IMG/VR virus record: IMGVR_UViG_3300024336_000005
Coordinates: 124,001 to 188,000 of that record
DNA: 64,000 bases
Strand: one strand, 5' to 3'
Part shown: positions 1-64,000 of the stretch, in pieces
How positions within the stretch are numbered: the stretch's first letter is position 1
Layout: the number at the start of each line of letters is the position of its first letter
Made by a program: the position numbers and the translations under genes
The notes under the pieces: generated by a model
Told to the model about the DNA's origin: nothing
Database searches by the model: none
What the model saw: only the letters and a program-made list of their open reading frames with translations

Positions 1-34
1 GTAGAGATTGCAGAAGACAAGCTAAAAGAAAGAG

Positions 35-535
35 ATGACTGGTAATAAGATGTCTATAAAAAGCTTCCACTATGTGTTGGACAATCTTGAGGATGGCAGT
101 GCAGGCATTACCTTCTACTCAAGTGAAGAGCTGGCTGACTTTGCTAGCGAATATGATTTGAATAAGGGCGGCTCCTCCTTTAGCAATAATACAGGATGCA
201 TTAGTGTGTATTATGAAGGCGATGTCGTGCCACATCTTGGGTGTCATCTTCTTACCCCCTTAGGCTTCTTGCTGAAAGCTGCTTATGATTGGAATCCTAG
301 GCATGATAAGGGCGGATGGAGTGAAGGTTGGGTGGTTCTAAAAAGAATGAACTTTGTTGAGAAGCTCATGGACAACCTAGCATTGCGCGCAGAAGAGATT
401 GGTGAGCCCCACACGCCTCGATATATAAATATTGTATCTGATCATGGTGAGGTTGTTCAGTACTTTACGTGCAAGAGTGCCGAGGATACGTTAACTCACA
501 TCTTGGAATTCTATCTAAAGTGCAGCCCATCATGA
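35..535 (+). CDS. hypothetical protein
   Basis: 166 aa ORF; stop overlaps the next start (ATGA at 532-535). Confidence 0.6.
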   Translation: MTGNKMSIKSFHYVLDNLEDGSAGITFYSSEELADFASEYDLNKGGSSFSNNTGCISVYYEGDVVPHLGCHLLTPLGFLLKAAYDWNPRHDKGGWSEGWVVLKRMNFVEKLMDNLALRAEEIGEPHTPRYINIVSDHGEVVQYFTCKSAEDTLTHILEFYLKCSPS

Positions 536-954
536 AGCTTGTAGTCTTTGTGGGGGATCCCAAGTCAGAGCAAATTAAGGTTCTGACGGAGCCCCATGGG
601 AGTGCCTTTAAGCATAACATTGATATCTTGCGACCTTGCAATCAGATCGAACAATTAGATTCTTTGTTTCATAACTTTCAGAACAGCAGCAGACTTCTCA
701 GTGGCAATCTTCTTCTCGTCACTGAATCTGAAATCATATTCAATCAGATTAGAATCAATGTAATGAATGGTGTAGTAAGCCATGAAGATGTTGAGATCTA
801 TTTTGAAGATGAATCAGGGGAGATTTGGAAGTTGGGGTTGGATGCCGATGGCAGGATGGAAGTCTGGCCAAAGGGATTCTTCGACACAATAGGCAACCAG
901 CTGCAAGAAATAATGAACTGCTACTTTAATAAAGTGACACTTAAGGAGGATTGA
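532..954 (+). CDS. stand-alone DUF3696-like protein (C-terminal fragment of an AAA_21/ABC ATPase type)
   Basis: VTESEIIFNQIR..EDVEIYF..LDADG..WPKGFFD matches the THSEH...WPxGFFD tail; no Walker A. Confidence 0.6.
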   Translation: MKLVVFVGDPKSEQIKVLTEPHGSAFKHNIDILRPCNQIEQLDSLFHNFQNSSRLLSGNLLLVTESEIIFNQIRINVMNGVVSHEDVEIYFEDESGEIWKLGLDADGRMEVWPKGFFDTIGNQLQEIMNCYFNKVTLKED

Positions 955-1149
955 ATGGGACTGTTTGATATTTTTACATCTGTTGTAGACACAGCGGGCA
1001 GTGTTGTTAAGACTGTCGTTGATGTGGCTGTCATTCCCGTGAGGGTTGTCGAGGATCTTGTTGATCCCGACACTGACTTCATAGAGTTAGAGCACACAAG
1101 AGATCAACTTGATAAGGTCGTAGATGATCTTGAGGATGCAATCAATTAA
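955..1149 (+). CDS. hypothetical protein
   Basis: RBS AAGGAGG upstream; 64 aa. Confidence 0.65.
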   Translation: MGLFDIFTSVVDTAGSVVKTVVDVAVIPVRVVEDLVDPDTDFIELEHTRDQLDKVVDDLEDAIN

Positions 1150-1634
1150 TGAAGTTTACAATAGGTCATATCCTATCTGTTGTTTGTGACAGAATGTTTG
1201 TGTCAGAGAAGGAGCTTAAGAAGTTCCTTGATTATGTGTGCGGCCAGAAGTTGAGCACGGTGCACCTCGCCGCCGCATCAGACTACGCTAAGATCCCACT
1301 GTTCGAACAGTTCCCTTGGGTCGATAAGATCAACACAAGAAGCCTTGATAGTACGATAGCTAGGATCCATTCTGAGGCCCCTCGGGCTGACTTGGAACTC
1401 GACACTGCACCGAAGGCTTACAACCCCTCAGTGGCCGCTCAGATCGTAGCAAACGCTACTGCTAGCAGCAATAGAGAAGCGCTTTGCGCTGCTCGAGACA
1501 AGTGGCTTGCTGGTGTGGCTAAGAAGGTGCGTGGTAATACTTTTGAAGTAAAGACTGCCACTGAGATGGGCTACCGTAAGTTTGATAAGGGATACTTCAC
1601 CAGATGGTGGATGAAGCAGAGAGCTAAGCCCTGA
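1149..1634 (+). CDS. hypothetical protein
   Basis: TAATG coupling to the upstream ORF; 161 aa. Confidence 0.6.
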   Translation: MKFTIGHILSVVCDRMFVSEKELKKFLDYVCGQKLSTVHLAAASDYAKIPLFEQFPWVDKINTRSLDSTIARIHSEAPRADLELDTAPKAYNPSVAAQIVANATASSNREALCAARDKWLAGVAKKVRGNTFEVKTATEMGYRKFDKGYFTRWWMKQRAKP

Positions 1635-1648
1635 GGGCTGCTCTCCAT

Positions 1649-1725
1649 GCCAGGTTAGCTCAGTGGATTAGAGCAGGGAGTTTCTACCTCCAAGGTCATA
1701 GGTTCGATCCCTATACCTGGTACCA
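1649..1725 (+). tRNA. tRNA-Arg(TCT)
   Basis: Cloverleaf: GCCAGGT/ACCTGGT acceptor, loop TTTCTAC, TTCGATC T-loop, encoded CCA. Confidence 0.92.
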
Positions 1726-1741
1726 ATGAAAAGGGAAGAGT

Positions 1742-2182
1742 ATGAAGAAGTTTAATGTGTGGTTGTGTGTGCTGTTGTTCTCATTTGCTTGTTCAAATCA
1801 GGTGGGATTGGAATATGCATCAGTTAAGGTTCCCACTCCAGCTGAAATTGGAGTGGACTTCAACATAATTGAGACCCAGCTTCCTCCGGTGGAGATAGCA
1901 GTCACTCGAGCAGTTGGATATCTTACGCATACAGAATGGGGGGCCCTGACCATTAGAGATGGAAAGAATGTTTATCTAAGCTTTCTTATGGATGACCAGA
2001 ACTTGAATGAAAGGATTTTGCAAGCCTCTTATGGAGAGCTTGCTCATTTCTTGGCGCAAGTTTGTGGGCGCTTTACTGCGACAAAGCAGTGGTCATGTCA
2101 GGTTAAAATTCCAGATAAGGATGTACCGTTTATATCTTCGGTACTAATTAAGCCCTTGAGGGCTCCGAAAGATAGGGAATAA
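1742..2182 (+). CDS. secreted or lipoprotein-like hypothetical protein
   Basis: MKK plus hydrophobic stretch ending FAC. Confidence 0.55.
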   Translation: MKKFNVWLCVLLFSFACSNQVGLEYASVKVPTPAEIGVDFNIIETQLPPVEIAVTRAVGYLTHTEWGALTIRDGKNVYLSFLMDDQNLNERILQASYGELAHFLAQVCGRFTATKQWSCQVKIPDKDVPFISSVLIKPLRAPKDRE

Positions 2183-2184
2183 CG

Positions 2185-2577
2185 ATGAAGCAGGGCGTAA
2201 GCATAGTTGTTCTCGGTTTGACCGAGGATTTTGAAACTAAGGTTCTTATCTGTGAGCGTAAGGATGGCAGCGGATACTGTCTGCCAGGAGGGAAGATTGA
2301 TCCCGGCGAGAGGGGCGAACAGGCTGCAATGAGGGAGCTCTTTGAGGAGACTGGAATCTACCTTAGCGCTGCCAACACACGGCATCTGTACTCAGGCGTA
2401 GAGATCCCCGAGTGGATCACTACTACCTTTTATCTCCCGTACAAGCTGAAGATAGCTGATACTATCCTTTCTCCTGGTGAGGGAGAGCCACCCTGCAAGT
2501 GGGGCACTTGGGAAGAGCTCTTTGGTCCCCCCTTTGGCGACTACAACCGTAAGGTATTTGAGGTGATGCGGACGTGA
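2185..2577 (+). CDS. NUDIX hydrolase
   Basis: Nudix box GGKIDPGERGEQAAMRELFEETG. Confidence 0.92.
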   Translation: MKQGVSIVVLGLTEDFETKVLICERKDGSGYCLPGGKIDPGERGEQAAMRELFEETGIYLSAANTRHLYSGVEIPEWITTTFYLPYKLKIADTILSPGEGEPPCKWGTWEELFGPPFGDYNRKVFEVMRT

Positions 2578-3617
2578 GTAACTCTAAGTCTTTTGATGAC
2601 TATCTTATGTCTCCTCGGTATTCTGATATTGAATCAAGGAGTGAGGTTTCTCTGGAGACTTCTTTAGGGCCATATACCTTTAGTCTCCCTATTATCTCTT
2701 CTCCTATGGATACTATCACTAATGCTGAGATGGCAGCGGCGATGGCTGAGGCCGGAGGCTTAGGGATTGTTCACAGAGGACAAGAGGCTGCAGTACAGGC
2801 CCACGAAGTTGGCCTGGGAGTGGTGATAGCGCGCGAAAAAGGTGTAAAAGATCCTATCATTGGTGCAGCCATTGGCGTAAAGGTTGAAGATGTTGATAGA
2901 GCTGAAAGGCTTGTAGATGCAGGGGCTAAGATCCTTTGCATTGATGTCTGTCATGGACACCACATCAATGTGAAGCGTCAGATCAAAAGGCTGCAACATC
3001 TTAATACCACCATCATTGCTGGAAACATTGCCACCAGAAATGGTGCAATGTTTCTTGCAGACCAAGGGGTGGCTGGCATTAGAGTTGGCATTGGCAATGG
3101 TTCCATTTGTTCCACAAGACTGAACACTGGACACGGCGTTCCACAAGCAACAGCATTGATGCATGCCGCGTGGGGAGTGTCTGGAGTTATGGATAGTACC
3201 AGCCCACCAGAAGCCAGGCCTGCTCTCATCTCAGATGGTGGTTGTCGTAACGGAGGAGACATCGTTAAGGCCCTTGCGCTCGGTGCTGATATGGTGATGT
3301 TGGGTTCGATGCTTTCGGGTACATATGAAACCCCAGGCAACTGTGATGACGACGGTTACAAAGTGTACCGTGGCATGGCCTCTGAAGGAGCCCAGGCCGA
3401 CTGGGGCGGTGGAGTTAAGTCAGTGGAAGGGGTCACTGCTAAGGTGCGCTCCAAGGGGGCTGTAGGCCCCTTGTTGGACGCCCTTGCTGAGAATCTTCGA
3501 GCAGGGCTGTCTTACTCAGGGGCTAGAACCATTAAGGATCTTCAAGCATGTGCTGACCGAATCATTGTATCTCAATCATCACTGAGGGAAAGCGATACGC
3601 ATATTCGCTTCCAGTAA
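2574..3617 (+). CDS. IMP dehydrogenase / GMP reductase family protein (no CBS domain)
   Basis: SSPMDT, IDVCHGH, GIGNGSICSTR (catalytic Cys), SDGG, YRGMAS, EGV. Confidence 0.93.
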   Translation: MSNSKSFDDYLMSPRYSDIESRSEVSLETSLGPYTFSLPIISSPMDTITNAEMAAAMAEAGGLGIVHRGQEAAVQAHEVGLGVVIAREKGVKDPIIGAAIGVKVEDVDRAERLVDAGAKILCIDVCHGHHINVKRQIKRLQHLNTTIIAGNIATRNGAMFLADQGVAGIRVGIGNGSICSTRLNTGHGVPQATALMHAAWGVSGVMDSTSPPEARPALISDGGCRNGGDIVKALALGADMVMLGSMLSGTYETPGNCDDDGYKVYRGMASEGAQADWGGGVKSVEGVTAKVRSKGAVGPLLDALAENLRAGLSYSGARTIKDLQACADRIIVSQSSLRESDTHIRFQ

Positions 3618-3629
3618 TAAGACTGCGCA

Positions 3630-3685
3630 CTCCCAGTAAGGGAGAAGTAGGGTTGGCTGCGCTTGGACTGCGTCCAATGCTGGCC
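3630..3685 (+). ncRNA. repeated structured RNA motif, copy 1
   Basis: CTCCC-AGTAA-GGGAG hairpin, then GGC-TGCGC-[TTGGAC/GTCCAA]-TGCTG-GCC. Confidence 0.55.
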
Positions 3686-3750
3686 TGATAGTCATATAGG
3701 CAAAGGCCAGTCAGTTGAAGTCCTCGTGACAACACCGGGCTGGCTTTTGG

Positions 3751-3825
3751 GGTCCTCTAGCCAAACGGTCAAGGCAGCCGCCTGATAAGCGGCGATACCT
3801 GGTTCAACTCCAGGGGGGACTACCA
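3751..3825 (+). tRNA. tRNA-Ile(GAT)
   Basis: GCCGC-CTGATAA-GCGGC anticodon arm, CCTGG/CCAGG T-arm, CCA. Confidence 0.92.
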
Positions 3826-3861
3826 TCCAGCATTAGCTGGGACAAACATAAAGGAGAAAGC

Positions 3862-4059
3862 ATGTCGTCAAGGAACAGAGAGAATGATGCGACGATTAAG
3901 AGGTTGCAGCGAGTGTCGGATGTCCTCAAGCAGGAGATGAGGGAGATCCCCTTCTTGCCAAAGGACATCACGGACACTTTGAACGGTACCATCAGCTACG
4001 TAAAGCGTAGATGTGCCGCGCTAGGTCCAGTAGAAGAGGCATCTGACTCACCAGAGTAA
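3862..4059 (+). CDS. hypothetical protein
   Basis: RBS AAGGAG; 65 aa. Confidence 0.6.
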   Translation: MSSRNRENDATIKRLQRVSDVLKQEMREIPFLPKDITDTLNGTISYVKRRCAALGPVEEASDSPE

Positions 4060-4082
4060 GTGTCCAAATAGCTTTTGTCTTA

Positions 4083-4412
4083 CTCTTAGTGAAGAGGAGA
4101 CATGTAGCACCTAAACTGGCTCCCTAGTAGCCGAGAGTCGGCGGGTCGTTCAGTTTAGGTGCAGTAGTTACCGAGCCAGCAAAGTCATCGATCGTACGTC
4201 AACAAAGAAGAGCTAGTAGTATAGACTAGTAAGCTTCAGACGTCCGGCTCGAGACCCAGTCTGGCGGCCGGCGGAGGAGATGATCTCCGGCGCCGTGGGA
4301 CCGTACTTGGTCCGCCATGGTAACTACAACTGCAGCGAGGAGACATGTACATGATCCAGACCTGGTCACCAGCTCTTAGGGGCCCATAAGGCCTGACCTG
4401 GATGTCCATGTC
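4083..4412 (+). ncRNA. large multi-stem non-coding RNA candidate
   Basis: Perfect inverted repeats 4107-4118/4151-4162 and 4164-4172/4319-4327; also 4173-4177/4246-4250 and 4342-4347/4407-4412; no credible ORF. Confidence 0.55.
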
Positions 4413-4495
4413 GATAACGCTGTGGAGAACTACTTCTATATATGTCAAGTACTACAATAGGTCTAGAACTATTGGGCATAAAGAAGGGTAGTTCT

Positions 4496-5048
4496 GCGGG
4501 TGAAGTGTTTAGGTTGCACGTCTGGCTTCCTTCCAAACTTTCGCTGTTATTGGAATCCAAGCACTACGCTTGGAGGGCTACAATGAAAGTTTGCACTAAA
4601 TGCAATGAACAAAAGACACTAGAAAACTTTTCATGGAAAGATAAAAATAGAGGAAGAAAAGCTTCCGAATGTAAGAGTTGTCATAAAATAATGAGGTTGG
4701 CTTATTATCAAGCTAACAAAACAAAAGAAAGACAACGAGCAAATCATCGCAGGATGAATCTCAAAGCATGGTACAGGGACTTAAAGAAGACACTGTGCTG
4801 TCATAAATGCAGAGAGAGCCACCCTGCGATATTACATTTTCACCATAAAGTTTCTAACCAAAAAGAACTTGAAATATCTATAGCCATCAACCATGGATGG
4901 TCAAAAGAGCGCATTCTAAAAGAAATGAATAAATGCGAAGTTCTTTGTGCCAATTGTCATGCTAAGCATCATTGGGATGAAAGGTACGAATAGTGCTTTA
5001 CATTCCTCAACCCAGAAAGACAGAGTTCGATTCTCTGTACCCGCACCA
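4496..5048 (+). tRNA. tRNA, probably Gly(TCC), interrupted in the anticodon loop by an ~480 nt HNH-coding insert
   Basis: 5' half 4496-4530 (GCGGGTG, D-arm, TCTGG-CTTCC) pairs with 3' half 5010-5048 (AC-CCAGA, CAGAG-TTCGATT-CTCTG, TACCCGC-A-CCA). Confidence 0.8.
4583..4993 (+). CDS. HNH homing endonuclease-like protein inside the tRNA
   Basis: N-terminal CxxC..CxxC; CHKC..LHFHH..LCANCHAKHH; RBS GGAGGG; AT-rich. Confidence 0.85.
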   Translation: MKVCTKCNEQKTLENFSWKDKNRGRKASECKSCHKIMRLAYYQANKTKERQRANHRRMNLKAWYRDLKKTLCCHKCRESHPAILHFHHKVSNQKELEISIAINHGWSKERILKEMNKCEVLCANCHAKHHWDERYE

Positions 5049-5054
5049 TCCTTA

Positions 5055-5143
5055 CTCTGAGAAAAGAGGAGGAGAACATTAATATATATAAGGCCAATCT
5101 TGCGCTTTTTCAATGCTCGATCGAGTTCTTATATATATTAATG
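5055..5143 (+). ncRNA. repeated structured RNA motif, copy 2
   Basis: CTCTG-AGAA-AAGAG; TGCGC (5101) and TGCTC (5114) lie inside a perfect 16 bp inverted repeat 5077-5092/5128-5143. Confidence 0.55.
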
Positions 5144-5250
5144 GTAATAAGTTTAGATCAGACATCTTTTTAGCGCTCAGATAGATTGTCCGAGCTCGAA
5201 GAAAGAAAAATAATCTGAATACACAAGTGGAACTTAAGATAACCACTTGT

Positions 5251-5337
5251 GGGATGTTAGCCGAATTGGTTGAAGGTACCGGACTCTTAATCCGGAGAGT
5301 GAAAGCTCCATTCTGGGTTCGAACCCCAGGCGTCCCA
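5251..5337 (+). tRNA. tRNA-Lys(CTT) with a long class II-type variable arm
   Basis: CCGGA-CTCTTAA-TCCGG; variable arm GAGT-GAAA-GCTC; CTGGG/CCCAG T-arm; no encoded CCA. Confidence 0.85.
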
Positions 5338-5381
5338 CTTAAGTCCATACTCTAGGAATAGAGATACTCTTTCGGGAGTAT

Positions 5382-5453
5382 CCGCCCTTAGCTCAGTTGG
5401 TAGAGCATCTGGTTGAAGCCCAGTGGTCTCTGGTTCGATTCCAGAAGGGTGGA
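5382..5453 (+). tRNA. tRNA-Phe(GAA)
   Basis: CCGCCCT/AGGGTGG acceptor, loop TTGAAGC, TTCGATT T-loop. Confidence 0.9.
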
Positions 5454-5479
5454 CAAGTACTGAAACGCAAAGGATGAAA

Positions 5480-5740
5480 ATGAAGATTAAAGAACTGATT
5501 GAAGCCCTGCAGGGAAAAGATCCAGAAGCTGTTGTTGTAATCCATGGCTACGAGGGTGGCTTTCATGAGGTGGCAAGGACATTAAATGGAGGAATCTTTG
5601 TTGATCTCCATAGAGGTGATGCTTATTATGGAGAGCACGAATTCTGTTCAGAGGAATATGCTGAGGGAGCGAACAGCAAAGCTGTCCTTCTCCTCCATGA
5701 CTGTCCAAAGGATGAAGATGATTACACAGGAAACTCATAA
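5480..5740 (+). CDS. hypothetical protein
   Basis: MKIKELIEAL start after AGGA; the track's GTG start lies inside tRNA-Phe. Confidence 0.6.
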   Translation: MKIKELIEALQGKDPEAVVVIHGYEGGFHEVARTLNGGIFVDLHRGDAYYGEHEFCSEEYAEGANSKAVLLLHDCPKDEDDYTGNS

Positions 5741-5749
5741 GGATAAATA

Positions 5750-6859
5750 ATGTCGCACACAACTCTTTTTCATAAGGGCAAGGCCAACAAGCTGTACTCA
5801 TGGACCATTTGGACTGAAGGTGACGAAATTGTTACCGAACATGGGACTGCAGAGGGCAAGAAGCAGGTCTCACGTAAGAAGGCCACGCCAAAGAACGTAG
5901 GCAGATCCAATGAGACCACAGCAGAGGAGCAGGCCGTGCTTGAAGCACAGGCCATGTGGACCTTCAAGAAGGAACGCAAGTACTCAGAGTCTCCTCATGA
6001 GGCAGAGCAAACACTCTTCCTCCCCATGTTGGCACAGGACTTTGAGAAGAAGAAGTCTAAGGTTAGCTACCCCGTAGATGTTCAGCCTAAGCTGGATGGA
6101 GTTCGCGCTCTTGCTACTTGGGAGGGAGAAGAGGTTAAGCTCTACTCTCGTTCAGGTAAGGAGTGGAACATTCCTCATCTAGCAAGACAGCTTGAGGCAG
6201 TCTTGCCTAAGGATAGAATTGTTGACGGTGAGATTTACATCCATGGTGTGAGCTTCCAGGCAGTGACTCGACTGGTTAAAAAGCATAGACCAGGAGAGAG
6301 TGAGAAGCTTAATTACTTCATCTACGATATGGTGATGAAGGGGGCAGAGAACACAGAGATTGGCTGGCTTCCTCGTAAGCATCAGCTGGCTGAGTTCTTT
6401 GGGTCCTTTGATGAGAGCTTGGCTCCCAACCTCATTCATGTTCAGAGTAATGATGCCCCAAGTGAAGAGGAAGTCTATTATCTACAGCAGAAGCTAGTAG
6501 AAGAAGGCTTTGAAGGTGCCATCGTAAGGGTCCTCAATGGATTCCCTTACATTTATGGCTACCGCTCAGCTGGTCTGCTCAAAGTAAAGACCTTCTCGGA
6601 TGAAGAGTTTAGAGTGGTTGGGCATACCATGGGAGTAGGCAAGTTCGCTAATACCCCTACGTGGGAGTGTATCACCAATGAGGGGAGGCCTTTCCGGTGC
6701 CTGTCCAAGGGAACGAAGGCCGAACGAGAGGCCATGGGAGCCAATGCTGAGTCCTACTATGGGCAGATGCTAAAGGTTCGCTTCTTTGAGAAGTCAGAAG
6801 ATAATATCCCAAGGTTTCCAATCGGTATAGGCTTTAGAGACCCCAGGGATATGTCATGA
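5750..6859 (+). CDS. ATP-dependent DNA ligase with an N-terminal WGR-like domain
   Basis: Motif I QPKLDGVR, VDGEIY, EGFEGAIVR, LLKVK. Confidence 0.93.
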   Translation: MSHTTLFHKGKANKLYSWTIWTEGDEIVTEHGTAEGKKQVSRKKATPKNVGRSNETTAEEQAVLEAQAMWTFKKERKYSESPHEAEQTLFLPMLAQDFEKKKSKVSYPVDVQPKLDGVRALATWEGEEVKLYSRSGKEWNIPHLARQLEAVLPKDRIVDGEIYIHGVSFQAVTRLVKKHRPGESEKLNYFIYDMVMKGAENTEIGWLPRKHQLAEFFGSFDESLAPNLIHVQSNDAPSEEEVYYLQQKLVEEGFEGAIVRVLNGFPYIYGYRSAGLLKVKTFSDEEFRVVGHTMGVGKFANTPTWECITNEGRPFRCLSKGTKAEREAMGANAESYYGQMLKVRFFEKSEDNIPRFPIGIGFRDPRDMS

Positions 6860-7011
6860 AGTACATCTTCTTGACTGTAGTCCAGGTCATATTGGCCTTG
6901 GCCATCTGCGAAACATTGGTACAATTTGCATGGGTTATGGTAATGGGATCAATAGGTTGGCACACATACGACCTAATAAGCACTAGAATAGTAGGGGTTA
7001 AGGATGAGTAG
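6856..7011 (+). CDS. small membrane protein
   Basis: ATGA overlap with the ligase stop; hydrophobic MKYIFLTVVQVILALAIC... Confidence 0.4.
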   Translation: MKYIFLTVVQVILALAICETLVQFAWVMVMGSIGWHTYDLISTRIVGVKDE

Positions 7012-7255
7012 AATAGAATACTCACAGTGTGAGTTAGAAATTAATACCGGCAGTGGTATTATCACAACTACATCATGGCTACCTACCTATCACAAGAACG
7101 TGAAGATTGTGAGAGGCGTTCATGTGAGGCTGGAAGAAGATACGGAAGAGCGCTGGTGGACGGTGGTGTCAGTAGGAGCAACAAAGATCTCAGACAAGAC
7201 TGCATTCAAGCAGGCTCGACGACACGCAAACTACATAGCCTCAGTAGATATTTAA
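7004..7255 (+). CDS. hypothetical protein
   Basis: 83 aa ORF in the operon run. Confidence 0.55.
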   Translation: MSRIEYSQCELEINTGSGIITTTSWLPTYHKNVKIVRGVHVRLEEDTEERWWTVVSVGATKISDKTAFKQARRHANYIASVDI

Positions 7256-7264
7256 GAAGACATA

Positions 7265-7355
7265 CTCCCGGAAGGGAGGAGTCAATCTTAATTTGTCCTC
7301 CGCTTGGATGCATTAGAAATGCACCCAATGTTGCTAGGCAACCCAATGCTCGGAC
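7265..7355 (+). ncRNA. repeated structured RNA motif, copy 3
   Basis: CTCCC-GGAA-GGGAG-GAG; GTCC-TCCGC-TTGG...CCAA-TGCTC-GGAC. Confidence 0.55.
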
Positions 7356-7472
7356 GTCCTTTGCTTGGCAAGCCAAGGCTAGGACTGGATCATTGGGCGG
7401 AGGCTTAACCTTACCAAAGGGCACCAAAAATATATAGGTGTGGTTGCTAATGATTAGCGACCGTAAGGTTAA

Positions 7473-7547
7473 TGCGGAATAGAGAAGCCAGGTTATCTCG
7501 CTAGCCTCATAAGCTGGAGATCGCAGGTTCAAATCCTGCTTCCGCTA
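7473..7547 (+). tRNA. tRNA-Met(CAT), initiator-like
   Basis: T1/T72 mismatch, A11-T24, TTCAAAT T-loop, loop CTCATAA. Confidence 0.88.
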
Positions 7548-7549
7548 CA

Positions 7550-7620
7550 TTCCCAAGATAAGAAAATCAAATGCAATCGCGGTTAACTTTTGTAGTTTTT
7601 GCTTAGGCTTATCTTGGGAA
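7550..7620 (+). repeat. 13 bp perfect inverted repeat right after tRNA-Met
   Basis: TTCCCAAGATAAG 7550-7562 / CTTATCTTGGGAA 7608-7620. Confidence 0.7.
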
Positions 7621-7630
7621 CATTTTCTTA

Positions 7631-7699
7631 CTCCTAGAGAGGAGGAGAAAGACTGTCCTGCGCTCCTCTTCCACTACGTGGTCGCGGATGCTCGGAGTC
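7631..7699 (+). ncRNA. repeated structured RNA motif, copy 4
   Basis: CTCCT-AGAG-AGGAG-GAGA; GACT..CC-TGCGC-TCC...GGA-TGCTC-GG-AGTC. Confidence 0.55.
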
Positions 7700-7701
7700 A
7701 G

Positions 7702-7796
7702 TTGCTTGTTAACACAGGTTTACCTCAGGCTACGGAGCTTGCTCAATGCTTGAGCTTCGCCCCTAGGCCTCCAGGTAAACCACAGTAAACAAGCAA
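7702..7796 (+). ncRNA. long irregular hairpin
   Basis: 7702-7710/7788-7796, 7717-7725/7773-7781, apical GCTCAA/TTGAGC. Confidence 0.5.
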
Positions 7797-7823
7797 GCGA
7801 CCTAAGGCTTGCCTTGGGGTCGG

Positions 7824-7897
7824 GCCCGCTTAGCTTAATGGATTAAAGCGACGGTCTACGAAGCCGTTAAATCTAGGTTCGAATCCTAGAGTGGGTG
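7824..7897 (+). tRNA. tRNA-Arg(ACG)
   Basis: ACGGT-CTACGAA-GCCGT; CTAGG/CCTAG T-arm. Confidence 0.9.
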
Positions 7898-7907
7898 CAT
7901 AGTCTAA

Positions 7908-7975
7908 CTCTCAGAAGAGAGGAGACGTACATAACGACAGCCCCTGCGCTCAACTACGTTGATGCTCATGTCTGT
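7908..7975 (+). ncRNA. repeated structured RNA motif, copy 5
   Basis: CTCTC-AGAA-GAGAG-GAGA; TGCGC-[TCAAC/GTTGA]-TGCTC. Confidence 0.55.
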
Positions 7976-8041
7976 CTGTCGGATTCCCCAAGGGTAACCC
8001 GACGATCATATAGACTTATGAACTTCGGTCTATGGGTTTAT

Positions 8042-8121
8042 GCCAGCGTGGCTCAGTGGCGACAGCACCGATCTTGTAAGTCGGTATCTCAACATCGTAG
8101 GTTCGATTCCTACCGCTGGCA
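8042..8121 (+). tRNA. tRNA-Thr(TGT) with a 12 nt variable loop
   Basis: GCCAGCG/CGCTGGC acceptor, CCGAT-CTTGTAA-GTCGG. Confidence 0.88.
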
Positions 8122-8136
8122 CATAAGGAGAGAAAT

Positions 8137-8235
8137 ATGTTCTTGTTAATTGGTTTGCTTTGTCTCATTGCAGGAGCCTACAAGGTTGCACTGCTGTTTG
8201 TAATCCTTTCTGTATTCCTTGGGGAATGGCAATGA
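8137..8235 (+). CDS. small hydrophobic peptide (32 aa)
   Basis: RBS AAGGAG; MFLLIGLLCLIAGAYKVALLFVILSVFLGEWQ; stop overlaps the next ATG. Confidence 0.45.
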   Translation: MFLLIGLLCLIAGAYKVALLFVILSVFLGEWQ

Positions 8236-8546
8236 AGCATCCAATAAGGCCCAGCCCGAGAAGGGTTACCATTTCTCCTTACAATTCTTTAAGATGGGCA
8301 TTCAAAGAATCAGGATTATCCTTTGAAGAATTCCTTGATGCAGACTTAGTTACACGTGACTGTGGTTGCTACCATGACTGTAGCTGTACTGGAGTGGACC
8401 TTCTAGTAGAGACTGATGACCACAAAGAAGCCATGAGTAAATACAACAAAGTTTTACTTGAGTGGCATCTTTGGGAGGAAGGGGAAATGGAAAGGAAGGA
8501 GAGGCTCCAGCTTGAGGAGCTCAAGGCTAAATATGAGGCAAATTAA
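8232..8546 (+). CDS. hypothetical protein
   Basis: ATGA-coupled ORF. Confidence 0.55.
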   Translation: MKHPIRPSPRRVTISPYNSLRWAFKESGLSFEEFLDADLVTRDCGCYHDCSCTGVDLLVETDDHKEAMSKYNKVLLEWHLWEEGEMERKERLQLEELKAKYEAN

Positions 8547-8743
8547 TGCACTGTTGTGAAAGCATGGCCAACCAGTTCAGTAGCAAATGTAAGCAGCATG
8601 GTGTTGGGTGTCATGTGGTAGTAGATGGAGGCAAGCATCGGAGGTACCTCCTGCGAGCCGAAAATGCTAAGTACGCTTTCTTCTTCTGTCCTTGGTGCGG
8701 TAAGAGAGTTCAGGAAGAATTGACATCAGATGAAAAAGATTGA
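8546..8743 (+). CDS. small Cys-rich protein
   Basis: CCESM...FCPWCG. Confidence 0.55.
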   Translation: MHCCESMANQFSSKCKQHGVGCHVVVDGGKHRRYLLRAENAKYAFFFCPWCGKRVQEELTSDEKD

Positions 8744-9158
8744 CGAACTTGGAGCCTCCTTACGGGAAGCCTTAGAGTCCGCTACTGCTGTAGCTCAGGA
8801 AAGCCCCGCTGTCTTTAGACACGGGGCTGTTTTGTTTAAGGGAAGAAAGATTCTAAAGGCCGGGTGCAACGAATACAGAGCTGTTCGTTGGGCCTGGCCT
8901 TCTTCATTTGTGCAAGAAGAGGATGGAGAACTTTCTCAGATTAGGTTGAACAATATGCATGCAGAAGTATCTTGTATGCATAATGTGAGACGGGAGAATA
9001 TCAGGGGGAGTGATATCCTCGTGGTTAGGATAAATAATCAGGGCACTCTCATGTATTCGAGACCCTGTAAGAGGTGTATGTGCGCGATGGCCCTTAAGAA
9101 AGTGCGTCGTTGTTACTTTAGTGTTGATTCAGAAACGATTGGAATAGTTCAGCCATGA
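8730..9158 (+). CDS. CMP/dCMP-type zinc-dependent deaminase
   Basis: HGAV, HAEV, SRPCKRC. Confidence 0.8.
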   Translation: MKKIDELGASLREALESATAVAQESPAVFRHGAVLFKGRKILKAGCNEYRAVRWAWPSSFVQEEDGELSQIRLNNMHAEVSCMHNVRRENIRGSDILVVRINNQGTLMYSRPCKRCMCAMALKKVRRCYFSVDSETIGIVQP

Positions 9159-9325
9159 ATGATGACTTGGAAGAGTTGGAGAAGAGCCCGTATCCGAAGA
9201 GGCTCCGTCAACCACCAACGCCTAAGACAAGGCGAGGTAGGCTAAGTCCTTTTGATAGAAGGTCTCGCAAGCAAGACTATCTTGATCATTATGATGAAGA
9301 TGAAGGAGATGATGATGACGAGTGA
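9155..9325 (+). CDS. small protein with a basic middle and acidic tail (56 aa)
   Basis: ATGA overlap; MNDDLEELEK...DEDEGDDDDE; below the track cutoff. Confidence 0.45.
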   Translation: MNDDLEELEKSPYPKRLRQPPTPKTRRGRLSPFDRRSRKQDYLDHYDEDEGDDDDE

Positions 9326-9749
9326 TATCTTTATTCCAATTCTATATGATGTGACTGGGATCTATATGATTAGCTTAAGGACCTTTGATAGGCCCTTAAG
9401 GTACTTTGATGATCCTGACTCTCCTTTGTTGAATAACTTTTGGAGAGTGATTGGCAAGAAGCATAAGACTTCTGTTAAGGATGGCGATCCCGTTGTGATG
9501 GGCGAGTCCTATCAGTGGGGGCTTAAGTACGTCTTCATTAAGTCAAAGAACATCAGCTACGTCAAGGAGTGGAAAGAGTTTCAGTGCACTCAGCTGAAGA
9601 ATATGACAGATGTCTTCTCTTTGGAGATGCCAGCTGAATTGCAGATTGCATTGCTTTCTATCATTGCGACAGAGCTAGGCGAAAAGGAAGTGGTTAAGGC
9701 TGAGGCTCCTAAGATCCGTCGCCCAGTCATAGTTGATACCACGATATGA
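9315..9749 (+). CDS. hypothetical protein
   Basis: ORF in the operon run. Confidence 0.55.
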   Translation: MTSDIFIPILYDVTGIYMISLRTFDRPLRYFDDPDSPLLNNFWRVIGKKHKTSVKDGDPVVMGESYQWGLKYVFIKSKNISYVKEWKEFQCTQLKNMTDVFSLEMPAELQIALLSIIATELGEKEVVKAEAPKIRRPVIVDTTI

Positions 9750-10162
9750 GCTCGTCATTTTGGGATGCCATTCAAGCAAAGTATGTCTTTGCTAATGGCG
9801 GGGATGAATTGAAAGAGAGTGAGCTTGCCTCCCTTGTCTCTACCAATCCCATCCAGCATGACTATATCATTACATCAGATGGAAGAACTGTTAGCGCCTA
9901 TGATGAGAGTGTCTCGATAAGAGACATCTTTCTCTTCTTTAGGAAGCGCATGCCGACTATCAAGTTCGACATTCGAGAGCACCTTTTCAAGCCGACTACC
10001 CCAGCTGAAGCAATTGCCACAAAGTTTATGGTATACAATCAGCTTGCTGGCTATCTTTCTGTGACTAAGGTTAATAATAATGGAGCGTGTTACTTGGGTA
10101 ACGCTCGGCTTCCTTATGAAAAGGCTGAGGAGTGGCATAGAAATGGGGATACAATCCACTAA
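9746..10162 (+). CDS. hypothetical protein
   Basis: ATGA-coupled. Confidence 0.55.
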   Translation: MSSSFWDAIQAKYVFANGGDELKESELASLVSTNPIQHDYIITSDGRTVSAYDESVSIRDIFLFFRKRMPTIKFDIREHLFKPTTPAEAIATKFMVYNQLAGYLSVTKVNNNGACYLGNARLPYEKAEEWHRNGDTIH

Positions 10163-10349
10163 GACGTGGTTCGCCATTTACTTTGATGGAACAGTAGAAG
10201 AGCTGCACAGAAGATCTGTTAAAGAAATTGAGATGTATGAGACACAAAAAATTGAAAAAGGGTATTGCATTGGACGAATAGATAAACTTCGCCTGATATT
10301 GGTTGGTCCACAGATTTGGATTGAATCCTTTTTCCATAGCATTGGATAA
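10143..10349 (+). CDS. hypothetical protein
   Basis: Short overlapping ORF. Confidence 0.45.
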   Translation: MGIQSTKTWFAIYFDGTVEELHRRSVKEIEMYETQKIEKGYCIGRIDKLRLILVGPQIWIESFFHSIG

Positions 10350-10354
10350 TATTT

Positions 10355-10924
10355 ATGGATCTATTTGAAATCCTTCTTCCTCCGGCCACTGATCCTATAA
10401 CAGTTGATCTTTTAAGGAGAGAGATTTGGATTGTAGGTGCTGTTCTTGAAGGATCTTCTCAGACAGTTGTGAGAGGCCTAAGGGAGATGTACCGTCTCCA
10501 TCCCGAAGCTCCCATCTCAGTTTTTGTTAACTGTGAGGGTGGAGATCCGAATGAGGCGTTGGTGATGGCTGACTTTATGTTGGCCTTCAGCAAGAAGCTG
10601 ACAGTTAAGACAAGTGTTGTAGGCACGTCTTACAGTGCGGCAACATTAATAAGTGCGGCTGGCACCAAGGGTCATCGCTATGCGATTCCCTCTGCTGAGT
10701 TTCTCATCCATGCTCTTTCAATAGGTCACATTGGTGGCAAGATTGAAGACGTTGAGGAGACTACACGGCACCTAATTAGACTGAATGGAAAGCTGGCCTC
10801 TCACTTGAGCTCTATCACAGGGATGGAGATGTCAAGAGTTGAAGCTATGATGAGTAAAGAAACTTTTTTGAATGCCCAAGAAGCTATCCAGTGTGGTTTG
10901 TGTGACCAGATTGGTATGATTTAA
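10355..10924 (+). CDS. clpP: ClpP-like protease subunit
   Basis: VNCEGG, SYSAATLI (Ser), FLIH (His), KETFLNAQEA (third triad residue appears to be Glu). Confidence 0.88.
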   Translation: MDLFEILLPPATDPITVDLLRREIWIVGAVLEGSSQTVVRGLREMYRLHPEAPISVFVNCEGGDPNEALVMADFMLAFSKKLTVKTSVVGTSYSAATLISAAGTKGHRYAIPSAEFLIHALSIGHIGGKIEDVEETTRHLIRLNGKLASHLSSITGMEMSRVEAMMSKETFLNAQEAIQCGLCDQIGMI

Positions 10925-10941
10925 CCCCGAAAGGAGATAGT

Positions 10942-11418
10942 ATGAATCCTAATCAAGTGATTCGTTTTGATGAACTCGTAGACAGGTTGGTGGAAGCCAG
11001 CGGAGAGTTCAAGTTGCATGTAAACAAGGCAGAGAGAGTCTGCGTGTCGGCAACGGTGGGAACTAACCCTCCCGTTATCGTCTTTGCTGGCAATGGAGAG
11101 AGCGCAAGCAATGCTGCGATCCGCGCCTGCGCACAGCTCGTCGCTCAGCTCCCCCCTCCTGTTGATCATGCAGCAGTTGCACGAGCAGCTGCAGCGGTTC
11201 GCCAGGGAGCGGCAGATCGCCTCCGCACGCGCCTTAGTGAGGTTTCCTCCGACCTTTTGTCGCTGGGACGTCAGGCGGATGCTCTAGTGGCAAGGTTCCC
11301 CACCTGTGCTGCAGATGAGATTACCTATATTGCAGAAGAACTGGAAGAGGTAAGAAACGATCAGGCTGATTTTCAGACCCTGGCAGATTCACTCAGAGAG
11401 CAGCTAGCAGCTCTCTGA
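10942..11418 (+). CDS. hypothetical protein with a C-terminal coiled coil
   Basis: Strong RBS AAAGGAGA. Confidence 0.7.
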   Translation: MNPNQVIRFDELVDRLVEASGEFKLHVNKAERVCVSATVGTNPPVIVFAGNGESASNAAIRACAQLVAQLPPPVDHAAVARAAAAVRQGAADRLRTRLSEVSSDLLSLGRQADALVARFPTCAADEITYIAEELEEVRNDQADFQTLADSLREQLAAL

Positions 11419-11456
11419 ACCCGAGCATAAGCTCAAACAATCGAAAGGAAAATAAA

Positions 11457-11639
11457 ATGAGAAGAATTGCAAGATACAATGGTACCACCTGGGCAATGGA
11501 GGACGTTCCTGCGAACGTGTTCCTCGACATGGCCCTCGTTCCTGTTTACCCTGACCTTCGAGGCGCCACTTGGGTGGAGTCAGTAGTTGGAGATGAAATC
11601 ATCTTCGATTACCAGAAGAGAGCTGGCGAAAAGGGTTAA
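11457..11639 (+). CDS. ubiquitin-like protein (PRTRC protein C / Prok_Ub type)
   Basis: RIARYNG...YPDLRGA...FDYQKRAGEKG; C-terminal Gly, like the recalled PRTRC-C pattern FRYNG..YPEL..RAVGTKG; RBS GAAAGGA. Confidence 0.78.
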   Translation: MRRIARYNGTTWAMEDVPANVFLDMALVPVYPDLRGATWVESVVGDEIIFDYQKRAGEKG

Positions 11640-11647
11640 TCCATTAT

Positions 11648-11669
11648 GACCCCGCCTTCGGGCGGGGTC
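11648..11669 (+). terminator. GC-rich hairpin after the Ubl gene (weak U-tract)
   Basis: GACCCCGCC-TTCG-GGCGGGGTC then TATTA. Confidence 0.6.
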
Positions 11670-11690
11670 TATTAATGATAGGATGGTTCA

Positions 11691-11981
11691 ATGAATATTG
11701 AGAAGATGGCTGATGAATTAAGTCAGCATCGTATAGCCGAGGGCGGGATGCCACAAGAAGACATTGAGGCTTTAGACTCTTTGCTTGATGCTGTTTTAGC
11801 TTCTGGCTCAGTCTCTTCTCAACTTTCATTGTTAGTAGAGCATTCTAACTATGATGCTCTACTAAGACCCATCTTACTCGCAATTGAAGTAGGGGCCAGA
11901 GAAGAGCCTCTCTTTGATAAGCTTGTAGAAGGCATGGCAAAGGCCCCCAGCAGCATTGATGTATCGGAGATGTTGATATGA
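11691..11981 (+). CDS. hypothetical protein in the Ubl cassette
   Basis: ATGA-coupled to the next gene. Confidence 0.6.
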   Translation: MNIEKMADELSQHRIAEGGMPQEDIEALDSLLDAVLASGSVSSQLSLLVEHSNYDALLRPILLAIEVGAREEPLFDKLVEGMAKAPSSIDVSEMLI

Positions 11982-12568
11982 ATCTGGTGTCTTACATTGA
12001 ACAGACAGATAAGTTTCCTGACGTCACCGAAAAAGTCAAGAAGGTAGAAGCAATCTACAGAAAGATGGCCTATCTTGAAGCGAATAAGTGGCTCAAGGAT
12101 AGCGATAAGATCCTTAGATACAAGGGAAAGAAGGATATTAAAGCATTCGCTAGTGACACTTGGCCTCGCTCAGCATGGGCTCTTATTTCTGGTGCCGTAG
12201 TTAAGCCGGCCTTTCTTGGTTGTGCCCATATGCATCAGCTAAAGAAGAGGCCGGACTCATCCTTTGAGATTAGCTTTAAGGATGGACAGGGATATCAGAG
12301 CCCTTACTATGGCAGAAATATGGCTACGGTTGCCGCTCGAAGAGAGTGGAGAGATAGATGCCGCGCCATAGCCGGCGGAGGAGATGTCACCTGGGCTTGG
12401 GAAACGCACAGAACAGAAGCAGATGGGATAGCCATATTAAGAGTGAATTATAAGAAGTCAAATCTGGTATCGACTGCGGCTGATAGAATCTCATTTGAAA
12501 AGCTTGCTACAGATGTAGAAGCGCTTGCGACTTTAGTAAAGGTCGCAATGGAAGGAAGAGTAATTTGA
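11978..12568 (+). CDS. hypothetical protein in the Ubl cassette
   Basis: 196 aa; overlaps both neighbours. Confidence 0.65.
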   Translation: MNLVSYIEQTDKFPDVTEKVKKVEAIYRKMAYLEANKWLKDSDKILRYKGKKDIKAFASDTWPRSAWALISGAVVKPAFLGCAHMHQLKKRPDSSFEISFKDGQGYQSPYYGRNMATVAARREWRDRCRAIAGGGDVTWAWETHRTEADGIAILRVNYKKSNLVSTAADRISFEKLATDVEALATLVKVAMEGRVI

Positions 12569-13263
12569 GCTACTCAAAGCTTTTGATGACCCTTGTCCCC
12601 GGAGAGACAACAGTAGGGGTCCTCATCGAGAAGAAGAATGGGACTAAGGAAACCTTTAGGGTTGCACAAGACTCAATTTCTTCTATCTTTTCAGGGAACT
12701 ATTGTTCTGGATACTTGCCCTCCTCTCAGGATGGCGTTGTCTATCTAGAAGAAAAGGAAGGCAACAAGTTAGTGGTCATCCAGCGAGGGGCCAGAGAGGC
12801 TCAGGATCTTCAGTGGAATGACCATACTGGGACTCGTGAGCAGATGAAGATAAAGACAAAGACTCCGAATGCCTTCTTCGTCTTTGTCTTGGGTCCGTCA
12901 GAGGGTGGATACAGGATTAAGAAGGAGCGTATCTTTGTTTCGACTGGTCCGACCAGAGGGCCTACGACCCCTCTGTATAATGCAGAATGGTTGGGCAATG
13001 TATACAATCGTTCGCCTAGCGATGGCGCGAGGACAAACATTTGTTGGGGGACAACTACTGTTGCTCCAATGGGAATTGTAAGTGTCTCTTCTTTGATGAA
13101 TATCGCTAACGATTTCTTTACTCAGGACTTTACACAGCACCTACGTGGGACAAGAGCCATCTGGGAAGAATACAATAATACCAGAAGCTTTAGAGAGACT
13201 CAGCGTATGACTTTGGCTGAAGTGATCAGGAGGATGTGGGATGGACTTCCGGACACCCATTGA
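12565..13263 (+). CDS. prokaryotic E2-like protein (Prok-E2_D / PRTRC protein B type)
   Basis: PNAFFVF..TPLYNAEWLGNVY..NICWG (putative catalytic Cys). Confidence 0.72.
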   Translation: MSYSKLLMTLVPGETTVGVLIEKKNGTKETFRVAQDSISSIFSGNYCSGYLPSSQDGVVYLEEKEGNKLVVIQRGAREAQDLQWNDHTGTREQMKIKTKTPNAFFVFVLGPSEGGYRIKKERIFVSTGPTRGPTTPLYNAEWLGNVYNRSPSDGARTNICWGTTTVAPMGIVSVSSLMNIANDFFTQDFTQHLRGTRAIWEEYNNTRSFRETQRMTLAEVIRRMWDGLPDTH

Positions 13264-14356
13264 GCCTAAGCCTGAATTTCTTAAGAAGTTCGAAGCTCAA
13301 GAGTGGGCGGTGCACCTTGGAGAAATTCCAGAGACTTTAGTAAGGAACTCAACCCTCTCCATCTTTGGAGATGGTAAGTATCTCACAAGGTCAAATCCCA
13401 TTGGGACTTTTACGCGCAGAATTGAGCGTATGGATATTCCTACATTGGATCATGGACCCGACCCAAGCTTCTCCTTGAAGCTACCTAAGGTGCCTGCTGC
13501 TATTCTGATGAAGCAGGTGAGCTTCTACCGTGAGGTAATGAAGCTCTTTAATGATGCAGAAGCCTACTCCATTGTCATGTATGACACTGTAGAAGAGCAA
13601 TACTTTTTGGTCATTCCTGAGCAGACCATCTCTAAGGCGCACGTTAAGTACGATCAGCCTGAGCTAAGGAAGAAGTACCCTTCCGACCGCTACATTGAAG
13701 TTATCTCTGCTCATAGTCACAACTCTATGAATGCATACTTCTCTCCCCTTGATGACAAGGACGAGAAGGGAGATATTCTATACATGGTGATGGGTAAGTT
13801 GAACCAAGAGGTTCCAACCTATTGCATCCGTGCAAATGTGGCTGGTGCGGAGTGCGTCAAGCTTCCCCTTGAGGATCTGTTTGATCTTTCTGAAGAGAAC
13901 TGGGCAGAGCTTTCTCCCTATTGGGAAGACCTTCATGACAGCACTTGGGTCGAGCAGCTCCATGTTCGAGGGCCTGTTGTTAGTGCTCACTCTCAGTTTG
14001 ATCAGATGCTTAAGACCTTTCAGGGCTCTCGCCCAAGAAGGCCTTTCACTGGTAGAACAACGGGAAGCCAGATGGACTTCTTTAACCAGACCGAAAGTGA
14101 AGTGGGGAGCGAAGGCTCTGAGCAAAAGGAATTCATTACAATCGCCTGTGCCTTGATTAAGGACGCTAGAAGCTTACCTCCTGAGCAGGTTATGTTTAAT
14201 CTGATATCGAATCTCTTAGAGAGGGGATACGCAGAGGACATTCATGCTGCCATTGTTGCTTGTGATCATGTTGAAGAATTCCAGGCGATGGAAAAAGATG
14301 ATTGGGAATTAGATATGAAATTGCGTATGGAGTTAGATGATGGCTGGTATTCTTAA
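13241..14356 (+). CDS. JAB/MPN+ metallopeptidase (PRTRC protein A type) with a C-terminal extension
   Basis: EAYS...SAHSHNSMNAYFSPLDDKDE = E..HxH..S..D. Confidence 0.88.
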   Translation: MDFRTPIEPKPEFLKKFEAQEWAVHLGEIPETLVRNSTLSIFGDGKYLTRSNPIGTFTRRIERMDIPTLDHGPDPSFSLKLPKVPAAILMKQVSFYREVMKLFNDAEAYSIVMYDTVEEQYFLVIPEQTISKAHVKYDQPELRKKYPSDRYIEVISAHSHNSMNAYFSPLDDKDEKGDILYMVMGKLNQEVPTYCIRANVAGAECVKLPLEDLFDLSEENWAELSPYWEDLHDSTWVEQLHVRGPVVSAHSQFDQMLKTFQGSRPRRPFTGRTTGSQMDFFNQTESEVGSEGSEQKEFITIACALIKDARSLPPEQVMFNLISNLLERGYAEDIHAAIVACDHVEEFQAMEKDDWELDMKLRMELDDGWYS

Positions 14357-15503
14357 TTTCGAGGGAATTGATCCACTCCTAAAGCTTTCTTCAAAGCTTG
14401 GAGTTGCACTTGATAGCGCACAGGATTTGCATCCTGTCTTCCGAATCGCAGGGATTGTTTCTCAGACGGGAACGTTGCTGGACTATGCCGTCAAGCTTGT
14501 TCCCGATCGGCCAGAGACTAAGACGACTGTGGTGCAGAACTACCGAAACGTACATACCTTTACGGCACAACAGCCGACCATAGTTATGGTAGGTTGTGGC
14601 GGTACGGGCAGTCACTTGCTTCCAAATATTCTACAGTATGCAATCACCAAGGCGGCTCAACAGACTGTTACCCCTCCCTGTGTCATCATTATCGATGGAG
14701 ACGGAGTGGAAGAGAAGAACCTAATTCGACAGAGGTTCACTCAAGCGGACCTTGGAGAGAACAAGGCTATTGCCTTGTCTCGTCGCTACAGTGCAGTGTT
14801 TGCTACAAAGATTAAGGCTGTAGACACTTACCTTGAGGACTCAAAGCAGCTGATTGGCCTTATCAAGGACGAAGCCCCAGCGGTTGGTCCTATCATTTTA
14901 GTAGGGGCAGTGGATAATCACAGAGCTCGTGCTATTTTGTGGGACACCTTCTTGAGCGAGACCCAGAGGGAGATCTGGTGGGTTGACGCAGGAAATGAGT
15001 CCTGGCATGGTCAGGTCATTTCTGGGTGCAGGAATGTACAGACAAAGGGAGATTCCCATTGGGCTGCCGCAGGCATCGGAGATGATATTGCTTCTGTTGA
15101 TCTGCCTTGCTTCTTCGATGAGTATCCAAAGGAGTTCATGAAGATTGGCGGTACGCCAACGACTCCACAGAATACTTGTGCTGCAGTGGCTGAGGAGGAC
15201 CCTCAGACCATTCATGCAAACTCATTGTCAGCCCAATGTGCTTCAAACATTATCACTCAGATTCTTGAGGGTGAAGTTAGAGTAATGGGATTGAACTTTG
15301 ATGCAAAGACTGGTCAGGTTAAAGCCAAGATTCTTACACGAGTGAACATCGCCACCGCATACGTTGACATGAAAAACTCAAGAACTTCTCTTCGGGGATT
15401 CCTTGGGGACCTATGCTCGTGGAAGGGGAAGTCTGAACCGGCGACTCTCTTCCCGGGACTATACAAAAAAGCAAAGGTAGAGGATCTCTATACGGCTATT
15501 TAA
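14337..15503 (+). CDS. E1/ThiF-family adenylating enzyme (PRTRC ThiF type)
   Basis: GCGGTG, DGDGVEEKNLIRQ, GENKA, AVDNHRAR, WVDAGN, NTCA..Q..N. Confidence 0.92.
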   Translation: MMAGILNFEGIDPLLKLSSKLGVALDSAQDLHPVFRIAGIVSQTGTLLDYAVKLVPDRPETKTTVVQNYRNVHTFTAQQPTIVMVGCGGTGSHLLPNILQYAITKAAQQTVTPPCVIIIDGDGVEEKNLIRQRFTQADLGENKAIALSRRYSAVFATKIKAVDTYLEDSKQLIGLIKDEAPAVGPIILVGAVDNHRARAILWDTFLSETQREIWWVDAGNESWHGQVISGCRNVQTKGDSHWAAAGIGDDIASVDLPCFFDEYPKEFMKIGGTPTTPQNTCAAVAEEDPQTIHANSLSAQCASNIITQILEGEVRVMGLNFDAKTGQVKAKILTRVNIATAYVDMKNSRTSLRGFLGDLCSWKGKSEPATLFPGLYKKAKVEDLYTAI

Positions 15504-16357
15504 TGTACAGACAGTATAAAATAAAGAAGCGCAAAGGAGGGTTCAGAACTATTACTGAACCCTCTGACTCTTTAAGTGAGATGCTGTCTTACCTTAAGGT
15601 GCACTTAGACGCCCTGCCCATGAGTGAACATGCTCATGGCTTTATTGTGAATAAGAGTATCATTACAAATGCCCTGCCGCACCGGAACAAAAGATATGTC
15701 CTTAACCTAGACGTTAAGAACTTCTTTCCCAGTGTTAGAAGGCCTCTGATGATGGAAAAGTTAGCTCCCTTCTTTAATGAAGGGAAGCTTCCTCTAGACA
15801 TCAGAGATTGGATTCATGAGTTGTGCTTCTTTGAAGGAGCGCTACCTCAGGGCTCACCAACCTCTCCTGTTCTTTCTAATCTCTATATAGCAGAGATAGA
15901 CGAAGAGCTAGTCAGAGTAGCAGGGGAGATGGACTGTACTTATACTAGGTACGCTGATGATATGACCTTTTCAGGAGGAGACGTCCTGAAAAGTGAGAGG
16001 GATAAGGTGGCGCGCGAGGTCGATCTTCTCTTGCAGAGGATTGAACTAAAGCTCCACCCACGTAAGGTAAAGCTTATGCCATACTATCAGAGACAGATTG
16101 TCACTGGCATTGTGGTAAATAATGAAAAATTGACGCTACCTAGATGGTACAAAGAGGAACTCTTCCTTGCTACAAAGGGAGAGGATCCGTCTACCTTCGA
16201 TGAACAATTCAGGGGTGTTCTTGAGTATGTTCGTTCGGTAGATTCACAATTCTATAAAAAAATGTGCAACCATATGATTGCACCAAAGGAGAATGAAGAT
16301 GGCAACACTTCCAGAGTGGATCACAGAGGTCCGATTTTATGCAACGACTCCCAGTAG
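15503..16357 (+). CDS. retron-type reverse transcriptase
   Basis: KKRKGGFRTI, NALPH (region X NAxxH), LDVKNFF, LPQGSPTSP, YTRYADD, QIVTGIVVN (region Y VTG); TAATG coupling to E1. Confidence 0.9.
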   Translation: MYRQYKIKKRKGGFRTITEPSDSLSEMLSYLKVHLDALPMSEHAHGFIVNKSIITNALPHRNKRYVLNLDVKNFFPSVRRPLMMEKLAPFFNEGKLPLDIRDWIHELCFFEGALPQGSPTSPVLSNLYIAEIDEELVRVAGEMDCTYTRYADDMTFSGGDVLKSERDKVAREVDLLLQRIELKLHPRKVKLMPYYQRQIVTGIVVNNEKLTLPRWYKEELFLATKGEDPSTFDEQFRGVLEYVRSVDSQFYKKMCNHMIAPKENEDGNTSRVDHRGPILCNDSQ

Positions 16358-16658
16358 TGACCGCGCCCCTCAGGCACGCGGTTCAGTAACATTTGCTGGT
16401 GCTGTTTACTCACAGTTCACAGTCTGGCAGTCAAACGATGGCGCCCTTCAGGTTGTACTGCCGAGAGTAAAGAACCCAAAGTATAATCCTGACGAAGCTC
16501 ACTCGAAGACCAACAAGATGTACTTCGAAGAGGTTGGTTGTACCAGCGGAGAGAAGAGGGAAGAGCTTGGCAAGGCTATCATTGGAAGCCTTCTCGAAGA
16601 GAGGAAGGCGACTCCAGTCAAGGAGAGCAACACAGGTTCGGACGGCATTCCGTTTTAA
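16299..16658 (+). CDS. SpoVG-like nucleic-acid-binding protein
   Basis: ITEVRF..ARGSVTF..FTVW..LQVVLP..YFEEV..REELGKAI; RBS AGGAG; overlaps the RT 3' end. Confidence 0.65.
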   Translation: MATLPEWITEVRFYATTPSSDRAPQARGSVTFAGAVYSQFTVWQSNDGALQVVLPRVKNPKYNPDEAHSKTNKMYFEEVGCTSGEKREELGKAIIGSLLEERKATPVKESNTGSDGIPF

Positions 16659-16668
16659 GGAGTAGCTC

Positions 16669-16971
16669 ATGAAGATTGAAGACGTCAAGTTCCTCAAGAG
16701 TGACTGCACTGTCTCTGGCGCTATCGTAGATAACGTTGGACGTGGTGAAAATCGTTCGCCCCGTTGGGGCGGAGGAATTCAAGGAACAATTGTAGGGAAT
16801 AATTTTCTGGGGCAGGGAGTGAATGCTGTAACAATCATTCATCATCCCACTCAGATTACAACCACAGTGGACACCTTTACTCCGAAGAGGAACAAAGAGC
16901 TTGCCTTCATTAAGCTCGAGATGCTTGTCAACAAGTGGATCGAAGAAGTTAAGGCGCGGATGGGCTCCTGA
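16669..16971 (+). CDS. hypothetical protein
   Basis: RBS AAGGAG. Confidence 0.65.
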   Translation: MKIEDVKFLKSDCTVSGAIVDNVGRGENRSPRWGGGIQGTIVGNNFLGQGVNAVTIIHHPTQITTTVDTFTPKRNKELAFIKLEMLVNKWIEEVKARMGS

Positions 16972-17291
16972 TGGGAGTCTTCAGCATGGCTCGCACTCAA
17001 GCCTTGGCAACTGCCTTCTCAAAGGCAATTGGAGAGACAGAAGGCTTGCATGATGTTGAGATTGCCTACGCCTTAGCAGCAACGATGCGTGGTCTTGGTG
17101 AAGTGCTATACGATAAAGAAGACACCTCTAAGGAGGCTGTCCTCGAAGACTATGCAAGCTCACCAAGTTGGGCTGGAGCTTTAATGATACATGCAGATCA
17201 AATCCATGTAATCAGAGAGCTTTTCATTCGGACAAAAGAATCCAATATAGATGAAGGAGTTGAAACAGACTCCAAGGAGACAGACGAATAA
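16971..17291 (+). CDS. hypothetical protein
   Basis: TGATG coupling. Confidence 0.6.
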   Translation: MGVFSMARTQALATAFSKAIGETEGLHDVEIAYALAATMRGLGEVLYDKEDTSKEAVLEDYASSPSWAGALMIHADQIHVIRELFIRTKESNIDEGVETDSKETDE

Positions 17292-17863
17292 TGGAGCAGG
17301 AACAGTTTGATACACTAGTTAGAGGGATCTCAGCGGTCCTTGATAATGTAAGGACCCCACAGTTTCGCCCTCCCTCAGTAAACTTCTTCATGCCTAATCG
17401 AGGCCAGCTGCAGTTTACAATCGCCGCTCCACGTTATCGTGAAGTTGAGCGAAAGAATCCTAAGGATGCTGGAGTTCGCTGGGCAGATAAGATGGGAGCG
17501 GTCTTCGTTGAGGCAGCTCCTGCCTTGCCGAACTCAGACAAGCTGGACTGGGACAATAAGAAGATGATCTTTGCCATGTCAGACAAGGACATCGGCCAGG
17601 TCCTTTGGGGCTTTGCTGCCAAGAAGGAAGACATCCGACTTGTTCACGCTCCTGATGAAAATGCAAAGCAAAACAATAAGACCTTCCGAATCCGAAAGGG
17701 AGATGACTTTAGAGGCGAGCCTCAGTGGATTCTATCTCTTACGGAAAAGAAGAATGGAGAGTCAAATGAAGTCTCTGTGTTCATCAAGGGACCGGATATG
17801 ATGAGACTCAAGTCGCTGTTGGAGGGAGCAATTCCCTACATACTGGGCGCCCATCGAACTTAG
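17291..17863 (+). CDS. Whirly-family ssDNA-binding protein
   Basis: GAVFVEAAPA..LDWDNKKMIFAMSDKDIG..LVHAP..NKTFRI..WILSL..IPYILG aligns by eye with recalled plant Whirly motifs. Confidence 0.62.
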   Translation: MEQEQFDTLVRGISAVLDNVRTPQFRPPSVNFFMPNRGQLQFTIAAPRYREVERKNPKDAGVRWADKMGAVFVEAAPALPNSDKLDWDNKKMIFAMSDKDIGQVLWGFAAKKEDIRLVHAPDENAKQNNKTFRIRKGDDFRGEPQWILSLTEKKNGESNEVSVFIKGPDMMRLKSLLEGAIPYILGAHRT

Positions 17864-17872
17864 GAGAATCAG

Positions 17873-18388
17873 TTGCTATTGTGGCTGTACCTTTTGTCAC
17901 TTCCCTTGATGGCTTGCCAGCCATACTCAGACAGCTATTACTCACATCTTCCTGATGCAGAGCACAGAAGTGCGACCTGCCAAAAAGGTGTGAGTATAGG
18001 CATGCTGTATGGTCTGGATCCTGAGATGGTTGCTGCTCTTCTAATGGAAGAGCAAAGGCATGCCGATAAAGATTATGAGGGCGGCATTCGCGGTCCTTTC
18101 CAAGTGTCAGCAAAAGATTGGTGTGAGGGCGGAACGTTTTCCACCTGTGCTGATCTAAACATTGCTGGTGCAAGAGCAATATCTCTTTTAAGAAATTGCT
18201 CAAAAATAAACTGGTCTAATTATGAATGCAAAAGGGAGAGGCGTAAGCCTCTTCCTTGGAGCAAGGTCCTCTGTCACTATGCCTCTGGCAACAAGTGCAC
18301 AAAGAAGGGACTTGCTTACACCAAGCGTGTTATGAGATGGAGAAATAATGTCCGACGCTACAGTAGACTACGACTTGCTAGAAGGTAA
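17873..18388 (+). CDS. lytic transglycosylase-like protein
   Basis: Signal peptide; VAALLMEE, GPFQV, NIAGA..L, HYASG. Confidence 0.55.
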   Translation: MLLWLYLLSLPLMACQPYSDSYYSHLPDAEHRSATCQKGVSIGMLYGLDPEMVAALLMEEQRHADKDYEGGIRGPFQVSAKDWCEGGTFSTCADLNIAGARAISLLRNCSKINWSNYECKRERRKPLPWSKVLCHYASGNKCTKKGLAYTKRVMRWRNNVRRYSRLRLARR

Positions 18389-18854
18389 AGCCATTCGGCT
18401 CCTATTGGAGTCCAATGGAAAGCAGCTCAGCGTAAAGGAAGTCTTTGATGCAATGCTCGCAGAACAGGACGCACATGCTTTAGCCCAAAGGCTTCCTCAA
18501 GAGGAGAGCGCTGCAGCGCAACTTGTTGCTGCCTGCTATGCCTTGGTTCCCGGCCTGCATGTAGAGTCTATGTACTATGGGCTAATCTTAGCAGCCTATC
18601 TGAATAGAAATAATATTGAGCTAAGCGTTGAGTCTACTGATATGACACTTGAAGACTGTGCCATAAAGAGGAAGAGCCTGGCGATGGAGATTAACACCAT
18701 CATGAAGAGGGCCTTTGATCGAACTCAAGAGCACTTCAAGGGTGCAGAAGCAATGCTATTTGAACTAGAAAGGGGACTGCGTGAAGATACTGATCTATGT
18801 GAAGAAGAATCAACAGGAGCCTCTCTCGATAGTCTCGAAGGCTCTGAGGGATAG
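18348..18854 (+). CDS. hypothetical protein
   Basis: 168 aa ORF. Confidence 0.6.
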   Translation: MSDATVDYDLLEGKAIRLLLESNGKQLSVKEVFDAMLAEQDAHALAQRLPQEESAAAQLVAACYALVPGLHVESMYYGLILAAYLNRNNIELSVESTDMTLEDCAIKRKSLAMEINTIMKRAFDRTQEHFKGAEAMLFELERGLREDTDLCEEESTGASLDSLEGSEG

Positions 18855-19305
18855 CATCAAGGGAGGGTTTGAATGGGAGGTTGTCTCCTGTTGGGATGAC
18901 TTCGCCGATGCTCTTGGGGTGTTTAAGGTTTATGCAGAGGATGGTGCGCCAAGACCTGGTGTTCACATTGACCTTAAGTGGCCAAGTCCTACGACATTCA
19001 TAAAGAAGCCCGCGCTAAAAGAAAAGGTGTGGGCAGACATAGAGACTAAGCTTGTCCCCTTGTTTCATAAGAAGGCTCCTGATAGGGAGCCTCTTGTCCT
19101 TACGGACCATCAGCTTCAAACAATCCTAAAGCTCCTTGGGGAGGCAAAGATTCCATTTGAAGTAGACCATCCCAATGGATCAGTCATAGGGATAAATAAG
19201 AACCATGGGGTGGAGTACAGTTTAACTTCTGCAGACGTTGCCTCTATGGTGGCTGCTGCTTGGCTATTCAAGTCTGGCTCGGTACGCCTCGAACGAAAAG
19301 AGTAG
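18781..19305 (+). CDS. hypothetical protein
   Basis: 174 aa ORF; start uncertain. Confidence 0.55.
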   Translation: MKILIYVKKNQQEPLSIVSKALRDSIKGGFEWEVVSCWDDFADALGVFKVYAEDGAPRPGVHIDLKWPSPTTFIKKPALKEKVWADIETKLVPLFHKKAPDREPLVLTDHQLQTILKLLGEAKIPFEVDHPNGSVIGINKNHGVEYSLTSADVASMVAAAWLFKSGSVRLERKE

Positions 19306-19350
19306 TCAAGGAAAGGTAGGTGCTGTTTAGCAAGTATGCTAAATTAGTAG

Positions 19351-19438
19351 TAGGTTACTTTGTATATGGTGCGGCGAGAGAGACGTCATTTAGAATTCAT
19401 GGCGTCCTCAAAGAAATGGCTGAGCCAAACTTAACCTT
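19351..19438 (+). ncRNA. intergenic hairpin RNA candidate
   Basis: AGGTTA/TAACCT, TTTG/CAAA, CGGC/GCTG, GACGTCAT/ATGGCGTC nested. Confidence 0.3.
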
Positions 19439-19487
19439 AAATTCTGATTTTGAATATGTTATCTATAGCATTGATTGAAGAAGGCAG

Positions 19488-20228
19488 ATGGATTGGAAAG
19501 AAAGACCAGCAAAGCAGAAGGCAAGAGATTGGCTGCTGTCGCAGCTGGACCTAAAGAGGGTAGACACATACCTAGGCCTCCCCGCAGGAGAGGCCATCTT
19601 CGAGAGGCTCTTAGTAAAAGAACATCCCGTATCTTCAATGGAACTCTTTGAACGAGATTTGGACGTAGCTGAATATCTTAGGGAAAGCATCTTTGCTTAT
19701 AACCTAAGAGGGACGACTCTTCCCGAATGGAAGCACGCTCGTAGCGTAATAGTGAATGAAACAGACGTAGACGTCTGGCTGGGTCTGGCGAGAGAATTCG
19801 CTCCGTCCTTCCCCTCTTACGATCTTGCTTGGTTGGACTACTGTGGTCCGATTACCTCTACGAGATTAGAGAACCTTCAAAACCTTGCCGAAGCCATGCC
19901 AGATGATGGAGTCCTTGCGGTCACATTTATGGCTTGCAGAGAAGGGGCTGAGGTGTTTGGCGAAATGGTAGAGGCCGACTCTTCTGTTGCTATCATTAGG
20001 AAGAACAGAAGGTCGGATGCAGAGACTCCAGAGAAGCATCTCAAAAGAATTAGAATTGTTACAAACGCTCTCCTTGAGAAGACCTTTCCCTTGAGGATAA
20101 AGGTACTTCCCTATCAAGATGGAGCTCCAATGTTGTTGTTTGTAATCAAGAAGTCAGACAGCAAAAGAGGGATTGTTTCTCTCGCACGAAGGACTTCTGT
20201 AGAGGTCCTTCCATCACTAAAGGATTAA
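19488..20228 (+). CDS. SAM-dependent methyltransferase-like protein
   Basis: YLGLPAG, FERD, YDLAWLDYCG, GVLAVTF. Confidence 0.5.
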   Translation: MDWKERPAKQKARDWLLSQLDLKRVDTYLGLPAGEAIFERLLVKEHPVSSMELFERDLDVAEYLRESIFAYNLRGTTLPEWKHARSVIVNETDVDVWLGLAREFAPSFPSYDLAWLDYCGPITSTRLENLQNLAEAMPDDGVLAVTFMACREGAEVFGEMVEADSSVAIIRKNRRSDAETPEKHLKRIRIVTNALLEKTFPLRIKVLPYQDGAPMLLFVIKKSDSKRGIVSLARRTSVEVLPSLKD

Positions 20229-20230
20229 TC

Positions 20231-20506
20231 ATGAACGCAGAAACAGTAACAGTTGACGACCTTATCATTTACACAGCAAGCCTTGAGGCAGAGGTTACAG
20301 AACTGGAAGAGGATAGAGAGCTCTTGACTGTAGAGAACCGTGGCCTTCGTCGAAGTGTAGGGGCCTATAAGGCCAATGGAACACGTCGTCGCGCAGCTCA
20401 AACGGAAACGCAGGAGCGGCTCCAGGAACTTGAGAGTGAGAACCTACGCTTGAGGCGTTCGGTGGCCGGCTATAAGGCAAATGCAACACGCCGCGCCAAT
20501 CGATAA
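20231..20506 (+). CDS. coiled-coil protein with a duplicated LRRSV-YKANxTRR motif
   Basis: Two internal copies visible. Confidence 0.65.
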   Translation: MNAETVTVDDLIIYTASLEAEVTELEEDRELLTVENRGLRRSVGAYKANGTRRRAAQTETQERLQELESENLRLRRSVAGYKANATRRANR

Positions 20507-21255
20507 TGGCCCTCTGGTTTGATGAGGAGGGCTGGCTTCATTCGGATGAAGCCGATCTCCTTGTGGAGCACAACAAGACTCATAAGTTCTCAAAGGGAAT
20601 GCATTCCTATATCAAAAAGAACTTTGGCAATCAGTTGCATGGAACCATTACGCACTATGACGCCTTGCCTTCCGCAAGGCGAACGATTCAGGGGATGACT
20701 TCACAGAGGAAGACCCCCTCAACTCACTTTATCATTGCGCGAGATGGAAGAATTCATCAGCTGGTTTCCATCCACGATAGAGCCTGGCATGCTGCCTTTA
20801 AGAGGCTCGGCGGTAAGGTTGTAGAATGGCCTAAGACCAATGGGCGTATGCCCATGGGCAATGGTCACACTACTGGAAGCCCCAACCAATGGTTCATCGG
20901 CATTGACCTTTCCAATTGGGGAAAGCTCGATGGACTAACACCTAGGATAGCAAGGTCTTGGACTGGTGAGCCTATCAATGAATCTGATGTCAGTATGGTT
21001 CGCGGTGTGTGCTGGGAGAGATACAGAAAGGAAGCAACCGACTCTTATGTTGAATTGCTGGCTGCTCTTATCTTAGAGTTGGACCTCAAGAAGAATATGC
21101 ATTACAGACATAGTGATACCTCTCCGACAAGGAAGGTAGATCCAGGTCCAGCCTTTGACTTCACAACATATCTCAATAATGCTTATCATTGTGTTGATAC
21201 TCTAGATCGAATCTTTGATTTAGATAACTTAGATGAGGAAAACGAGGAGCCTTAA
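20506..21255 (+). CDS. N-acetylmuramoyl-L-alanine amidase (Amidase_2), likely endolysin
   Basis: ITHY, STHFII..G..HQLV, AWHA, IGID, HSD..RKVDPG. Confidence 0.88.
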   Translation: MALWFDEEGWLHSDEADLLVEHNKTHKFSKGMHSYIKKNFGNQLHGTITHYDALPSARRTIQGMTSQRKTPSTHFIIARDGRIHQLVSIHDRAWHAAFKRLGGKVVEWPKTNGRMPMGNGHTTGSPNQWFIGIDLSNWGKLDGLTPRIARSWTGEPINESDVSMVRGVCWERYRKEATDSYVELLAALILELDLKKNMHYRHSDTSPTRKVDPGPAFDFTTYLNNAYHCVDTLDRIFDLDNLDEENEEP

Positions 21256-21869
21256 TGAGCGAACAAGTGCAACAGACCATTGATACGGCACATAAGCCTA
21301 CGCTGAACCCATCATCTGGGGCACTTAGAGACGCTTGGCTAAGGAGCTTCAGCGAGAATGCCGTCGTAGGCAGGCTCTATGGAGAGGGTGGCGCTGTCAT
21401 TTCAAAGGGCATGTCACCCATGGCTTGGTTGACCAAGCTGAGGGTGTTAGACCCCGGCAAGAAGTTTCACACGCTCTCCCCAGAGGAGCTTCAAGCTGTT
21501 TGGATTGAACTTGCCTACAACTACAACACCGCTGCCTCCTTCCATGCTAACTACACCCTTGTTGCCAAGGCTTTAGCAGGAGAGGTCGAGGGAGTTGAGA
21601 GCGAATTTATCGGTAAGGAAATAAGTGAATATAAACCGGGCGGTAAGCATTGGGACGCAGTCCTAAAGAAGGCCCCTCGTGCACCCGGCAAGGAAGTCCT
21701 TGAGAGGTTAGCTCGAGTTCACACATCCACAGCTCGGAAAGAGCTTCGTTGGTATAACATCCAAGCTGAATTCTTTTACAATATCATGATGAACCTAGAG
21801 ACACAGAGACGGTGCCTTAAGGACTATAATGAAATGGCAAGGGCCGACCCCTCTAACAGAGGGTTCTAA
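21255..21869 (+). CDS. hypothetical protein
   Basis: TAATG coupling. Confidence 0.65.
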   Translation: MSEQVQQTIDTAHKPTLNPSSGALRDAWLRSFSENAVVGRLYGEGGAVISKGMSPMAWLTKLRVLDPGKKFHTLSPEELQAVWIELAYNYNTAASFHANYTLVAKALAGEVEGVESEFIGKEISEYKPGGKHWDAVLKKAPRAPGKEVLERLARVHTSTARKELRWYNIQAEFFYNIMMNLETQRRCLKDYNEMARADPSNRGF

Positions 21870-21877
21870 GGAATTAA

Positions 21878-22582
21878 ATGACAGACCAAAATTATACTGA
21901 CGTTATCGTATTGCTTGATAAGAGTGGATCAATGAGATCCATTGCTGGTGCCACAGTCAAGGGCGTAGATGATCTTATCACTGAGCAGGCTGCCGTTGGT
22001 GGCAAGTGCCTTTTCACTTTGATTCAGTTCAATGTGAATATGGAAACCACTTATGATGCTATCCCCATCTGTGAAGCTGGGGAGTTTTCTAAGAGGGACT
22101 ATCGTCCTGGTGGTGCGACGGCATTGATGGATGCCCTTGGGTATACCATCAACAATACAGGTGTCCGCTTTCAGATAATGAAAGAAGAAGAGCGCCCTAA
22201 CAAGGTTTTGTTTGTCATTGTGTCAGACGGTCTTGAGAACCAGTCTCAAATGTTTAGAGCTGAGACAGTTGCACAAATGATTGCCCATCAAGAGAACTAC
22301 TACAAGTGGGAGTTCGTCTTCATCGGAACAGATTTTGATGTCGCAGCAGAACAAGATAGGCTGAAGTTTAAGAGCGCCTACATATTCAATAAAGATGGCG
22401 CTGGCACTGATGGTATGTTTAAGGGTCTTTCTCGCAGCATTGCGCGAGCCCGTACAACTGGCGAGGACTACAACACGGCATACGTAGTTTCTTCGGCACA
22501 AGCCGTGGCGGCAGGAACAGCTGATGTAGAGAGTCTTGCGAAGGCCACAGAAGCCACAAAGGCCTCCGCCAATAAGCCCTAG
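21878..22582 (+). CDS. VWA domain protein
   Basis: MIDAS LLDKSGSM, GATALMDA, VSDGLEN. Confidence 0.9.
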   Translation: MTDQNYTDVIVLLDKSGSMRSIAGATVKGVDDLITEQAAVGGKCLFTLIQFNVNMETTYDAIPICEAGEFSKRDYRPGGATALMDALGYTINNTGVRFQIMKEEERPNKVLFVIVSDGLENQSQMFRAETVAQMIAHQENYYKWEFVFIGTDFDVAAEQDRLKFKSAYIFNKDGAGTDGMFKGLSRSIARARTTGEDYNTAYVVSSAQAVAAGTADVESLAKATEATKASANKP

Positions 22583-22603
22583 CATTCGCTAGGAGGAGCA
22601 TGC

Positions 22604-24943
22604 ATGTCCAAGGTAAAGGGAAGCGGCCTGATGGCCGCTTACAACTTCAAAGAAAAGTACGCACGTTATAATGGAGAGGAAAGCAGGAGGGAAGAGTGGC
22701 CTGAGTCGGTCCGTCGCATGTTTTACATGCACGACAACGCTTACGCTCACCTCTTGTCACCTGAAGACCTTGCGGAGGTCAGTGATGCAGAAGATTCTGT
22801 AAGGGCGAAGCTCCTCCTTGGCTCTCAGCGTGCCTTACAATTTGGAGGCAAGGGTGTAGAAGCTCACAACATGAGAATCTACAACTGTGCTGTCTCTTAC
22901 TGTGACAGACCAAGGTTCTTTGCAGAAGCCTTTTACATGTTGCTCTGTGGATGCGGCGTAGGGTTCTCGGTGCAGCAGCATCACGTTGCTCAGCTGCCTA
23001 AGTTCCGTACTCATCCCACACAGATTAGCAAGGTCGTTACGATAAAAGACAGCATCGAAGGATGGGCAGATGCGCTTGACTATCTTGTTAGCTACTATCT
23101 TCAGCTAGCTCCTATTGATCATGCACAAGAGATTTTTGCAAAGCCTGAATTTGACTACTCTGAGATCCGAGATCGAGGAGCTAAGCTTTCAGTAGGTGGT
23201 ACCGCCCCAGGACCTGAGCCTCTCAGAAGAGCCTTAGAAAAGATTAAGGCAATCTTTGAGAGGGCCATTGCAAATGGACAGGCAGAACTTCGCTCCGTTG
23301 ATGCCTATGATATTGTTATGCATGCTTCTGATGCTGTACTTTCTGGCGGCGTGCGTCGTTCTGCTTCTATCGCGCTTTTCTCTCCTGATGATGAGCTCAT
23401 GGCAGGAGCAAAGACTGGCAATTGGTTCATTGATAATCCTCAGCGTGGCAGGAGTAATAACTCTGCTGTTCTTGTAAGAGGAGTGGACAACCTAGAGAAC
23501 TTCAAACGACTCATGAGGTCTGTCCGAGAGTTTGGAGAGCCTGGGTTCATCTTTGTTGAATCTCTTGAATATATCTACAACCCTTGCGTAGAAGTTGGCA
23601 TGTGTCCGGTTCTAATCTTGGATCCAAATGGAGATGTTGTAGAACAATATACATTAGACCTACTTAATTTCACGAAACGAAATGAATGGACCGCAGAGGG
23701 ATATACATTTCGGAGTGGATGGCAGTGCTGCAATCTTACGGAAATGAATGCTTCTGCCTGGACCTCTCAGCATGATGCATATAAATGTGCACGTCATGCA
23801 GCGATTATTGGGACCCTTCAGGCTGGCTACACTGATCCTGGATATCTAACAGCAACTTCACAACTCATCATTGAAAGAGAGTCCCTCCTGGGTGTTTCCA
23901 TGACAGGGATGATGGATAATACGACGTTGTCGTTAGATCCAATTGTGCTTAGGAGGATGGCTGAGATTGTTCGTGAAACAAACGCAGAGTGGGCCGCAAA
24001 GATTGGTATCAATCCTGCTGCTAGAACCACATGCGTAAAACCTGCTGGTAACAGTTCGGTCCTTCTGTCTGAAAGGTTCTTCGTAGCCTCTGGCTGTCAC
24101 GCGCACCACGCTAAGAGAATGATTCGTAGAGTCCAGGCACACAAGGATGGTCCCATCCTACAGTGGTTTAAGGAACATAATCCTCATATGATTGAGGAGA
24201 GTGTTTGGAGTGCAAACAAGACTGATGATGTGATTAGCTTCCCCATTGAGATTCAAGAGGGGGCTCTCACAAAGGATCACTTTACGGCAATTCAATTCTT
24301 AAGCACTGTCGCACTGATTCAAAAGAACTGGGTCATCCCTGGCACAGCTAGACCAATGTCCTGCGAAGGCTTAACGCATAATGTATCCAATACATGCACC
24401 GTTCAGCCTGATGAGTGGGGTGACGTCGGACGCTATATCTATGAGAACAAGAAGCTCTTCTCTGGGCTTTCTCTCTTGAGTAGCTCGGGAGATTTCATCT
24501 ACAGGCAAGCCCCTATGCAGAGGATTGTCTTTGAGGATGAGCTTGCGGAACAGTTTGGTAGATCTAACGTTGGTGCAGCTAAGCATTTGAAGCGTCATAT
24601 AGAAAGGCGCTACGGTAGCCTTCACGACGTCATGATGCCACTTAAGATGGTACTTGAGGGGTACACCACAGAAGAGGCTATAGAGGGCACCAAGGTGCAT
24701 CCAGAGCTACTGTGGGATACCTATAAGAGGATCCGTGCTGTCATCCATGTTGAAGACACAGATGACATCCTATTTCTACTGTCCGCTATAGGACATGAGG
24801 AACTATGGAAGAGCCTTACTGAAAATATGGTTGATGTAGATTACTCTCAGCTCTATGAGGGAGAGGATCTTACAAAGCTTGCAGACAATATTGCCTGTGG
24901 TGGTGGCTCTTGCGAGCTGGACTTTAGCATTCCAAAGGAATAA
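22604..24943 (+). CDS. nrdJ: class II (B12-dependent) monomeric ribonucleotide reductase
   Basis: YNCA, GCGVGFS, GGVRRSA, NPCVE, CCNLTE, TCVKPAGN, C-terminal CGGGSC. Confidence 0.95.
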   Translation: MSKVKGSGLMAAYNFKEKYARYNGEESRREEWPESVRRMFYMHDNAYAHLLSPEDLAEVSDAEDSVRAKLLLGSQRALQFGGKGVEAHNMRIYNCAVSYCDRPRFFAEAFYMLLCGCGVGFSVQQHHVAQLPKFRTHPTQISKVVTIKDSIEGWADALDYLVSYYLQLAPIDHAQEIFAKPEFDYSEIRDRGAKLSVGGTAPGPEPLRRALEKIKAIFERAIANGQAELRSVDAYDIVMHASDAVLSGGVRRSASIALFSPDDELMAGAKTGNWFIDNPQRGRSNNSAVLVRGVDNLENFKRLMRSVREFGEPGFIFVESLEYIYNPCVEVGMCPVLILDPNGDVVEQYTLDLLNFTKRNEWTAEGYTFRSGWQCCNLTEMNASAWTSQHDAYKCARHAAIIGTLQAGYTDPGYLTATSQLIIERESLLGVSMTGMMDNTTLSLDPIVLRRMAEIVRETNAEWAAKIGINPAARTTCVKPAGNSSVLLSERFFVASGCHAHHAKRMIRRVQAHKDGPILQWFKEHNPHMIEESVWSANKTDDVISFPIEIQEGALTKDHFTAIQFLSTVALIQKNWVIPGTARPMSCEGLTHNVSNTCTVQPDEWGDVGRYIYENKKLFSGLSLLSSSGDFIYRQAPMQRIVFEDELAEQFGRSNVGAAKHLKRHIERRYGSLHDVMMPLKMVLEGYTTEEAIEGTKVHPELLWDTYKRIRAVIHVEDTDDILFLLSAIGHEELWKSLTENMVDVDYSQLYEGEDLTKLADNIACGGGSCELDFSIPKE

Positions 24944-25164
24944 TGATGAAGATTACGTACGAGAAGAGCAATGCAACTCCTATTGCTGATTGCAAGCCAG
25001 GCTCACTATACCGCCTTGAGGGCGGTAGCACTCCATTGTTTTGTATCTTTACCTCAAATGGGGAGAGGTTCTTTTATATGAGCACTGGTGGGAGTAAGGA
25101 ATTGTCGCCATCAGATACTCTTTATGAATTGGATGCTGAGCTTGTGATAAAGGGGGACCTATGA
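24943..25164 (+). CDS. hypothetical protein
   Basis: Coupled ORF. Confidence 0.5.
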   Translation: MMKITYEKSNATPIADCKPGSLYRLEGGSTPLFCIFTSNGERFFYMSTGGSKELSPSDTLYELDAELVIKGDL

Positions 25165-25505
25165 GTAGGAAGCTTATTTCTTTTGATGAGGTCAGAAACA
25201 AGGGTTACCTTCAAGAGGTGAACCGTCAGTTCTTTCATCCGCTAGGCATTGCCCTTGCTCTTATCTACGATGTAGATGAGGAAACAGGAGAGCGTACTGC
25301 CACTGATCAGGTTGAGTTCCTAGACTGTAGGAATGACCCTGAGGGCTACTGCTTTGATGAAGAGTATATGAGGGAGAATGCTGAGCGCTTTTGGGCCAGG
25401 TCTGAAAACGTCCTTGAGGAGCTTGCGGCTAAAGCGCACGCAAGAAGTCACTTGTTTGGGTATATCGTCCAGTCGCTACCGAAGAAGCTGTCTGACGATG
25501 GGTAA
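25161..25505 (+). CDS. hypothetical protein
   Basis: GYLQEVNRQFFHPLGIAL. Confidence 0.6.
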   Translation: MSRKLISFDEVRNKGYLQEVNRQFFHPLGIALALIYDVDEETGERTATDQVEFLDCRNDPEGYCFDEEYMRENAERFWARSENVLEELAAKAHARSHLFGYIVQSLPKKLSDDG

Positions 25506-25821
25506 GCTAGTAAGGGATAAGATTCCTGAGATTATCGAGGCGTCTGGAAGGACGCCTCTGTTTTATGAAACTTCAGGACATAACTATTGGGAGTTCCTGA
25601 TAGATAAGCTTCTTGAAGAGGCTCGTGAAGCCTCAGAGCACACTCCTTACAAGAAGGGCCGGGCTGGGATTGAATCTGAACTAGCTGACGTTCTGGAAGT
25701 CTTGTATGCCCTCTGTGATAATCTAGACGTTCCCTTTGCGTCCATCCAAGAGGCCAGGCTTCAAAAGAAGATGGAACGTGGTGGCTTTTCTAAGGGATAT
25801 ATACTAACAGGAGTGGAATGA
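25498..25821 (+). CDS. MazG-like NTP pyrophosphohydrolase
   Basis: KLVRDKIPEII, KLLEEARE, ELADVLEV, ERGGF. Confidence 0.85.
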   Translation: MGKLVRDKIPEIIEASGRTPLFYETSGHNYWEFLIDKLLEEAREASEHTPYKKGRAGIESELADVLEVLYALCDNLDVPFASIQEARLQKKMERGGFSKGYILTGVE

Positions 25822-26390
25822 TGGGTGACGGTAAGTCGTGGGCGGCCGATGAGGAGAAGCGAGCTGCGGACGAGGCGCGGATGGCGAAGCGCCTCGTGGA
25901 GACTCGCCATGCGCTTCTAGCTCTAGCGGAGAGGGAAGCAGAACAGTATGTCCCTATCTTTAAGGCAGAAGACGCAACAACTGCTTCTGTTAGGAATACA
26001 GCATGCAAGACGGTCCTTCAGCTAGGCTCTTCTCTTGAGGGAGATGAATGTCCTAATTGCGAGAATGGCGTTCTAGACAAGGACCTTGCTGGCAATTTAT
26101 GTTGCACGGGAGAGTGTGGCTGTATTTTCCCTGCGGGAACGACTAAGCTAGAAGATCCTGCCGAGAAAGATCTCATTGATGATGAGATGATTAATCATCC
26201 CAGCCACTACAACAATGGTTCCATTGAGTGTATCGACTACATTGAAGACCAAGAGCTTAACTATCATGCAGGCTGTGCGGTCAAATATATTGCACGCTAT
26301 CGCTTCAAGGGCACTCCCGTCAAAGACTTGCGCAAAGCCTCATGGTATCTCCTTAGGCTGGCTAATAGGCTAGAAGCAAAGGAAAAGTAA
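25818..26390 (+). CDS. DUF3310-domain protein
   Basis: INHPSHY..IECIDYI..VKYIARY..KDLRKASWYL. Confidence 0.8.
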   Translation: MMGDGKSWAADEEKRAADEARMAKRLVETRHALLALAEREAEQYVPIFKAEDATTASVRNTACKTVLQLGSSLEGDECPNCENGVLDKDLAGNLCCTGECGCIFPAGTTKLEDPAEKDLIDDEMINHPSHYNNGSIECIDYIEDQELNYHAGCAVKYIARYRFKGTPVKDLRKASWYLLRLANRLEAKEK

Positions 26391-26678
26391 ATGGCAGTTT
26401 ATACAGGAGAGGTTAGGGGAGACTTTGATTCAAGGGTTGACCTGGTCAAATGGGACAACTACGGACTTGAATTTAAGTTTGCTGCCTTGAATGATGAGGC
26501 TTATGTTATCAAGCAAGATGCAAAGGGGAAATGGGTGGCAGGCGAGTGGGTGGTAACAGAGGATAAGCTAAGCCAGCTCTTGCGTTCTCTTATCAGAGGC
26601 ATGGGCTTTGGTAGATTTAGGATGGGCAAGGGTAGGAACACCACATTCATAGGAATAGTAGAAGTAGAAAATGTCTAA
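26391..26678 (+). CDS. hypothetical protein
   Basis: 95 aa ORF. Confidence 0.55.
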
Positions 26679-27294
26679 AGATGATGCCCTCGGGCTCTTG
26701 ATTAAGTCTTGCGAAAAGCAATTTGGTGAAGGTGCGGTCTTTGACCTCTCCTCATCTACTGTGCCCAAGGTTCCTAAGGTAAGCTTTGGGTCTATTAAGA
26801 TAGACATTGCTGCAGGTGGTGGTGCCGGGAAGGGTCGTATCATTGAGGTCTATGGTCCTGAAAGCTCAGGTAAGACGACCCTGTGTTTGAATCTCCTTAG
26901 AGAGATTCAAAATGATCCAGATTATGTTGCTGAAGGCAGACGACCTCTATTTATTGATGCAGAGCATGCCCTTGACCTAGAGTATGCTACTAATTGCATT
27001 GGAGTAGACCCTAATAATTTGTTGGTGGCCCAGCCCGATGTTGGTGAAGATGCGCTAGAGATAGCTGACATCTTCATTAGGAGTGGGAAGGTCTCGGCGG
27101 TCTTTGTCGACTCTGTTTCAGCACTACTCCCCAGAGCAGAGCTTGAGGGAGAGATGGGCAAGTCTCATGTTGGACTGCTTGCTAGGCTTATGTCGCAGGC
27201 TCTGCGTAAGTTGGTAGGACTTTGCCATAAGACTGGTACGATTCTTGTCTTTACTAACCAAATTCGTATGAAGATTGGTGTGATGTTTGGAAAT
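26671..27294 (+). CDS. recA: RecA, exon 1
   Basis: [48 protein letters not shown]. Confidence 0.96.
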
Positions 27295-28225
27295 CAACTT
27301 TTAGCTGCATAAACTAAGACTACATCAGTTATTGATCCGCTTAGGAGGATCTGCTGATGATTATAAATGGTTATAAATTCAATAAAATTGATGAATCTCA
27401 TGTTGAGTACTTAAAGGCTCACTATCAGGATAAACTAACGGATCTTTGTGAGGGCCTTGGCCTTTCCGATGAAACAGTTTATCGAATGATAAAAGCACTG
27501 GGCATCCAGCGAGAGAGGCATTGGAAGAGATCTATACCTCGGAATAAAGAGGCAGAAGATCTAATGAGAGATCCATATCTCTCACATGTAAAAATTGCAA
27601 AGAAGTACAATTGTACACCGGAAGCAGTTGCAAAGCGACGGACTGACCTTGGCGTTACAGTCAGAAGGAATATGTGTTCCACTCAGCTAGAAGATAGGAT
27701 TCAACTTATCCTAGAAGAGATTGGGCTAGCATATATCCCACAACGAAACCTAGACAAATGGTCAATAGACTTTTATCTGGGTTGCAATTTTTACATAGAC
27801 GTTCATGGTTCATGGGCACATTCAAAACCTAAGATTGTCGAAAGAGACAAGCGCAAGGCAAAATGGATGGAAGACAAGGGATTTAAATACCTTGTCATTC
27901 GTGAATCGGATATTGAAGAAGCCAAAAATAAGATCTTAGATTTTGCATCTGGGTTTCCCTTAGCGGTAACGTTAAGTAAAAAACCTTGTGAACTGCTACC
28001 CGCAGGTGTCGCCTCTAGGCGGCTAACGGTGAAACCCTTCATAATGGGCAATACCGTGCCAAGCCTCATAAATGAGGAAGGTGTAGAGACTATCGAAAGC
28101 ACATCGAAAGATGGGAGTGAGTAGAGTAGGGATAGAGATAGGTACTATCCCCAAGCGCAAGGCTCCTCGTTTGAGGATGATGATATAGTCCGAGCCATAG
28201 AGATGATAAATCTATGGGAGTCTCG
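27295..28225 (+). mobile_element. group I intron in recA
   Basis: Exon ends in U and intron ends in G; joins GN to PETT in frame; Q GCAATACCGTGCCAAGC, R GAGACTA, S GATATAGTCC. Confidence 0.9.
27357..28124 (+). CDS. intron-encoded Vsr-like (EDxHD) homing endonuclease
   Basis: RBS AGGAGG; HTH-like N-terminus; QLED, IDFY, DVHG..H, ERD. Confidence 0.8.
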   Translation: MIINGYKFNKIDESHVEYLKAHYQDKLTDLCEGLGLSDETVYRMIKALGIQRERHWKRSIPRNKEAEDLMRDPYLSHVKIAKKYNCTPEAVAKRRTDLGVTVRRNMCSTQLEDRIQLILEEIGLAYIPQRNLDKWSIDFYLGCNFYIDVHGSWAHSKPKIVERDKRKAKWMEDKGFKYLVIRESDIEEAKNKILDFASGFPLAVTLSKKPCELLPAGVASRRLTVKPFIMGNTVPSLINEEGVETIESTSKDGSE

Positions 28226-28825
28226 CCAGAGACGACTAGTGGAGGCAACGCTCTGAAGTTTGCTGCCTCTCAGAGGATTGACATTCGTCGCAAGACAAGT
28301 GCAGCAGATACTGAGAAGGATGCAGATGGAAATGTATTCCGCATCCCGACGACGGTCAAGTTCGTAAAGAACAAGCTGTTTCCTCCCTTCCGAGTTGCTC
28401 ACATTGATATGGAAATGAATGTTGGCATCAACAGAACAGCAGAAATCTTGGACCTTGCCGCTGACAACGACATAATTCTTAAGTCAGGGGCATGGTACGA
28501 ATACGTTGACCCCTCCCGAACGGAACTCTTGTTAAAGCTTCGTCAGCATGAGGATGTAAAGGCTTTGATCCAAGAGATTAAAGCCGCTCCAAAGGATTTT
28601 AATGTCGTTCCGGAAAGTATCAAGGAAGGAGCTCGAAAGATAGGTCCCCTTCTTGATGCCTTGGAGTTCGATGACAAGGGCTGGAGGGTTCAAGGGCGTT
28701 CTTCTGCTATAGAGGCCCTAGGAGAGAGACCAGAGTTATTGGAGGAGCTTAGAGTTCACATTCGTGAAATCTATTTCCCAACCAGTAGCCCACAAGCGGA
28801 AGTTTCAGACGATATTCCGTTTTAA
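28226..28825 (+). CDS. recA: RecA, exon 2
   Basis: PETTSGGNALKFAASQRIDIR, KNKLFPPF, SGAWY. Confidence 0.95.
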   Translation, partial: PETTSGGNALKFAASQRIDIRRKTSAADTEKDADGNVFRIPTTVKFVKNKLFPPFRVAHIDMEMNVGINRTAEILDLAADNDIILKSGAWYEYVDPSRTELLLKLRQHEDVKALIQEIKAAPKDFNVVPESIKEGARKIGPLLDALEFDDKGWRVQGRSSAIEALGERPELLEELRVHIREIYFPTSSPQAEVSDDIPF

Positions 28826-28839
28826 TTTCAGGAGCTTAA

Positions 28840-29793
28840 ATGCCCGATTCATACACCGGTGTGTACGTCCTCTATGTTGATGAGACCCTAATCGATAGGG
28901 TCTTTTCTGAACGATCCCTTTCCGTTGAGGAACTCTTAGACGGAACGTTGAGTGAAGATGCTTGCAAGGAGTTGAATGTTCCAGTTCAAAATACTTCTTG
29001 GACTGAGTATCCAAATACAAACTTTGTTCTAAAGTCTGTCTTCAGACCTAAGAAGTCCGCTCTTGTGAGACTGTCAAAGGATTGCAAGAGAGTTGAAGTC
29101 CTTTGGGACTACAACAAGACTCCACTGCAAGGCTTGAAGCCACGCAACAAGGAGCAGAACATGCTCCTCAATGCTTTGATGGATGATGAGATTGCATGTG
29201 TCGTTGTAGAAGGCAAGGCAGGAAGTGGGAAGACGCTCTGTGCTCTTGCCGTTGCCTTGGATTGCATTGGATCGCCCAGCTCCCCTTATAAGAAGATTGT
29301 TCTTACGAGACCAATGTCCTCTGTGGGAGCTCCTTTGGGAGCTCTACCTGGAGATCAAGCGGAGAAGTTCCTTCCTTATCTTGGGAACTACTTCTCGAAC
29401 TTTGAGTTCCTGTTAGGGAAGCATGGTCTTGCCTATCTTAAGACCATGATGGAGAAGGGGGACATTGAGATTCTGCCATTGCAACTAATTGGTGGCATCT
29501 CATGGCATGATACACTCGTGATTGCCGATGAGGTGCAGTCCTTGAATGCACAACAGATGTATGCACTGGGCACACGCCCTGCTGCAAACTCTAAGTTGAT
29601 TCTTCTTGGTGACAGCGCCCAGAGATATGGTAGGTTCGAGGATGCTAGACACACAGGGCTTTGGAAGATTGCCCACAGTGAGCATGCTCTTCGCTCGCCT
29701 TTGGTGAGCTACATTAAGCTTCTCAAGCAGGAGAGACACCCGCTTGCTGATGTCTTCTATAATACATTCGTTAATAATGAGGTTGTTGAATGA
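28840..29793 (+). CDS. phoH: PhoH-family ATPase
   Basis: PRNKEQ, GKAGSGKT, IADEVQ, LGDSAQ. Confidence 0.9.
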   Translation: MPDSYTGVYVLYVDETLIDRVFSERSLSVEELLDGTLSEDACKELNVPVQNTSWTEYPNTNFVLKSVFRPKKSALVRLSKDCKRVEVLWDYNKTPLQGLKPRNKEQNMLLNALMDDEIACVVVEGKAGSGKTLCALAVALDCIGSPSSPYKKIVLTRPMSSVGAPLGALPGDQAEKFLPYLGNYFSNFEFLLGKHGLAYLKTMMEKGDIEILPLQLIGGISWHDTLVIADEVQSLNAQQMYALGTRPAANSKLILLGDSAQRYGRFEDARHTGLWKIAHSEHALRSPLVSYIKLLKQERHPLADVFYNTFVNNEVVE

Positions 29794-30284
29794 GAGTAAG
29801 TATTTATAACAAGGGCGTTTCCTACAACGGGGAGACAGTTAAGTCTCCCCTTCCCAAGGAGAGCACCACAGAGGCGGCGGCAGTAGATGTTTCTACTCCC
29901 GTCCCCTTTGTTCTTGAGGTTGGTGCTAAGCATCTGGTTGACACAGGCTTGATTATCAAGGCTCCTCGAGGGTATTGCATCCAGGTCCTACCTCGTAGCG
30001 GACTGGCTTGCAAGAAGGGGATTACCATCCCTAACGCTCCTGGTCTAATTGATAGAGACTACTGTGGCCCAGATGATGTGATCAAGATCATGCTTGTGAA
30101 TCAGGGGAAGGAGGCTGTGGAGTTTAAGGCGGGAGATAGGGTGGCGCAGCTGCTCTTCACGCCGTACATCACGGTTTCGTGGGATGAGGAAGAGAAGGCC
30201 ACCTTTGCTAAGGTAACCTCCAGAGGAGGTTTTGGTAGCACTGGCGTAGATAGGAAGAGTGGACTTTGGAACAGAAGAACCTAG
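29790..30284 (+). CDS. dut: dUTPase (trimeric)
   Basis: AAVDV, PRSGLA, GLIDRDY, RVAQL, RGGFGSTG. Confidence 0.95.
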   Translation: MRVSIYNKGVSYNGETVKSPLPKESTTEAAAVDVSTPVPFVLEVGAKHLVDTGLIIKAPRGYCIQVLPRSGLACKKGITIPNAPGLIDRDYCGPDDVIKIMLVNQGKEAVEFKAGDRVAQLLFTPYITVSWDEEEKATFAKVTSRGGFGSTGVDRKSGLWNRRT

Positions 30285-30447
30285 ACGTTGAAACATTAAA
30301 CATCTGTGTTAATGTCCTTGAGTCCCTATGTCATGGTCCAGCACTAGCATCTAGGAGTTCCTATTATGCTGTGCTGGACATGCAGTATCCTAATATTAAA
30401 GCCGTCTCCTTTGGAGACGTCGTAGAAGAGAGAAAACTAAGAAAAGG

Positions 30448-30651
30448 TTGGTTCTAATGAATAAGAACGCACGCATTGCCTTCTGGGCAGATGAGACTGG
30501 CTTCTGGATGAGTGTTAATGAGGGTAGCTTGGAGCGTCCTAACTGGATTGTTCAGGACATCCCTTCGGGTCATCTTAATCTGGAAATGTCAGAAGATAAG
30601 ATTCAGGTGAAGATTACTCCTGTGGTAGCTGAAGTGAAAATTGATCTTTAG
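30448..30651 (+). CDS. hypothetical protein
   Basis: Short ORF. Confidence 0.4.
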   Translation: MVLMNKNARIAFWADETGFWMSVNEGSLERPNWIVQDIPSGHLNLEMSEDKIQVKITPVVAEVKIDL

Positions 30652-30815
30652 CTGATCTCCCTCCAGCCTAGATCCTCTCCACCCACCTGTGGACCCGCCC
30701 GCAACCTCAAAGGCCAGCAGGGCCTTCAGTCCCAGTAAAGCTCTTCCAAATTGGGAAGATAATCATTACCACTCCTTTATTAGTTATGTTAAGCAATAAC
30801 AGCAGGAGCTCCTCC

Positions 30816-31211
30816 ATGAGTAGATGTAACAAGTGTGATATGCCTATCAATGGCACAATGATGGATAGATGCTTCTGTGAGCCAGCTGTTGGTAAGTCTA
30901 GTATGGCCAAATATATGCCCACATGTGGGGCAGACTATGACGATGATCGTCGTGATATGGCTCCCATCTATACCATGCCTCCCGTGGTAAAGAACATAGA
31001 CCCTCTTTGGGCTCACTTAGTGGTGAATGAGACCAACATAAGGTTTGAATACCTTTCTCCTAGTCGTGGGGCAACCACCAGGAGCGTTAAGCTTCTGGGA
31101 TGTTATAAGAGCTTTGGTAATACATATATAATTGGCTACTGCATGCTAAGAGATGCAAAGAGGACCTTTAGGGTCGATAGAATTCAGAAGGTGGTGGCCG
31201 TTGACGCTTAA
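30816..31211 (+). CDS. WYL-domain protein with an N-terminal Cys module
   Basis: IRFEY..TRSV..YIIGYCMLRDAKRTFRVDRI. Confidence 0.8.
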   Translation: MSRCNKCDMPINGTMMDRCFCEPAVGKSSMAKYMPTCGADYDDDRRDMAPIYTMPPVVKNIDPLWAHLVVNETNIRFEYLSPSRGATTRSVKLLGCYKSFGNTYIIGYCMLRDAKRTFRVDRIQKVVAVDA

Positions 31212-31479
31212 GAAAAGATTTGAAGCCCTTGGTGCTGTTCATTTAGGGATGTTTACTAAAGCAGAGTCCGCTGAACTGTATGCCTATGATGAGAACTGGT
31301 GGGTTTTTTCTCCCTCTTATCACAGCTATTACTCCAAGCCCTTTGAGCTGGAGCCACTTGGTGCGAGGATGAATCTTACCTGGGATCCAGGTGATGCTAA
31401 GAATCCTGGCGTCAAAAGAATGGTGGAAATTGTAGAGGCTTGGCTTACGGCCAATCCTCGTCCCAGAGGTGAAGAATGA
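31201..31479 (+). CDS. hypothetical protein
   Basis: Overlapping ORF. Confidence 0.5.
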   Translation: MTLKKRFEALGAVHLGMFTKAESAELYAYDENWWVFSPSYHSYYSKPFELEPLGARMNLTWDPGDAKNPGVKRMVEIVEAWLTANPRPRGEE

Positions 31480-32153
31480 GATGCAACAAATGTAGCATGC
31501 CCTTGAAGGGCTTTGGTATTGATCAGTGTTTCTGTGAGCCAGAGGCTATCAAGTCCAAAAAGTGGACAGTAGTTCATGAAGAAGTTAATGCTTCAGGCAT
31601 TGATCTAAAGACTGAGGTTTTTGGATCTCTTCTAGAGCAGCGTAAAGGAGAGTACGTGACTAAAGCATTGATTGTCTTTGAGGGGCAAGACTTTGTAAAG
31701 ACTGTGCGTAAGAATAGGCGTGAATATGATGCTCGGTTTATTATCCAAGAGATTCCCGGCCACGGCTGGAAGATTCGTAAGAATACGCTGACAGAACACC
31801 ATGGAGAAATGGAAAGTCTAGAGCCAATATTTGAAGTCTATCTAGAGGACGTGGAATTCTATCATGAAGAGGCAGGGGAACTATCTTTCTTTGGCCTCTG
31901 GGATTCTGGAACCGAGAGGTTCCATTCAGATATTAATGAGCATCTGCTTGATGCTCCGGTTAAGCCTAGCATTGTATCTCCTCAAGAGGTGAAGCGGATA
32001 GAGGCATGGGCTAAAGTGAAGAATCGCAAGAAGCCTTTTGCTCCTATCGTTATGAATAGTACGGCTGTTTCTTTTGACGATATGGTCTGCACTCAGCCCA
32101 TGACGGGAAGTGTTTCTGGAAAGTGGCTCAAATGGAAGTATGTCGATGAGTAG
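31476..32153 (+). CDS. hypothetical protein with an N-terminal CxxC..CxC module
   Basis: MRCNKCSMP..DQCFCEP. Confidence 0.6.
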   Translation: MRCNKCSMPLKGFGIDQCFCEPEAIKSKKWTVVHEEVNASGIDLKTEVFGSLLEQRKGEYVTKALIVFEGQDFVKTVRKNRREYDARFIIQEIPGHGWKIRKNTLTEHHGEMESLEPIFEVYLEDVEFYHEEAGELSFFGLWDSGTERFHSDINEHLLDAPVKPSIVSPQEVKRIEAWAKVKNRKKPFAPIVMNSTAVSFDDMVCTQPMTGSVSGKWLKWKYVDE

Positions 32154-32592
32154 ACTTTCTTTAATCATTGGAGACTGGTCTAACGATGGCCATGGTAAGA
32201 CTGATACCGTTCTTGTGACCATGAATGTCAGTAGGGCTGAACTCCTTAAGGCTCATGAAAAGGGGCTGAAGCAGGTGCCCGCTTTCAAGGGTTCTTGCGA
32301 AAACTATGAGGAGTCTTATATTTCCTTAGGATTGGCTCACCAGCTTGTTAAAGCTGGTTTGGATCCAGAGGACTTTCTTACTGACCCTTGTTGTCGTTGG
32401 GATGAATCAACTAAAAGTTTAATTGAATGTTCTTGGGACCATCCTGAGAATGAAGAGCTTCTCTTTATAGATTCAGAAGGTTATGCCAAGTTGTATATGG
32501 AGATATGCAAATTAGGAGACCCTCTTATTGCCTACTCATTCAATAATAATAAGTCCGACGAGATTTGCATCGGCGGCTATGGAGTAACTTGA
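32110..32592 (+). CDS. hypothetical protein
   Basis: LIIGDWSNDGHGK. Confidence 0.6.
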   Translation: MFLESGSNGSMSMSRLSLIIGDWSNDGHGKTDTVLVTMNVSRAELLKAHEKGLKQVPAFKGSCENYEESYISLGLAHQLVKAGLDPEDFLTDPCCRWDESTKSLIECSWDHPENEELLFIDSEGYAKLYMEICKLGDPLIAYSFNNNKSDEICIGGYGVT

Positions 32593-32593
32593 G

Positions 32594-32650
32594 GTGAAGC
32601 AATACAAAGAGTTAGTACAAGATGTACTAGAGAATGGAACCAAGAGATGA
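32594..32650 (+). pseudogene. vestigial thyA 5' end (MKQYKELVQDVLENGTKR*)
   Basis: Matches the ThyA N-terminus; GGAG upstream; stop overlaps the HNH ATG. Confidence 0.75.
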
Positions 32651-33138
32651 AGTGGATTCCTGGGTTCGAGGATCGTTATGCAGTTTCGGCTAATGGTGAG
32701 ATCTGGTCATATGTAGGACACATCCCTAGAAAATTAAAGCCAGATCTTGTTAAAGGATATCATCGAGTCACATTGTTTGATTCAAACAAGCGAACTCGTA
32801 TGCCTGTCCATAGAATTGTCGCATTAACTTATATTTTGAATCCAGAAAACAGACCGCAAGTTAACCATATAGATGGCAACAAAATTAACAATGCTGCAAT
32901 AAATTTAGAGTGGATGACATCTAAAGAAAACTGCGCTCATGCTTTGGAAGAGGGTCTTTATAAAACTGCTGTTGGCGAACAATATAATAGATCGGATCTA
33001 ACTGACATGGAAGTATTACAAATACGATCTGTGTGGGAAGAGAATGCTCACACTCAAAAAGAACTCGCTAACATGTTTTCTACAACTAGGTCAAATATAA
33101 ATAATATTGTTAATAGATACACTTGGAAACATATATGA
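32647..33138 (+). CDS. free-standing HNH homing endonuclease (NUMOD4-HNH type)
   Basis: MKWIPGFE..YAVS..G; VHRIVA; VNHIDGNKINN..NLEW; AT-rich. Confidence 0.9.
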   Translation: MKWIPGFEDRYAVSANGEIWSYVGHIPRKLKPDLVKGYHRVTLFDSNKRTRMPVHRIVALTYILNPENRPQVNHIDGNKINNAAINLEWMTSKENCAHALEEGLYKTAVGEQYNRSDLTDMEVLQIRSVWEENAHTQKELANMFSTTRSNINNIVNRYTWKHI

Positions 33139-33956
33139 TTCAATATATAGAACTCCTTCAACAAGTTTTAAGCGAAGGAGAATACCATCAAGATCGTACT
33201 GGCACCGGCCGTTGCTCTATCTTTGGTGTCCAAAAGCGATATGATTTGAACAATGGAGCCACCTTTCCTCTGGTCACAATCCGCAAATCTTTCTTTGCTA
33301 GTGCGGTCAAAGAAATCCTTTGGATGCTTAGGGGTGAGCGCAATGTTAAAACTTTGGGAGCAGGGTTCTGGAACCCTTGGGCTCGAGAGGGTGGAGACAT
33401 TGGGCCCTTGTATGGACATCAACTAAGACATTGGCCGGATGGGACTGAGGGTGGGAACGATCAAATTGCTAACGTTCTAGAGTCTCTGCGACAAAACCCC
33501 AAATCGCGCCGCCACATCATAACAACGTTCAATCCCCTTGACGCTCCTAAAGGCGTCCTCTATCCGTGTCATGGGATAGTCATACAATTCTATCCCAGTG
33601 CAGATGGGCAATTCCTGGATCTTCACATGGTGCAGCGATCACAAGATTTGATTCTTGGGTATCCTGTGAATGTTGCTGAGTATGCTCTGCTTCTTATGAT
33701 TTTTGCTAATCGACTAGGCAGAAAAGCCAGAACCCTAATTCACACTATTTCCGACTGTCATCTTTACTCAAATCACATCGAGGGTGTTAAAGAGATGCTC
33801 TCTAGAGAGCCGCTGAAGCTCCCTAGAGTGACGATAGCTGATAAGCCTATGCCTTACCCTGGTTGTGCCAGGGACGGCTCTGTATTGGAGCCTGAGGATG
33901 TACAACTGATAGGATATGAACACCATGGAAGAATCAAGTTCCCCATTGCAGTCTGA
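33135..33956 (+). CDS. thyA: thymidylate synthase
   Basis: DRTGTG, EILW, YGHQ, LYPCH, QRSQD, HLYSNH. Confidence 0.96.
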   Translation: MIQYIELLQQVLSEGEYHQDRTGTGRCSIFGVQKRYDLNNGATFPLVTIRKSFFASAVKEILWMLRGERNVKTLGAGFWNPWAREGGDIGPLYGHQLRHWPDGTEGGNDQIANVLESLRQNPKSRRHIITTFNPLDAPKGVLYPCHGIVIQFYPSADGQFLDLHMVQRSQDLILGYPVNVAEYALLLMIFANRLGRKARTLIHTISDCHLYSNHIEGVKEMLSREPLKLPRVTIADKPMPYPGCARDGSVLEPEDVQLIGYEHHGRIKFPIAV

Positions 33957-34197
33957 TCCTGAGCTGGTCATAAACCTTGAAGAAGCCATTGATCAAATAA
34001 AGTCTGACCTTGTCAAGATACAAAAACGGATTAAAGATGAAGAAGAATTCTTTGGAGAGATGGATGATGATTGCCCCTTGTTCATTCTAGATGGAAGAAA
34101 AAGGGAGGCCTGGGATTATGGTGTTGATTACGGCTATATTATGGGCGTAGCTGCCGGCCTAAAGGTTGCCTTAACACAACTTAGGAGAGCAATATGA
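33916..34197 (+). CDS. hypothetical protein
   Basis: ORF in the run; start uncertain. Confidence 0.5.
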   Translation: MNTMEESSSPLQSDPELVINLEEAIDQIKSDLVKIQKRIKDEEEFFGEMDDDCPLFILDGRKREAWDYGVDYGYIMGVAAGLKVALTQLRRAI

Positions 34198-34577
34198 GCC
34201 TCTTGACAGTAACTAAGACAGTAGTCGATTGTTTCAACTGGGACACCTTTGTACGAGAAGCATATGGAAGACCATATTGTTTTCAGCAACAAGGTGGTTG
34301 CAAGATGCGAGGTACATATCACTTAGAGGTCCACGGAGAGAAGGGGTATGACCCCTATGGATGCAAAGGCCTTCCTTTAGAGCTGGATAACAACCTCTTT
34401 GGAGTGGCCCTTGAGGAATGGCTCAGGAGGGACCCCAAGGAGGCCCCACCATCTATAGACTTCCTTGAGACATGGTGGGAGAGAAACTTTTATCCCAGCA
34501 TTGAAGCTGTTGCAGAAGACCTGTGCCAGAGAGGGCTTCTTCCTGTTGGTGAATATATAATTATCATCGACTGGTAG
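34194..34577 (+). CDS. hypothetical protein
   Basis: ATGA coupling. Confidence 0.6.
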   Translation: MSLLTVTKTVVDCFNWDTFVREAYGRPYCFQQQGGCKMRGTYHLEVHGEKGYDPYGCKGLPLELDNNLFGVALEEWLRRDPKEAPPSIDFLETWWERNFYPSIEAVAEDLCQRGLLPVGEYIIIIDW

Positions 34578-34589
34578 TCCAAACAATAA

Positions 34590-34835
34590 GTGGAGAAAGA
34601 AATGAGTTGGAAAGAAAAGTTTACTCCTACATCTGATACGCTGACGCTTCATTTTGATTCAGTCAAAGAGGCGGAAGTATTTAAGACGTGGCTTTGTAAC
34701 TCGGGGGAGCAATTCTATGATGACTTTCGAGAAGTCATGCGTTCTGATGGGGAGCTCCCCAAAGATAGCTCTGAGTATGTAGAAATTAATTATCAAGACT
34801 TGCCTAACCATATCTTCTTTAAAGCGGAAGGCTAA
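34590..34835 (+). CDS. hypothetical protein
   Basis: Short ORF. Confidence 0.5.
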   Translation: MEKEMSWKEKFTPTSDTLTLHFDSVKEAEVFKTWLCNSGEQFYDDFREVMRSDGELPKDSSEYVEINYQDLPNHIFFKAEG

Positions 34836-34844
34836 GGAGAGACT

Positions 34845-35081
34845 ATGACAGTAGCACAATTGATCAGCCGTCTAAGAGACTTCCCTTTAGATGCAGATGT
34901 CTTAGTAGAAGCGAGGGATAGCGGAGAGCCCTACAATTTCAGCGTAGAAGAAGGGACTTGGTATGCGGAGATGACAGAACAACTTGGCGGTGAGCCAAAT
35001 GAATACTATGCTCGAACTGATGTTAAAAGATTCAAAGAGTATTCTACTAAGTTCTGTGTCAGCATTAGTCCGAGCTGGTAG
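34845..35081 (+). CDS. hypothetical protein
   Basis: RBS AAGGAG; MTVAQLISRL. Confidence 0.6.
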   Translation: MTVAQLISRLRDFPLDADVLVEARDSGEPYNFSVEEGTWYAEMTEQLGGEPNEYYARTDVKRFKEYSTKFCVSISPSW

Positions 35082-35082
35082 C

Positions 35083-35397
35083 ATGAACCAATTTCAAGAA
35101 TCAGATGGATGTAAGATCCACCTAATGCAAGGTGAACTCCCTCTTGTTAAGGTCCTGTTCCTTAAAAAAGAAGGAGAGGACCAGCGTTTGGTTGTTAACA
35201 AGAGTGTGATGTTGGACGGTCAGCCTCTAACTGTAGAGACATGGCTGCGTAATAAGCATGGCGTTTGGAACGGCACCTTTAATCAGATCCAACTTAATAC
35301 CCCTCTTTTGAAGGCTGGAGATGCCTACCCATTTACTTGTGTGTTCTGGACCTCTCCAGTGATGAGTAAGGATAGAGTTCCAATGGTAGGTCAGTAA
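35083..35397 (+). CDS. hypothetical protein
   Basis: ORF in the run. Confidence 0.5.
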   Translation: MNQFQESDGCKIHLMQGELPLVKVLFLKKEGEDQRLVVNKSVMLDGQPLTVETWLRNKHGVWNGTFNQIQLNTPLLKAGDAYPFTCVFWTSPVMSKDRVPMVGQ

Positions 35398-35400
35398 GCT

Positions 35401-35592
35401 ATGAGCAGGGAAACAACTTGGTACTTTGTATACACTTGCTGTCCCGACGGACCAAGTGTCCTAAAGGCTGTGTTCTGGTCTATATCAGAAGCTGATGTCT
35501 ACCGAGATGGCAATGGCTATCTGGAGATTCGTCGAGCTCTCTGGGAGGGCTATGGCAGTGTTCCAGACTACAGTGAAACGGAGAAGGTATGA
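35401..35592 (+). CDS. hypothetical protein
   Basis: Short coupled ORF. Confidence 0.45.
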   Translation: MSRETTWYFVYTCCPDGPSVLKAVFWSISEADVYRDGNGYLEIRRALWEGYGSVPDYSETEKV

Positions 35593-35786
35593 CAATCTAC
35601 AGAGACTCCTCCTCGGGGAAGCTTGTAACCATTTGTTACCTTACCGCTTGGATGGGTAAGTGTAGTCCCAGACATAGAGCCTATCGGTACCCAGCTCCCC
35701 ACTGGGGAGTTGATCTTGGCAGGGAGGTTCGAGAAGAAGAGATAGGCCAGAGATATATCCCCGTGTCAGAAAGAAGCTACCCATGA
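35589..35786 (+). CDS. hypothetical protein
   Basis: ATGA-coupled. Confidence 0.45.
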   Translation: MTIYRDSSSGKLVTICYLTAWMGKCSPRHRAYRYPAPHWGVDLGREVREEEIGQRYIPVSERSYP

Positions 35787-36178
35787 AGAACAATACAAAC
35801 TGCACCATAGGCATCCTAGAAGAGGATCAAAGCGTTAGCGTTATCTATTGCCACTGGGATGGCTATCTTGATGCGAACGGTGAGCGTCTCTGGAGGTTCT
35901 ACTATGAAGAAAGTCATATTAGAGACCTGCTTGAGGGAGGAGATATCACATCTCTTGGCGCTAGCCATAAGGTAAGCGTTTACTATCATAAGGACTTCCA
36001 AGAGCCACTTAAGGTTGCTCGTGTTTATGATACTTCTCTTGAGATGGTTGAGGCTGAGGGACGTAGGTTTAATTATCTCTATTGCATTCGCTCTGGCGAA
36101 TGGTTCTTTTCAATGTGGTCGTCTAATGAATGGAAGAATTTAAAAGATGCAAACTTCAAGACCTCTGGTCCATTATGA
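35783..36178 (+). CDS. hypothetical protein
   Basis: YCHWDGY motif. Confidence 0.65.
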   Translation: MKNNTNCTIGILEEDQSVSVIYCHWDGYLDANGERLWRFYYEESHIRDLLEGGDITSLGASHKVSVYYHKDFQEPLKVARVYDTSLEMVEAEGRRFNYLYCIRSGEWFFSMWSSNEWKNLKDANFKTSGPL

Positions 36179-36923
36179 TGGTCCCATTGAATGGATCAAT
36201 GAAGGCCGTGTGATTCTGTATGGAATCCACGGGTCTCATCTTTATGGGACAAATATTGAGACCTCTGATGAGGACTATAAGGGTATTGTTGTCCCTCCTA
36301 GAGTGTACCGCCAGGGCTTTTCTAAGACCTTTGAGCAGGTTATCCAAGAGGGATGTGAGCTTGAGTATGTCATTTATGATATCCGTAAGTTCTTTAAGCT
36401 TGGGGTTAAGTGTAACCCCAACATCTTAGAGCTTCTCTACTCTAAGTCCTTCTTGCACTCCACTGAGGGAGGAAGACTGCTGGCTGAGAACAGGGATGCG
36501 TTTCTTTCTCAGCGTGCAATCTCTTCATACAATGGATATGCTCTGTCTCAGTTGAAAAAGATGGAGACCTATAGGGCTGCCAATCCAGAGAGAGCTAGGT
36601 TGCGGGAGTTGTATGGATATGACACCAAGTTTGCCATGCATTTGATTCGACTGTTAAGGGTCTGCAACGAGATGTTGACAGAGGGAACCATTAACGTGTT
36701 CCGTAAGGATGCAGAGCAGCTGATAGAGATCAGGAGGGGTGGATGGTCCTTGGCTCGTGTTCATAAGGTGGTCCAAGACCTTGAGGCCAGGAACTCTGCA
36801 TTGGCGACTACAACGTCTCTGCCTAAGGAGCCAGACATCGACTTCTTAGAGTCTTTGATGTCTGATATAATTGAGATTACGGAGTGCTCGGTTGCCTCCA
36901 AGGATGAGATAAATGTTTTTTGA
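36147..36923 (+). CDS. Pol-beta-superfamily nucleotidyltransferase
   Basis: GSHLYG..SDEDYKG, NPNILELL, YDTKFAMHLIRLL. Confidence 0.85.
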   Translation: MQTSRPLVHYDGPIEWINEGRVILYGIHGSHLYGTNIETSDEDYKGIVVPPRVYRQGFSKTFEQVIQEGCELEYVIYDIRKFFKLGVKCNPNILELLYSKSFLHSTEGGRLLAENRDAFLSQRAISSYNGYALSQLKKMETYRAANPERARLRELYGYDTKFAMHLIRLLRVCNEMLTEGTINVFRKDAEQLIEIRRGGWSLARVHKVVQDLEARNSALATTTSLPKEPDIDFLESLMSDIIEITECSVASKDEINVF

Positions 36924-37443
36924 TGTAGTGGTCGCTTGCGACCAGGCTGGTGGTATTGCCAAGGATGGAAAAATCCCCTGGCATCTCCCCGAGGAGCTTC
37001 AGTGGTTTAAGAAGGTAACTTCTCACACTCAAGACCCTGACAAGCAGAATGCTGTAATCATGGGACGCAAGACTTGGGAGTCTTTGCCCGAGAGGGCAAG
37101 ACCTCTAAAGGGCAGAGTGAATGTGGTGCTTTCGAGGGATGAAAACTATGCGCCCGAAGGTGATGCTTGGGGAGCTCTCTCTTTTGAAGATGCACTGCAA
37201 GCCATGGATCATGGGGACTTTGGGTGTGTAGAGACTGTCTTTGTCATCGGTGGAGGGCAAGTATATAAAGAAGCATTTGACCACCCCAGCTGCCGCCTCA
37301 TCATCATGTCTGGGATTCCAGAGACTTTCGACTGTGACACCTTCATTCGTGTCCCAGACCGCTTTGAAACAGTAGAGACTAGGCCCCACCAAGGATTTAA
37401 GATCTGGTGGCTTACCCCTAAGGAACTAACACAGGATGATTGA
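36913..37443 (+). CDS. folA: dihydrofolate reductase
   Basis: IPWHLPEE, IMGRKTWES, RPLKGR, IGGG, CDTF. Confidence 0.95.
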   Translation: MFFDVVVACDQAGGIAKDGKIPWHLPEELQWFKKVTSHTQDPDKQNAVIMGRKTWESLPERARPLKGRVNVVLSRDENYAPEGDAWGALSFEDALQAMDHGDFGCVETVFVIGGGQVYKEAFDHPSCRLIIMSGIPETFDCDTFIRVPDRFETVETRPHQGFKIWWLTPKELTQDD

Positions 37444-37586
37444 TTGGAATTTTGTCAAAGAGGAGATACTTGAGGTCTTGGACAACAATGGGGTGCATGA
37501 TGGGACCCTTGCTGGACTAGAAAATAAGGTCCAGGTGTTCATCAATAAGCTCGAGAGGACCTTTAGGCCTGAAGCAGGAGAGCCAG

Positions 37587-37823
37587 ATGACGACACTGAC
37601 TCTGACTGGTAAGGTCGCAAAGATAGAGAAGGCAGGAAAGTGGGTGGCTTTTGTTATAGCTGGCCGAACTGCTTGTAAAGTAATAATGAAGGATGCCTCT
37701 GCTAAGGAGGCACTAGAATCCATCAAAGTTGGGTCAGAAATTGTTGCAACATCTAGCAAGTTCGCGTGTGAAGGTCACACGGTAAAGCTTTGGACTGATC
37801 TATGCATGTTCTTACCAGATTAA
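37587..37823 (+). CDS. small OB-fold-like hypothetical protein
   Basis: RBS GGAG; alternating beta pattern. Confidence 0.4.
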   Translation: MTTLTLTGKVAKIEKAGKWVAFVIAGRTACKVIMKDASAKEALESIKVGSEIVATSSKFACEGHTVKLWTDLCMFLPD

Positions 37824-37840
37824 CATAGTGAGTAGAATAA

Positions 37841-38842
37841 ATGTGGGATAGAGTTAAGACGTTAAAGTCTGCTCTCCTTGGTTTACCAGAGCCGATCCTC
37901 ATCCTTGGAAATAGAATGCCAGATGGAGATAGTCTAGGCAGCGCAGCTGCAGTGTTGGACTATTTAAGGTACGAAGGATATGAGGCTTACATTCACTGCG
38001 TCCTCCCACCGCCTCCAACGTTAAGTTGGATGCTTGATGAGGGGGATGAAGCCACCGCAGAGACGCTCGAAGAGTATGCGTCTCTGGTAGTAGTGGATGA
38101 CCAAGTGAATTCTGAACGACTTGGGTTTGAGTTTAGAAAAGTTCCTACTATTTGCATAGACCATCATATGACAGGATTCCCTGATGATGTGGCAGATAGT
38201 ATAGCGAAGAAGGGGTCCCTTGGTGCCCCTACTGTTGTTGTTAATGACAATGTCATTAACTTCTGGAAGCTGTGCCCAGCAACAGCCTGCATCTTAATTG
38301 ATGAAGAGATATTTCACCCCTTTCTGTGGGTGTCTCTCTATACAGATTCAGTTGGTTTTACTGTCAACACCAGCACAGTCATTAGGTATGCTTCAATCCT
38401 TACAGAGGCTTCAGATATTTCTGATGAAGACGCTGAAGGTTACATAAAGAAGGTTTACCCCACCGCTCCTGTTTCTATCTTAGAATCTTTTGCTGAGGCA
38501 ACAATCTACACCCTCACAGGCACTCATAATGGAGAGCAGCTACAAATTGCTATGGCAATTGCTGATGCTCAAGATGATTTGTCCTATCGTAAGATCCTTT
38601 GGATCCTTCGACAGTTTGGACATGTGGCGTGTTTTGTGAATTCTGTGACAGGCAAGGCAAGTGTGCGTTCTGACCGCTATGAGTATAGCGCTCTTGACAT
38701 AGCAAAGAAATTTGGTGGAGGTGGGCATGTGCGCGCAGCGGGCTTCCAGCTGAACACCAAAGAATTTGGTTCTCAGTGCGATAAACTAATCACCCTACTT
38801 GGAAGCGATCTCGAAAGCGTTCGCTTAAGGATGTTAATGTAA
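37841..38842 (+). CDS. DHH/DHHA1 phosphoesterase
   Basis: PDGDSLGS, VVDD, IDHH, SVRS, GGGGHVRAAG. Confidence 0.88.
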   Translation: MWDRVKTLKSALLGLPEPILILGNRMPDGDSLGSAAAVLDYLRYEGYEAYIHCVLPPPPTLSWMLDEGDEATAETLEEYASLVVVDDQVNSERLGFEFRKVPTICIDHHMTGFPDDVADSIAKKGSLGAPTVVVNDNVINFWKLCPATACILIDEEIFHPFLWVSLYTDSVGFTVNTSTVIRYASILTEASDISDEDAEGYIKKVYPTAPVSILESFAEATIYTLTGTHNGEQLQIAMAIADAQDDLSYRKILWILRQFGHVACFVNSVTGKASVRSDRYEYSALDIAKKFGGGGHVRAAGFQLNTKEFGSQCDKLITLLGSDLESVRLRMLM

Positions 38843-39072
38843 TGAGCAGTAAAAAGAAGACAATCAAAGAGCTGAGACTAGTTAATAAGGATCTTTATAA
38901 GACCCTAGAAGCCTCTGAGGCTGACCTTGCTGAGGCAGAAGAGGAGAACGAGCGCCTTCGTGAGTCTATCATGATCCTCTTAAGCGAGGCTGGGTTGGAA
39001 ATCGAAGCCAATGATGGACTAGAGTTTCCAGTTGAGATTATGGCAGTTCCAGATGGAATCTTCCCTCTCTAA
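38842..39072 (+). CDS. hypothetical coiled-coil protein
   Basis: TAATG coupling. Confidence 0.5.
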   Translation: MSSKKKTIKELRLVNKDLYKTLEASEADLAEAEEENERLRESIMILLSEAGLEIEANDGLEFPVEIMAVPDGIFPL

Positions 39073-39091
39073 TAGATATGATTGGTAGTAT

Positions 39092-40084
39092 ATGAAAGAC
39101 TTTGTACATCTTCACCTGCACACTAAGTTCAGCCTACAAGATGGTACCACTGAGCCTGAAGGGCTCATGAAAAAGTGTGCCGATCATGGGATGAAGTCCG
39201 TTGGAGTGACAGATCATGGGAATATGGCAGGGATGTGGGATTGTGCTAAGTACGCTAAGCAGTATGGCATTAATCTAATCCCTGGCAATGAATTCTATGT
39301 TGTTCCTGATGCACAAAAGAGCAGGGGGAATGATTGGCGGAAGGGGAAGTCCTCTCATCTTGGACTTCTTGCTTATAGTCAGACCGGTTGGGATAATCTG
39401 TTGAGGCTTACTGCGTTATCGAATCTTGAGGGATTCTATAACGAACCTCGGATAGACTATAGGATGCTCAGAGAGAACTCCGAAGGATTGTGGTGTATGT
39501 CTGGCTGCCTCGGCGGCTTCATAAATACAGCCATTAAGAATAATCAATCCCCAAGGTTTGCGGTAGATATGCTGCATAGTATCTTTGGAGATAGGCTATC
39601 TCTTGAGATACAGGTGAACCCAATACCTGACCAGCAGATTCTTAATGATGAAGTGATAGCAATTCATCATGCTACAAAGATTCCCCTCGTTGCTACCGTT
39701 GATGCTCACTACTTAGATAAGACTGATAGCCACAACCAGGACATCCTGTTTGCAATGCAGTTAGGGAAATCCCTAGAGGACCCAGAGAGGCTGAAGATGC
39801 CTCCAGAAGAGCACTCTGTTGAAACCCCAGAGGAAGCCATCAAGAGGTTCACAGATAAGTATGGGAACCTTGGATTGGAGGCTTGTCGGAGGACGGTAGA
39901 GATTGGAGACAACTCTCACTCAGAGATTACTTACCAAAGTAAGAGCTATAAAATTCCCACCCTTGATGTTGCAGCACAGCCAGACTTCCAAGAGTTTCTT
40001 AAATGGAAGACAGGCTGTGAATGTCACACCTCAGACAAAGGGGAGTGCTTAGTACATGGAAAAGCCTGTGGGCATAACCACTAG
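39092..40084 (+). CDS. dnaE: DnaE PHP domain encoded as a separate gene
   Basis: HLHLHTKFSLQDG, TDHGN, GNEFY, SGCLGG, VDAHY; stops after the PHP linker. Confidence 0.92.
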   Translation: MKDFVHLHLHTKFSLQDGTTEPEGLMKKCADHGMKSVGVTDHGNMAGMWDCAKYAKQYGINLIPGNEFYVVPDAQKSRGNDWRKGKSSHLGLLAYSQTGWDNLLRLTALSNLEGFYNEPRIDYRMLRENSEGLWCMSGCLGGFINTAIKNNQSPRFAVDMLHSIFGDRLSLEIQVNPIPDQQILNDEVIAIHHATKIPLVATVDAHYLDKTDSHNQDILFAMQLGKSLEDPERLKMPPEEHSVETPEEAIKRFTDKYGNLGLEACRRTVEIGDNSHSEITYQSKSYKIPTLDVAAQPDFQEFLKWKTGCECHTSDKGECLVHGKACGHNH

Positions 40085-40107
40085 AAATAAAACTATAGGA
40101 GATTAGC

Positions 40108-40401
40108 ATGTTAGAAGTTACCCCCGCACCTGGATTCGCCATGGTGACACTTGAGAAGGACGCACAGACAAAGTCTGGACTTTTTGTTGCAGGCACACAG
40201 GACGGCCTAAAGAGAGGTCGCGTAGAAGGCCTTGGCCCTGAGTTTGTCACAGACCATGGTGTTTCAATCGCCTTCCCAGCAGATGTTGGAGATGTCGTTC
40301 TATTTGACAAGGGAACTGAATTTTCAATCCCGGGGCAAGGAAGCTACTACTTCGTGTGGCGGAACAACACTGTTGGCAGGATCGTCGAGTCAGGAGAGTG
40401 A
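40108..40401 (+). CDS. groES: GroES-like co-chaperonin
   Basis: TKSGLFV..RGRVEGLGP..VGDVVLF. Confidence 0.75.
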   Translation: MLEVTPAPGFAMVTLEKDAQTKSGLFVAGTQDGLKRGRVEGLGPEFVTDHGVSIAFPADVGDVVLFDKGTEFSIPGQGSYYFVWRNNTVGRIVESGE

Positions 40402-40727
40402 CAGATTCACTTGGGAATGAATACAGAGTGGGAGATATACTCTTGTACGTCGCCGGGGGAGATCAGGCTCGGCCACAGATTGCCATGTTTGTTGAAGCTT
40501 ATATGAATGCAGATGGAGATCCTAAAAATAGGTTCCTTTTTGCGAACCGTAGAACGTGGAATCGAGATCAAAATAACGTGTCTGTCAGAACTATTGGACG
40601 GCCCTGGAGGGCCCGCTTGAAGCGGCTCTCTGATGTCCTTCCTCATGACAAGGCCCTCGAGGCAAGAGATTTCTTTGAGTATGCCCTGGAGCTAAAGGGA
40701 TACGAGCTTGGGCTGCCTCTTCTTTGA
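40398..40727 (+). CDS. hypothetical protein
   Basis: RBS AGGAG with GTG start. Confidence 0.55.
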   Translation: MTDSLGNEYRVGDILLYVAGGDQARPQIAMFVEAYMNADGDPKNRFLFANRRTWNRDQNNVSVRTIGRPWRARLKRLSDVLPHDKALEARDFFEYALELKGYELGLPLL

Positions 40728-40774
40728 GGTATGATGTCAGAATGGAGAGGTCTCAGAGAGAAGGAGAGGTTCAA

Positions 40775-41600
40775 ATGAAGAGTGATGATCAGAACTCCTA
40801 CCTTTTATTTTGGGCCCAGAAGGGGCTTAAGGCAAGAGGGCTCTGGGATGACCAGGTCTATAAGGATAGGGTAGATTACGAGTGGAAAGTTATCTCTCGT
40901 ATGGGGTTTGCAGGATACTATCTTGTAGTCGCTGACTACGTGGCTTGGGCCCGTAGTCAAAGAATCCCAGTGGGGCCTGGACGTGGTTCAGGTGCTGGCT
41001 CTTTGATTGCCTATGCTGTAGGCATAACGGATGTGGATCCCATTAAGTGGGGCCTAATGTTTGAGAGGTTCTTGAACCCAGGTAGAGTCTCCATGCCTGA
41101 CTTTGACATTGACTTTGGAAAGAGAGATCGACTCAAGGTTTTTGACTACCTGTCAGAGAAATACGGACATCAGAACGTTTGTCAGATTGGTACTATTGGC
41201 ACCATGAAGGCAAAGCTTGCGGTCAAAGATGTGGGGAGAACCCTTGGACTTGATCCCTCTGAGCTGGAAAGATTCTCTAGCTTAATTCCCGACGAAGAAA
41301 GAGGAGGACAGGGCGATCATGCTATCACCTTGAGCCTCCTCTTGGATCCTCCCAGGGAGCTTGTTAAGGCTCACGGAGAGGCTCTTGCAAAGTTCAGAAC
41401 TGCTTATGAATTCGACAAAGACTTTCATAGAGTTGTCAACCTTGCTGTAGAGCTGGAAGGAATCCCAAAGAGTTACGGGGTGCACGCAGCTGGAGTTGTC
41501 ATCGGAATTGATTCTCTATGGGGAGATATTCCTCTTAGGAAATCAAATGATGGAAGGCCTGTTAGTCAGTGGACTGACAAGCAGGTCGAAAAGATGGGGT
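40775..41600 (+). CDS. dnaE: DnaE polymerase core, exon 1
   Basis: RBS AAGGAGAGG; GPGRGSGAGS, FERFLNPGR, PDFDID, GVHAAG. Confidence 0.94.
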
Positions 41601-41742
41601 TAGCTTATTAGCCCCTGTATGGAGCAATCCGTACAGCAAACAAGGTGAACCCCAAAGCAAAGGGGGTGTGCTGCATCTGCAGCGCTAACAGGGGAACCTA
41701 AGTGAGCGAGTCTCATAAGGCAATCCTGTGCTAAGCTTTTGA

Positions 41743-41771
41743 TTGATTAGGTATTGCAAAATTGATATAAT
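41743..41771 (+). promoter_or_regulatory. sigma70-like promoter inside the intron
   Basis: TTGATT-N17-TATAAT, 27 nt before the HNH ATG. Confidence 0.65.
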
Positions 41772-41798
41772 AGGAGCTCAACAAACAGGAGCTGCGTT

Positions 41799-42335
41799 AT
41801 GCAAAAGTTAGAAGGATTTGAGAAGGTAGAATCTGAAGGAATTTTGGGAGAGTATTATATTCATCCAGACGGAAGGATCTACAGAGATTACGGACATAGA
41901 ATAAAATTTCTTTCCGAGAGGCCAAATGCTTATGGCTATAGTCGAATAAGCTTGCTTCATCAGGATGGACGTAGAGTGGATCGAATGATGCATCGATTAT
42001 TGATGTTAACATTTGTCCCAAATCCAGATAATAAGCCACAAGTCAATCATAAAGACGGAGATAAAAGCAACAATCAGCTTTCCAATTTGGAATGGGTTAC
42101 AGATCGAGAAAATAAGCTTCATTCACATAGAGTGCTTGGAGCCAAATCTAGTGACAAAAGTTGTTTCTTATTTTATTTTGGGGGCTTTGTTCAAAGGTTT
42201 CCAAACATCCAAGCTGCTTGTAACTATGCAGCTAAAAAATATGGGTGCTCCTCAAAGTCTTTATGTAAATATTACACATCTAATGGATGTGCAATTATTA
42301 CAGAAGAAAGTGCAACGACTATCCTAACGGAGTAG
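41799..42335 (+). CDS. intron-encoded HNH endonuclease
   Basis: MHRLL..VNHKDGDKSNN..NLEW; RBS AGGAG. Confidence 0.9.
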   Translation: MQKLEGFEKVESEGILGEYYIHPDGRIYRDYGHRIKFLSERPNAYGYSRISLLHQDGRRVDRMMHRLLMLTFVPNPDNKPQVNHKDGDKSNNQLSNLEWVTDRENKLHSHRVLGAKSSDKSCFLFYFGGFVQRFPNIQAACNYAAKKYGCSSKSLCKYYTSNGCAIITEESATTILTE

Positions 42336-42428
42336 GGGGGGTATTGCTCCTCTCGAAGCGCCTTGATCTCTGAATCAATACAGAGAATATGATATAGTCT
42401 GTGCCACTAGAAATAGTGGAATAACACG

Positions 42429-44149
42429 TTGTAAAGTTCGACTTTCTGGGACTCCGCACACTTGATGTAATTGAAGACGCCTGTCGTAGCATAGAGAAAA
42501 GAACTGGAGTGACTATTGATTGGGAACAGACTCCCGAGGATGATGGTCCTACATTCGATATGCTCAGCAGAGGAGACACCTTTGGTGTCTTCCAGCTGGA
42601 GGCATCTGGTATCTCTGGGTTTACCAAGGGATATAAGCCAAGGTCTATCGATGACATCTCAATCATCTCAGCTCTATACAGACCTGGTCCGCTGGATAAT
42701 GGGATGGTAGATGCCATTCTGTCTGTCCGCAAGGGGAAGAAGATTGAAGAGAGTCCTGTTGATGTCATTAAAGAAATCCTTAAGGATACGAATGGGGTTC
42801 TGACATATCAGGAACAAGTATTAGCAATATCAAGGGAGATGGCTGGGTTTACCCTGTCGGGTGCTGATCTATTGAGGCGCGCGATTGGCAAGAAGCTGCC
42901 CGAAGAGATGCAAGCGCAGGAGCAAAACTTTGTTGATGGCTCCGTAGAGAAGGGGTATCCAAAGCATCAAGCTTTGGAAGTATTTGAAATCATTAAGAAA
43001 TTCGCTGACTATTGTTTGTCATATGATACTAAGGTATTGACCGATAAGGGGCCTCTCTCAATTGGTCATATTGTAGAAAATCAGCTAGAGGTTTCTGTTT
43101 ATTCTATTGATGAGCATGGGCTTGTCTACTCTCAGCCGGTGGCTCAGTGGCATGACAGGGGCATAAGAGAAGTCTTTGAATACAAGCTTGAGGATGGCTC
43201 TGTCATCCGAGCGACCGAAGATCATAAGTTTATGACCGTCGATGGAGATATGCTTGCTATTGAAACAATCTTCCTGCAGAATAGGGATATGCTTGTCATT
43301 GAAACAGGCAAGATTCAAATAGGGGAGATTGAAATGAAGCCTTATAATAAACTAAATGACCTGGACAAACAACTTGTCCAACGACTGTACTATGAAGGAT
43401 TATCCTTTGAGGACATCTCAAAGGAAGCTGTGGTATCTCAACGTTCTGTTAGTCGTGTTTTGCAAGAGGCTAATATTAACACCAGAAGGAAAAACCGTTA
43501 TACCCTTAATGAAAGCTTCTTCTGTGGAGCATATGATCATTATGAATGTGCATATTTTTTAGGCCTACTGGCAGCAGATGGATGCGTTACTCATAAGGAT
43601 TACATCGCCCTCCAGCTTATTGATGAAGAACTTGTCTTATGGTTTCGCAAAGCGATCGAATACTCAGGAGAAGTTCGGCTTATCCTTGGCGAGGAGCGAA
43701 AGCCCCCTGGCCAAGATGCCTATAGGGTGAACTTTAGCTCTGCCATAATGTCAGAGGAACTTCGTTCATATGGAATCATTGCCGGAAGACATCTTCAAGC
43801 AATTCCGAAGTTAGAAGATTCAATTGTGCCTCATTTTATTCGAGGGTATTTTGATGGAGATGGATGTGTTTACTTAAGGCCAGAGGGTTCTGGTGGAGTT
43901 GTTCATATTGTAGCCTCCGAGGCGTTTTGCGAATCGCTTAAAGAATACTTTGGATTCGGAACAATTAGTTCACATCCCAGTGGTATGTATTATTGGAGGA
44001 TCTTTGCAAAAAAACATGTGAATGTTTTTTATGAAGCCCTATATGATTCTGATGGTTCAGAGACCCTGTGCCTTAATCGCAAAAAGCAACTAATGGAAGC
44101 CTTCCTACGGAGCTACAAGTATGAAAATTGTTGGAAAGCAAAGGATTGA
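42429..44149 (+). CDS. dnaE: DnaE exon 2 fused to IntN (43013-43333) and a LAGLIDADG endonuclease (43334-44149)
   Basis: KFDFLGL, GVFQLE, LYRPGP, LRRAIGKK, FADY|CLSYDT; FLGLLAADG, FIRGYFDGDG. Confidence 0.92.
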
Positions 44150-44225
44150 GGATCAATCAGTCTATGATATTGGAGTAGAAAAAGACCATAACTTTCTTCT
44201 TGCTGATGGACAGGTTGCTTCCAAT
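43013..44225 (+). mobile_element. DnaE intein, discontinuous between the endonuclease and IntC
   Basis: C1 at 43013; block B ATEDHKF; IntC 44121-44225 VYDI..DHNF..ASN|CFNKSH. Confidence 0.9.
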
Positions 44226-45359
44226 TGCTTTAACAAAAGCCATAGTGTGGCCTATTCAATGCTTTCATATAGAACAGCTTATCTTAAGTGTCACTATCCT
44301 TCTGACTTCTATGCTGCAGAGCTTACGAGCCACGAAGGGGAAGTCAAGAAGCTTCTCCCAGCAATGGCAGATGCTCGAGCACACCACATGAAGATCAAGA
44401 CTCCTGATATTAATCTTAGTGAGGAGTGCTTTACGGCGACCGCCAGACATGAAATAAGGTTTGGACTTGCTGGAATTAAGGGGCTTGGGACAAAGGCTCT
44501 TCAGTCTATTATGAATGAAAGAGCCAATGGGAGTTTTGAGTCTATCACTGGCTTATGCAAGAGGCTCTCCTCTTCTGAGATTAAGTCGAATAATCTCACA
44601 GCCTTAGCAAGGTCTGGTGCATTTTCCCAAATAGAAACTGGAATGAACACAGCAGAGCTTGCAGAGTATGCCGTTAACACAGCGATTGCTCTTCGTAGCT
44701 ATCATAAAGATGAGAAGAAAGGCCAGGTGTCTATCTTTTCTGTTATGACTGAAGCTCCAGAAAATGAGATTAATGTTCAGAGACCGTCAATTCATTTGGA
44801 TGATGGAGATGAACTGGAGCTAGAGAAGGAAGCCTTGGGCTTTTATATCTCAGGATCTCCTCTGGATAAGTACAATACTATTAAGGAAAGATCCCATATA
44901 GATGAAATTGAAAGCTTAGAAGTTGATGGCATTTGGGTATCAGTTCTTGCCAGGATAACAGAGCTTAAGATTAGAAATGGAAAGAGGGGAAGCTTTGCAA
45001 TACTACAGCTAGAAGATACTAGCGGCAGCATTGGAGCTAAGATTTGGTCTAACAATATGGCTGAAGCTCGTCCATACTTAGAAGAAGGTAAGAGTGTTGT
45101 TGTCAGAGGAAAGACAAACTCCTACAAAGGACTTGAAATTGTTGTGGATTCTATTGTAGACGCTGAATCAGAAGTGAAAAGACTTTTGAAGAGAGTGGTC
45201 ATTCATAGACTTGATTCCACGATTTTAAATACACTCTTGCAATTGCCTGCAGGAAATGTTCCTATAGATCTTGAGCTTTCAAATGGCCAGATCAAACAAC
45301 GACTTGGATTTTTTGAAATCCAACCCCACATGCTGAGGGAACTGAATGAGATGGACTGA
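44121..45359 (+). CDS. dnaE: IntC plus the DnaE C-terminal part (HhH, OB fold)
   Basis: MKIVGK..ASN|CFNKSHSVAY, IRFGLAGIKG, EKEALGFYISG; GGAG upstream. Confidence 0.92.
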   Translation: MKIVGKQRIEDQSVYDIGVEKDHNFLLADGQVASNCFNKSHSVAYSMLSYRTAYLKCHYPSDFYAAELTSHEGEVKKLLPAMADARAHHMKIKTPDINLSEECFTATARHEIRFGLAGIKGLGTKALQSIMNERANGSFESITGLCKRLSSSEIKSNNLTALARSGAFSQIETGMNTAELAEYAVNTAIALRSYHKDEKKGQVSIFSVMTEAPENEINVQRPSIHLDDGDELELEKEALGFYISGSPLDKYNTIKERSHIDEIESLEVDGIWVSVLARITELKIRNGKRGSFAILQLEDTSGSIGAKIWSNNMAEARPYLEEGKSVVVRGKTNSYKGLEIVVDSIVDAESEVKRLLKRVVIHRLDSTILNTLLQLPAGNVPIDLELSNGQIKQRLGFFEIQPHMLRELNEMD

Positions 45360-46446
45360 AAAGAATAAGAAGCTTGCGGATAGGATTATAAAGAGGCTAG
45401 GAGCCACAGTGTCTCCTGCTGCTTTGTCTCATATCCTACAGAGGCACCTCAAGGTGCCTGTGACTACAGCTGAGGCTCGAGAGCTCCTTACCGAGCTCAG
45501 GCCTGCTGTGCCACAGACCTCTACCAAGCTATTGCCTGTACCAGTCAGGCGTCAGAATATAAAGGAACAGTGTAGAGTCCTCGTCAATGAAGTAAAGACT
45601 GAAATTGCCGCAGAGAAGGTCCTTGCAATTCCATCAGCTCTTACTGCAGAAGGAATCTCTCCCATCCTTTGCCTTTCTGACCTTCACTTTGGTGAAGTAA
45701 TAGAAGTGAATGGACTGCAAACTTTCAATGTAGAGATTGCGAAGGAGAGGTTTGACAGTGTCATCGACAAGGCAATTGAAACAAGAGAGCTTGACTGCTA
45801 TGAGGTAGATGAGTTCATTGTTCTCTTGGCCGGTGACATCATCGATGGAGAGCTCATCTACCCGGGTCATGCCTTCGAGACTGATGGAGATGCATACAAG
45901 CAGCTCCAGATTGCCATTAAGCATATCTGGAAGGGCCTTGTGCGCCTCTCAGAGGTGTTTGGAGTAGTCCGCGTTCACTGTGTTGCAGGGAACCACGGAC
46001 GAGCCTCACGCCTACACTCACAGATGTCTAACTGGGATAATGTTTTGTACTTATCCCTACAGCTAATGGCATCCATCCAGACCAAGTATGATATTGAAGT
46101 TCATGTCCCTCATCAGATGTGGACTGACTTCAACGTCAGAGACTGGAGGGTACACTCACGCCACATTGGTGTGACTCAGGCAGCTACTGCCGGGCCTGGC
46201 AGGAAGGTCATGACTTGGTTGGACCAGCATGATGCTCAGCTGTTCTTCTATGGTCACTATCACAACCCTGAAATGTATTCTAGTGGATACAGAAGGATCT
46301 TCAAGAACGGCTCACTCCCTCCTGCTAACGATTTTGCAGAGAGGCTAGGATTCCAAAGCTCTTGTGGACAGTGGCTCATTGGTGTAACTGATGCTGAAAG
46401 CGTAGCCTTCAGTAAGATTCTAATACCGGATATAATCGATGTCTAA
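45346..46446 (+). CDS. calcineurin-like metallophosphoesterase
   Basis: SDLHFG, GDIIDG, GNHG, GHYH. Confidence 0.88.
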   Translation: MRWTEKNKKLADRIIKRLGATVSPAALSHILQRHLKVPVTTAEARELLTELRPAVPQTSTKLLPVPVRRQNIKEQCRVLVNEVKTEIAAEKVLAIPSALTAEGISPILCLSDLHFGEVIEVNGLQTFNVEIAKERFDSVIDKAIETRELDCYEVDEFIVLLAGDIIDGELIYPGHAFETDGDAYKQLQIAIKHIWKGLVRLSEVFGVVRVHCVAGNHGRASRLHSQMSNWDNVLYLSLQLMASIQTKYDIEVHVPHQMWTDFNVRDWRVHSRHIGVTQAATAGPGRKVMTWLDQHDAQLFFYGHYHNPEMYSSGYRRIFKNGSLPPANDFAERLGFQSSCGQWLIGVTDAESVAFSKILIPDIIDV

Positions 46447-46654
46447 TTTCAAGAGAAAGATCAAGAGGGCCATGGCAAAGAGCAATGGCCTTCCAGTAGA
46501 TTTCTTCCTGCCTGGTGGACTAAAGAAGCGCCAGGCAATGCAAGAAAAGATCAAAGCATTAACAGAACAGATCAATCAGTCTAAGAAGGATGCGGAGTTG
46601 GATCCGATCCCTACATTTTTAGACGAGGATTTAAAAGATGGGGATGATAATTAA
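46439..46654 (+). CDS. hypothetical protein
   Basis: Overlapping ORF. Confidence 0.5.
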   Translation: MSNFKRKIKRAMAKSNGLPVDFFLPGGLKKRQAMQEKIKALTEQINQSKKDAELDPIPTFLDEDLKDGDDN

Positions 46655-46994
46655 GCCAAACACAGGAAAAGCTACAAAGCCTGCCCTTGACCCTAACATT
46701 TTGGGTCAGGTGAATGCCTTAATGAAGTGGGCGCAGATTACAGATGATAGGAATGCACTCTTTCAGGAGGCGCATATCCGTGCTGAGTCTACGTTCTTGC
46801 AGATGATGGCCTCGTTAGAGGCTCTGTGTAAAATTCTTATCGAGAAGGATATTGTGGATAGGGCTGAATATGATGCCCATCGACAGGACTATTTCGATAA
46901 GGTCGAACAGAGACGTAAGGCCGCAGAAGAAGAAATGGACAAAGCCGGCCCTCAGATTTGGGTGCCTGATAAGAAAATCGTACCAGCAAGGTAA
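46638..46994 (+). CDS. hypothetical protein
   Basis: 118 aa ORF. Confidence 0.6.
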   Translation: MGMIIKPNTGKATKPALDPNILGQVNALMKWAQITDDRNALFQEAHIRAESTFLQMMASLEALCKILIEKDIVDRAEYDAHRQDYFDKVEQRRKAAEEEMDKAGPQIWVPDKKIVPAR

Positions 46995-47001
46995 ATAAAA
47001 T

Positions 47002-49593
47002 ATGGATACAAATTCTGTGGCAACTGCGCTCGAGCAGGTCAGACCCTTCTTGTTTGACTATCTCGTAGCGGAAGGTGTGATCACTACTGACAACCCAGCT
47101 CGTAATGATCAGTTCATCTGTCCTAATCCCAACCATGAGGACACAGCTCCGTCTGCGAAAATCCTTAGAGGAGGAGTAAAGGCATTTTGTCATGGATGTA
47201 AGACTACCTTTGATTTGCTTCATGTAAATCATTGGATTAAGTCTGCTCCTATCTCTGGGTTCGGCTTCATCACAAACAACCTCATGCCATTGTGCGAGAG
47301 GTTTAAGGTTGATTTTGAACTTGGAGATTTGTCTGAAGAAGATAGGTTTAAGCTAGATTCCTTTCGTGTGATTCGCATGGCCTCTGATTATATGTCCGCT
47401 CAATTGTGGTCAGAAGAATTAAGAGACTATGTGGAAGCAAGAGGTGTTGACGTTGTGTCGGCGCAGGAGATGGGAATCAGTGTAATTCCGAACTACTCGA
47501 AGTTCTTTTCTCACCTTAGAACAGCCTTCTCAAACGTCTTCCTTAGGGAAGTTGGTTTGGCAAAGGAAGGGATGTTCTCCTCAAGCTCAATTATCTTTAC
47601 GATTAAGGATCATAACGGTACTCCCGTTGGATTCATAAGTAGAGACATGGAGCACGAGGCAAAGAAGGAGAGATGGAGAGCCGAGGGTAGCCGAGGGGCT
47701 CCTCCTCGTAAGTACGACTCGTCTCCCGAGAAGAATCGTATCTACTTCAAGAGGTCAGTTCTCTTTGGTTTCTCAGACGCTGTATCTAATGATTACAAGG
47801 ACTTATATGGCTTCGAAGGTCAGTTTGACTGGGCCATCGCTAAGAAGAATGGACTGGACAATAGCATTGCCCTTAGTGGTAGTTCTATAACACCAGACCA
47901 GATTTCACTTCTCCGTAAGTATGGCATCGAGTCTTTGACTCTTGTTATGGATGGAGATAGCGCGGGGGAGGAAGCGCTGGAGAAGCTGCTGCTTGGGGAT
48001 TCAAAAGATCCAGGCATGCTTGCTTCTGCTTCCTTCTTGAACGTCTACGTAATCACAATACCTTCTGGGTATGACCCCAATTCCTATATCGTTGAAAACG
48101 GAATGGAAGCCTTTAAGGGATTGGAAAGAGTTAGCTCTTTCCAATGGGCCTTAAATAGGCAGGACCCTTCCGTTGATCCACTTAAGGCTTGTGAAGCAGT
48201 GCTTCCATTCATCCTGGCGGAGGACAACTTCCTTCGCAGGGAGAGAATGGTTGACGGTCTATCAGAAGCAACCGGTCTCTCTACAGTTGCCATCAATGAT
48301 GAGTTGCACAGAAGAGAAGATGCTAATAAGCAGGTTGCAGAAAGAGAGATGCGTAACATTGCGGATGAAGCCTTAAGAGAGTTTCGATATGGAGATGGGG
48401 CGGGCACCCAGATTTTGAGGAATGCCTTAGACCGCATTGAAGCCATTGACAGCGTAACGGTTGATACGCTTAGTAGCGAAGAGACCATTGCAGCTCTTGA
48501 TGCGCAGATTCAAAAAGAGTTTGAACTTGAGGGGCCTCAAGGTCACAACTACGGGAAGTTAACTCACTTCACAGCAGACCTTAATGGTGAGTCCCAAGGT
48601 GTTGTCATCGCAGTTGGAGGCGTGCCTAATACGGGCAAGACCGCCCTTCAGTCCCAGTTCACCAAGGAGCTTCTGGATAACAATCCGAATCTCATTATCA
48701 TAGCCCAGACCATTGATGACACCCGTGCCCAATTCAACAGAAGGATGGCAATTCAATGGGCTCAGGAGATGGCGACTGAACAGGGGCTTAAGCTTGCTGA
48801 TGCCATCACACTGAATAAGATTGCTAGTCCTAAGTACTGGCTAAATGAATACCCTCGTGAGAATGAGGGACTTATGGAGTGTCGAGAGGAAGGGTATAAG
48901 AGGTTGAGGGAGTATCTTAAGGATGGGCGTTTGCACATCAAGGATACCACTCATGGGGCCACCCTGGTGATGCTCGAGAAGCTTGTGAAGAAGGTCTACA
49001 AGGACCATCCAGGTGCTGAGGTGGTTGTTATATTGGATAACTTCCATAAGGCACAGGACTTCTCAAATCTAGATGAGCGTTCAGCTGTGAAGAAGAAGTC
49101 CGCGTTCCTTAAGAGAAACATTGCACAGGCATATAACTGTAGTGCCATCTCTACATTTGAATACAAGAAGGTCGAGACTGGGAAGCGTCCGGTGAACAAC
49201 GACCTTCGCGATGCCGTTAACATTGAGTACGATATCAACTACCTAATAAACCTGTTCAGCCCATTGAAGGCTGCCCAGGATACAGGAGAGGAAGAGGCGT
49301 GCGAAATGTGGCATGGAGATGAGTTCAACAAGTTGCCTATCATTGAGGGAGATGTGGGGAAGAATAAGATTACTGACCTTAAGGGGCGCAGGTTCTTTGG
49401 CTTCTATCCGGCTCAATCAAGGTATGAATGCTATGCTTCTACCGATGTCTCTGCCATTGTTGCAAACAATAGGGGCAGCAAAGCCATTGAAGCTGGGCAT
49501 GAAGGCACCTGGAAGAACGGTAGGTACTTCCCAGCTGACGTAGATGTAGGTAAGACTCGACTGGTAAAGGCTAAGACTGAGGTGCCCTTCTAA
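47002..49593 (+). CDS. primase-helicase (Zn finger, TOPRIM, DnaB-like)
   Basis: CPNPNHED..FCHGC; EGQFD; MDGDSAG; GGVPNTGKT; ILDNFH; LRDAVNIEYD. Confidence 0.92.
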   Translation: MDTNSVATALEQVRPFLFDYLVAEGVITTDNPARNDQFICPNPNHEDTAPSAKILRGGVKAFCHGCKTTFDLLHVNHWIKSAPISGFGFITNNLMPLCERFKVDFELGDLSEEDRFKLDSFRVIRMASDYMSAQLWSEELRDYVEARGVDVVSAQEMGISVIPNYSKFFSHLRTAFSNVFLREVGLAKEGMFSSSSIIFTIKDHNGTPVGFISRDMEHEAKKERWRAEGSRGAPPRKYDSSPEKNRIYFKRSVLFGFSDAVSNDYKDLYGFEGQFDWAIAKKNGLDNSIALSGSSITPDQISLLRKYGIESLTLVMDGDSAGEEALEKLLLGDSKDPGMLASASFLNVYVITIPSGYDPNSYIVENGMEAFKGLERVSSFQWALNRQDPSVDPLKACEAVLPFILAEDNFLRRERMVDGLSEATGLSTVAINDELHRREDANKQVAEREMRNIADEALREFRYGDGAGTQILRNALDRIEAIDSVTVDTLSSEETIAALDAQIQKEFELEGPQGHNYGKLTHFTADLNGESQGVVIAVGGVPNTGKTALQSQFTKELLDNNPNLIIIAQTIDDTRAQFNRRMAIQWAQEMATEQGLKLADAITLNKIASPKYWLNEYPRENEGLMECREEGYKRLREYLKDGRLHIKDTTHGATLVMLEKLVKKVYKDHPGAEVVVILDNFHKAQDFSNLDERSAVKKKSAFLKRNIAQAYNCSAISTFEYKKVETGKRPVNNDLRDAVNIEYDINYLINLFSPLKAAQDTGEEEACEMWHGDEFNKLPIIEGDVGKNKITDLKGRRFFGFYPAQSRYECYASTDVSAIVANNRGSKAIEAGHEGTWKNGRYFPADVDVGKTRLVKAKTEVPF

Positions 49594-50531
49594 TGAAAAA
49601 TATACTTCCATGGGTTTTGATTGTTGTGCTAGCTGTAGCAGTAGGTCTTCAATGGATGCAGATGCGTGAGCTTACTTCATCCCTTAAGAAATCTGACTCG
49701 TTGATTGCCGAAAGATTAAATTCTTTCGACTCTAAGCTAGGTAGAGCTACTACAAAGATTGATGCTAATGGAAGTATGTTGGAGACATTGCGTAATGAAA
49801 TTCCTCAAGACGTTCGTGCAGAGATTGAAGAACTGGGCGTTCAGGTTGAGGCAATTGGAAGAGCCACAGTGGTTCATCGAAGTTCAGGTGGTGGGCAAGC
49901 AAGGAGAGTTGCGACACCGCCTCTTCATGAAGCACCCAGAGTTCTTGACAATGACCCTGTCGGACGGCGAGGTAAGAGTTCGAGCAATTCTGAAGTAATA
50001 GAGTTCCAAGATTGGAGACTCAAGGCAAGGTTAACAGATGGTACGTTTTTTACTTATGAGCTTCACCAGCAGTTTGATTTCCTCCTTGTGGAGGGATCAA
50101 GAGGAGAAGGTTCTCCAACATATATACGCATGTGGGAGAAAGACGAAGACGGTAATCGTATCGAGCCCGCTCTTGAAGTCAGCTCATTCGAAATTGTTCG
50201 GAGAGAGAAAGAATCAGGGGGATGGGAAATCCTGAACCCCAAGTTGGAGATTGCTCTTCATTCGTTTCTTAGAATTAGAGATGCAAGCCTTGGGCTTGCT
50301 CCAGAGATTGCATTATCAGTTGGATCATATGGTCTTACTGAGGACGACTTGACGTGGAGGTTGATGAGGGTTGGCGCGTTTGCCAATGAACAGACCATAG
50401 GCATTTCAATATGCCCTGGGTCCTACAACCTCGGCAAAGACCTTCCTCTTGTTTCAAACGTTTGGATTAGCCCATGCTATAGTTACTCCGGTGAACACTC
50501 CGCAGGACTAAGCGTAGGCGGGACTTTATAA
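49593..50531 (+). CDS. membrane-anchored protein (N-terminal TM, coiled coil, beta-rich C-terminus)
   Basis: LPWVLIVVLAVAVGL. Confidence 0.6.
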   Translation: MKNILPWVLIVVLAVAVGLQWMQMRELTSSLKKSDSLIAERLNSFDSKLGRATTKIDANGSMLETLRNEIPQDVRAEIEELGVQVEAIGRATVVHRSSGGGQARRVATPPLHEAPRVLDNDPVGRRGKSSSNSEVIEFQDWRLKARLTDGTFFTYELHQQFDFLLVEGSRGEGSPTYIRMWEKDEDGNRIEPALEVSSFEIVRREKESGGWEILNPKLEIALHSFLRIRDASLGLAPEIALSVGSYGLTEDDLTWRLMRVGAFANEQTIGISICPGSYNLGKDLPLVSNVWISPCYSYSGEHSAGLSVGGTL

Positions 50532-50668
50532 TGGAAAAGTACTCAGATATTTTTAGAGATGCTGCCCTTACTGCGGCCATAGATGTTCTTAAGGGGCTAA
50601 AGGATGCCAAAACAAAGGGCTATCCTTCTCCTAAGAAGCCGAAGAAGCCCAAGAGGCCGAAGAAGTGA
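50531..50668 (+). CDS. small basic protein with a PKKPKKPKRPKK tail
   Basis: TAATG coupling; 45 aa, below the track cutoff. Confidence 0.45.
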   Translation: MEKYSDIFRDAALTAAIDVLKGLKDAKTKGYPSPKKPKKPKRPKK

Positions 50669-50979
50669 ATTCTCTTCCTATGTTAACTGTTGATGGAACT
50701 GAGTATGAATCTGACAAGTGTTCCATCAAATATACAAGACGCTTTATTTATGTAGAGCTTTTCTTTGAAAATGAATTCCCAGGCTATGCCCAATTATTGG
50801 ATGCAGGATCGATTAGTCTCTTAGGATGGTTCTTTTCTAATCCATTGCAGAAGGGTTTTAACGAAGGTCGAAGATATCTTAAGTTTGAAACTATAGATGT
50901 TGTCCCTGGTGAATACCCTGGGGAAGAAGAGAGAAAATGGATCTCTTTTATTGGCTTAAATGATTCTGAGGAAATTTAA
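50665..50979 (+). CDS. hypothetical protein
   Basis: GTGA overlap. Confidence 0.5.
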   Translation: MNSLPMLTVDGTEYESDKCSIKYTRRFIYVELFFENEFPGYAQLLDAGSISLLGWFFSNPLQKGFNEGRRYLKFETIDVVPGEYPGEEERKWISFIGLNDSEEI

Positions 50980-51197
50980 TGATATATCAATTTGAGTGTG
51001 CAGTTTGCGAGAAGCCTCGTGAATTTAATATGGAGATGAAGGATGCTCCTAGAGTAGGAACTTCTAGTGGGCTCTCTCGTGAGGTTACCCCTGAGCAAGA
51101 CTTTCTGTGCGCTTGTGGCGCAAACAATTGGACTCGTGTCTGGCCCTCCAAGAATGGTGGCTTCCGCTGGAATATGAGAAGGACCTCTATAGTTTGA
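50979..51197 (+). CDS. FmdB-like zinc-ribbon protein
   Basis: YQFECAVC...CACG. Confidence 0.6.
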   Translation: MIYQFECAVCEKPREFNMEMKDAPRVGTSSGLSREVTPEQDFLCACGANNWTRVWPSKNGGFRWNMRRTSIV

Positions 51198-51712
51198 TGG
51201 AAGCTCTTATTATTCTAGGAGTCATTGTTGGAACAATCTTTTTCTCTTGGCTTTTCCTTAAGCCCAAGGATGATAAGGAGGGTGGCTTAGAGCTTGCTCA
51301 AGACCTTGAGCCCGTGCTCGCTGCTCTCCGCACGGTGTACCAGAAAGTAGCAGAAGACACAGCGTCTGTTACTGGACGCCTGACCACCCTAGAAGCGACT
51401 GTAAAGGCTACCCCTGGTAAGACCCTACAAACCATTCAGGGAAGCGTTAACAACACCACTGGGAAGCTTGGAGAGATGATACAGCTCCTTGAGCTGCAAG
51501 CCACCTATGATAGGCTTATGGTCATCGGAGATATTGTAGACTTCATTGGGATTAAGTTTGCCACTGAGACTGAGCCTGCGCATATCGACTTCATCGATAT
51601 TAAGACTGGAAAGAAGGCTGCTCTTAGCTCTGACCAGAGGAAGCTTAGGGATCTTATCAAAAACAATCCTGCTTGCATTACATTCAAGACGGTGAAAGTA
51701 CAAATTACATGA
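51197..51712 (+). CDS. Holliday junction resolvase-like PD-(D/E)xK nuclease with an N-terminal TM
   Basis: GKLGE, VDFI, FIDIKTG..LSSDQ. Confidence 0.75.
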   Translation: MEALIILGVIVGTIFFSWLFLKPKDDKEGGLELAQDLEPVLAALRTVYQKVAEDTASVTGRLTTLEATVKATPGKTLQTIQGSVNNTTGKLGEMIQLLELQATYDRLMVIGDIVDFIGIKFATETEPAHIDFIDIKTGKKAALSSDQRKLRDLIKNNPACITFKTVKVQIT

Positions 51713-51906
51713 GCTGGGAATATGATCACTACTCTCTTCGTGCTGCCGTAGAGCTGCTCGCAAAGTTAGCTAATGTAGATGAGTGTTGGCTTGATCATTA
51801 TGACTGGTGTCGGGCACATGGCCATCAGTCTCCATGTCCCAATAAAGAGGCCCTTGAGTTCGTCAAGAGGTTCAAGGAGCGTTACGAGATTGAAGGCAAC
51901 GACTGA
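51709..51906 (+). CDS. hypothetical protein
   Basis: ATGA-coupled. Confidence 0.45.
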   Translation: MSWEYDHYSLRAAVELLAKLANVDECWLDHYDWCRAHGHQSPCPNKEALEFVKRFKERYEIEGND

Positions 51907-52591
51907 AGATATTAGGAAGTACTCCTTCTGCCCGAAGTTCTTTGAACAGGGGGGAGAGTTTTCGGAGAGGCATCAAGGTGGAGTCGAGTTCACTCGGCTC
52001 CTTACTTACTTGTTTCGGCGCGACCTTGAGTTGGACGTGAAGCAAAACTTTGATTCCCTTACGAGCAGATGGAAGAAGATCTTCTTTCAGGCTCACTCAG
52101 AGGACAGCCTGGACGACCTTCGATTGTATAATCAATCATTGGTCGCCTTGCATAGATTCCATAAGTGGTATCTTAAGCAGCCAACTTCTGCTGTTGGTAT
52201 CAATCATGATTTGTCTAGCCTCGTCTATGGCCATGAGCTGTCCTCTAATGTGCCAGTCCTGCTGATGGAACCAGATAAGTCTGTGACTCTAATCTTGACT
52301 GAGCCTTTGGTGGATGCTTCTTTAGTTAGACTTGACCCTGCCATCAGATATGTTTCGATGGCGTTAGGGGAAGAGTTCCAAATTAAGAAGGTCTGCAATG
52401 TGGCGCTCATCGATTACAAGCTGTTCCACGCAGAGGAGTTTGAGCCAGACAACCGTTACTGGGAGTCTGCTATGCTAGACTATGTTGGCGTTATGCAATC
52501 TCTACAGCATTCTATTACGTATCCAAATACTAGTGGATGCAACACATGTTCTATTCGTATGACATGTGAAGTGATGAAAGGTAATGATTAG
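51779..52591 (+). CDS. PD-(D/E)xK-fold/AddB-like protein, probably degenerate
   Basis: YSFCP near the N-terminus; C-terminal CNTCSIRMTC. Confidence 0.5.
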   Translation: MSVGLIIMTGVGHMAISLHVPIKRPLSSSRGSRSVTRLKATTEDIRKYSFCPKFFEQGGEFSERHQGGVEFTRLLTYLFRRDLELDVKQNFDSLTSRWKKIFFQAHSEDSLDDLRLYNQSLVALHRFHKWYLKQPTSAVGINHDLSSLVYGHELSSNVPVLLMEPDKSVTLILTEPLVDASLVRLDPAIRYVSMALGEEFQIKKVCNVALIDYKLFHAEEFEPDNRYWESAMLDYVGVMQSLQHSITYPNTSGCNTCSIRMTCEVMKGND

Positions 52592-52901
52592 ACCCGTAAC
52601 GATTTCTCCCGGTGAGGGACTCTGGACCGAAGAGGAGATGTATGAACTTAAGGTCTACATCGAAGGAGTTCGGAACTTGACGTTCCGGAACTCCGCGCCG
52701 GGCGTAGCATTAGATGAGGAGAGCGATACAATTCATACAGGAACCAAAAGTATGATATGGAAACTTAAGAAGAAGGGGTCGTTGGACTTCACTCTTCTTA
52801 TCTTTGCTCATAATAAGGCTTACACCCCAACGTGGGAAATCCTACCTTCACCCTCAAGGCTTAGCGTGTGGACAAATGTCGAAAGGTGCAGAAAAGATTA
52901 A
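52584..52901 (+). CDS. hypothetical protein
   Basis: 105 aa ORF. Confidence 0.5.
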   Translation: MIRPVTISPGEGLWTEEEMYELKVYIEGVRNLTFRNSAPGVALDEESDTIHTGTKSMIWKLKKKGSLDFTLLIFAHNKAYTPTWEILPSPSRLSVWTNVERCRKD

Positions 52902-53340
52902 GGCCCTCTTGTTTGAACTCTATGGGAAAGCAACTCATATTGTAGAAGAACATCAAGTGGGCTATAAGCTCAGATTGGATTACTATATCCCTTCACTTGG
53001 ATTTGCAGTTGAGTATCATGGCCGCCAACATGAGGAGTTTGTTTCTCATTTTCATGGCGATGCTGAAGGCTTCGATGATGCAAAGAGAAGAGACAGAAAA
53101 AAGATTGAACTCTGCGCAGAGCAAAACATTGCTCTGGTTGTGGTTTGGTATCATGAGACTCTGACAGTAGAACTACTTAAGAGTAAGATCAATGAAGCGC
53201 TAGACTCGTTTGTTCCAGTGGAAGCTCCCCCTCCAAAGAGGGATGAGTATCGAGAGAGGCGCTTGGCTAAAGCCAAAGAAGCTCGAAAGGAGCAATACAA
53301 ATGGAAACGAGAAAGATTGAAACAGTTCCGGTCGAAATAA
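52876..53340 (+). CDS. DUF559/Vsr-like endonuclease
   Basis: LRLDYY..AVEYHGRQH..RDRKK. Confidence 0.75.
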   Translation: MSKGAEKIKALLFELYGKATHIVEEHQVGYKLRLDYYIPSLGFAVEYHGRQHEEFVSHFHGDAEGFDDAKRRDRKKIELCAEQNIALVVVWYHETLTVELLKSKINEALDSFVPVEAPPPKRDEYRERRLAKAKEARKEQYKWKRERLKQFRSK

Positions 53341-53558
53341 TGTTTACTGTCGCCGAGGGCATTAGCATGAGGAAGAGAAGTGCAGTCAATAAGATCTGCA
53401 TAGACTTTGGACTTGTTGAAGACAGGCTTCAGTTTAAGACCATTTATGGCAACCCAGCAGCCTGGGTTGCCGAGCTTAAGTGCAGTCTTGATCGCGCACT
53501 TAAGACTGATGAGTACACTCTTACTGCAGTCAAGTTTACTAGAGGTGAAGCGCTCTAA
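53301..53558 (+). CDS. hypothetical protein
   Basis: Short ORF. Confidence 0.45.
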   Translation: METRKIETVPVEIMFTVAEGISMRKRSAVNKICIDFGLVEDRLQFKTIYGNPAAWVAELKCSLDRALKTDEYTLTAVKFTRGEAL

Positions 53559-54058
53559 TGGGGGGGCTTAATGAAGGAATGCAGAAAGGAATAACCTTCT
53601 CTGTCAACGAGGCTCCTATGGCTCAACCACGCCCCAAGGCAAGACGCATTGGGGCTGGCATCCAAATCTATACACCCAACAATAAGAAGGTCAAGGACCA
53701 TAAGACTGCAATTGCTACCGCTTATGCAGAAGCTGCCGCCTTCGGGGGGTTCAATGAACTCCTTGAGGGGCCCCTTCGGGTTAGAATTGACTTCATTATG
53801 AAGCGCCCCGCCGATATGCTTTCTGTCTCTCCTGATGATCTTCCCCCTCATGTAAGAAAGCCTGATGTAGACAACTTGGCGAAAGCTGTCTTGGATGCTT
53901 TGTCTGGGGTTGCGTGGAAGGATGACTCTCAAGTTTGGGACCTTAGCATTCGTAAGTTCTATGAAGAGGTTGAGCTTGGAGGAAAGTCTGGACGAAAGAA
54001 GGTTTCCAAAGAGCCTCGTATTGAAATAGTCATAAACTTTCTTCAGCCAAAGACCTAG
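53558..54058 (+). CDS. rusA: RusA-family Holliday junction resolvase
   Basis: KPDVDNLAKAVLDAL..WKDDSQV. Confidence 0.92.
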   Translation: MGGLNEGMQKGITFSVNEAPMAQPRPKARRIGAGIQIYTPNNKKVKDHKTAIATAYAEAAAFGGFNELLEGPLRVRIDFIMKRPADMLSVSPDDLPPHVRKPDVDNLAKAVLDALSGVAWKDDSQVWDLSIRKFYEEVELGGKSGRKKVSKEPRIEIVINFLQPKT

Positions 54059-54084
54059 ACAAAAGTCAAATGATATCCTATAAT
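54056..54084 (+). promoter_or_regulatory. sigma70-like promoter
   Basis: TAGACA-N17-TATAAT upstream of the sigma factor gene. Confidence 0.7.
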
Positions 54085-54116
54085 TAGAATCCCTTGGTGC
54101 GGCTAAGGATGTAATT

Positions 54117-54902
54117 ATGGGTGATAAGAAAAATAAAGCTCTCGGACGTAAGGTCCGTAACAGGGACATTGCACGCATTGATGAATGCTGCTTGGCCCTC
54201 AAGACTGGTACCAAAAAAGAAGCCTACGATGCTCAAGAAAAGATCCTAGAATACTTTGACAGCTATCTGGAAAAGTATGTAAATCTATTCTCTGGGGCTA
54301 GCATAGACTTAAGCAACTACGACACCAGAGGCTTCCTCGGGATGTTCCTAACAGGTCGTCCCAAAACTCCTGCCAATTTATCTCATCAACGTTTGTATAT
54401 TGCAAAGGTAATGCAGCGCTTTACTCGCGACGACATCAAGTCTGAGCTAACAGTATTGTTCTTAAATGTATTATCAAAGTATAGAATCGTAGAAGGAGTG
54501 AACGCTTTAAATCCTCTGACGAAGATTTTCAGATGGAGAGTTAAGGATTGGTTCAATAGAGTTGTGAAAGATCCTCTCTTCAAGACAGTAGAGCCCAGAG
54601 GCATTAGTGCCAGCGGGCAGAGGATTAGTCTTGAGGAGTTCATTGATTTGAATTGGCACGTAGAGCCTAACGTAGAAGAGATGGACTTGAGCATGGATCT
54701 GATTTGGACATTGAGTCCTCGTCAGTCTTTCTATGCTGTCCTGAGTAGATATGAGAGATACCTCATCTCCCTTATCTTTGAGAAGAGACTTCCTATTGTC
54801 AAGGTGGCAGACAAGCTGCAGAGAGATAAGGATACGATTAAACGTCACCTACGCGCAGCTCTTAAAAAGCTGGAGGAAAAGATAACGGATGGGGAACGCT
54901 GA
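54117..54902 (+). CDS. RNA polymerase sigma factor-like protein
   Basis: Region 2-like DDIKSE..FLNVL.KY; region 4 HTH LSRYER..VADKLQRDKDTIKRH. Confidence 0.75.
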   Translation: MGDKKNKALGRKVRNRDIARIDECCLALKTGTKKEAYDAQEKILEYFDSYLEKYVNLFSGASIDLSNYDTRGFLGMFLTGRPKTPANLSHQRLYIAKVMQRFTRDDIKSELTVLFLNVLSKYRIVEGVNALNPLTKIFRWRVKDWFNRVVKDPLFKTVEPRGISASGQRISLEEFIDLNWHVEPNVEEMDLSMDLIWTLSPRQSFYAVLSRYERYLISLIFEKRLPIVKVADKLQRDKDTIKRHLRAALKKLEEKITDGER

Positions 54903-55830
54903 AGCACCAGAAGTCGGCTCGCTAGTTCAAGTAGAAAAGAATCTTAGGCTTCGTCATGTCGTTGGACAAGAGGAGGCCGTAAGGAGACTAGCGGGTCTTG
55001 TTGATCGAATCTTGAATGATGATCACTTCTCTGACTGGGCTCTCGATAAGCCAAAGGCCATAGCCTTGACTGGGCCGCCTGGCTGTGGGAAGACCCACTC
55101 AATTAGAGCATTAGCAAATGAAGTTGAATGTCCTTTGATTGAACTGTGCTATGAAGACTTGGCGTCTCATCTGTATGATGAATCGATTGAAAAGTTGGCG
55201 GCGTTTAAGGCTCAGGTGGACGAAGTCTCAAGAGAGCATGGACATGTATTAATTCTTATAGACGAAGCAGACAGCTTCTTTCTATCTAGGTTCGATAGCA
55301 ATGTCCATGCGTCTGACAAGAAGAAGACAAACTTCTTCCTTCGTTGGATTGATGGAGACATGGAGGGCAGCCAGAACTTTACAATGGTTGTCACCTCTAA
55401 TGCGTGGGACTTAATTGACCCTGCCCTTAAGAGGTCTGGGCGCTTTACTGAGATCAAGTATCACAAGCTAAAGCCCGAGCATATAAAAGAAGCCCTGCAA
55501 GTTCATATTGAACTCGCTGAGTCTAAGGCTGGTAGGAAGATGTTCGCTCCCTTGGAGGGAGACTTCGCATTGCCGGCAACAGTTACTGGGGCTGACATCA
55601 AAGAGATCGTGGCAGAAGTGCTACTGCAGAAGGCCAATGAGTTTCTTCCTCTGTATAGACTGAAGATGGATGGTCAAGACGTTAATATTACATACGGAAA
55701 GGATTCGTTAATTCATCCTGATGATGTGTACGCTGCGGCATTTAAAATTGCCAATAGTATGAATCAGGAGAAGAGGAGTGTGGGGTTTGGACGGAGCAGA
55801 ACTGAATGTGCTGAACATTATAAAGCGTGA
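54889..55830 (+). CDS. AAA+ ATPase (FtsH/CDC48/proteasome clade)
   Basis: GPPGCGKT, LIDEAD, IDPALKRSGRF, TGADI. Confidence 0.9.
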   Translation: MGNAEAPEVGSLVQVEKNLRLRHVVGQEEAVRRLAGLVDRILNDDHFSDWALDKPKAIALTGPPGCGKTHSIRALANEVECPLIELCYEDLASHLYDESIEKLAAFKAQVDEVSREHGHVLILIDEADSFFLSRFDSNVHASDKKKTNFFLRWIDGDMEGSQNFTMVVTSNAWDLIDPALKRSGRFTEIKYHKLKPEHIKEALQVHIELAESKAGRKMFAPLEGDFALPATVTGADIKEIVAEVLLQKANEFLPLYRLKMDGQDVNITYGKDSLIHPDDVYAAAFKIANSMNQEKRSVGFGRSRTECAEHYKA

Positions 55831-56863
55831 GATTACTCGCCCTAGGCATCCTAGAGCTAGAAGAAATCCTACGTTTTATCCTTCATCAGCCTCGGCAGTA
55901 ACACCAGAGGGACATGTCCTTGGTGGTTGCTGGAGATCAGATTGGTATAGAATCCACAACGTGGTTCCTACCAATGAATCTGAATTGTACATGCATATGA
56001 TTTGGCACTTGGGTCGCGCCATAGAGAGCAAGCTCATTGATGCAATGAAGTGTGCTGGCATCTATGAAAATGATGGAGTCAAGTTCTACGACCCTAAGCA
56101 TAATGTTTCTGGCGAGCTAGATATCGTTGGGCGATATCGTCGCAAGGACCAATCAATTGGCTACTATGGAATAGAGGTCAAGAGTGTTTATGGCATTGGT
56201 GTTAGCAAGACTATCATGGGGAGGTCCCGTGCATGGCGTGGGCAGAAGGCGTTTGATCCCTTTCCGAAAGAGTCAAACATCATGCAGACCATGGTCTATT
56301 TAGACCAGTTCTCCAAGGAGCATGGCGACGGCTACCACCTAGAGTTCTTTAAGCTTGTGTACATGCCAAGAGATAAGCCTAATGATGGACGAGAGTATAC
56401 TGTTCGCCTAGTTACAAAGGCTGATCTTGACAGTGTGCTGCTTGCAAAGTATGGCCCTAAGATGAAGGACGGGGAAAGGTACGCTCAGGTTGAGACCGAT
56501 GGCTTCTCTACTAAGATAGAGGTAAGATTCAGTCTCGAAGATATGTACTCTCGTTGGCTGGAAGAGAAGGAGATGTTCAAGCAGAATGTTATTCCCGTGC
56601 GACCATACAAGAAGTTCTACTCACCGGAAGAGATTGACAGCTATAAGGCAGCAGGAATGGTTTCCAAAACCATGTTCGAAGCCTGGGAGAAAGCAGGTAA
56701 GCCCAAGTCTTCATTGGATAAAACTCCTGGACATTTCCTATGTAAAAGTTATTGTGACTACAGAGATTTCTGTTATGACAGACTTGGACAGCCAAGGAAA
56801 GAAGCTGACATGGTCGGACTAGTTCAAATTGCCGACCCCAAAGAGGAGGTAGAAAATGCCTGA
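55778..56863 (+). CDS. Cas4-like Fe-S exonuclease
   Basis: GCWR, GELDI, IEVKS, QTMVY, CKSYCDYRDFC. Confidence 0.8.
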   Translation: MWGLDGAELNVLNIIKREITRPRHPRARRNPTFYPSSASAVTPEGHVLGGCWRSDWYRIHNVVPTNESELYMHMIWHLGRAIESKLIDAMKCAGIYENDGVKFYDPKHNVSGELDIVGRYRRKDQSIGYYGIEVKSVYGIGVSKTIMGRSRAWRGQKAFDPFPKESNIMQTMVYLDQFSKEHGDGYHLEFFKLVYMPRDKPNDGREYTVRLVTKADLDSVLLAKYGPKMKDGERYAQVETDGFSTKIEVRFSLEDMYSRWLEEKEMFKQNVIPVRPYKKFYSPEEIDSYKAAGMVSKTMFEAWEKAGKPKSSLDKTPGHFLCKSYCDYRDFCYDRLGQPRKEADMVGLVQIADPKEEVENA

Positions 56864-57449
56864 AGAGAAGAAGGCGCCCCGTAGAGGACGCCCCAAGAAG
56901 ACTGAAGAAGTTGTTGAGCCTGTAGTCGTACAGTCCGAAGAGTCCGCTGATGAAGTTGATAAGAGGATGGTGCCCAGAGATAGGGAGGAGGATAGGGTTG
57001 CCCCTATTAACTTCGGACCTGTTGGTCCTCGTATGGGCGTCGAGGTGTTTCTTCCGAAGGGAGATGTTGGCTTTAAGTTTACCAACTCCTCAAGCGATCA
57101 GGTTGTATCCTTCGAACCTCCTGTTGCCGTTAGGGTAACTAAAGAGGGAGGCACCTATAATAAGCTCGAGTTCTTTTACGAGACTGCCGCAGTGCCTTAT
57201 AGTCGCTTCGACAATAAGAACTTCCTCTTGATCACTCACAAGAATCCAGAGACTGGAAATCCTGTTGGACGCATCTATCGTAAGATAGTTTGCTCTGGGC
57301 GATTCTACACTTCTCTGAAGCAGATTCCTAATGTGAGACTAGTTAAGTTTGTGTGCTACACACAAGCTAAAGAACACTTTAACGATGGGACAGACAAGAA
57401 TACCCCTAAGCATATGCCGGGGCTTGCTGCTCCCTACGTAAGGAGATAG
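56856..57449 (+). CDS. hypothetical protein
   Basis: RBS GAGGAGG; AT-hook-like RRGRPKK. Confidence 0.65.
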   Translation: MPEEKKAPRRGRPKKTEEVVEPVVVQSEESADEVDKRMVPRDREEDRVAPINFGPVGPRMGVEVFLPKGDVGFKFTNSSSDQVVSFEPPVAVRVTKEGGTYNKLEFFYETAAVPYSRFDNKNFLLITHKNPETGNPVGRIYRKIVCSGRFYTSLKQIPNVRLVKFVCYTQAKEHFNDGTDKNTPKHMPGLAAPYVRR

Positions 57450-57451
57450 CC

Positions 57452-57655
57452 ATGAAGAAAGTTGTTGGCTACTATACCTTGGCTCGAAACGAAAGTATCG
57501 ATCTTCCTCACGATGCACACATCATTGAATCTCGGGTAGACCATAATGGTGTTGCTACGGTCCTTGTTTCATATATGGAATATGAGACCGAAGCTGAGAT
57601 TCCTGTGCCAGGTGGATGGGGAGCCCCACCTCTTATCCCTGTCTCCTCTACTTAA
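57452..57655 (+). CDS. hypothetical protein
   Basis: RBS AAGGAG; last + strand gene before the convergence point. Confidence 0.5.
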   Translation: MKKVVGYYTLARNESIDLPHDAHIIESRVDHNGVATVLVSYMEYETEAEIPVPGGWGAPPLIPVSST

Positions 57656-57867
57656 ACAATAGCCGCCAACGCGGCTTCCGCGACTGTAAGCCTTGCTTTA
57701 GTCGTTACCATCTCCGCCTCCACGGCGTTGAGATCGGTTTCCAAAAGAAGAGTAGCTGCATTAAACTGTGTTGTGCTGATACTGTTCCTGACCAGCTTTT
57801 CTAGCTGGTCTATGCGTACTAACGCCGCATTCAATGCGGTTTCCAATTCTGTGTTAGTTAGTGCCAT
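57652..57867 (-). CDS. small coiled-coil protein
   Basis: 71 aa; coupled to the upstream gene. Confidence 0.6.
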   Translation of the reverse strand: MALTNTELETALNAALVRIDQLEKLVRNSISTTQFNAATLLLETDLNAVEAEMVTTKARLTVAEAALAAIV

Positions 57868-58169
57868 TACACCCCCTCCCCTTTATCAATAGCTTTGTCT
57901 GATTCCTGGTCTGATGTTGTATCCCCTATATTCCCTTTTAATTTTAGAGCAGTCCTTGGGATTGCGACACGGGCTACTGATATACCTATATAGCCTAGGG
58001 CTATGGTTACAATCGAAGATGCGATTGTTTCAAAAATTCCCACACCCCAACCGAAAATAGAATACGAAATTCCTATTGTACTGATAAGTACTATTCCTAT
58101 TAGAGCTAACAAAAACTTACGACTTAAGTATCCATTGTCATTATGGTAGTCTTTTTCGGTGAGGGCCAT
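57867..58169 (-). CDS. holin-like membrane protein (2 TM)
   Basis: LSRKFLL followed by two hydrophobic helices. Confidence 0.5.
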   Translation of the reverse strand: MALTEKDYHNDNGYLSRKFLLALIGIVLISTIGISYSIFGWGVGIFETIASSIVTIALGYIGISVARVAIPRTALKLKGNIGDTTSDQESDKAIDKGEGV

Positions 58170-58175
58170 TTTTAT

Positions 58176-58529
58176 TTATTCCTCGGACGCCGGGGTATCC
58201 TCAGCTTTGGCTGGGTGTTCTACCTTTGGCTTGCGGGTTCTTCTCTTGGGAGCCTTCTCTTCGAGAGGCTCTTTCTCAACAGGGGGTAATGGTTTAGGTG
58301 CTTCTTTGAGAGGCTCCTCTCTTTCGTGCTCAGGCTTTGGCCGCAGTTCCTTGTCGTCTGGAATGGGGCGTTCGAGCTTAGGTTCTGGGGCGGGCGCTGC
58401 CGGTGCAGGCGCCGCTTCCACAGGTAGGGCTGGCTCTACTGCCCATGTACCACGTCTCCATTTTCTTTGCTTCTGTGGTGACCTGGGGGCAAATCCTCTG
58501 CCAACTCTGCTTACATTTTTAGTACTCAT
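58176..58529 (-). CDS. Pro/Glu/Lys-rich low-complexity protein
   Basis: RBS AAGGAG; PAPAAPAPEPK. Confidence 0.6.
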   Translation of the reverse strand: MSTKNVSRVGRGFAPRSPQKQRKWRRGTWAVEPALPVEAAPAPAAPAPEPKLERPIPDDKELRPKPEHEREEPLKEAPKPLPPVEKEPLEEKAPKRRTRKPKVEHPAKAEDTPASEE

Positions 58530-58538
58530 CTTTTCTCC

Positions 58539-60821
58539 TTAAATTACTTGAAAGTCGATTACAATTATTGGGTCGGCTCCATCGATGATGTCAAATGCAG
58601 GTGTGACCGCATTGAAGATGCTCGGCTCTATGTCGAATCCAGTCGTCAGCTTATTCCTGACCTTTAGTGTATAGGTTGCAGTTGAATCGTAACCAGTGGT
58701 CACTGTGTAGTTGGCGTGACCCAAGGCAGTCTCAAAGACTACCTTCAGGATGCCCGTTCCCACAGTCCAAGTAGAACCTGCAGTTACGTCAACGTTGAAG
58801 AGGTCTGAAGTATCAATTGCGGAAATGTTGTGAGTGCCCTTTGATGGATCAACCGAGATCATCCCCTTTGACTTAACAACGTTATCCTTGTAAACCCTAT
58901 ATGGGTCAGGTCCTCCTACGCCGCCGTATGTAACACCATCATCATGAGGCGCCCAACCGGTTGGGGAGAAGGCTGCTGCCGTGCAAACAAGCCCATCAGC
59001 GTCTGCTGTTGCTGGGCCCTGCCATGTATTGTCAGCGAAAAGGCTTTCAAGGTACTTGAATGAACCAATCTCTCCATCACCGCCAATGGTCACATTCGCT
59101 GTATAAGTCCCGGCGCCTTCTGCGCTTGTGATGCTAGGACCATGATTGAAGGTCAGGCCTGTAATCCAAGCTGCATTGGTTGCATGGAACTCAATCCCTC
59201 CCCCGCCAGAAATAATCTTTGCAGCATCTACCCCATATAAATAAGCATCATTAGTTGCCTTTACGAGCGCAGAAGAATTAGACCCCTGAGCATCCACAAG
59301 GATGCTGTTGGCAGCCCCGATGGTTTTGATTCTTGAATTGGCACCAGTTCCTGATGCCGTCCGAGTGAAGATTCCTAAAGCTGTAGGATCACTAATCGTC
59401 TCAACCAAAGAGCCTAGCGTCAGGTCTACAGTCATGCCATTGCCGGCGTTGATGTCGACAACGCCTGAGCCAGAGCTTATTCTTGCAAATGTTCCAGCAT
59501 CTAGTGTAATGAAGTCCCCTCCCGTTGTATCAATCAGGAAGTCATCTGTCGTTATGCTAGAGCCTGCTGCGCCAACCATGAGCAATGAAGCCCATGCATC
59601 GATGGTCAGGTTTCCACTAATGGTATTGCTGATGGTAAGTTGGTGTGGGGCTGTCAGAAATGAATGAGCCCCAACGGAATCCTCTGAATATAGAGAGACG
59701 TGAGGCAGCCCGCCATTTGCTATGGTCTGCCTGCCTATAAAGATGCCTCCATATCTGGGGTCTGCCGTTGCAGTCTGCTTGCCAATGAAGAGCTCGTCCG
59801 TCTCGTCTTGACCTGACCCTCTGGTCATACGAAGCTCTAGCAGATCTGTCGCAGGGGCTGCTCCACCTGTCGCGAATAGGCTCTGCGTATACTCCGTCCC
59901 ACTGACCTCATCATTCTCATACCACATGGACATGAAGTTGAGAGTTCCCGCATCTCCTGTTCCTGCAAATACAGGTCCAGTCCAGGTGAGTAGTCCGTCG
60001 ATATTTATTGCTGGGTCAACAGATTGGACAGGCACTGAAATTTGTACGGGGTTTATTGCTACCGTGCTTATGGTGTTCCCATTGTTATAGGCAGTCTGAA
60101 GGGTAGCTACTCCTCCTAGTCCAAGCATCGCTGTATCCAGCGCCCCTAGCGCTGTGAGGATATCGGTGCTACCTACCATGTAAGTAGAGCCAGATATCTC
60201 TAGCCTTGTGGAGATGTCCCTGAAGGTGTTTATCTCTGCTTCTGTTCCTATCTGATGCTTAACGTCTAGGATTCTTTCTGCGAGAGAGTAGGTAGATGCA
60301 ACTGGAGCGCCAGCAAAGTGCACCGTGTTGAACGTTCCACCTGCTCCTATGTTGTCTGGGTCCCAAGTCTCACCGGCCAATTGAATGATCCAGTTCCTTA
60401 GCTGTGTGTCATCATAGGCTGCGTTGTTCGCGTTGACCTCGTTCAAGAGGTCCTCTACTCTCCCCACCCTACCGAATAGACTCTGATATGAGTCCAGTAC
60501 TACTTCCTTAATTGTTCTAGGACGTGTACCGTTATGAAGCAATCCCCCAAACTCTTGTGGTCGTGAAGTCTGGTCCATGTATACCTGTGAACCATCTAGT
60601 CCGTTAGTGATAGGATCTATCTTAGCGTTCCTATCTCCTATGGATCTTTGTTCCCTTCCTTGGGGAAGTGATGCTAGCAGGGGGTATAGTGCGCCGTTCC
60701 ACTGAGCGGTAATCTCGTTCAGGTCGGTTATGATCTCTTGGAAGGACTCTTGTAGAGCCTCCCTGTCCTCAAGGTCTGCCCTGACGACACCTACTGGACG
60801 AAGTTCTCTTAGTTCGCTCAT
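58539..60821 (-). CDS. probable virion/tail fibre-like protein
   Basis: 760 aa, Gly/Thr/Ala-rich beta-type C-terminal half. Confidence 0.55.
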   Translation of the reverse strand: MSELRELRPVGVVRADLEDREALQESFQEIITDLNEITAQWNGALYPLLASLPQGREQRSIGDRNAKIDPITNGLDGSQVYMDQTSRPQEFGGLLHNGTRPRTIKEVVLDSYQSLFGRVGRVEDLLNEVNANNAAYDDTQLRNWIIQLAGETWDPDNIGAGGTFNTVHFAGAPVASTYSLAERILDVKHQIGTEAEINTFRDISTRLEISGSTYMVGSTDILTALGALDTAMLGLGGVATLQTAYNNGNTISTVAINPVQISVPVQSVDPAINIDGLLTWTGPVFAGTGDAGTLNFMSMWYENDEVSGTEYTQSLFATGGAAPATDLLELRMTRGSGQDETDELFIGKQTATADPRYGGIFIGRQTIANGGLPHVSLYSEDSVGAHSFLTAPHQLTISNTISGNLTIDAWASLLMVGAAGSSITTDDFLIDTTGGDFITLDAGTFARISSGSGVVDINAGNGMTVDLTLGSLVETISDPTALGIFTRTASGTGANSRIKTIGAANSILVDAQGSNSSALVKATNDAYLYGVDAAKIISGGGGIEFHATNAAWITGLTFNHGPSITSAEGAGTYTANVTIGGDGEIGSFKYLESLFADNTWQGPATADADGLVCTAAAFSPTGWAPHDDGVTYGGVGGPDPYRVYKDNVVKSKGMISVDPSKGTHNISAIDTSDLFNVDVTAGSTWTVGTGILKVVFETALGHANYTVTTGYDSTATYTLKVRNKLTTGFDIEPSIFNAVTPAFDIIDGADPIIVIDFQVI

Positions 60822-60824
60822 TTG

Positions 60825-62978
60825 TTACTCCGCGATCTTGATTTCATAACCATCCAATGAAGCACTTCTTCTTGGGTTGGTTGTTCTAAAAATTGCTTTG
60901 AAGACAAGACCTTCAGCAAAGGCTGCGGTCTTTGAGACTAGCTCAAACTGTTCTCTAGGTAGCTCTGCGTTTAGCTGTGCCCACTTGACTGCCACTCTGT
61001 TGACTACACCACCTATGCCGTCGTCTCCTCGGACGATTGCAAACTTTAAGTAGTCCTGGCTGTCTGCAGCTTCAAGGTCTGTGTTCCCAACTCTTTGTAC
61101 AAGTTGTCCTGCATACCTTGCGACACCACGGTACTGCTGTCTTGCTACATCTTGATCGAAATTAGTATTGTAGTCAAGGCCTTCAATCAAAAGCTTATGA
61201 TTGTAAGGATACAGTGGATCAATAACATTGTACCCGGCTGTAACCGTTGGTGCTCCTGTTAGAGCTACGGTAAATCCATTGGTTCCATATACTGTTGAAG
61301 TCCCACCAAACTGTCCTGTAAGTTCGTCAAAGGTCGAGACTCCCATTAGTCCCTCAAGAGAATGCCAGTTCTCTCCTAGGACCTTGACGTAATGAATCCC
61401 CTCCGAAAGCCTTGCTCTCCCCGTTAGCCTAACTCCATCAACCCAGATTGGACGTGGGCCAAAATCAAACTCCTGCCCTCCCACCTGATCGATGTAAGCA
61501 TAAGTATTGTAGTGAGTCCCATCGAAGTTCCATCCGTCCTCTACGACTGTATTGTCTGCCTGCCTGATGGAGTAGTATCTATTGTTCTTCCCTACGTTCC
61601 TCCATACCTCAACCATGTCACTTGCCACTGCATCTTCTAATACATAGGTAGCAGCTATATCATCGCCAGGGAATGCTGGCGCTGTTGTATCTATAAGGGT
61701 CTCAGTGGTGGCTCTAGAGACGGCGTCCACCTCTGCGATCAGTGCGCCTGAGTTCTCTTCTCTGCTTAGAGGGATGATCCTTTGGAAGTCACCCTCTGTG
61801 AGGGTGTTATCTAAGAAGGCAATAAAGTATTCAATGTCCGTGTCAGGCTCGCGGTGCTCACATGCTATCGAAAGGGAGGCCTTGGTGAACTGCTTTCTGG
61901 TTCCATCTTCCTTGAGGACGATGTGTTGTTCTGATACGAGCTCACTCTCTGCGAGGTAGACGTTGCCTACCTCTGCAATCATAAGAGTCTTGATTCCAAA
62001 CTGGTGGATGAAGTTATCTTCTTGGTCCAGGTTGATGTGAGTATCTCTTGTGAGGATGATCCTTAGGAATCTGAACTCTAGTCCCTCTACCATATAGATG
62101 GTTGGGCCATTGACTCTTCGGGTTGGGTCAGCTACCGGGATGTCGTTCCAGGTGATGCCATCCTTAGAAGATTGGATTAAAACCAGGAGGGAGTTGTTTG
62201 TGATGTGCGGGTCGAGGATGAGCTTGTATGTCTTGAGAAATTCCCTCGTTGGAGGGATGACGCTCTGGAAGTCGATCCTTACTTCGATCCCTACCTGTCC
62301 TGGAACGGTGGAGGTCAGCTGGTACATCCATGGTCTATCTGATGGAGTTAGCATGTCCACGAGCCTTGAGTCTCTCGTGGCCGATGCTGCAGTAGTCTGT
62401 GGGCTCAGGGGTGTAACAGTGATTCCCCCGACGTCTATGTCCTCGAAGTCCAGTGCATCTACTACCTCTAGCTCATCATTCCTAAAGTACTTTGAGTGCA
62501 CAGAGTGACCGTCTAGGTCAACGAATGCTGTGGTCCTATCCATGTCAATTAGAGTTGTCTCTTCGAAGTTGTCGCTTACTATGTTAAGTAGGCCGCCTGT
62601 CTTTTCTGTTGTCAGAAGGAGACGGTTGGCGCGGGAGACGAGGCTCTTTGTCTTCCTCGAGAGCCTATCTAGCTCAAATAGGGCTCGCTCCGTTGAGTCA
62701 CCCAGACCTCGCTCTGCCTCTAAGTAGCTGTTGTATAAGACAAAAAGGTCTCCGACCATCTTCATTGATAGGTCATTAAACTTTGAAGCAGAGGCCTCCT
62801 CTCCGTATTCTACGGACGGCTCAGCTTGAGAGAACTCAGGCAGCGCAAGGTCAAGGTCCTTTGTTCTCAGGTCTATGATACGAAGTATGTCTGACGCTGA
62901 TGGAACTATGCCTTCATGGAGGATCCGAATGATTACCTCTTTCGCTATTGCTCTGATGTGTACATCTGAAATTGTCAC
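60825..62978 (-). CDS. probable baseplate/tail structural protein
   Basis: 717 aa beta-rich ORF in the - strand block. Confidence 0.5.
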   Translation of the reverse strand: MTISDVHIRAIAKEVIIRILHEGIVPSASDILRIIDLRTKDLDLALPEFSQAEPSVEYGEEASASKFNDLSMKMVGDLFVLYNSYLEAERGLGDSTERALFELDRLSRKTKSLVSRANRLLLTTEKTGGLLNIVSDNFEETTLIDMDRTTAFVDLDGHSVHSKYFRNDELEVVDALDFEDIDVGGITVTPLSPQTTAASATRDSRLVDMLTPSDRPWMYQLTSTVPGQVGIEVRIDFQSVIPPTREFLKTYKLILDPHITNNSLLVLIQSSKDGITWNDIPVADPTRRVNGPTIYMVEGLEFRFLRIILTRDTHINLDQEDNFIHQFGIKTLMIAEVGNVYLAESELVSEQHIVLKEDGTRKQFTKASLSIACEHREPDTDIEYFIAFLDNTLTEGDFQRIIPLSREENSGALIAEVDAVSRATTETLIDTTAPAFPGDDIAATYVLEDAVASDMVEVWRNVGKNNRYYSIRQADNTVVEDGWNFDGTHYNTYAYIDQVGGQEFDFGPRPIWVDGVRLTGRARLSEGIHYVKVLGENWHSLEGLMGVSTFDELTGQFGGTSTVYGTNGFTVALTGAPTVTAGYNVIDPLYPYNHKLLIEGLDYNTNFDQDVARQQYRGVARYAGQLVQRVGNTDLEAADSQDYLKFAIVRGDDGIGGVVNRVAVKWAQLNAELPREQFELVSKTAAFAEGLVFKAIFRTTNPRRSASLDGYEIKIAE

Positions 62979-64000
62979 TTATAGACTCTCTAGTGTTCCT
63001 AGACGCGGGTCTAGTCCAATCCCTATGATGGCAAGGTCTCTTAGTACGGGAGTATAGAATCTTTCTACAAGAGTTCCATCAATCTCCCCGGTATCAATTA
63101 TGTTATATCTTACGTGAAGATCAATTCCTCTCTTTATTCTCCTAGAAAGTCCAGAGACTCTGTCAGCAAAGAAGGCTGTTGTCTCGATTGCGTTCCCTTC
63201 TGTCGTATAGTCTGCGCCTTCCTTCAAGACTCTTCCTAGGTCATAGTGAAGTTCGAAAGAAATATAGGAGAACTGAATCCTTCCCGGGAGGAATCCTTGA
63301 TCCGCTGCTGCAATTCCATCTGTCGGAGGAAGGTGAAGTACATTGTCTTCGTAGTCTACTGAGAAGTATCCGAGAAGGCTGCCAACACTTGATCTAATCT
63401 TCTGGAACTCTGCGGCTCCATTGATGAAAGTTATCTCTGTCTCTAGAGTCTTTGAGATTCCTATTGTACCACCAAGGTCGATGCCTTTGATAGAGCCCCT
63501 TACTATGCTGAAGGGTTTTGCTTCTAAGCTCACTCCATCCAGGTCCAAGGTCCTCCCAGGTGTTGCTGCGACAATCTTATGGCTGGTCTTTGCAACTGCA
63601 AGGTCAGACCTTACTTCAATGGCTGCTTCCCTATCTGAGAACTTCCAGTCTGACGTAGGAATAATCTTACGAGTCGTATGGGTGTATGTAAAGGTCAGAT
63701 CGCCTCCTACATTCGGGATCGCCTCACTCAGCCATAGTCTGTTGTTGTCAAAATCAATTGAGAATCTGCCGACTCCAAGGCCTTCGAACTCAAGCTGTCC
63801 GTTCTGAAAAACATCCTCGAATCCATTTAAAATGTAATCAAACTCTGGAGTGCTCAGTGCAGTCTTTGTGATATTTGTGTGTTCCCACGGGATGTCTATA
63901 TAGTTAGCACCTGGGCCGGCCTTCAACGTGTTCTGCTTTAGGGTTAAGTCTCTGAACATTACCCTTGTGCTGTCCTTAACCTTACTTGACTCATACTTGA
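62979..64000 (-). CDS. probable structural protein, truncated by the window edge
   Basis: Frame stays open from 63959 to the window end (KYESSKVKDSTRV-MFRD). Confidence 0.6.
   Translation of the reverse strand, partial: KYESSKVKDSTRVMFRDLTLKQNTLKAGPGANYIDIPWEHTNITKTALSTPEFDYILNGFEDVFQNGQLEFEGLGVGRFSIDFDNNRLWLSEAIPNVGGDLTFTYTHTTRKIIPTSDWKFSDREAAIEVRSDLAVAKTSHKIVAATPGRTLDLDGVSLEAKPFSIVRGSIKGIDLGGTIGISKTLETEITFINGAAEFQKIRSSVGSLLGYFSVDYEDNVLHLPPTDGIAAADQGFLPGRIQFSYISFELHYDLGRVLKEGADYTTEGNAIETTAFFADRVSGLSRRIKRGIDLHVRYNIIDTGEIDGTLVERFYTPVLRDLAIIGIGLDPRLGTLESL

What the first reader, a model, noticed from the sequence alone, without database searches (positions are those of the whole stretch)
10355..16357. 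Phage-encoded ubiquitin-like conjugation cassette (Ubl-E2-JAB-E1) fused into one operon with a retron-type RT, next to ClpP
Seen: a 60 aa Ubl ending AGEKG, an E2-like protein with NICWG, a JAB peptidase with an intact HSH..S..D site and an E1/ThiF with GCGGTG and a Cys. These overlap or abut each other, and the E1 stop overlaps the ATG of an RT with NAxxH, YADD and VTG motifs. ClpP lies just upstream. Known: PRTRC-type cassettes occur on plasmids and ICEs, and bacterial E1/E2/JAB systems (CBASS Cap2/Cap3, Bil) are anti-phage. Inference: this phage carries its own protein-tagging system, possibly controlled by or acting on an RT/ssDNA product, with ClpP as a degradation outlet. I do not recall this combination being described, but I could not check the literature.
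Basis: partly seen in the sequence, partly recalled or inferred. Interest (0 to 1): 0.92.

Follow-up and report, generated by a model that had tools for sequence, protein, structure and literature searches.

The report
Phage ubiquitin-like tagging cassette beside RT
An uncultured 204-kb phage carries a complete, apparently intact ubiquitin-like tagging kit (tag, E2, trimming protease, E1) of the poorly understood PRTRC type. It is always followed by a retron-related reverse transcriptase and a small SSB-tailed protein, a combination I could not find described, and whether the two sets of genes work together is still unproven.

Summary
The window is part of a 204-kb IMG/VR jumbo-phage contig.

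**Identification of the genes**
- The 60-aa ORF is a PRTRC_C/Prok_Ub-type Ubl. It has a confident beta-beta-alpha-beta-beta model, and G-x-K-G is invariant in 40 orthologue clusters, 22 of which carry extra residues after the last Gly.
- The NICWG protein is a divergent Prok-E2_D/PRTRC_B E2.
- The 371-aa protein is a PRTRC_A-like JAMM peptidase.
- The 388-aa protein is a PRTRC-type ThiF E1 with an invariant Cys.
- The RT belongs to the retron lineage (NAxxH, YADD and VTG invariant) but lacks about 47 N-terminal residues. I found no ncRNA for it.

**Linkage of the RT**
- The RT follows E1 in all 12 related contigs I examined, usually with overlapping stop and start codons.
- E2-JAB-E1 is far more widespread without an RT: 42 of 46 metagenomic loci, and four cultured jumbo phages.
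- The RT's tightest partner is the next gene downstream, a SpoVG-like protein with an SSB-type "IPF" tail. That protein is fused to the RT in at least three relatives.

**Reading**
I read this as two adjacent modules whose functional coupling is possible but unshown. The link to ClpP rests on neighbourhood only. I rate it a new variant of a known kind, with moderately high interest.

The parts
10355..10924 (+). ClpP-family serine protease (189 aa). It is a neighbour of the cassette; membership in the system is not shown.
   Evidence: Pfam CLP_protease 3.8e-32. Ser94 and His119 are invariant, and the third triad position is Asp or Glu, in 8 orthologues. It is adjacent to the cassette in most relatives, but five genes away in L016.
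10942..11418 (+). 158-aa protein of unknown function, conserved in position.
   Evidence: It has no significant family hit. Orthologues give only scattered weak hits of no consequence.
11457..11639 (+). Ubiquitin-like tag (60 aa) of the PRTRC_C / Prok_Ub type, ending G-E-K-G.
   Evidence: The AF2 model has pLDDT 90.6, a beta-beta-alpha-beta-beta core and a flexible tail. G57, K59 and G60 are invariant. All 40 orthologue clusters carry GxKG, and 22 have 1-8 residues after it. In a mixed set of 40 sequences of which 10 were Ubl orthologues, 5 sequences hit TIGR03738 PRTRC_C (best 3.2e-5) and 2 hit Pfam Prok_Ub (8.8e-5); I presume these are Ubl orthologues.
11648..11669 (+). GC-rich hairpin 9 nt after the Ubl stop codon, resembling a terminator or attenuator.
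   Evidence: The 9-bp stem is GACCCCGCC / GGCGGGGUC with a UUCG loop. Comparable hairpins followed by U-rich tracts lie after the Ubl gene in L008, L009 and L017. The simple terminator scan did not call it, because it lacks a clean T-run.
11691..11981 (+). 96-aa protein, conserved in position but fast-evolving, function unknown.
   Evidence: Orthologues are present in 10 loci but with low conservation. It has no family hit.
11978..12568 (+). 196-aa protein, conserved in position, of variable length (196-568 aa), function unknown. It is a candidate adaptor or target-recognition subunit.
   Evidence: Alignment; no family hit. A long ORF occupies the same position in the Bacillus phages KLEB27-3 and WH1, but BLAST found no similarity to them.
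12565..13263 (+). E2-like protein (232 aa) of the Prok-E2_D / PRTRC_B family, with candidate catalytic Cys160 in NICWG.
   Evidence: C160, W161 and G162 are invariant in 45 homologues. Of these, 27 hit PF14460 (best 2.7e-12) and 24 hit TIGR03737. hhalign against a bona fide PRTRC_B gives 95.7% probability, E 1e-8, with the Cys aligned. The AF2 model has pLDDT 93. It has no PDB match. Its best BFVD match is a 241-aa phage protein at 1.3e-10.
13241..14356 (+). JAMM/JAB metallopeptidase (371 aa), PRTRC_A-like, with a variable C-terminal extension.
   Evidence: TIGR03735 8e-13 and Prok-JAB 5e-3. The HSH-x7-S-x2-D motif and an upstream Glu are conserved in 12 orthologues.
14337..15503 (+). E1-like adenylating enzyme (388 aa) of the PRTRC ThiF family.
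   Evidence: TIGR03736 8e-29 and ThiF 2e-12. The G-x-G-G-T-G loop, R131, D193 and Cys281 (followed by PQTI-AN) are invariant in 11 orthologues.
15503..16357 (+). Retron-lineage reverse transcriptase (284 aa) without the N-terminal extension.
   Evidence: Retron St85 model 2e-56, 191.5 bits, below the 235-bit cutoff. Its best solved relative is the Ec86 RT at 1.4e-28, with residues 2-258 aligned to 48-303. NAxxH, YADD and VTG are invariant. It falls in a monophyletic phage clade with SH-aLRT 98.
16299..16658 (+). SpoVG-like protein with a low-complexity linker and an SSB-type C-terminal ...IPF tip. It is the RT's most tightly linked partner.
   Evidence: The ATG is preceded by AAGGAG. Orthologues end in I/V/L/F/P-P-F. 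The L015 and L060 orthologues hit Pfam SpoVG at 2e-8 and 1.5e-4. The protein is fused to the RT in L016, L022 and the P0154 contig.
17291..17863 (+). Whirly-family ssDNA-binding protein (190 aa); part of the downstream context.
   Evidence: Pfam Whirly 4.5e-7. It is syntenic in the relatives.

Best explanation
The region holds two adjacent, co-oriented modules that form part of the conserved core of a diverse group of uncultured jumbo phages.

**Module 1 (11457-15503)** is a PRTRC-related ubiquitin-like conjugation system.
- The 60-aa Ubl is made in excess; a hairpin after its gene is expected to attenuate read-through.
- In the many orthologues that carry extra C-terminal residues, the JAMM peptidase trims the Ubl to expose the terminal Gly of G-x-K-G.
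- The ThiF-type E1 adenylates that Gly and takes it onto Cys281.
- The Prok-E2_D E2 receives it on Cys160 and passes it to lysines of unknown host or phage targets.
- The two fast-evolving proteins p96 and p196 may choose those targets.
- The JAMM peptidase can also reverse the tagging.

**Module 2 (15503-16658)** is a retron-derived RT paired with a SpoVG-fold protein. That protein carries an SSB-like acidic/IPF tail and probably binds the RT's single-stranded product, or brings the RT to SSB-interacting replication and repair proteins. A Whirly ssDNA binder lies just downstream.

Module 2 was acquired once, immediately downstream of E1, and has stayed there, usually translationally coupled to E1.

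**Shown:** the homologies, the conserved catalytic residues, the gene order and the fusions. **Inferred:** conjugation chemistry, the targets, RT activity and template, and any cross-talk between the two modules. ClpP is a conserved neighbour and is not demonstrably part of either module.
For: **Family assignments**
- Searches place the four genes in PRTRC_C, PRTRC_B, PRTRC_A and PRTRC ThiF.

**Conserved residues**
- E2 Cys160.
- E1 Cys281 and the nucleotide loop.
- The JAMM motif.
- The Ubl GxKG, with variable trailing residues in 22 of 40 clusters.
- The Ubl fold prediction.

**Gene order**
- The order Ubl-p96-p196-E2-JAB-E1-RT-SpoVG recurs in 12 related contigs.
- E1 and RT overlap or abut in 8 of 12.

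**E2-JAB-E1 without RT**
- 42 of 46 metagenomic loci lack an RT.
- So do the cultured phages WH1, KLEB27-3, Arash and D69.

**RT and the SpoVG-like protein**
- They are fused in L016, L022 and the P0154 contig.
- The SpoVG-like gene lies within 135 nt of the RT, or overlaps it, in L023, L027, L060 and L072.
- The SSB-type C-terminus is seen.

**Insertions between E1 and RT**
- An HNH endonuclease lies there in L023, confirmed by Pfam, and by sequence pattern only in L027.
- An unknown ORF lies there in L060 and L072.
Against: - No biochemical evidence exists for any step.
- The window proteins score below NCBIfam's curated cutoffs for PRTRC_A and PRTRC_ThiF. The window E2 and Ubl are linked to their families only through profiles and orthologues.
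- The E2 model has no match to solved UBC folds in Foldseek. The Ubl model has no significant PDB match.
- The RT clade has never been seen apart from E1 in any locus I examined. The stop/start overlap suggests co-translation. Both points fit a single integrated system as well as they fit two modules.
- No template or ncRNA for the RT was found.
Confidence: 0.55

Rival explanations
1. **One integrated system.** The RT or its cDNA/ssDNA product senses, activates or is the substrate of the Ubl conjugation machinery. For example, the Ubl could be conjugated to the RT or the SpoVG-like protein, or the RT product could license E1/E2. The block from the Ubl to the SpoVG-like gene would then be a single functional unit.
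For: - The RT is immediately downstream of E1 in all 12 related contigs, with stop/start overlap or abutment in 8 of them.
- No member of the RT clade (32 clusters, monophyletic) was found away from E1 in any context I examined.
- The order E2-JAB-E1-x-RT-SpoVG is kept even in L060 and L072. Their RT is only 24-25% identical to the window's, and L060's flanks (for example DUF2958) look different.
Against: - Most E2-JAB-E1 loci have no RT, so the Ubl system does not need one.
- Selfish HNH genes insert between E1 and RT.
- The only fusions involving the RT are with the downstream protein.
- The whole region, out to RNR and RecA, is syntenic in this phage group, so adjacency could be inherited rather than selected.
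Confidence: 0.25
2. **Sulfur-carrier or other adenylation chemistry instead of protein tagging.** The Ubl would act like ThiS, MoaD, CysO or QbsE. The E1 would adenylate it (and it might then be thiocarboxylated) to modify a nucleotide, tRNA or small molecule. JAB would only mature the carrier, and the E2-like protein would have a non-conjugating role.
For: - A ThiF-type E1, a small beta-grasp protein with a C-terminal Gly and a JAB that trims a precursor is also the layout of the CysO/Mec+ and QbsE/QbsD pathways (established knowledge, recalled from memory).
- Nucleotide-metabolism genes and tRNAs surround the locus.
- The nearest solved E1 relatives by sequence include MccB, a peptide-adenylating enzyme.
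Against: - The absolutely conserved Cys-Trp-Gly in an E2-family protein and the invariant E1 Cys281 argue for a thioester relay.
- I noted no rhodanese, cysteine desulfurase or other sulfur donor in the neighbourhood I scanned.
Confidence: 0.1
3. **The RT is independent cargo.** It would be a retron-type defence or superinfection-exclusion element, or a selfish insert, that happens to sit at this position, as retrons do in P2-like temperate phages.
For: The nearest RT relatives in sequenced phages are retron RTs of P2-like and other temperate phages and satellites, at 27-35% identity. All retron RT hallmark motifs are present.
Against: - The RT is a core gene kept at one position across a group whose E1 has diverged to 30% identity.
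- There is no msr/msd candidate and no non-coding space next to it in the window.
- No recognisable retron effector is present.
- The N-terminal extension is missing.
- The genome looks like a large phage with no integration module seen within the 64-kb window.
Confidence: 0.07

Closest known systems
PRTRC (ParB-related, ThiF-related cassette; TIGR03735-03742) of plasmids, ICEs and some prophages
   Same: It has the same four protein families: PRTRC_C/Prok_Ub Ubl, PRTRC_B/Prok-E2_D E2, PRTRC_A JAB and PRTRC ThiF E1. Its biochemical function is equally unknown.
   Different: - No ParB homologue and no PRTRC_D, E or F matches were found among the neighbours I scanned.
- The scores fall below the curated cutoffs.
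- The proteins are larger: the JAB is 371 aa against a 192-position model, and the E1 is 388 aa against 245.
- The host element is a jumbo phage.
- An RT and a SpoVG-like pair follows the cassette.
E2-JAB-E1 triads of cultured large phages (Bacillus phages vB_BceM_WH1 and vB_BauM_KLEB27-3, Salmonella phage Arash, Vibrio phage D69)
   Same: JAB and E1 are homologous, with BLAST E-values down to 1e-53. The Arash gp248c E2 matches the window's E2 profile at 97% probability with the Cys aligned. Gene order is the same.
   Different: None of these phages has an RT of this clade. The Ubl was not identified there: the 60-aa Arash gp249c is not the Ubl. No ClpP lies next to the triad.
Bacterial anti-phage Ubl systems: CBASS Cap2/Cap3, Bil, Bub (type 6E)
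   Same: They use E1, E2 and JAB logic with a Ubl or Ubl-like C-terminus. The window's E1 gives weak matches to the PADLOC Cap2-type E1-E2 models (4.8e-7).
   Different: - Here E1 and E2 are separate genes of other families (Prok-E2_D rather than a Cap2 or Bil E2).
- There is no cGAS/CD-NTase.
- The system is encoded by the phage rather than the host, so its direction of action is probably the opposite.
- The comparison with Bil and Bub rests on my own knowledge; I did not test it.
Retrons (for example Ec86, St85, types I-XIII)
   Same: The RT is most similar to retron RTs (Ec86 RT 1.4e-28; PADLOC types III-A, XI, XIII and II-A all about 1e-55 to 1e-58). It keeps NAxxH, YADD and VTG.
   Different: - No msr/msd was found.
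- No known effector is present.
- About 47 N-terminal residues are missing.
- Its partner is a SpoVG-like, SSB-tailed protein.
- It forms a separate monophyletic clade.
- It is a core phage gene.
DGR-diversified PRTRC protein B in a Phocaeicola vulgatus prophage (bioRxiv 10.64898/2026.10.01.756045)
   Same: A phage-borne PRTRC component is linked to a reverse transcriptase.
   Different: In that prophage a DGR RT mutagenises the PRTRC_B gene. Here no TR/VR repeats exist and the RT is of the retron lineage, not DGR type.

Membership tests
PRTRC system | PRTRC-type ThiF family E1 (TIGR03736) | tested here: inconclusive
   E 7.9e-29, 100.7 bits, covering model positions 7-239 of 245, but below the curated cutoff of 144.75. 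It is a related, diverged member.
PRTRC system | PRTRC protein A (JAB; TIGR03735) | tested here: inconclusive
   E 8.1e-13, 48.4 bits against a cutoff of 101.8. The JAMM motif is intact.
PRTRC system | PRTRC protein B (Prok-E2_D E2; TIGR03737 / PF14460) | tested here: met
   The window protein gives no direct hit. A profile of its homologues matches a bona fide PRTRC_B at 95.7% probability, E 1e-8, with the Cys aligned. Of 45 homologues, 24 hit TIGR03737 and 27 hit PF14460. Membership holds at superfamily level only.
PRTRC system | PRTRC protein C (small Ubl; TIGR03738 / Prok_Ub) | tested here: inconclusive
   The window protein gives no direct hit. In a mixed set containing 10 Ubl orthologues, 5 sequences hit TIGR03738 (best 3.2e-5) and 2 hit Prok_Ub at 8.8e-5. 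hhalign against the Alteromonas plasmid protein is not significant.
PRTRC system | Associated ParB homologue and PRTRC proteins D, E and F | tested here: not met
   No ParB or PRTRC_D/E/F hit appeared among the ORFs from 9252 to 18854 or among 29 orthologues of p158, p96 and p196. I therefore call it PRTRC-related, not a canonical PRTRC.
Ubiquitin-like protein (beta-grasp with activatable C-terminal Gly) | Beta-grasp fold | tested here: inconclusive
   The AF2 model has pLDDT 90.6 and a beta-beta-alpha-beta-beta order. Foldseek found no significant PDB match; the top list is protein L, protein G, a Ubl domain and SUMO at E 0.3-1.6.
Ubiquitin-like protein (beta-grasp with activatable C-terminal Gly) | Conserved C-terminal Gly on a flexible tail, made as a precursor in some members | tested here: met
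   GxKG is present in 40 of 40 clusters; 18 end at the Gly and 22 carry 1-8 further residues. The tail has low pLDDT.
Ubiquitin-like protein (beta-grasp with activatable C-terminal Gly) | Adenylation, thioester formation and conjugate formation | not testable with these tools
   This needs biochemistry.
Retron | RT with the retron hallmark motifs (NAxxH, YxDD, VTG) | tested here: met
   The motifs are invariant in 9 orthologues. The score, 191.5 bits, is below the St85 family cutoff of 235.
Retron | Adjacent msr/msd non-coding RNA flanked by inverted repeats | tested here: not met
   There is no Rfam match at E <= 1 in 9000-19000 and only tRNAs in the whole window. There is no non-coding gap next to the RT and no inverted repeats of note. 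Structured stretches inside the RT ORF (z about -4.6) were not tested for covariation. An ncRNA elsewhere in the 204-kb genome is not excluded.
Retron | Effector or accessory toxin gene | tested here: not met
   No known retron effector family occurs among the neighbours. The partner is a SpoVG-like protein.
Diversity-generating retroelement | Template and variable repeat pair near the RT | tested here: not met
   Only chance repeats of 25-30 nt were found in 8000-20000.
CBASS Cap2/Cap3-type system | Fused E1-E2 protein (Cap2) with a CD-NTase | tested here: not met
   E1 and E2 are separate genes. The PADLOC E1-E2 models match only the E1 part, at 4.8e-7 and weaker. No CD-NTase hit was found.
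ClpP protease | Ser-His-Asp catalytic triad | tested here: met
   S94 and H119 are invariant and the third position is Asp or Glu in 8 orthologues. I assigned the triad positions from my recollection of the E. coli ClpP motifs.

The most novel reading that the evidence does not exclude
A group of jumbo phages couples a complete ubiquitin-like conjugation system to a retron-derived reverse transcriptase and its SSB-tailed partner. The Ubl machinery would tag or license the RT-ssDNA complex, or would be triggered by it. This would be a previously unknown link between protein tagging and reverse transcription in a virus of bacteria, used for phage DNA replication or recombination, or to disarm host immunity.
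Probability: 0.2. Interest if true: 0.88.

Novelty: new variant of a known kind. Interest (0 to 1): 0.68.

Why it matters
PRTRC cassettes have been annotated on plasmids, ICEs and prophages for well over a decade. I know of no demonstrated function, and the literature I could search still calls them "partitioning" cassettes (PMC13366799).

Here all four enzymatic parts are conserved as core genes of a diverse group of large phages, with every catalytic residue intact. That argues the cassette does essential work during infection. It also offers a compact, self-contained Ubl-E1-E2-DUB set that could be reconstituted in E. coli.

Bacterial E1/E2/JAB systems (CBASS Cap2/Cap3, Bil, Bub) are anti-phage. 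A phage-encoded counterpart raises the prospect of viral protein tagging directed at host or phage targets.

The retron-lineage RT is stripped of its N-terminal extension, has no visible ncRNA and is wedded to a SpoVG-fold protein with an SSB tail. It is a second unstudied feature. A core, non-defence use of a retron-type RT by a phage would be new.

My full-text searches for PRTRC with phage or ubiquitin, ThiF with retron or jumbo phage, Prok-E2 with phage, and SpoVG with RT and phage found no description of this combination.

Tried and rejected
- **DGR reading.** It was prompted by a 2026 preprint in which a DGR diversifies a prophage PRTRC_B gene. I rejected it because the window has no TR/VR repeats and the RT is retron-type.
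- **Retron ncRNA next to the RT.**
  - There are no Rfam hits and no non-coding gap.
  - Structured windows inside coding sequence could not be tested for covariation because the orthologues are too diverged.
- **Programmed frameshift fusing the RT to the SpoVG-like protein at the A7 run (16256-16262).** Rejected: the target frame has a stop five codons later.
- **tRNA-like element as an RT initiation site.**
  - One occurs in the relatives L016 and L019.
  - The window has no counterpart; all of its T-arm motifs belong to its 7 tRNAs.
- **Arash gp249c (60 aa) as the Ubl.** Rejected: it ends RSFV and has no profile similarity.
- **ClpP as the head-maturation protease of a structural module.**
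  - It scores better against true ClpP models than against head-maturation models.
  - It sits among tRNA and DNA-metabolism genes. I left this question open.
- **Foldseek of the E2 and Ubl models against the PDB.** No significant match.
- **p158, p96 and p196.** No family could be assigned.
- **Megablast of the region against 50,697 phage records.** No match.
- **ClpP or p158 orthologues in L008, L015 and L016 by BLAST.** Nothing was found.

Full report
**Observation**

- On the + strand, ORFs at 10355-10924, 10942-11418, 11457-11639, 11691-11981, 11978-12568, 12565-13263, 13241-14356, 14337-15503 and 15503-16357 overlap or lie at most 52 nt apart.
- The quoted motifs are all present: RAGEKG at the C-terminus of the 60-aa ORF, TNICWG, HSHNSMNAYFSPLDD, GCGGTG, and NALPH, YADD and VTG.
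- The E1 stop and the RT start share a base, giving TAATG.
- The window is part of IMG/VR contig UViG_3300024336_000005, which is 204,008 nt long. The same contig appears among the metagenome loci as L021.
- It looks like a large phage. It has seven tRNAs, a class II RNR, an ATP-dependent ligase, a DNA polymerase split around an endonuclease domain, a primase-helicase and a virion protein. Nearly all genes are on one strand.
- It has no close cultured relative.

**What the genes are**

*ClpP.* Pfam scores it at 3.8e-32. It matches true ClpP models better than ClpP-like head-maturation models. Ser94 and His119 are invariant, and an acidic third residue is kept, in eight orthologues.

*E1.* It matches PRTRC_ThiF (7.9e-29) over almost the whole model but below the curated cutoff. 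Eleven orthologues keep the Gly-rich loop, the Arg and Asp residues of the adenylation site, and an invariant Cys281 followed by PQTI-AN.

*JAB.* The 371-aa protein matches PRTRC_A (8.1e-13) and Prok-JAB. It has an exact HxH-x7-S-x2-D JAMM motif plus the upstream Glu in twelve orthologues.

*E2.* The NICWG protein has no direct family hit.
- A profile of seven orthologues, searched against 1.84 billion representative proteins, found 50 relatives.
- In the resulting 45-sequence alignment, Cys160-Trp-Gly is invariant.
- Of these, 27 members hit Pfam Prok-E2_D and 24 hit TIGR03737 PRTRC_B.
- The profile aligns with a bona fide PRTRC_B from an Alteromonas plasmid (itself Prok-E2_D at 2e-30) at 95.7% probability, with the cysteines matched.
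- Its AlphaFold model is confident (pLDDT 93) but has no counterpart among solved structures.
- The nearest predicted viral structure is a 241-aa uncharacterised phage protein (1.3e-10).

*Ubl.* The 60-aa ORF folds confidently (pLDDT 90.6) as beta-beta-alpha-beta-beta with a floppy seven-residue tail.
- Foldseek gives no significant match. The top of the list is the beta-grasp class: protein L, protein G, a Ubl domain and SUMO.
- All 40 orthologue clusters carry G-x-K-G. Eighteen end exactly at that Gly and 22 carry one to eight unconserved residues after it. This is the pattern of Ubl precursors that a JAB or DUB must trim.
- In a mixed set containing ten Ubl orthologues, five sequences hit PRTRC_C (best 3.2e-5) and two hit Pfam Prok_Ub. 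I presume these are the Ubl orthologues.
- A strong GC hairpin lies nine bases after the Ubl stop (11648-11669). Terminator-like hairpins occupy the same place in three relatives. This would give more tag than enzymes.

*p158, p96 and p196.* They are conserved in position, evolve fast and could not be assigned to any family.

**The RT**

- It scores best against retron models: St85 family at 1.8e-56 (below cutoff), and PADLOC retron types III-A, XI, XIII and II-A at about 1e-55 to 1e-58.
- Its closest solved relative is the Ec86 RT (1.4e-28). Residues 2-258 align to 48-303, so the N-terminal extension of about 47 residues found in retron RTs is absent.
- NAxxH, YADD and VTG are invariant in nine orthologues.
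- The phage RTs form one clade, with SH-aLRT 98, apart from 86 bacterial retron-type RTs.
- I found no msr/msd. Rfam gives nothing at E <= 1 around the locus and only tRNAs in the whole window. There is no non-coding gap beside the RT. There are no meaningful repeats, which also excludes a DGR.

**Synteny**

*Close and medium relatives.* The lists of RT and E1 homologues shared contig lengths. I therefore fetched twelve contexts with E1 identity from 55% down to 30%.
- All twelve show Ubl-p96-p196-E2-JAB-E1-RT, followed by a protein of about 110 aa, a Whirly-family protein, an amidase and RNR or RecA.
- E1 and RT overlap or abut in 8 of the 12.
- The whole neighbourhood is syntenic, however, so adjacency alone does not prove a shared function.

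*Wider scan.* A scan of metagenome contigs with an E1 profile returned 79 further loci. I searched them with profiles of each gene.
- Of the 44 loci with room upstream of E1, 35 have both JAB and E2.
- Of the 46 loci with at least 2.5 kb downstream of E1, only 4 have an RT.
- The cultured phages WH1, KLEB27-3, Arash and D69 likewise have E2-JAB-E1 without an RT of this clade.
- In the RT-positive distant loci, an HNH homing endonuclease separates E1 and RT in L023 (Pfam 5e-10), and by sequence pattern in L027. An unknown 338-364-aa ORF separates them in L060 and L072.

**The RT's closest partner**

The gene after the RT (16299-16658, with an AAGGAG ribosome-binding site) is a SpoVG-like protein. 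Its orthologues hit Pfam SpoVG at 2e-8 and 1.5e-4.
- Its C-terminus is a low-complexity linker ending in I/V/L/F/P-P-F. From my own knowledge, this resembles the DDDIPF tip of bacterial SSB.
- In L016, L022 and the contig carrying P0154, this protein is fused in frame to the RT.
- In L023, L027, L060 and L072 it follows the RT within 135 nt or overlaps it. In some closer relatives a small 52-73-aa ORF lies between the two.
- L060 and L072 keep YMDD and the clade-specific PYYQKQ but have lost NAxxH and VTG.
- The fusion points to a functional pair, with a Whirly ssDNA binder two genes further on.

**Interpretation**

The best-supported reading is two adjacent modules.
- The first is a PRTRC-related Ubl conjugation system: trim, adenylate, thioester on E1 Cys281, transfer to E2 Cys160, conjugate to lysines of unknown targets, and reversal by JAB.
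- The second is an RT plus SSB-like pair that makes or handles single-stranded DNA.

Whether the two are mechanistically coupled is open. The invariable position of the RT just after E1 and the stop/start overlaps speak for coupling. The many RT-less cassettes, the insertions between E1 and RT, and the downstream fusion speak against a strict requirement.

ClpP is a frequent neighbour, but it lies five genes away in L016 and is absent next to the cassette in the cultured phages.

I also considered, at lower probability, a sulfur-carrier role and an independent retron cargo.

**Comparison and novelty**

- The cassette is not a canonical PRTRC. It has no ParB and no D, E or F proteins, and its scores are below the cutoffs.
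- It belongs to the same protein families as PRTRC and as unstudied E2-JAB-E1 triads in deposited jumbo-phage genomes.
- PRTRC in prophages has been noted, with a presumed partitioning role (PMC13366799). A DGR that diversifies a prophage PRTRC_B was reported in October 2026 (10.64898/2026.10.01.756045).
- Neither those reports nor my other full-text searches describe a retron-lineage RT, or a SpoVG/SSB-like partner, attached to such a cassette.
- I rate it a new variant of a known kind. It is of real interest because it is compact, conserved and directly testable.

Noticed in passing
window 16299-16658; L016 7869-9014; L022 1877-3043: The SpoVG-fold protein has a low-complexity linker and an SSB-like C-terminal ...IPF tip. 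In at least three relatives it is fused in frame to the C-terminus of the RT.
   Followed up: partly
L016 9015-9587; L019 3650-4074: ORF-free, strongly structured regions (z -4.9 and -3.0) lie after the RT/SpoVG genes of two distant relatives. Both end in a tRNA T-arm motif, GGTTCGATTCC. L019 4019-4066 matches the tRNA-like domain of the Rfam tmRNA model (E 1.2e-6, below gathering), while ARAGORN calls nothing there. This could be a tRNA-like initiation site for the RT. The window has no counterpart.
   Followed up: partly
window 11648-11669: A perfect 9-bp GC-rich hairpin with a UUCG loop lies directly after the Ubl stop. Terminator-like hairpins occupy the same place in L008, L009 and L017. 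This suggests attenuation, so that the tag outnumbers the enzymes.
   Followed up: partly
L002 (Salmonella phage Arash, OQ632216.1) 1519-2274 and 3499-4539: In the GenBank record the E2-like gp248c and the ThiF-like gp246c are annotated as 'structural protein'. The Arash paper lists Gp246-Gp249 among the proteins found by virion mass spectrometry (PMC10585845); whether the gene numbering is the same was not checked. If so, these enzymes may be packaged and injected.
   Followed up: partly
L023 6387-7040; L027 6003-6626: An HNH homing endonuclease is inserted between E1 and RT in distant relatives. Pfam HNH gives 5e-10 for L023. L027 was judged by its N-terminal sequence pattern only.
   Followed up: partly
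window 42509-45359: The DNA polymerase is encoded in two ORFs. The first (546 aa) carries a polymerase N-part followed by an endonuclease domain, and the second (412 aa) carries the polymerase C-part. This may be an insertion of a homing endonuclease or an intein-like element.
   Followed up: no
window 1649-8122: Seven tRNA genes (Arg-TCT, Ile-GAT, Lys-CTT, Phe-GAA, Met-CAT, Arg-ACG, Thr-TGT) are scattered among small ORFs upstream of the cassette.
   Followed up: no
L012 15809-16417: One relative carries a second ClpP-family gene, about 6 kb downstream of the RT and just before RNR.
   Followed up: no
L010 9011-9069: The 57-nt gap between E1 and RT in this relative encodes the missing RT N-terminus (MKYNVFKVPKK...) in another frame. 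This is a frameshift, either a sequencing error or a decayed RT.
   Followed up: no
L060 4803-8545 and 10301-10699; L072: A distant lineage keeps the order E2-JAB-E1-unknown ORF-RT-SpoVG, but its RT has YMDD and has lost NAxxH and VTG. L060 also carries a DUF2958 gene. I recall that family as typical of conjugative elements, so this may be a different kind of mobile element.
   Followed up: partly
window 15950-16290: The 3' third of the RT gene folds into unusually stable hairpins (z about -4.6 in two 150-nt windows). Conservation could not be tested because the orthologues are too diverged at the DNA level.
   Followed up: no

What the first reader, a model, noticed from the sequence alone, without database searches (positions are those of the whole stretch)
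32594..33956. Homing endonuclease that appears to have replaced the start of thyA, leaving a vestigial N-terminus
Seen: MKQYKELVQDVLENGTKR* (with RBS), then the HNH gene, then a full thyA beginning MIQYIELLQQVLSEG. The three are chained by ATGA overlaps and there are no intron core motifs. Inference: the HNH gene inserted about 18 codons into thyA while carrying a new, diverged thyA 5' end. This avoids splicing and probably destroys its own target site, while the old stub drives coupled translation.
Basis: partly seen in the sequence, partly recalled or inferred. Interest (0 to 1): 0.6.

Follow-up and report, generated by a model that had tools for sequence, protein, structure and literature searches.

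The report
Endonuclease-linked thyA swap leaving a stub
In a 204-kb marine phage, a selfish HNH endonuclease gene arrived with about four fifths of a foreign thymidylate synthase gene and overwrote the resident one, leaving the resident gene's first 18 codons as a stranded mini-ORF and its last ~58 codons fused to the newcomer.

Summary
An 18-codon ORF (32594-32650, GTG start) lies upstream of an I-HmuI-like HNH gene (32647-33138) and a complete thyA (33135-33956). The three are chained by two ATGA overlaps.

The stub is the in-situ 5' end of an older, resident thyA:
- It sits directly after "geneX", exactly where thyA starts in an HNH-less relative (L129).
- It matches 16 of 17 residues of the N-terminus of P0003, a ThyA from a related contig without HNH. 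It matches only 8 of 17 of the thyA downstream of it.

The present thyA is a chimera. Residues 216-273 are 95% identical to P0003, while residues 19-200 are about 50% identical and fall in a different ThyA clade. So about 1.1 kb (HNH plus thyA codons 1 to ~215) replaced resident codons 19 to ~250.

No intron signal was found here, although the same scan picks up a probable group I intron around a second HNH gene in dnaE. The closest HNH relative (52% identity) also overlaps the start of a thyA in an unrelated phage contig.

The best reading is intronless homing, or HEG-linked gene conversion, with one illegitimate left junction. It is a phage, 5'-end mirror image of the fungal mitochondrial "mORF gene hybrids". 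Cleavage specificity, self-immunity and translational coupling remain inferences.

The parts
32110..32592 (+). geneX, an unannotated 160-aa ORF (148 aa from ATG 32146). It is the resident gene that precedes thyA in this phage group.
   Evidence: There is no Pfam hit. A homologue (29% identity, E 5e-15) lies directly upstream of thyA in the HNH-less relative L129 at 4500-4997, and the two share the C-terminal motif ICIGGYG.
32581..32584 (+). Shine-Dalgarno-like GGAG, 9 nt upstream of the stub's GTG. It is the resident thyA ribosome-binding site.
   Evidence: Read from the sequence. Relatives have GGAGG or GAGGAG at the same position before their thyA start.
32594..32650 (+). Vestigial 5' end of the resident thyA: GTG start, 18 codons, then a TGA that overlaps the HNH start codon.
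   Evidence: Residues 2-18 match P0003 at 16/17, P0007 at 15/17 and P0012 at 14/17, but the window's own thyA at only 8/17. At the DNA level it is 41/54 identical to L018, 40/54 to L128 and 27/54 to the window's own thyA. Its BLOSUM62 score is 83, against 28 for the best chance match.
32647..33138 (+). Free-standing HNH homing-endonuclease gene of 163 aa, I-HmuI-like. GC is 0.36, against 0.46 for the window.
   Evidence: It matches Pfam HNH_3 and NUMOD4 and PDB 1U3E (I-HmuI) at E 6e-16 with the catalytic His and Asn aligned. It is absent from the relatives L128, L129 and the P0003 contig. The nearest relative, P0122 (52% identity), also overlaps a thyA start.
33135..33956 (+). Complete, chimeric thyA of 273 aa. 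An alternative TTG start lies at 33123.
   Evidence: It covers Pfam positions 2-266 of 266. It aligns end to end with solved ThyA structures, and the DRTGTG, RR, PCH, QRS-D, N and H-Y motifs are all present.
32647..33779 (+). The incoming tract: the HNH gene plus thyA codons 1 to about 215.
   Evidence: thyA residues 19-213 are only about 50% identical to P0003. In a tree of residues 19-200 the window groups with P0002, P0008 and P0011 (SH-aLRT 99), apart from the clade that holds P0003 (99).
33735..33780 (+). Right-hand crossover zone, in the conserved ...IHT..D.H.Y.NH.EGVKEM... coding stretch.
   Evidence: Sliding identity to P0003 rises from 8/20 (aa 191-210) to 18/20 (aa 211-230). The last dense run of mismatches ends at aa 201, and the last scattered one is at aa 215.
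33780..33956 (+). Resident-type 3' end of thyA, residues 216-273.
   Evidence: It is 95% identical to P0003 over 58 columns, and residues 214-273 match at 56/60 against 40-48/60 for every other ThyA. In the tree it is sister to P0003 (SH-aLRT 94).
33916..34197 (+). Downstream resident ORF of 93 aa that overlaps the thyA 3' end.
   Evidence: Seen in the ORF list. The relative L128 likewise has an 82-aa ORF that overlaps its thyA 3' end.

Best explanation
An ancestor of this phage carried a P0003-like thyA directly after geneX. During mixed infection with a phage that carried an I-HmuI-like HNH homing-endonuclease gene abutting its own, different thyA, the resident thyA was damaged or recombined and then repaired from that donor.

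On the right side, the exchange resolved by homologous recombination in the conserved stretch around codon 215. On the left side there was no homology upstream of the HNH gene, so the join was illegitimate, after resident codon 18 and right at the HNH start codon.

The outcome has four parts:
- An 18-codon resident stub that keeps the old ribosome-binding site and GTG start.
- The HNH gene.
- About 215 foreign thyA codons.
- About 58 resident thyA codons fused in frame to the foreign part, giving a complete and probably active enzyme.

The replacement itself and its junction positions are shown here. Three things are inferred: that the HNH enzyme caused the event by nicking or cutting the resident allele inside the replaced tract; that the chimera is therefore immune to it; and that HNH and thyA are now translated by coupling down the chain stub > HNH > thyA.
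For: 1. Position. In the HNH-less relative L129, a geneX homologue is followed within 4 nt by thyA. In the window, geneX is followed within 1 nt by the stub.

2. Identity of the stub. It matches 16/17 residues of the P0003 N-terminus and 8/17 of the downstream thyA. P0003 lies on a contig with the order WYL-92aa-251aa-thyA and no HNH gene. That contig comes from a metagenome that also holds this phage.

3. Chimera. ThyA residues 214-273 match P0003 at 56/60, while residues 19-213 are about 50% identical. The trees of the two parts are incongruent.

4. The HNH gene looks mobile and thyA-associated.
   - It is absent from L128, L129 and the P0003 contig.
   - Its GC content is low.
   - It is I-HmuI-like with its catalytic residues kept.
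   - Its nearest relative, P0122, overlaps the start of a thyA that is only 28% identical, in another phage contig. The two share the same C-terminal tail, and in both the thyA start is embedded in the 3' end of the HNH gene.

5. No intron. Rfam finds nothing at E <= 10 in 31500-35000. The same kind of scan does find Intron_gpI signals around the second HNH gene, in dnaE. At the thyA locus the HNH ORF fills the whole gap between the stub and thyA.

6. Precedent. Co-conversion of flanks from distant cleavage sites is established for free-standing phage HEGs (PMC2988022), and HEGs mark the boundaries of genetic exchange between phages (PMC10448857).
Against: - The DNA of the P0003 contig could not be read, so the junctions are mapped only at the protein level, and microhomology at the left junction cannot be assessed.
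- No close relative of the donor tract exists in the databases. The best match is 56-58% identity, to P0002, and the tract sits on a long branch. So co-transfer of the HNH gene and the foreign thyA part is inferred from their contiguity, not observed.
- The P0003 contig shows a 251-aa gene before thyA where the window has a 225-aa gene plus geneX. It is therefore not an exact parent.
- No endonuclease activity, target site or expression has been tested.
- The low-coverage runs laid on the region gave no HNH-less variant of this phage and no informative RNA.
Confidence: 0.8

Rival explanations
1. The donor element already had the architecture 'thyA stub - HNH - thyA 5' part'. It moves as a unit by ordinary homologous recombination on both sides, using the first 18 codons and the 3' end as homology arms. 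On this view the illegitimate join is old and did not happen in this lineage.
For: The stub keeps an intact start, frame and precise ATGA overlap. The fungal mORF hybrids propagate as 'endonuclease plus gene piece' units (PMC3630166).
Against: The only other thyA-adjacent relative of this HNH gene, in L098, has no stub upstream. None of 107 other thyA loci has a stub-like vestige within 2.5 kb upstream. The stub and the 3' end both match the same local allele, P0003, which fits a local origin.
Confidence: 0.12
2. The HNH gene lies in a group I intron, or the ribosome bypasses it, so that the stub is exon 1 and is joined to the downstream reading frame.
For: thyA is a classical host gene for group I introns with homing endonucleases (T4 td; PMC2988022). 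This phage probably does have such an intron in dnaE.
Against: No Intron_gpI hit was found at E <= 10 at the thyA locus. The HNH ORF overlaps both neighbours, leaving no non-coding RNA to form an intron core. The downstream thyA is complete from profile position 2 and has its own N-terminus, so a joined product would either duplicate or delete that helix. No joint was seen in the RNA run, although its coverage is too thin to count for much.
Confidence: 0.02
3. A tandem duplication of the thyA 5' end was followed by in-situ divergence, and the HNH gene inserted between the copies. No foreign thyA is involved.
For: The stub and the downstream N-terminus are recognisably homologous (8/17 residues).
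Against: Divergence in place cannot give about 50% identity to P0003 over residues 19-213 next to 95% over residues 216-273. Nor can it move the 5' part into another ThyA clade with SH-aLRT 99. The stub is only 18 codons long, yet the divergent tract runs for about 215 codons.
Confidence: 0.04
4. The stub is retained because it now has a function of its own, as a leader ORF. Its translation delivers ribosomes to the HNH start and, through the HNH ORF, to thyA. This would be an add-on to the best explanation, not an alternative to it.
For: The only good Shine-Dalgarno site in the chain precedes the stub. The HNH and thyA starts lack one and sit in ATGA overlaps. In L098 the thyA start is likewise buried, without a Shine-Dalgarno site, in the 3' end of the HNH gene.
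Against: Only one sequence lineage is available, so selection on the stub cannot be measured. The event may simply be too recent for the stub to have decayed. No expression data are informative.
Confidence: 0.4

Closest known systems
Intronless homing and marker exclusion by free-standing phage endonucleases (T4 SegF, SegG, MobE; reviewed in PMC2988022, PMC2790892)
   Same: The endonuclease gene is free-standing, lies beside a conserved nucleotide-metabolism gene and is sporadic among relatives. Its presence is accompanied by a converted tract of flanking host-gene sequence that may reach hundreds of bases from the endonuclease gene.
   Different: In those cases both flanks recombine homologously and no gene remnant is left. 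Here the left join is illegitimate, inside the host gene, and leaves an 18-codon translatable vestige. Activity has not been tested here.
Fungal mitochondrial mORF 'gene hybrids' (Allomyces macrogynus atp6; Glomus atp6, atp9, cox2 and nad3; PMC3630166)
   Same: An endonuclease ORF travels with a foreign piece of the host gene. That piece replaces the native piece in frame, and the native piece survives beside it as a duplicate vestige. The host gene stays whole without any splicing.
   Different: Those elements are in organelles, use LAGLIDADG or GIY-YIG enzymes, and replace the 3' end, so the native C-terminus is left downstream. Here the setting is a phage, the enzyme is an HNH, the 5' four fifths of the gene are replaced, and the native N-terminus is left upstream, still with its start signals.
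Genes-in-pieces made by HEG insertion (Aeromonas phage Aeh1 nrdA split by mobE; T4 genes 39/60 split by mobA; PMC2988022)
   Same: An HNH gene sits inside the coding region of an essential phage gene with no intron or intein.
   Different: In those cases the two halves are both needed and reassemble as separate polypeptides. Here the downstream gene is complete and the upstream piece is redundant.
I-HmuI / I-HmuII / I-BasI family of HNH nicking endonucleases (PDB 1U3E)
   Same: The domain make-up is the same (NUMOD4-type N-terminus, HNH_3 core, C-terminal helical DNA-binding tail), with an E-value of 6e-16 to 1U3E.
   Different: Those enzymes are encoded inside group I introns of DNA polymerase genes. 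This one is free-standing and thyA-associated.
thyA (td) group I introns with I-TevI or I-BmoI
   Same: The host gene is the same, and the logic is the same: target a conserved, essential gene.
   Different: Those enzymes are GIY-YIG endonucleases inside self-splicing introns placed mid-gene. No intron was detected here.

Membership tests
Thymidylate synthase ThyA (Pfam PF00303) | Full-length match to the family profile | tested here: met
   The match has E 8.5e-84 and covers profile positions 2-266 of 266. The protein also aligns end to end with solved ThyA structures.
Thymidylate synthase ThyA (Pfam PF00303) | Catalytic Cys in PCH, the DRTGTG Arg, the RR pair, the QRS-D motif, the pyrimidine-selecting Asn, and the H-Y motif | tested here: met
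   All of these are visible in the alignments. Enzyme activity was not tested.
I-HmuI-like HNH homing endonuclease | HNH_3 catalytic core with a conserved His general base and metal-binding Asn | tested here: met
   HNH_3 scores 25.8 bits against a cut-off of 24.8. In the alignment to 1U3E, the vnH...N...N residues are kept.
I-HmuI-like HNH homing endonuclease | NUMOD4-type N-terminal DNA-binding module | tested here: inconclusive
   NUMOD4 scores 22.9 bits, just under the 23.4 cut-off. However, residues 2-40 align to the I-HmuI N-terminus.
I-HmuI-like HNH homing endonuclease | Site-specific nicking or cleavage of the HEG-less allele | not testable with these tools
   This needs purified enzyme and P0003-type thyA DNA.
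Free-standing HEG (intronless homing) | Not embedded in an intron or intein | tested here: met
   There is no Rfam intron hit, while the dnaE locus serves as a positive control. The ORF overlaps both neighbours, and there is no intein signature.
Free-standing HEG (intronless homing) | Sporadic presence among otherwise syntenic relatives | tested here: met
   The gene is absent from L128, L129 and the P0003 contig, which share the dUTPase...thyA...DHFR-DHH-PHP neighbourhood.
Free-standing HEG (intronless homing) | A converted (mosaic) tract of flanking host sequence next to the HEG | tested here: met
   The segment identities and the incongruent trees show this.
Group I intron-encoded HEG | A ribozyme core flanking the ORF | tested here: not met
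   No Intron_gpI hit was found at E <= 10 in 31500-35000, and no non-coding space is available.
Genes-in-pieces (split host gene) | The two fragments are complementary and both are needed for a whole protein | tested here: not met
   The downstream gene covers the whole profile, and the stub duplicates residues 1-18.
Mitochondrial mORF gene hybrid | An endonuclease ORF, plus a foreign in-frame piece of the host gene, plus a retained native duplicate piece | tested here: met
   compared with the description in PMC3630166.
Mitochondrial mORF gene hybrid | Organellar setting, LAGLIDADG or GIY-YIG enzyme, replacement of the 3' end | tested here: not met
   This is a phage genome with an HNH enzyme and a 5' replacement. 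It works like these elements but is not a member of the class.

The most novel reading that the evidence does not exclude
This HNH lineage may be a specialised 'HEG plus cargo' element for thyA.

- It carries the start of thyA inside its own 3' end, as seen in both the window and L098.
- It invades by replacing the 5' bulk of the resident gene, without needing homology upstream.
- It leaves thyA with no ribosome-binding site of its own, so that the essential enzyme is made only by ribosomes that first translate the stub and the endonuclease ORF.

That would be an addiction-like coupling that protects the selfish gene from loss. It would also make this a phage counterpart of the mitochondrial mORF elements.
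Probability: 0.2. Interest if true: 0.75.

Novelty: new variant of a known kind. Interest (0 to 1): 0.55.

Why it matters
This locus preserves the scar of a homing-endonuclease-linked gene replacement in a phage. The old start of the gene is still in place, the old end is still fused on, and a close HNH-less allele occurs in the same water sample. Such scars are normally erased because both flanks recombine homologously.

It shows that a free-standing HEG can enter a genome with homology on only one side and still leave an essential gene whole. That widens the conditions under which HEGs, and the gene segments they drag along, can cross between distantly related phages.

It offers a ready experimental system:
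- The P0003-type allele is a candidate natural target.
- The chimera is a candidate immune allele.
- The stub > HNH > thyA chain is a test case for translational coupling that ties a host gene to a selfish one.

It also links phage 'intronless homing' to the mitochondrial mORF gene hybrids, as the same solution reached at opposite ends of a gene.

Tried and rejected
- **P0003 contig DNA.** The sample file is too large. Scans of metagenome contigs and viral contigs with P0003 returned only the window's own genome and relatives at 67% identity or less. The junctions therefore could not be mapped at the nucleotide level.
- **Cultured relatives.** The best phage ThyA is 44% identical, geneX has only weak hits, and the DNA search hit only the HNH cores of unrelated phages.
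- **Donor of the foreign tract.** Nothing is closer than 58% identity (P0002). The 71 nt upstream of thyA on its contig, L017, do not encode an HNH gene.
- **Reads.** Four partial or RNA runs, laid on 3,001 letters at 80% likeness, gave only low-coverage pieces identical to the window. There were no joints and no HNH-less variant, and the 'loose ends' in 32839-32893 belong to unrelated HNH genes. This is uninformative about splicing or expression.
- **Other HNH relatives.** P0123, P0126, P0127 and P0129 are not next to thyA, so the thyA association rests on two loci only.
- **Promoter and terminator scan.** Matches were at chance level.
- **Scan of 107 other thyA loci for stubs.** None was found. 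A first, unrestricted version of that script timed out.
- **Rejected readings.** Chance similarity, assembly artefact, intron or bypass, and in-situ divergence of a duplicate are all rejected (see the rival explanations).

Full report
**What is there.** The window is bases 124001-188000 of a 204,008-bp virus record judged complete. It is found repeatedly in seawater metagenomes.

At the finding's coordinates the sequence reads as follows:
- geneX (32110-32592) stops at TGA 32590-32592.
- One base later, GTG 32594 opens an 18-codon ORF that ends at TGA 32648-32650.
- ATG 32647 overlaps that stop as ATGA and opens a 163-aa ORF ending at 33138.
- ATG 33135 overlaps that stop, again as ATGA, and opens a 273-aa ORF ending at 33956.

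Pfam calls the middle ORF HNH_3 plus a near-threshold NUMOD4. It calls the last ORF a full-length thymidylate synthase, profile positions 2-266 of 266. The HNH protein matches the solved I-HmuI structure 1U3E at E 6e-16, with the catalytic His and Asn residues aligned. The ThyA aligns end to end with solved enzymes and keeps all the catalytic motifs.

**The stub is a real thyA N-terminus, sitting where thyA used to start.** A six-frame scan of the window with residues 2-18 of the ThyA protein P0003 scores the stub at 83. The genuine downstream N-terminus scores 32 and the best unrelated 17-mer scores 28.

Two syntenic relatives were recovered that have no HNH gene:
- L129, a 204,200-bp genome.
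- L128, a 147-kb contig.

Both share the neighbourhood RecA-PhoH-dUTPase ... thyA ... DHFR-DHH-PHP with the window. In L129 a geneX homologue, with the same C-terminal ICIGGYG motif, ends 4 nt before the thyA start. In the window geneX ends 1 nt before the stub. The strong Shine-Dalgarno site that precedes thyA in the relatives precedes the stub in the window. The GTG start is shared with the TARA relative L018. At the DNA level the stub is 41/54 identical to L018 and 40/54 to L128, but only 27/54 to the thyA that now follows it.

**The present thyA is a chimera.** The word search with the window's ThyA found P0003, a 309-aa ThyA on a 3,240-bp JGI contig with the gene order WYL-92aa-251aa-thyA and no HNH gene. 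The contig comes from a metagenome that also contains this phage.

| Region of the window's ThyA | Identity to P0003 | Comparison |
|---|---|---|
| Stub, residues 2-18 | 16/17 | window's own thyA N-terminus: 8/17 |
| Residues 19-100 | 49/80 | |
| Residues 101-213 | 49/113 | P0002: 66/111 |
| Residues 214-273 | 56/60 | all other ThyAs: 40-48/60 |

Sliding identity jumps from 8/20 to 18/20 between residues 191-210 and 211-230, which places the crossover at about 33735-33780.

Maximum-likelihood trees of the two parts disagree:
- With residues 19-200, the window groups with P0002, P0008 and P0011 (SH-aLRT 99), apart from the 26-row clade that holds P0003 (99). The window sits on a long branch there, so the exact sister is uncertain.
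- With residues 216-273, the window is sister to P0003 (94).

Hence about 1.13 kb (32647 to ~33779: the HNH gene plus ~215 thyA codons) replaced resident codons 19 to ~250. The resident first 18 codons and last ~58 codons remain.

**The HNH gene behaves like a mobile, thyA-associated element.**
- It is missing from the relatives.
- It has the lowest GC content in the region, 0.36 against 0.46.
- It has intact catalytic residues.
- Its nearest database relative, P0122 (52% identity), lies on a Logan contig (L098) directly upstream of a thyA that is only 28% identical to the window's, and overlaps it.

In both loci the HNH protein ends with the same 12 residues, and the DNA of the last 13 codons is 37/39 identical. 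In both, the thyA start is embedded in that tail: ATG in L098, and TTG 33123 followed by ATG 33135 in the window. Other HNH relatives share the tail motif but are not next to thyA, so the association rests on two loci. L098 has no stub. None of 107 other thyA loci fetched here has a stub-like vestige within 2.5 kb upstream.

**No intron.** An Rfam scan at E <= 10 over 31500-35000 gave no intron hit. The same kind of scan around a second HNH gene (41799-42335), which lies between pieces of the phage's dnaE, gave Intron_gpI hits at E 2e-4 and 0.096, so the method can see introns in this genome. At the thyA locus the HNH ORF overlaps both neighbours and leaves no room for a ribozyme core. The downstream thyA also needs no upstream exon. 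The laid runs, including one metatranscriptome, showed only thin, collinear pieces and no joints. That is too little to count as evidence either way.

**Mechanism.**
- *Shown:* the architecture, the resident identity of the stub and of the 3' end, the foreign nature of the middle, the sporadic presence of the HNH gene, and the absence of an intron signal.
- *Inferred from established knowledge of free-standing phage HEGs* (cleavage at a distance from the HEG, resection, repair from the HEG-bearing genome, co-conversion of flanks; PMC2988022, PMC2790892, PMC10448857): the HNH enzyme nicked or cut the resident thyA somewhere in the tract that was later replaced. Repair copied the HNH gene and the donor's thyA 5' part. 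The right end resolved in the conserved stretch near codon 215. The left end, lacking homology, was joined illegitimately at the HNH start.
- *Inferred from sequence only:* the chimera is immune, because the resident sequence from codon 19 to ~215 is gone. Also, translation of HNH and thyA depends on the stub's ribosome-binding site through the two ATGA overlaps, since neither gene has a good Shine-Dalgarno site of its own.

A minority alternative is that the stub-HNH-thyA unit pre-existed in the donor and moves by homology on both sides. The lack of other such loci argues against this but does not exclude it.

**Comparison with what is known.** The closest functional analogues are intronless homing by T4 Seg and Mob enzymes and the fungal mitochondrial mORF 'gene hybrids'. 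In the latter, an endonuclease ORF brings a foreign C-terminal piece of atp6, atp9, cox2 or nad3 and the native C-terminus is left behind as a duplicate (PMC3630166, which also cites the Allomyces atp6 case). The present locus is the mirror image in a phage: an HNH enzyme, replacement of the 5' four fifths, and a native N-terminus left upstream with its start signals intact. It is not a genes-in-pieces case such as Aeh1 nrdA/mobE, because the downstream gene is complete. I found no description of this arrangement in phages in four full-text searches. That is a limited search, not proof of absence.

**Verdict.** It is a new variant of a known kind of event, HEG-linked gene conversion, and it is unusually well preserved. 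Interest is moderate to good. Its main value is as a natural, testable record of one-sided HEG invasion, and of a possible translational tie between a selfish gene and an essential host gene.

**Limits.** The donor lineage is not in the databases. Only one sequence lineage of the chimera exists, so selection on the stub cannot be measured. No activity or expression was tested.

Noticed in passing
window 39092-45359: The phage's DNA polymerase III alpha (DnaE) is encoded in pieces: PHP domain 39092-40084, palm/NTPase 40724-41611, fingers 42509-44149, and HHH plus OB 44121-45359. Two small ORFs (40108-40401 and 40356-40727) lie between the PHP and palm pieces.
   Followed up: partly
window 41612-42508: A second HNH_3 gene (41799-42335, 178 aa) lies between the dnaE palm and fingers pieces. 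It has about 180 nt of non-coding DNA on each side and sub-threshold Rfam group I intron hits: 42071-42420 (27.6 bits, E 2e-4) and 41688-41782 (E 0.096). It is probably an HNH-bearing group I intron.
   Followed up: partly
window 42509-44149: The dnaE fingers piece also carries Intein_splicing, LAGLIDADG_3 and Sigma70_r4-like matches (residues ~184-480). This suggests an intein with a homing endonuclease in the same gene.
   Followed up: no
G000:C1:108307-112247 (outside the window): Three further HNH_3 matches lie on the minus strand within 4 kb of one another. The genome therefore holds at least five HNH-type genes.
   Followed up: no
window 1649-8121: Seven tRNA genes lie in a cluster at the left of the window.
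   Followed up: no
window 32110-33138: geneX and the HNH ORF are in the same reading frame. They are separated only by the geneX TGA stop (32590-32592) and 18 open codons, so read-through of that one stop would fuse them. This is probably coincidence, with a 1 in 3 chance of the frames matching.
   Followed up: no
window 33840-33890; proteins P0002-P0020: This marine phage ThyA group carries a conserved C-terminal insertion (PYPGC-[PA]-RDGSVLEPED) that is absent from solved ThyA structures. The group itself is strongly mosaic. For example, P0004 shares its middle part with P0003 but has a different N-terminus, and large variable inserts follow the PCH motif.
   Followed up: partly
L098:3310-3981: The thyA-adjacent HNH relative P0122 has an extra Cys-rich N-terminal extension of about 55 residues, which looks like a zinc finger, in place of the NUMOD4-type start.
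   Followed up: no
window 30786-31211, 36147-36923, 36913-37443: The neighbourhood holds a WYL-domain protein, an RlaP-family nucleotidyltransferase, and a DHFR that overlaps the end of the RlaP gene. dUTPase (29790-30284) lies upstream. Together these form a nucleotide-metabolism block.
   Followed up: no
window 31400-33963 (run X13): A 2025 seawater metatranscriptome holds short contigs identical to parts of geneX, the HNH gene and the thyA 3' end. They could be RNA or carried-over DNA, and there is too little to judge expression.
   Followed up: partly
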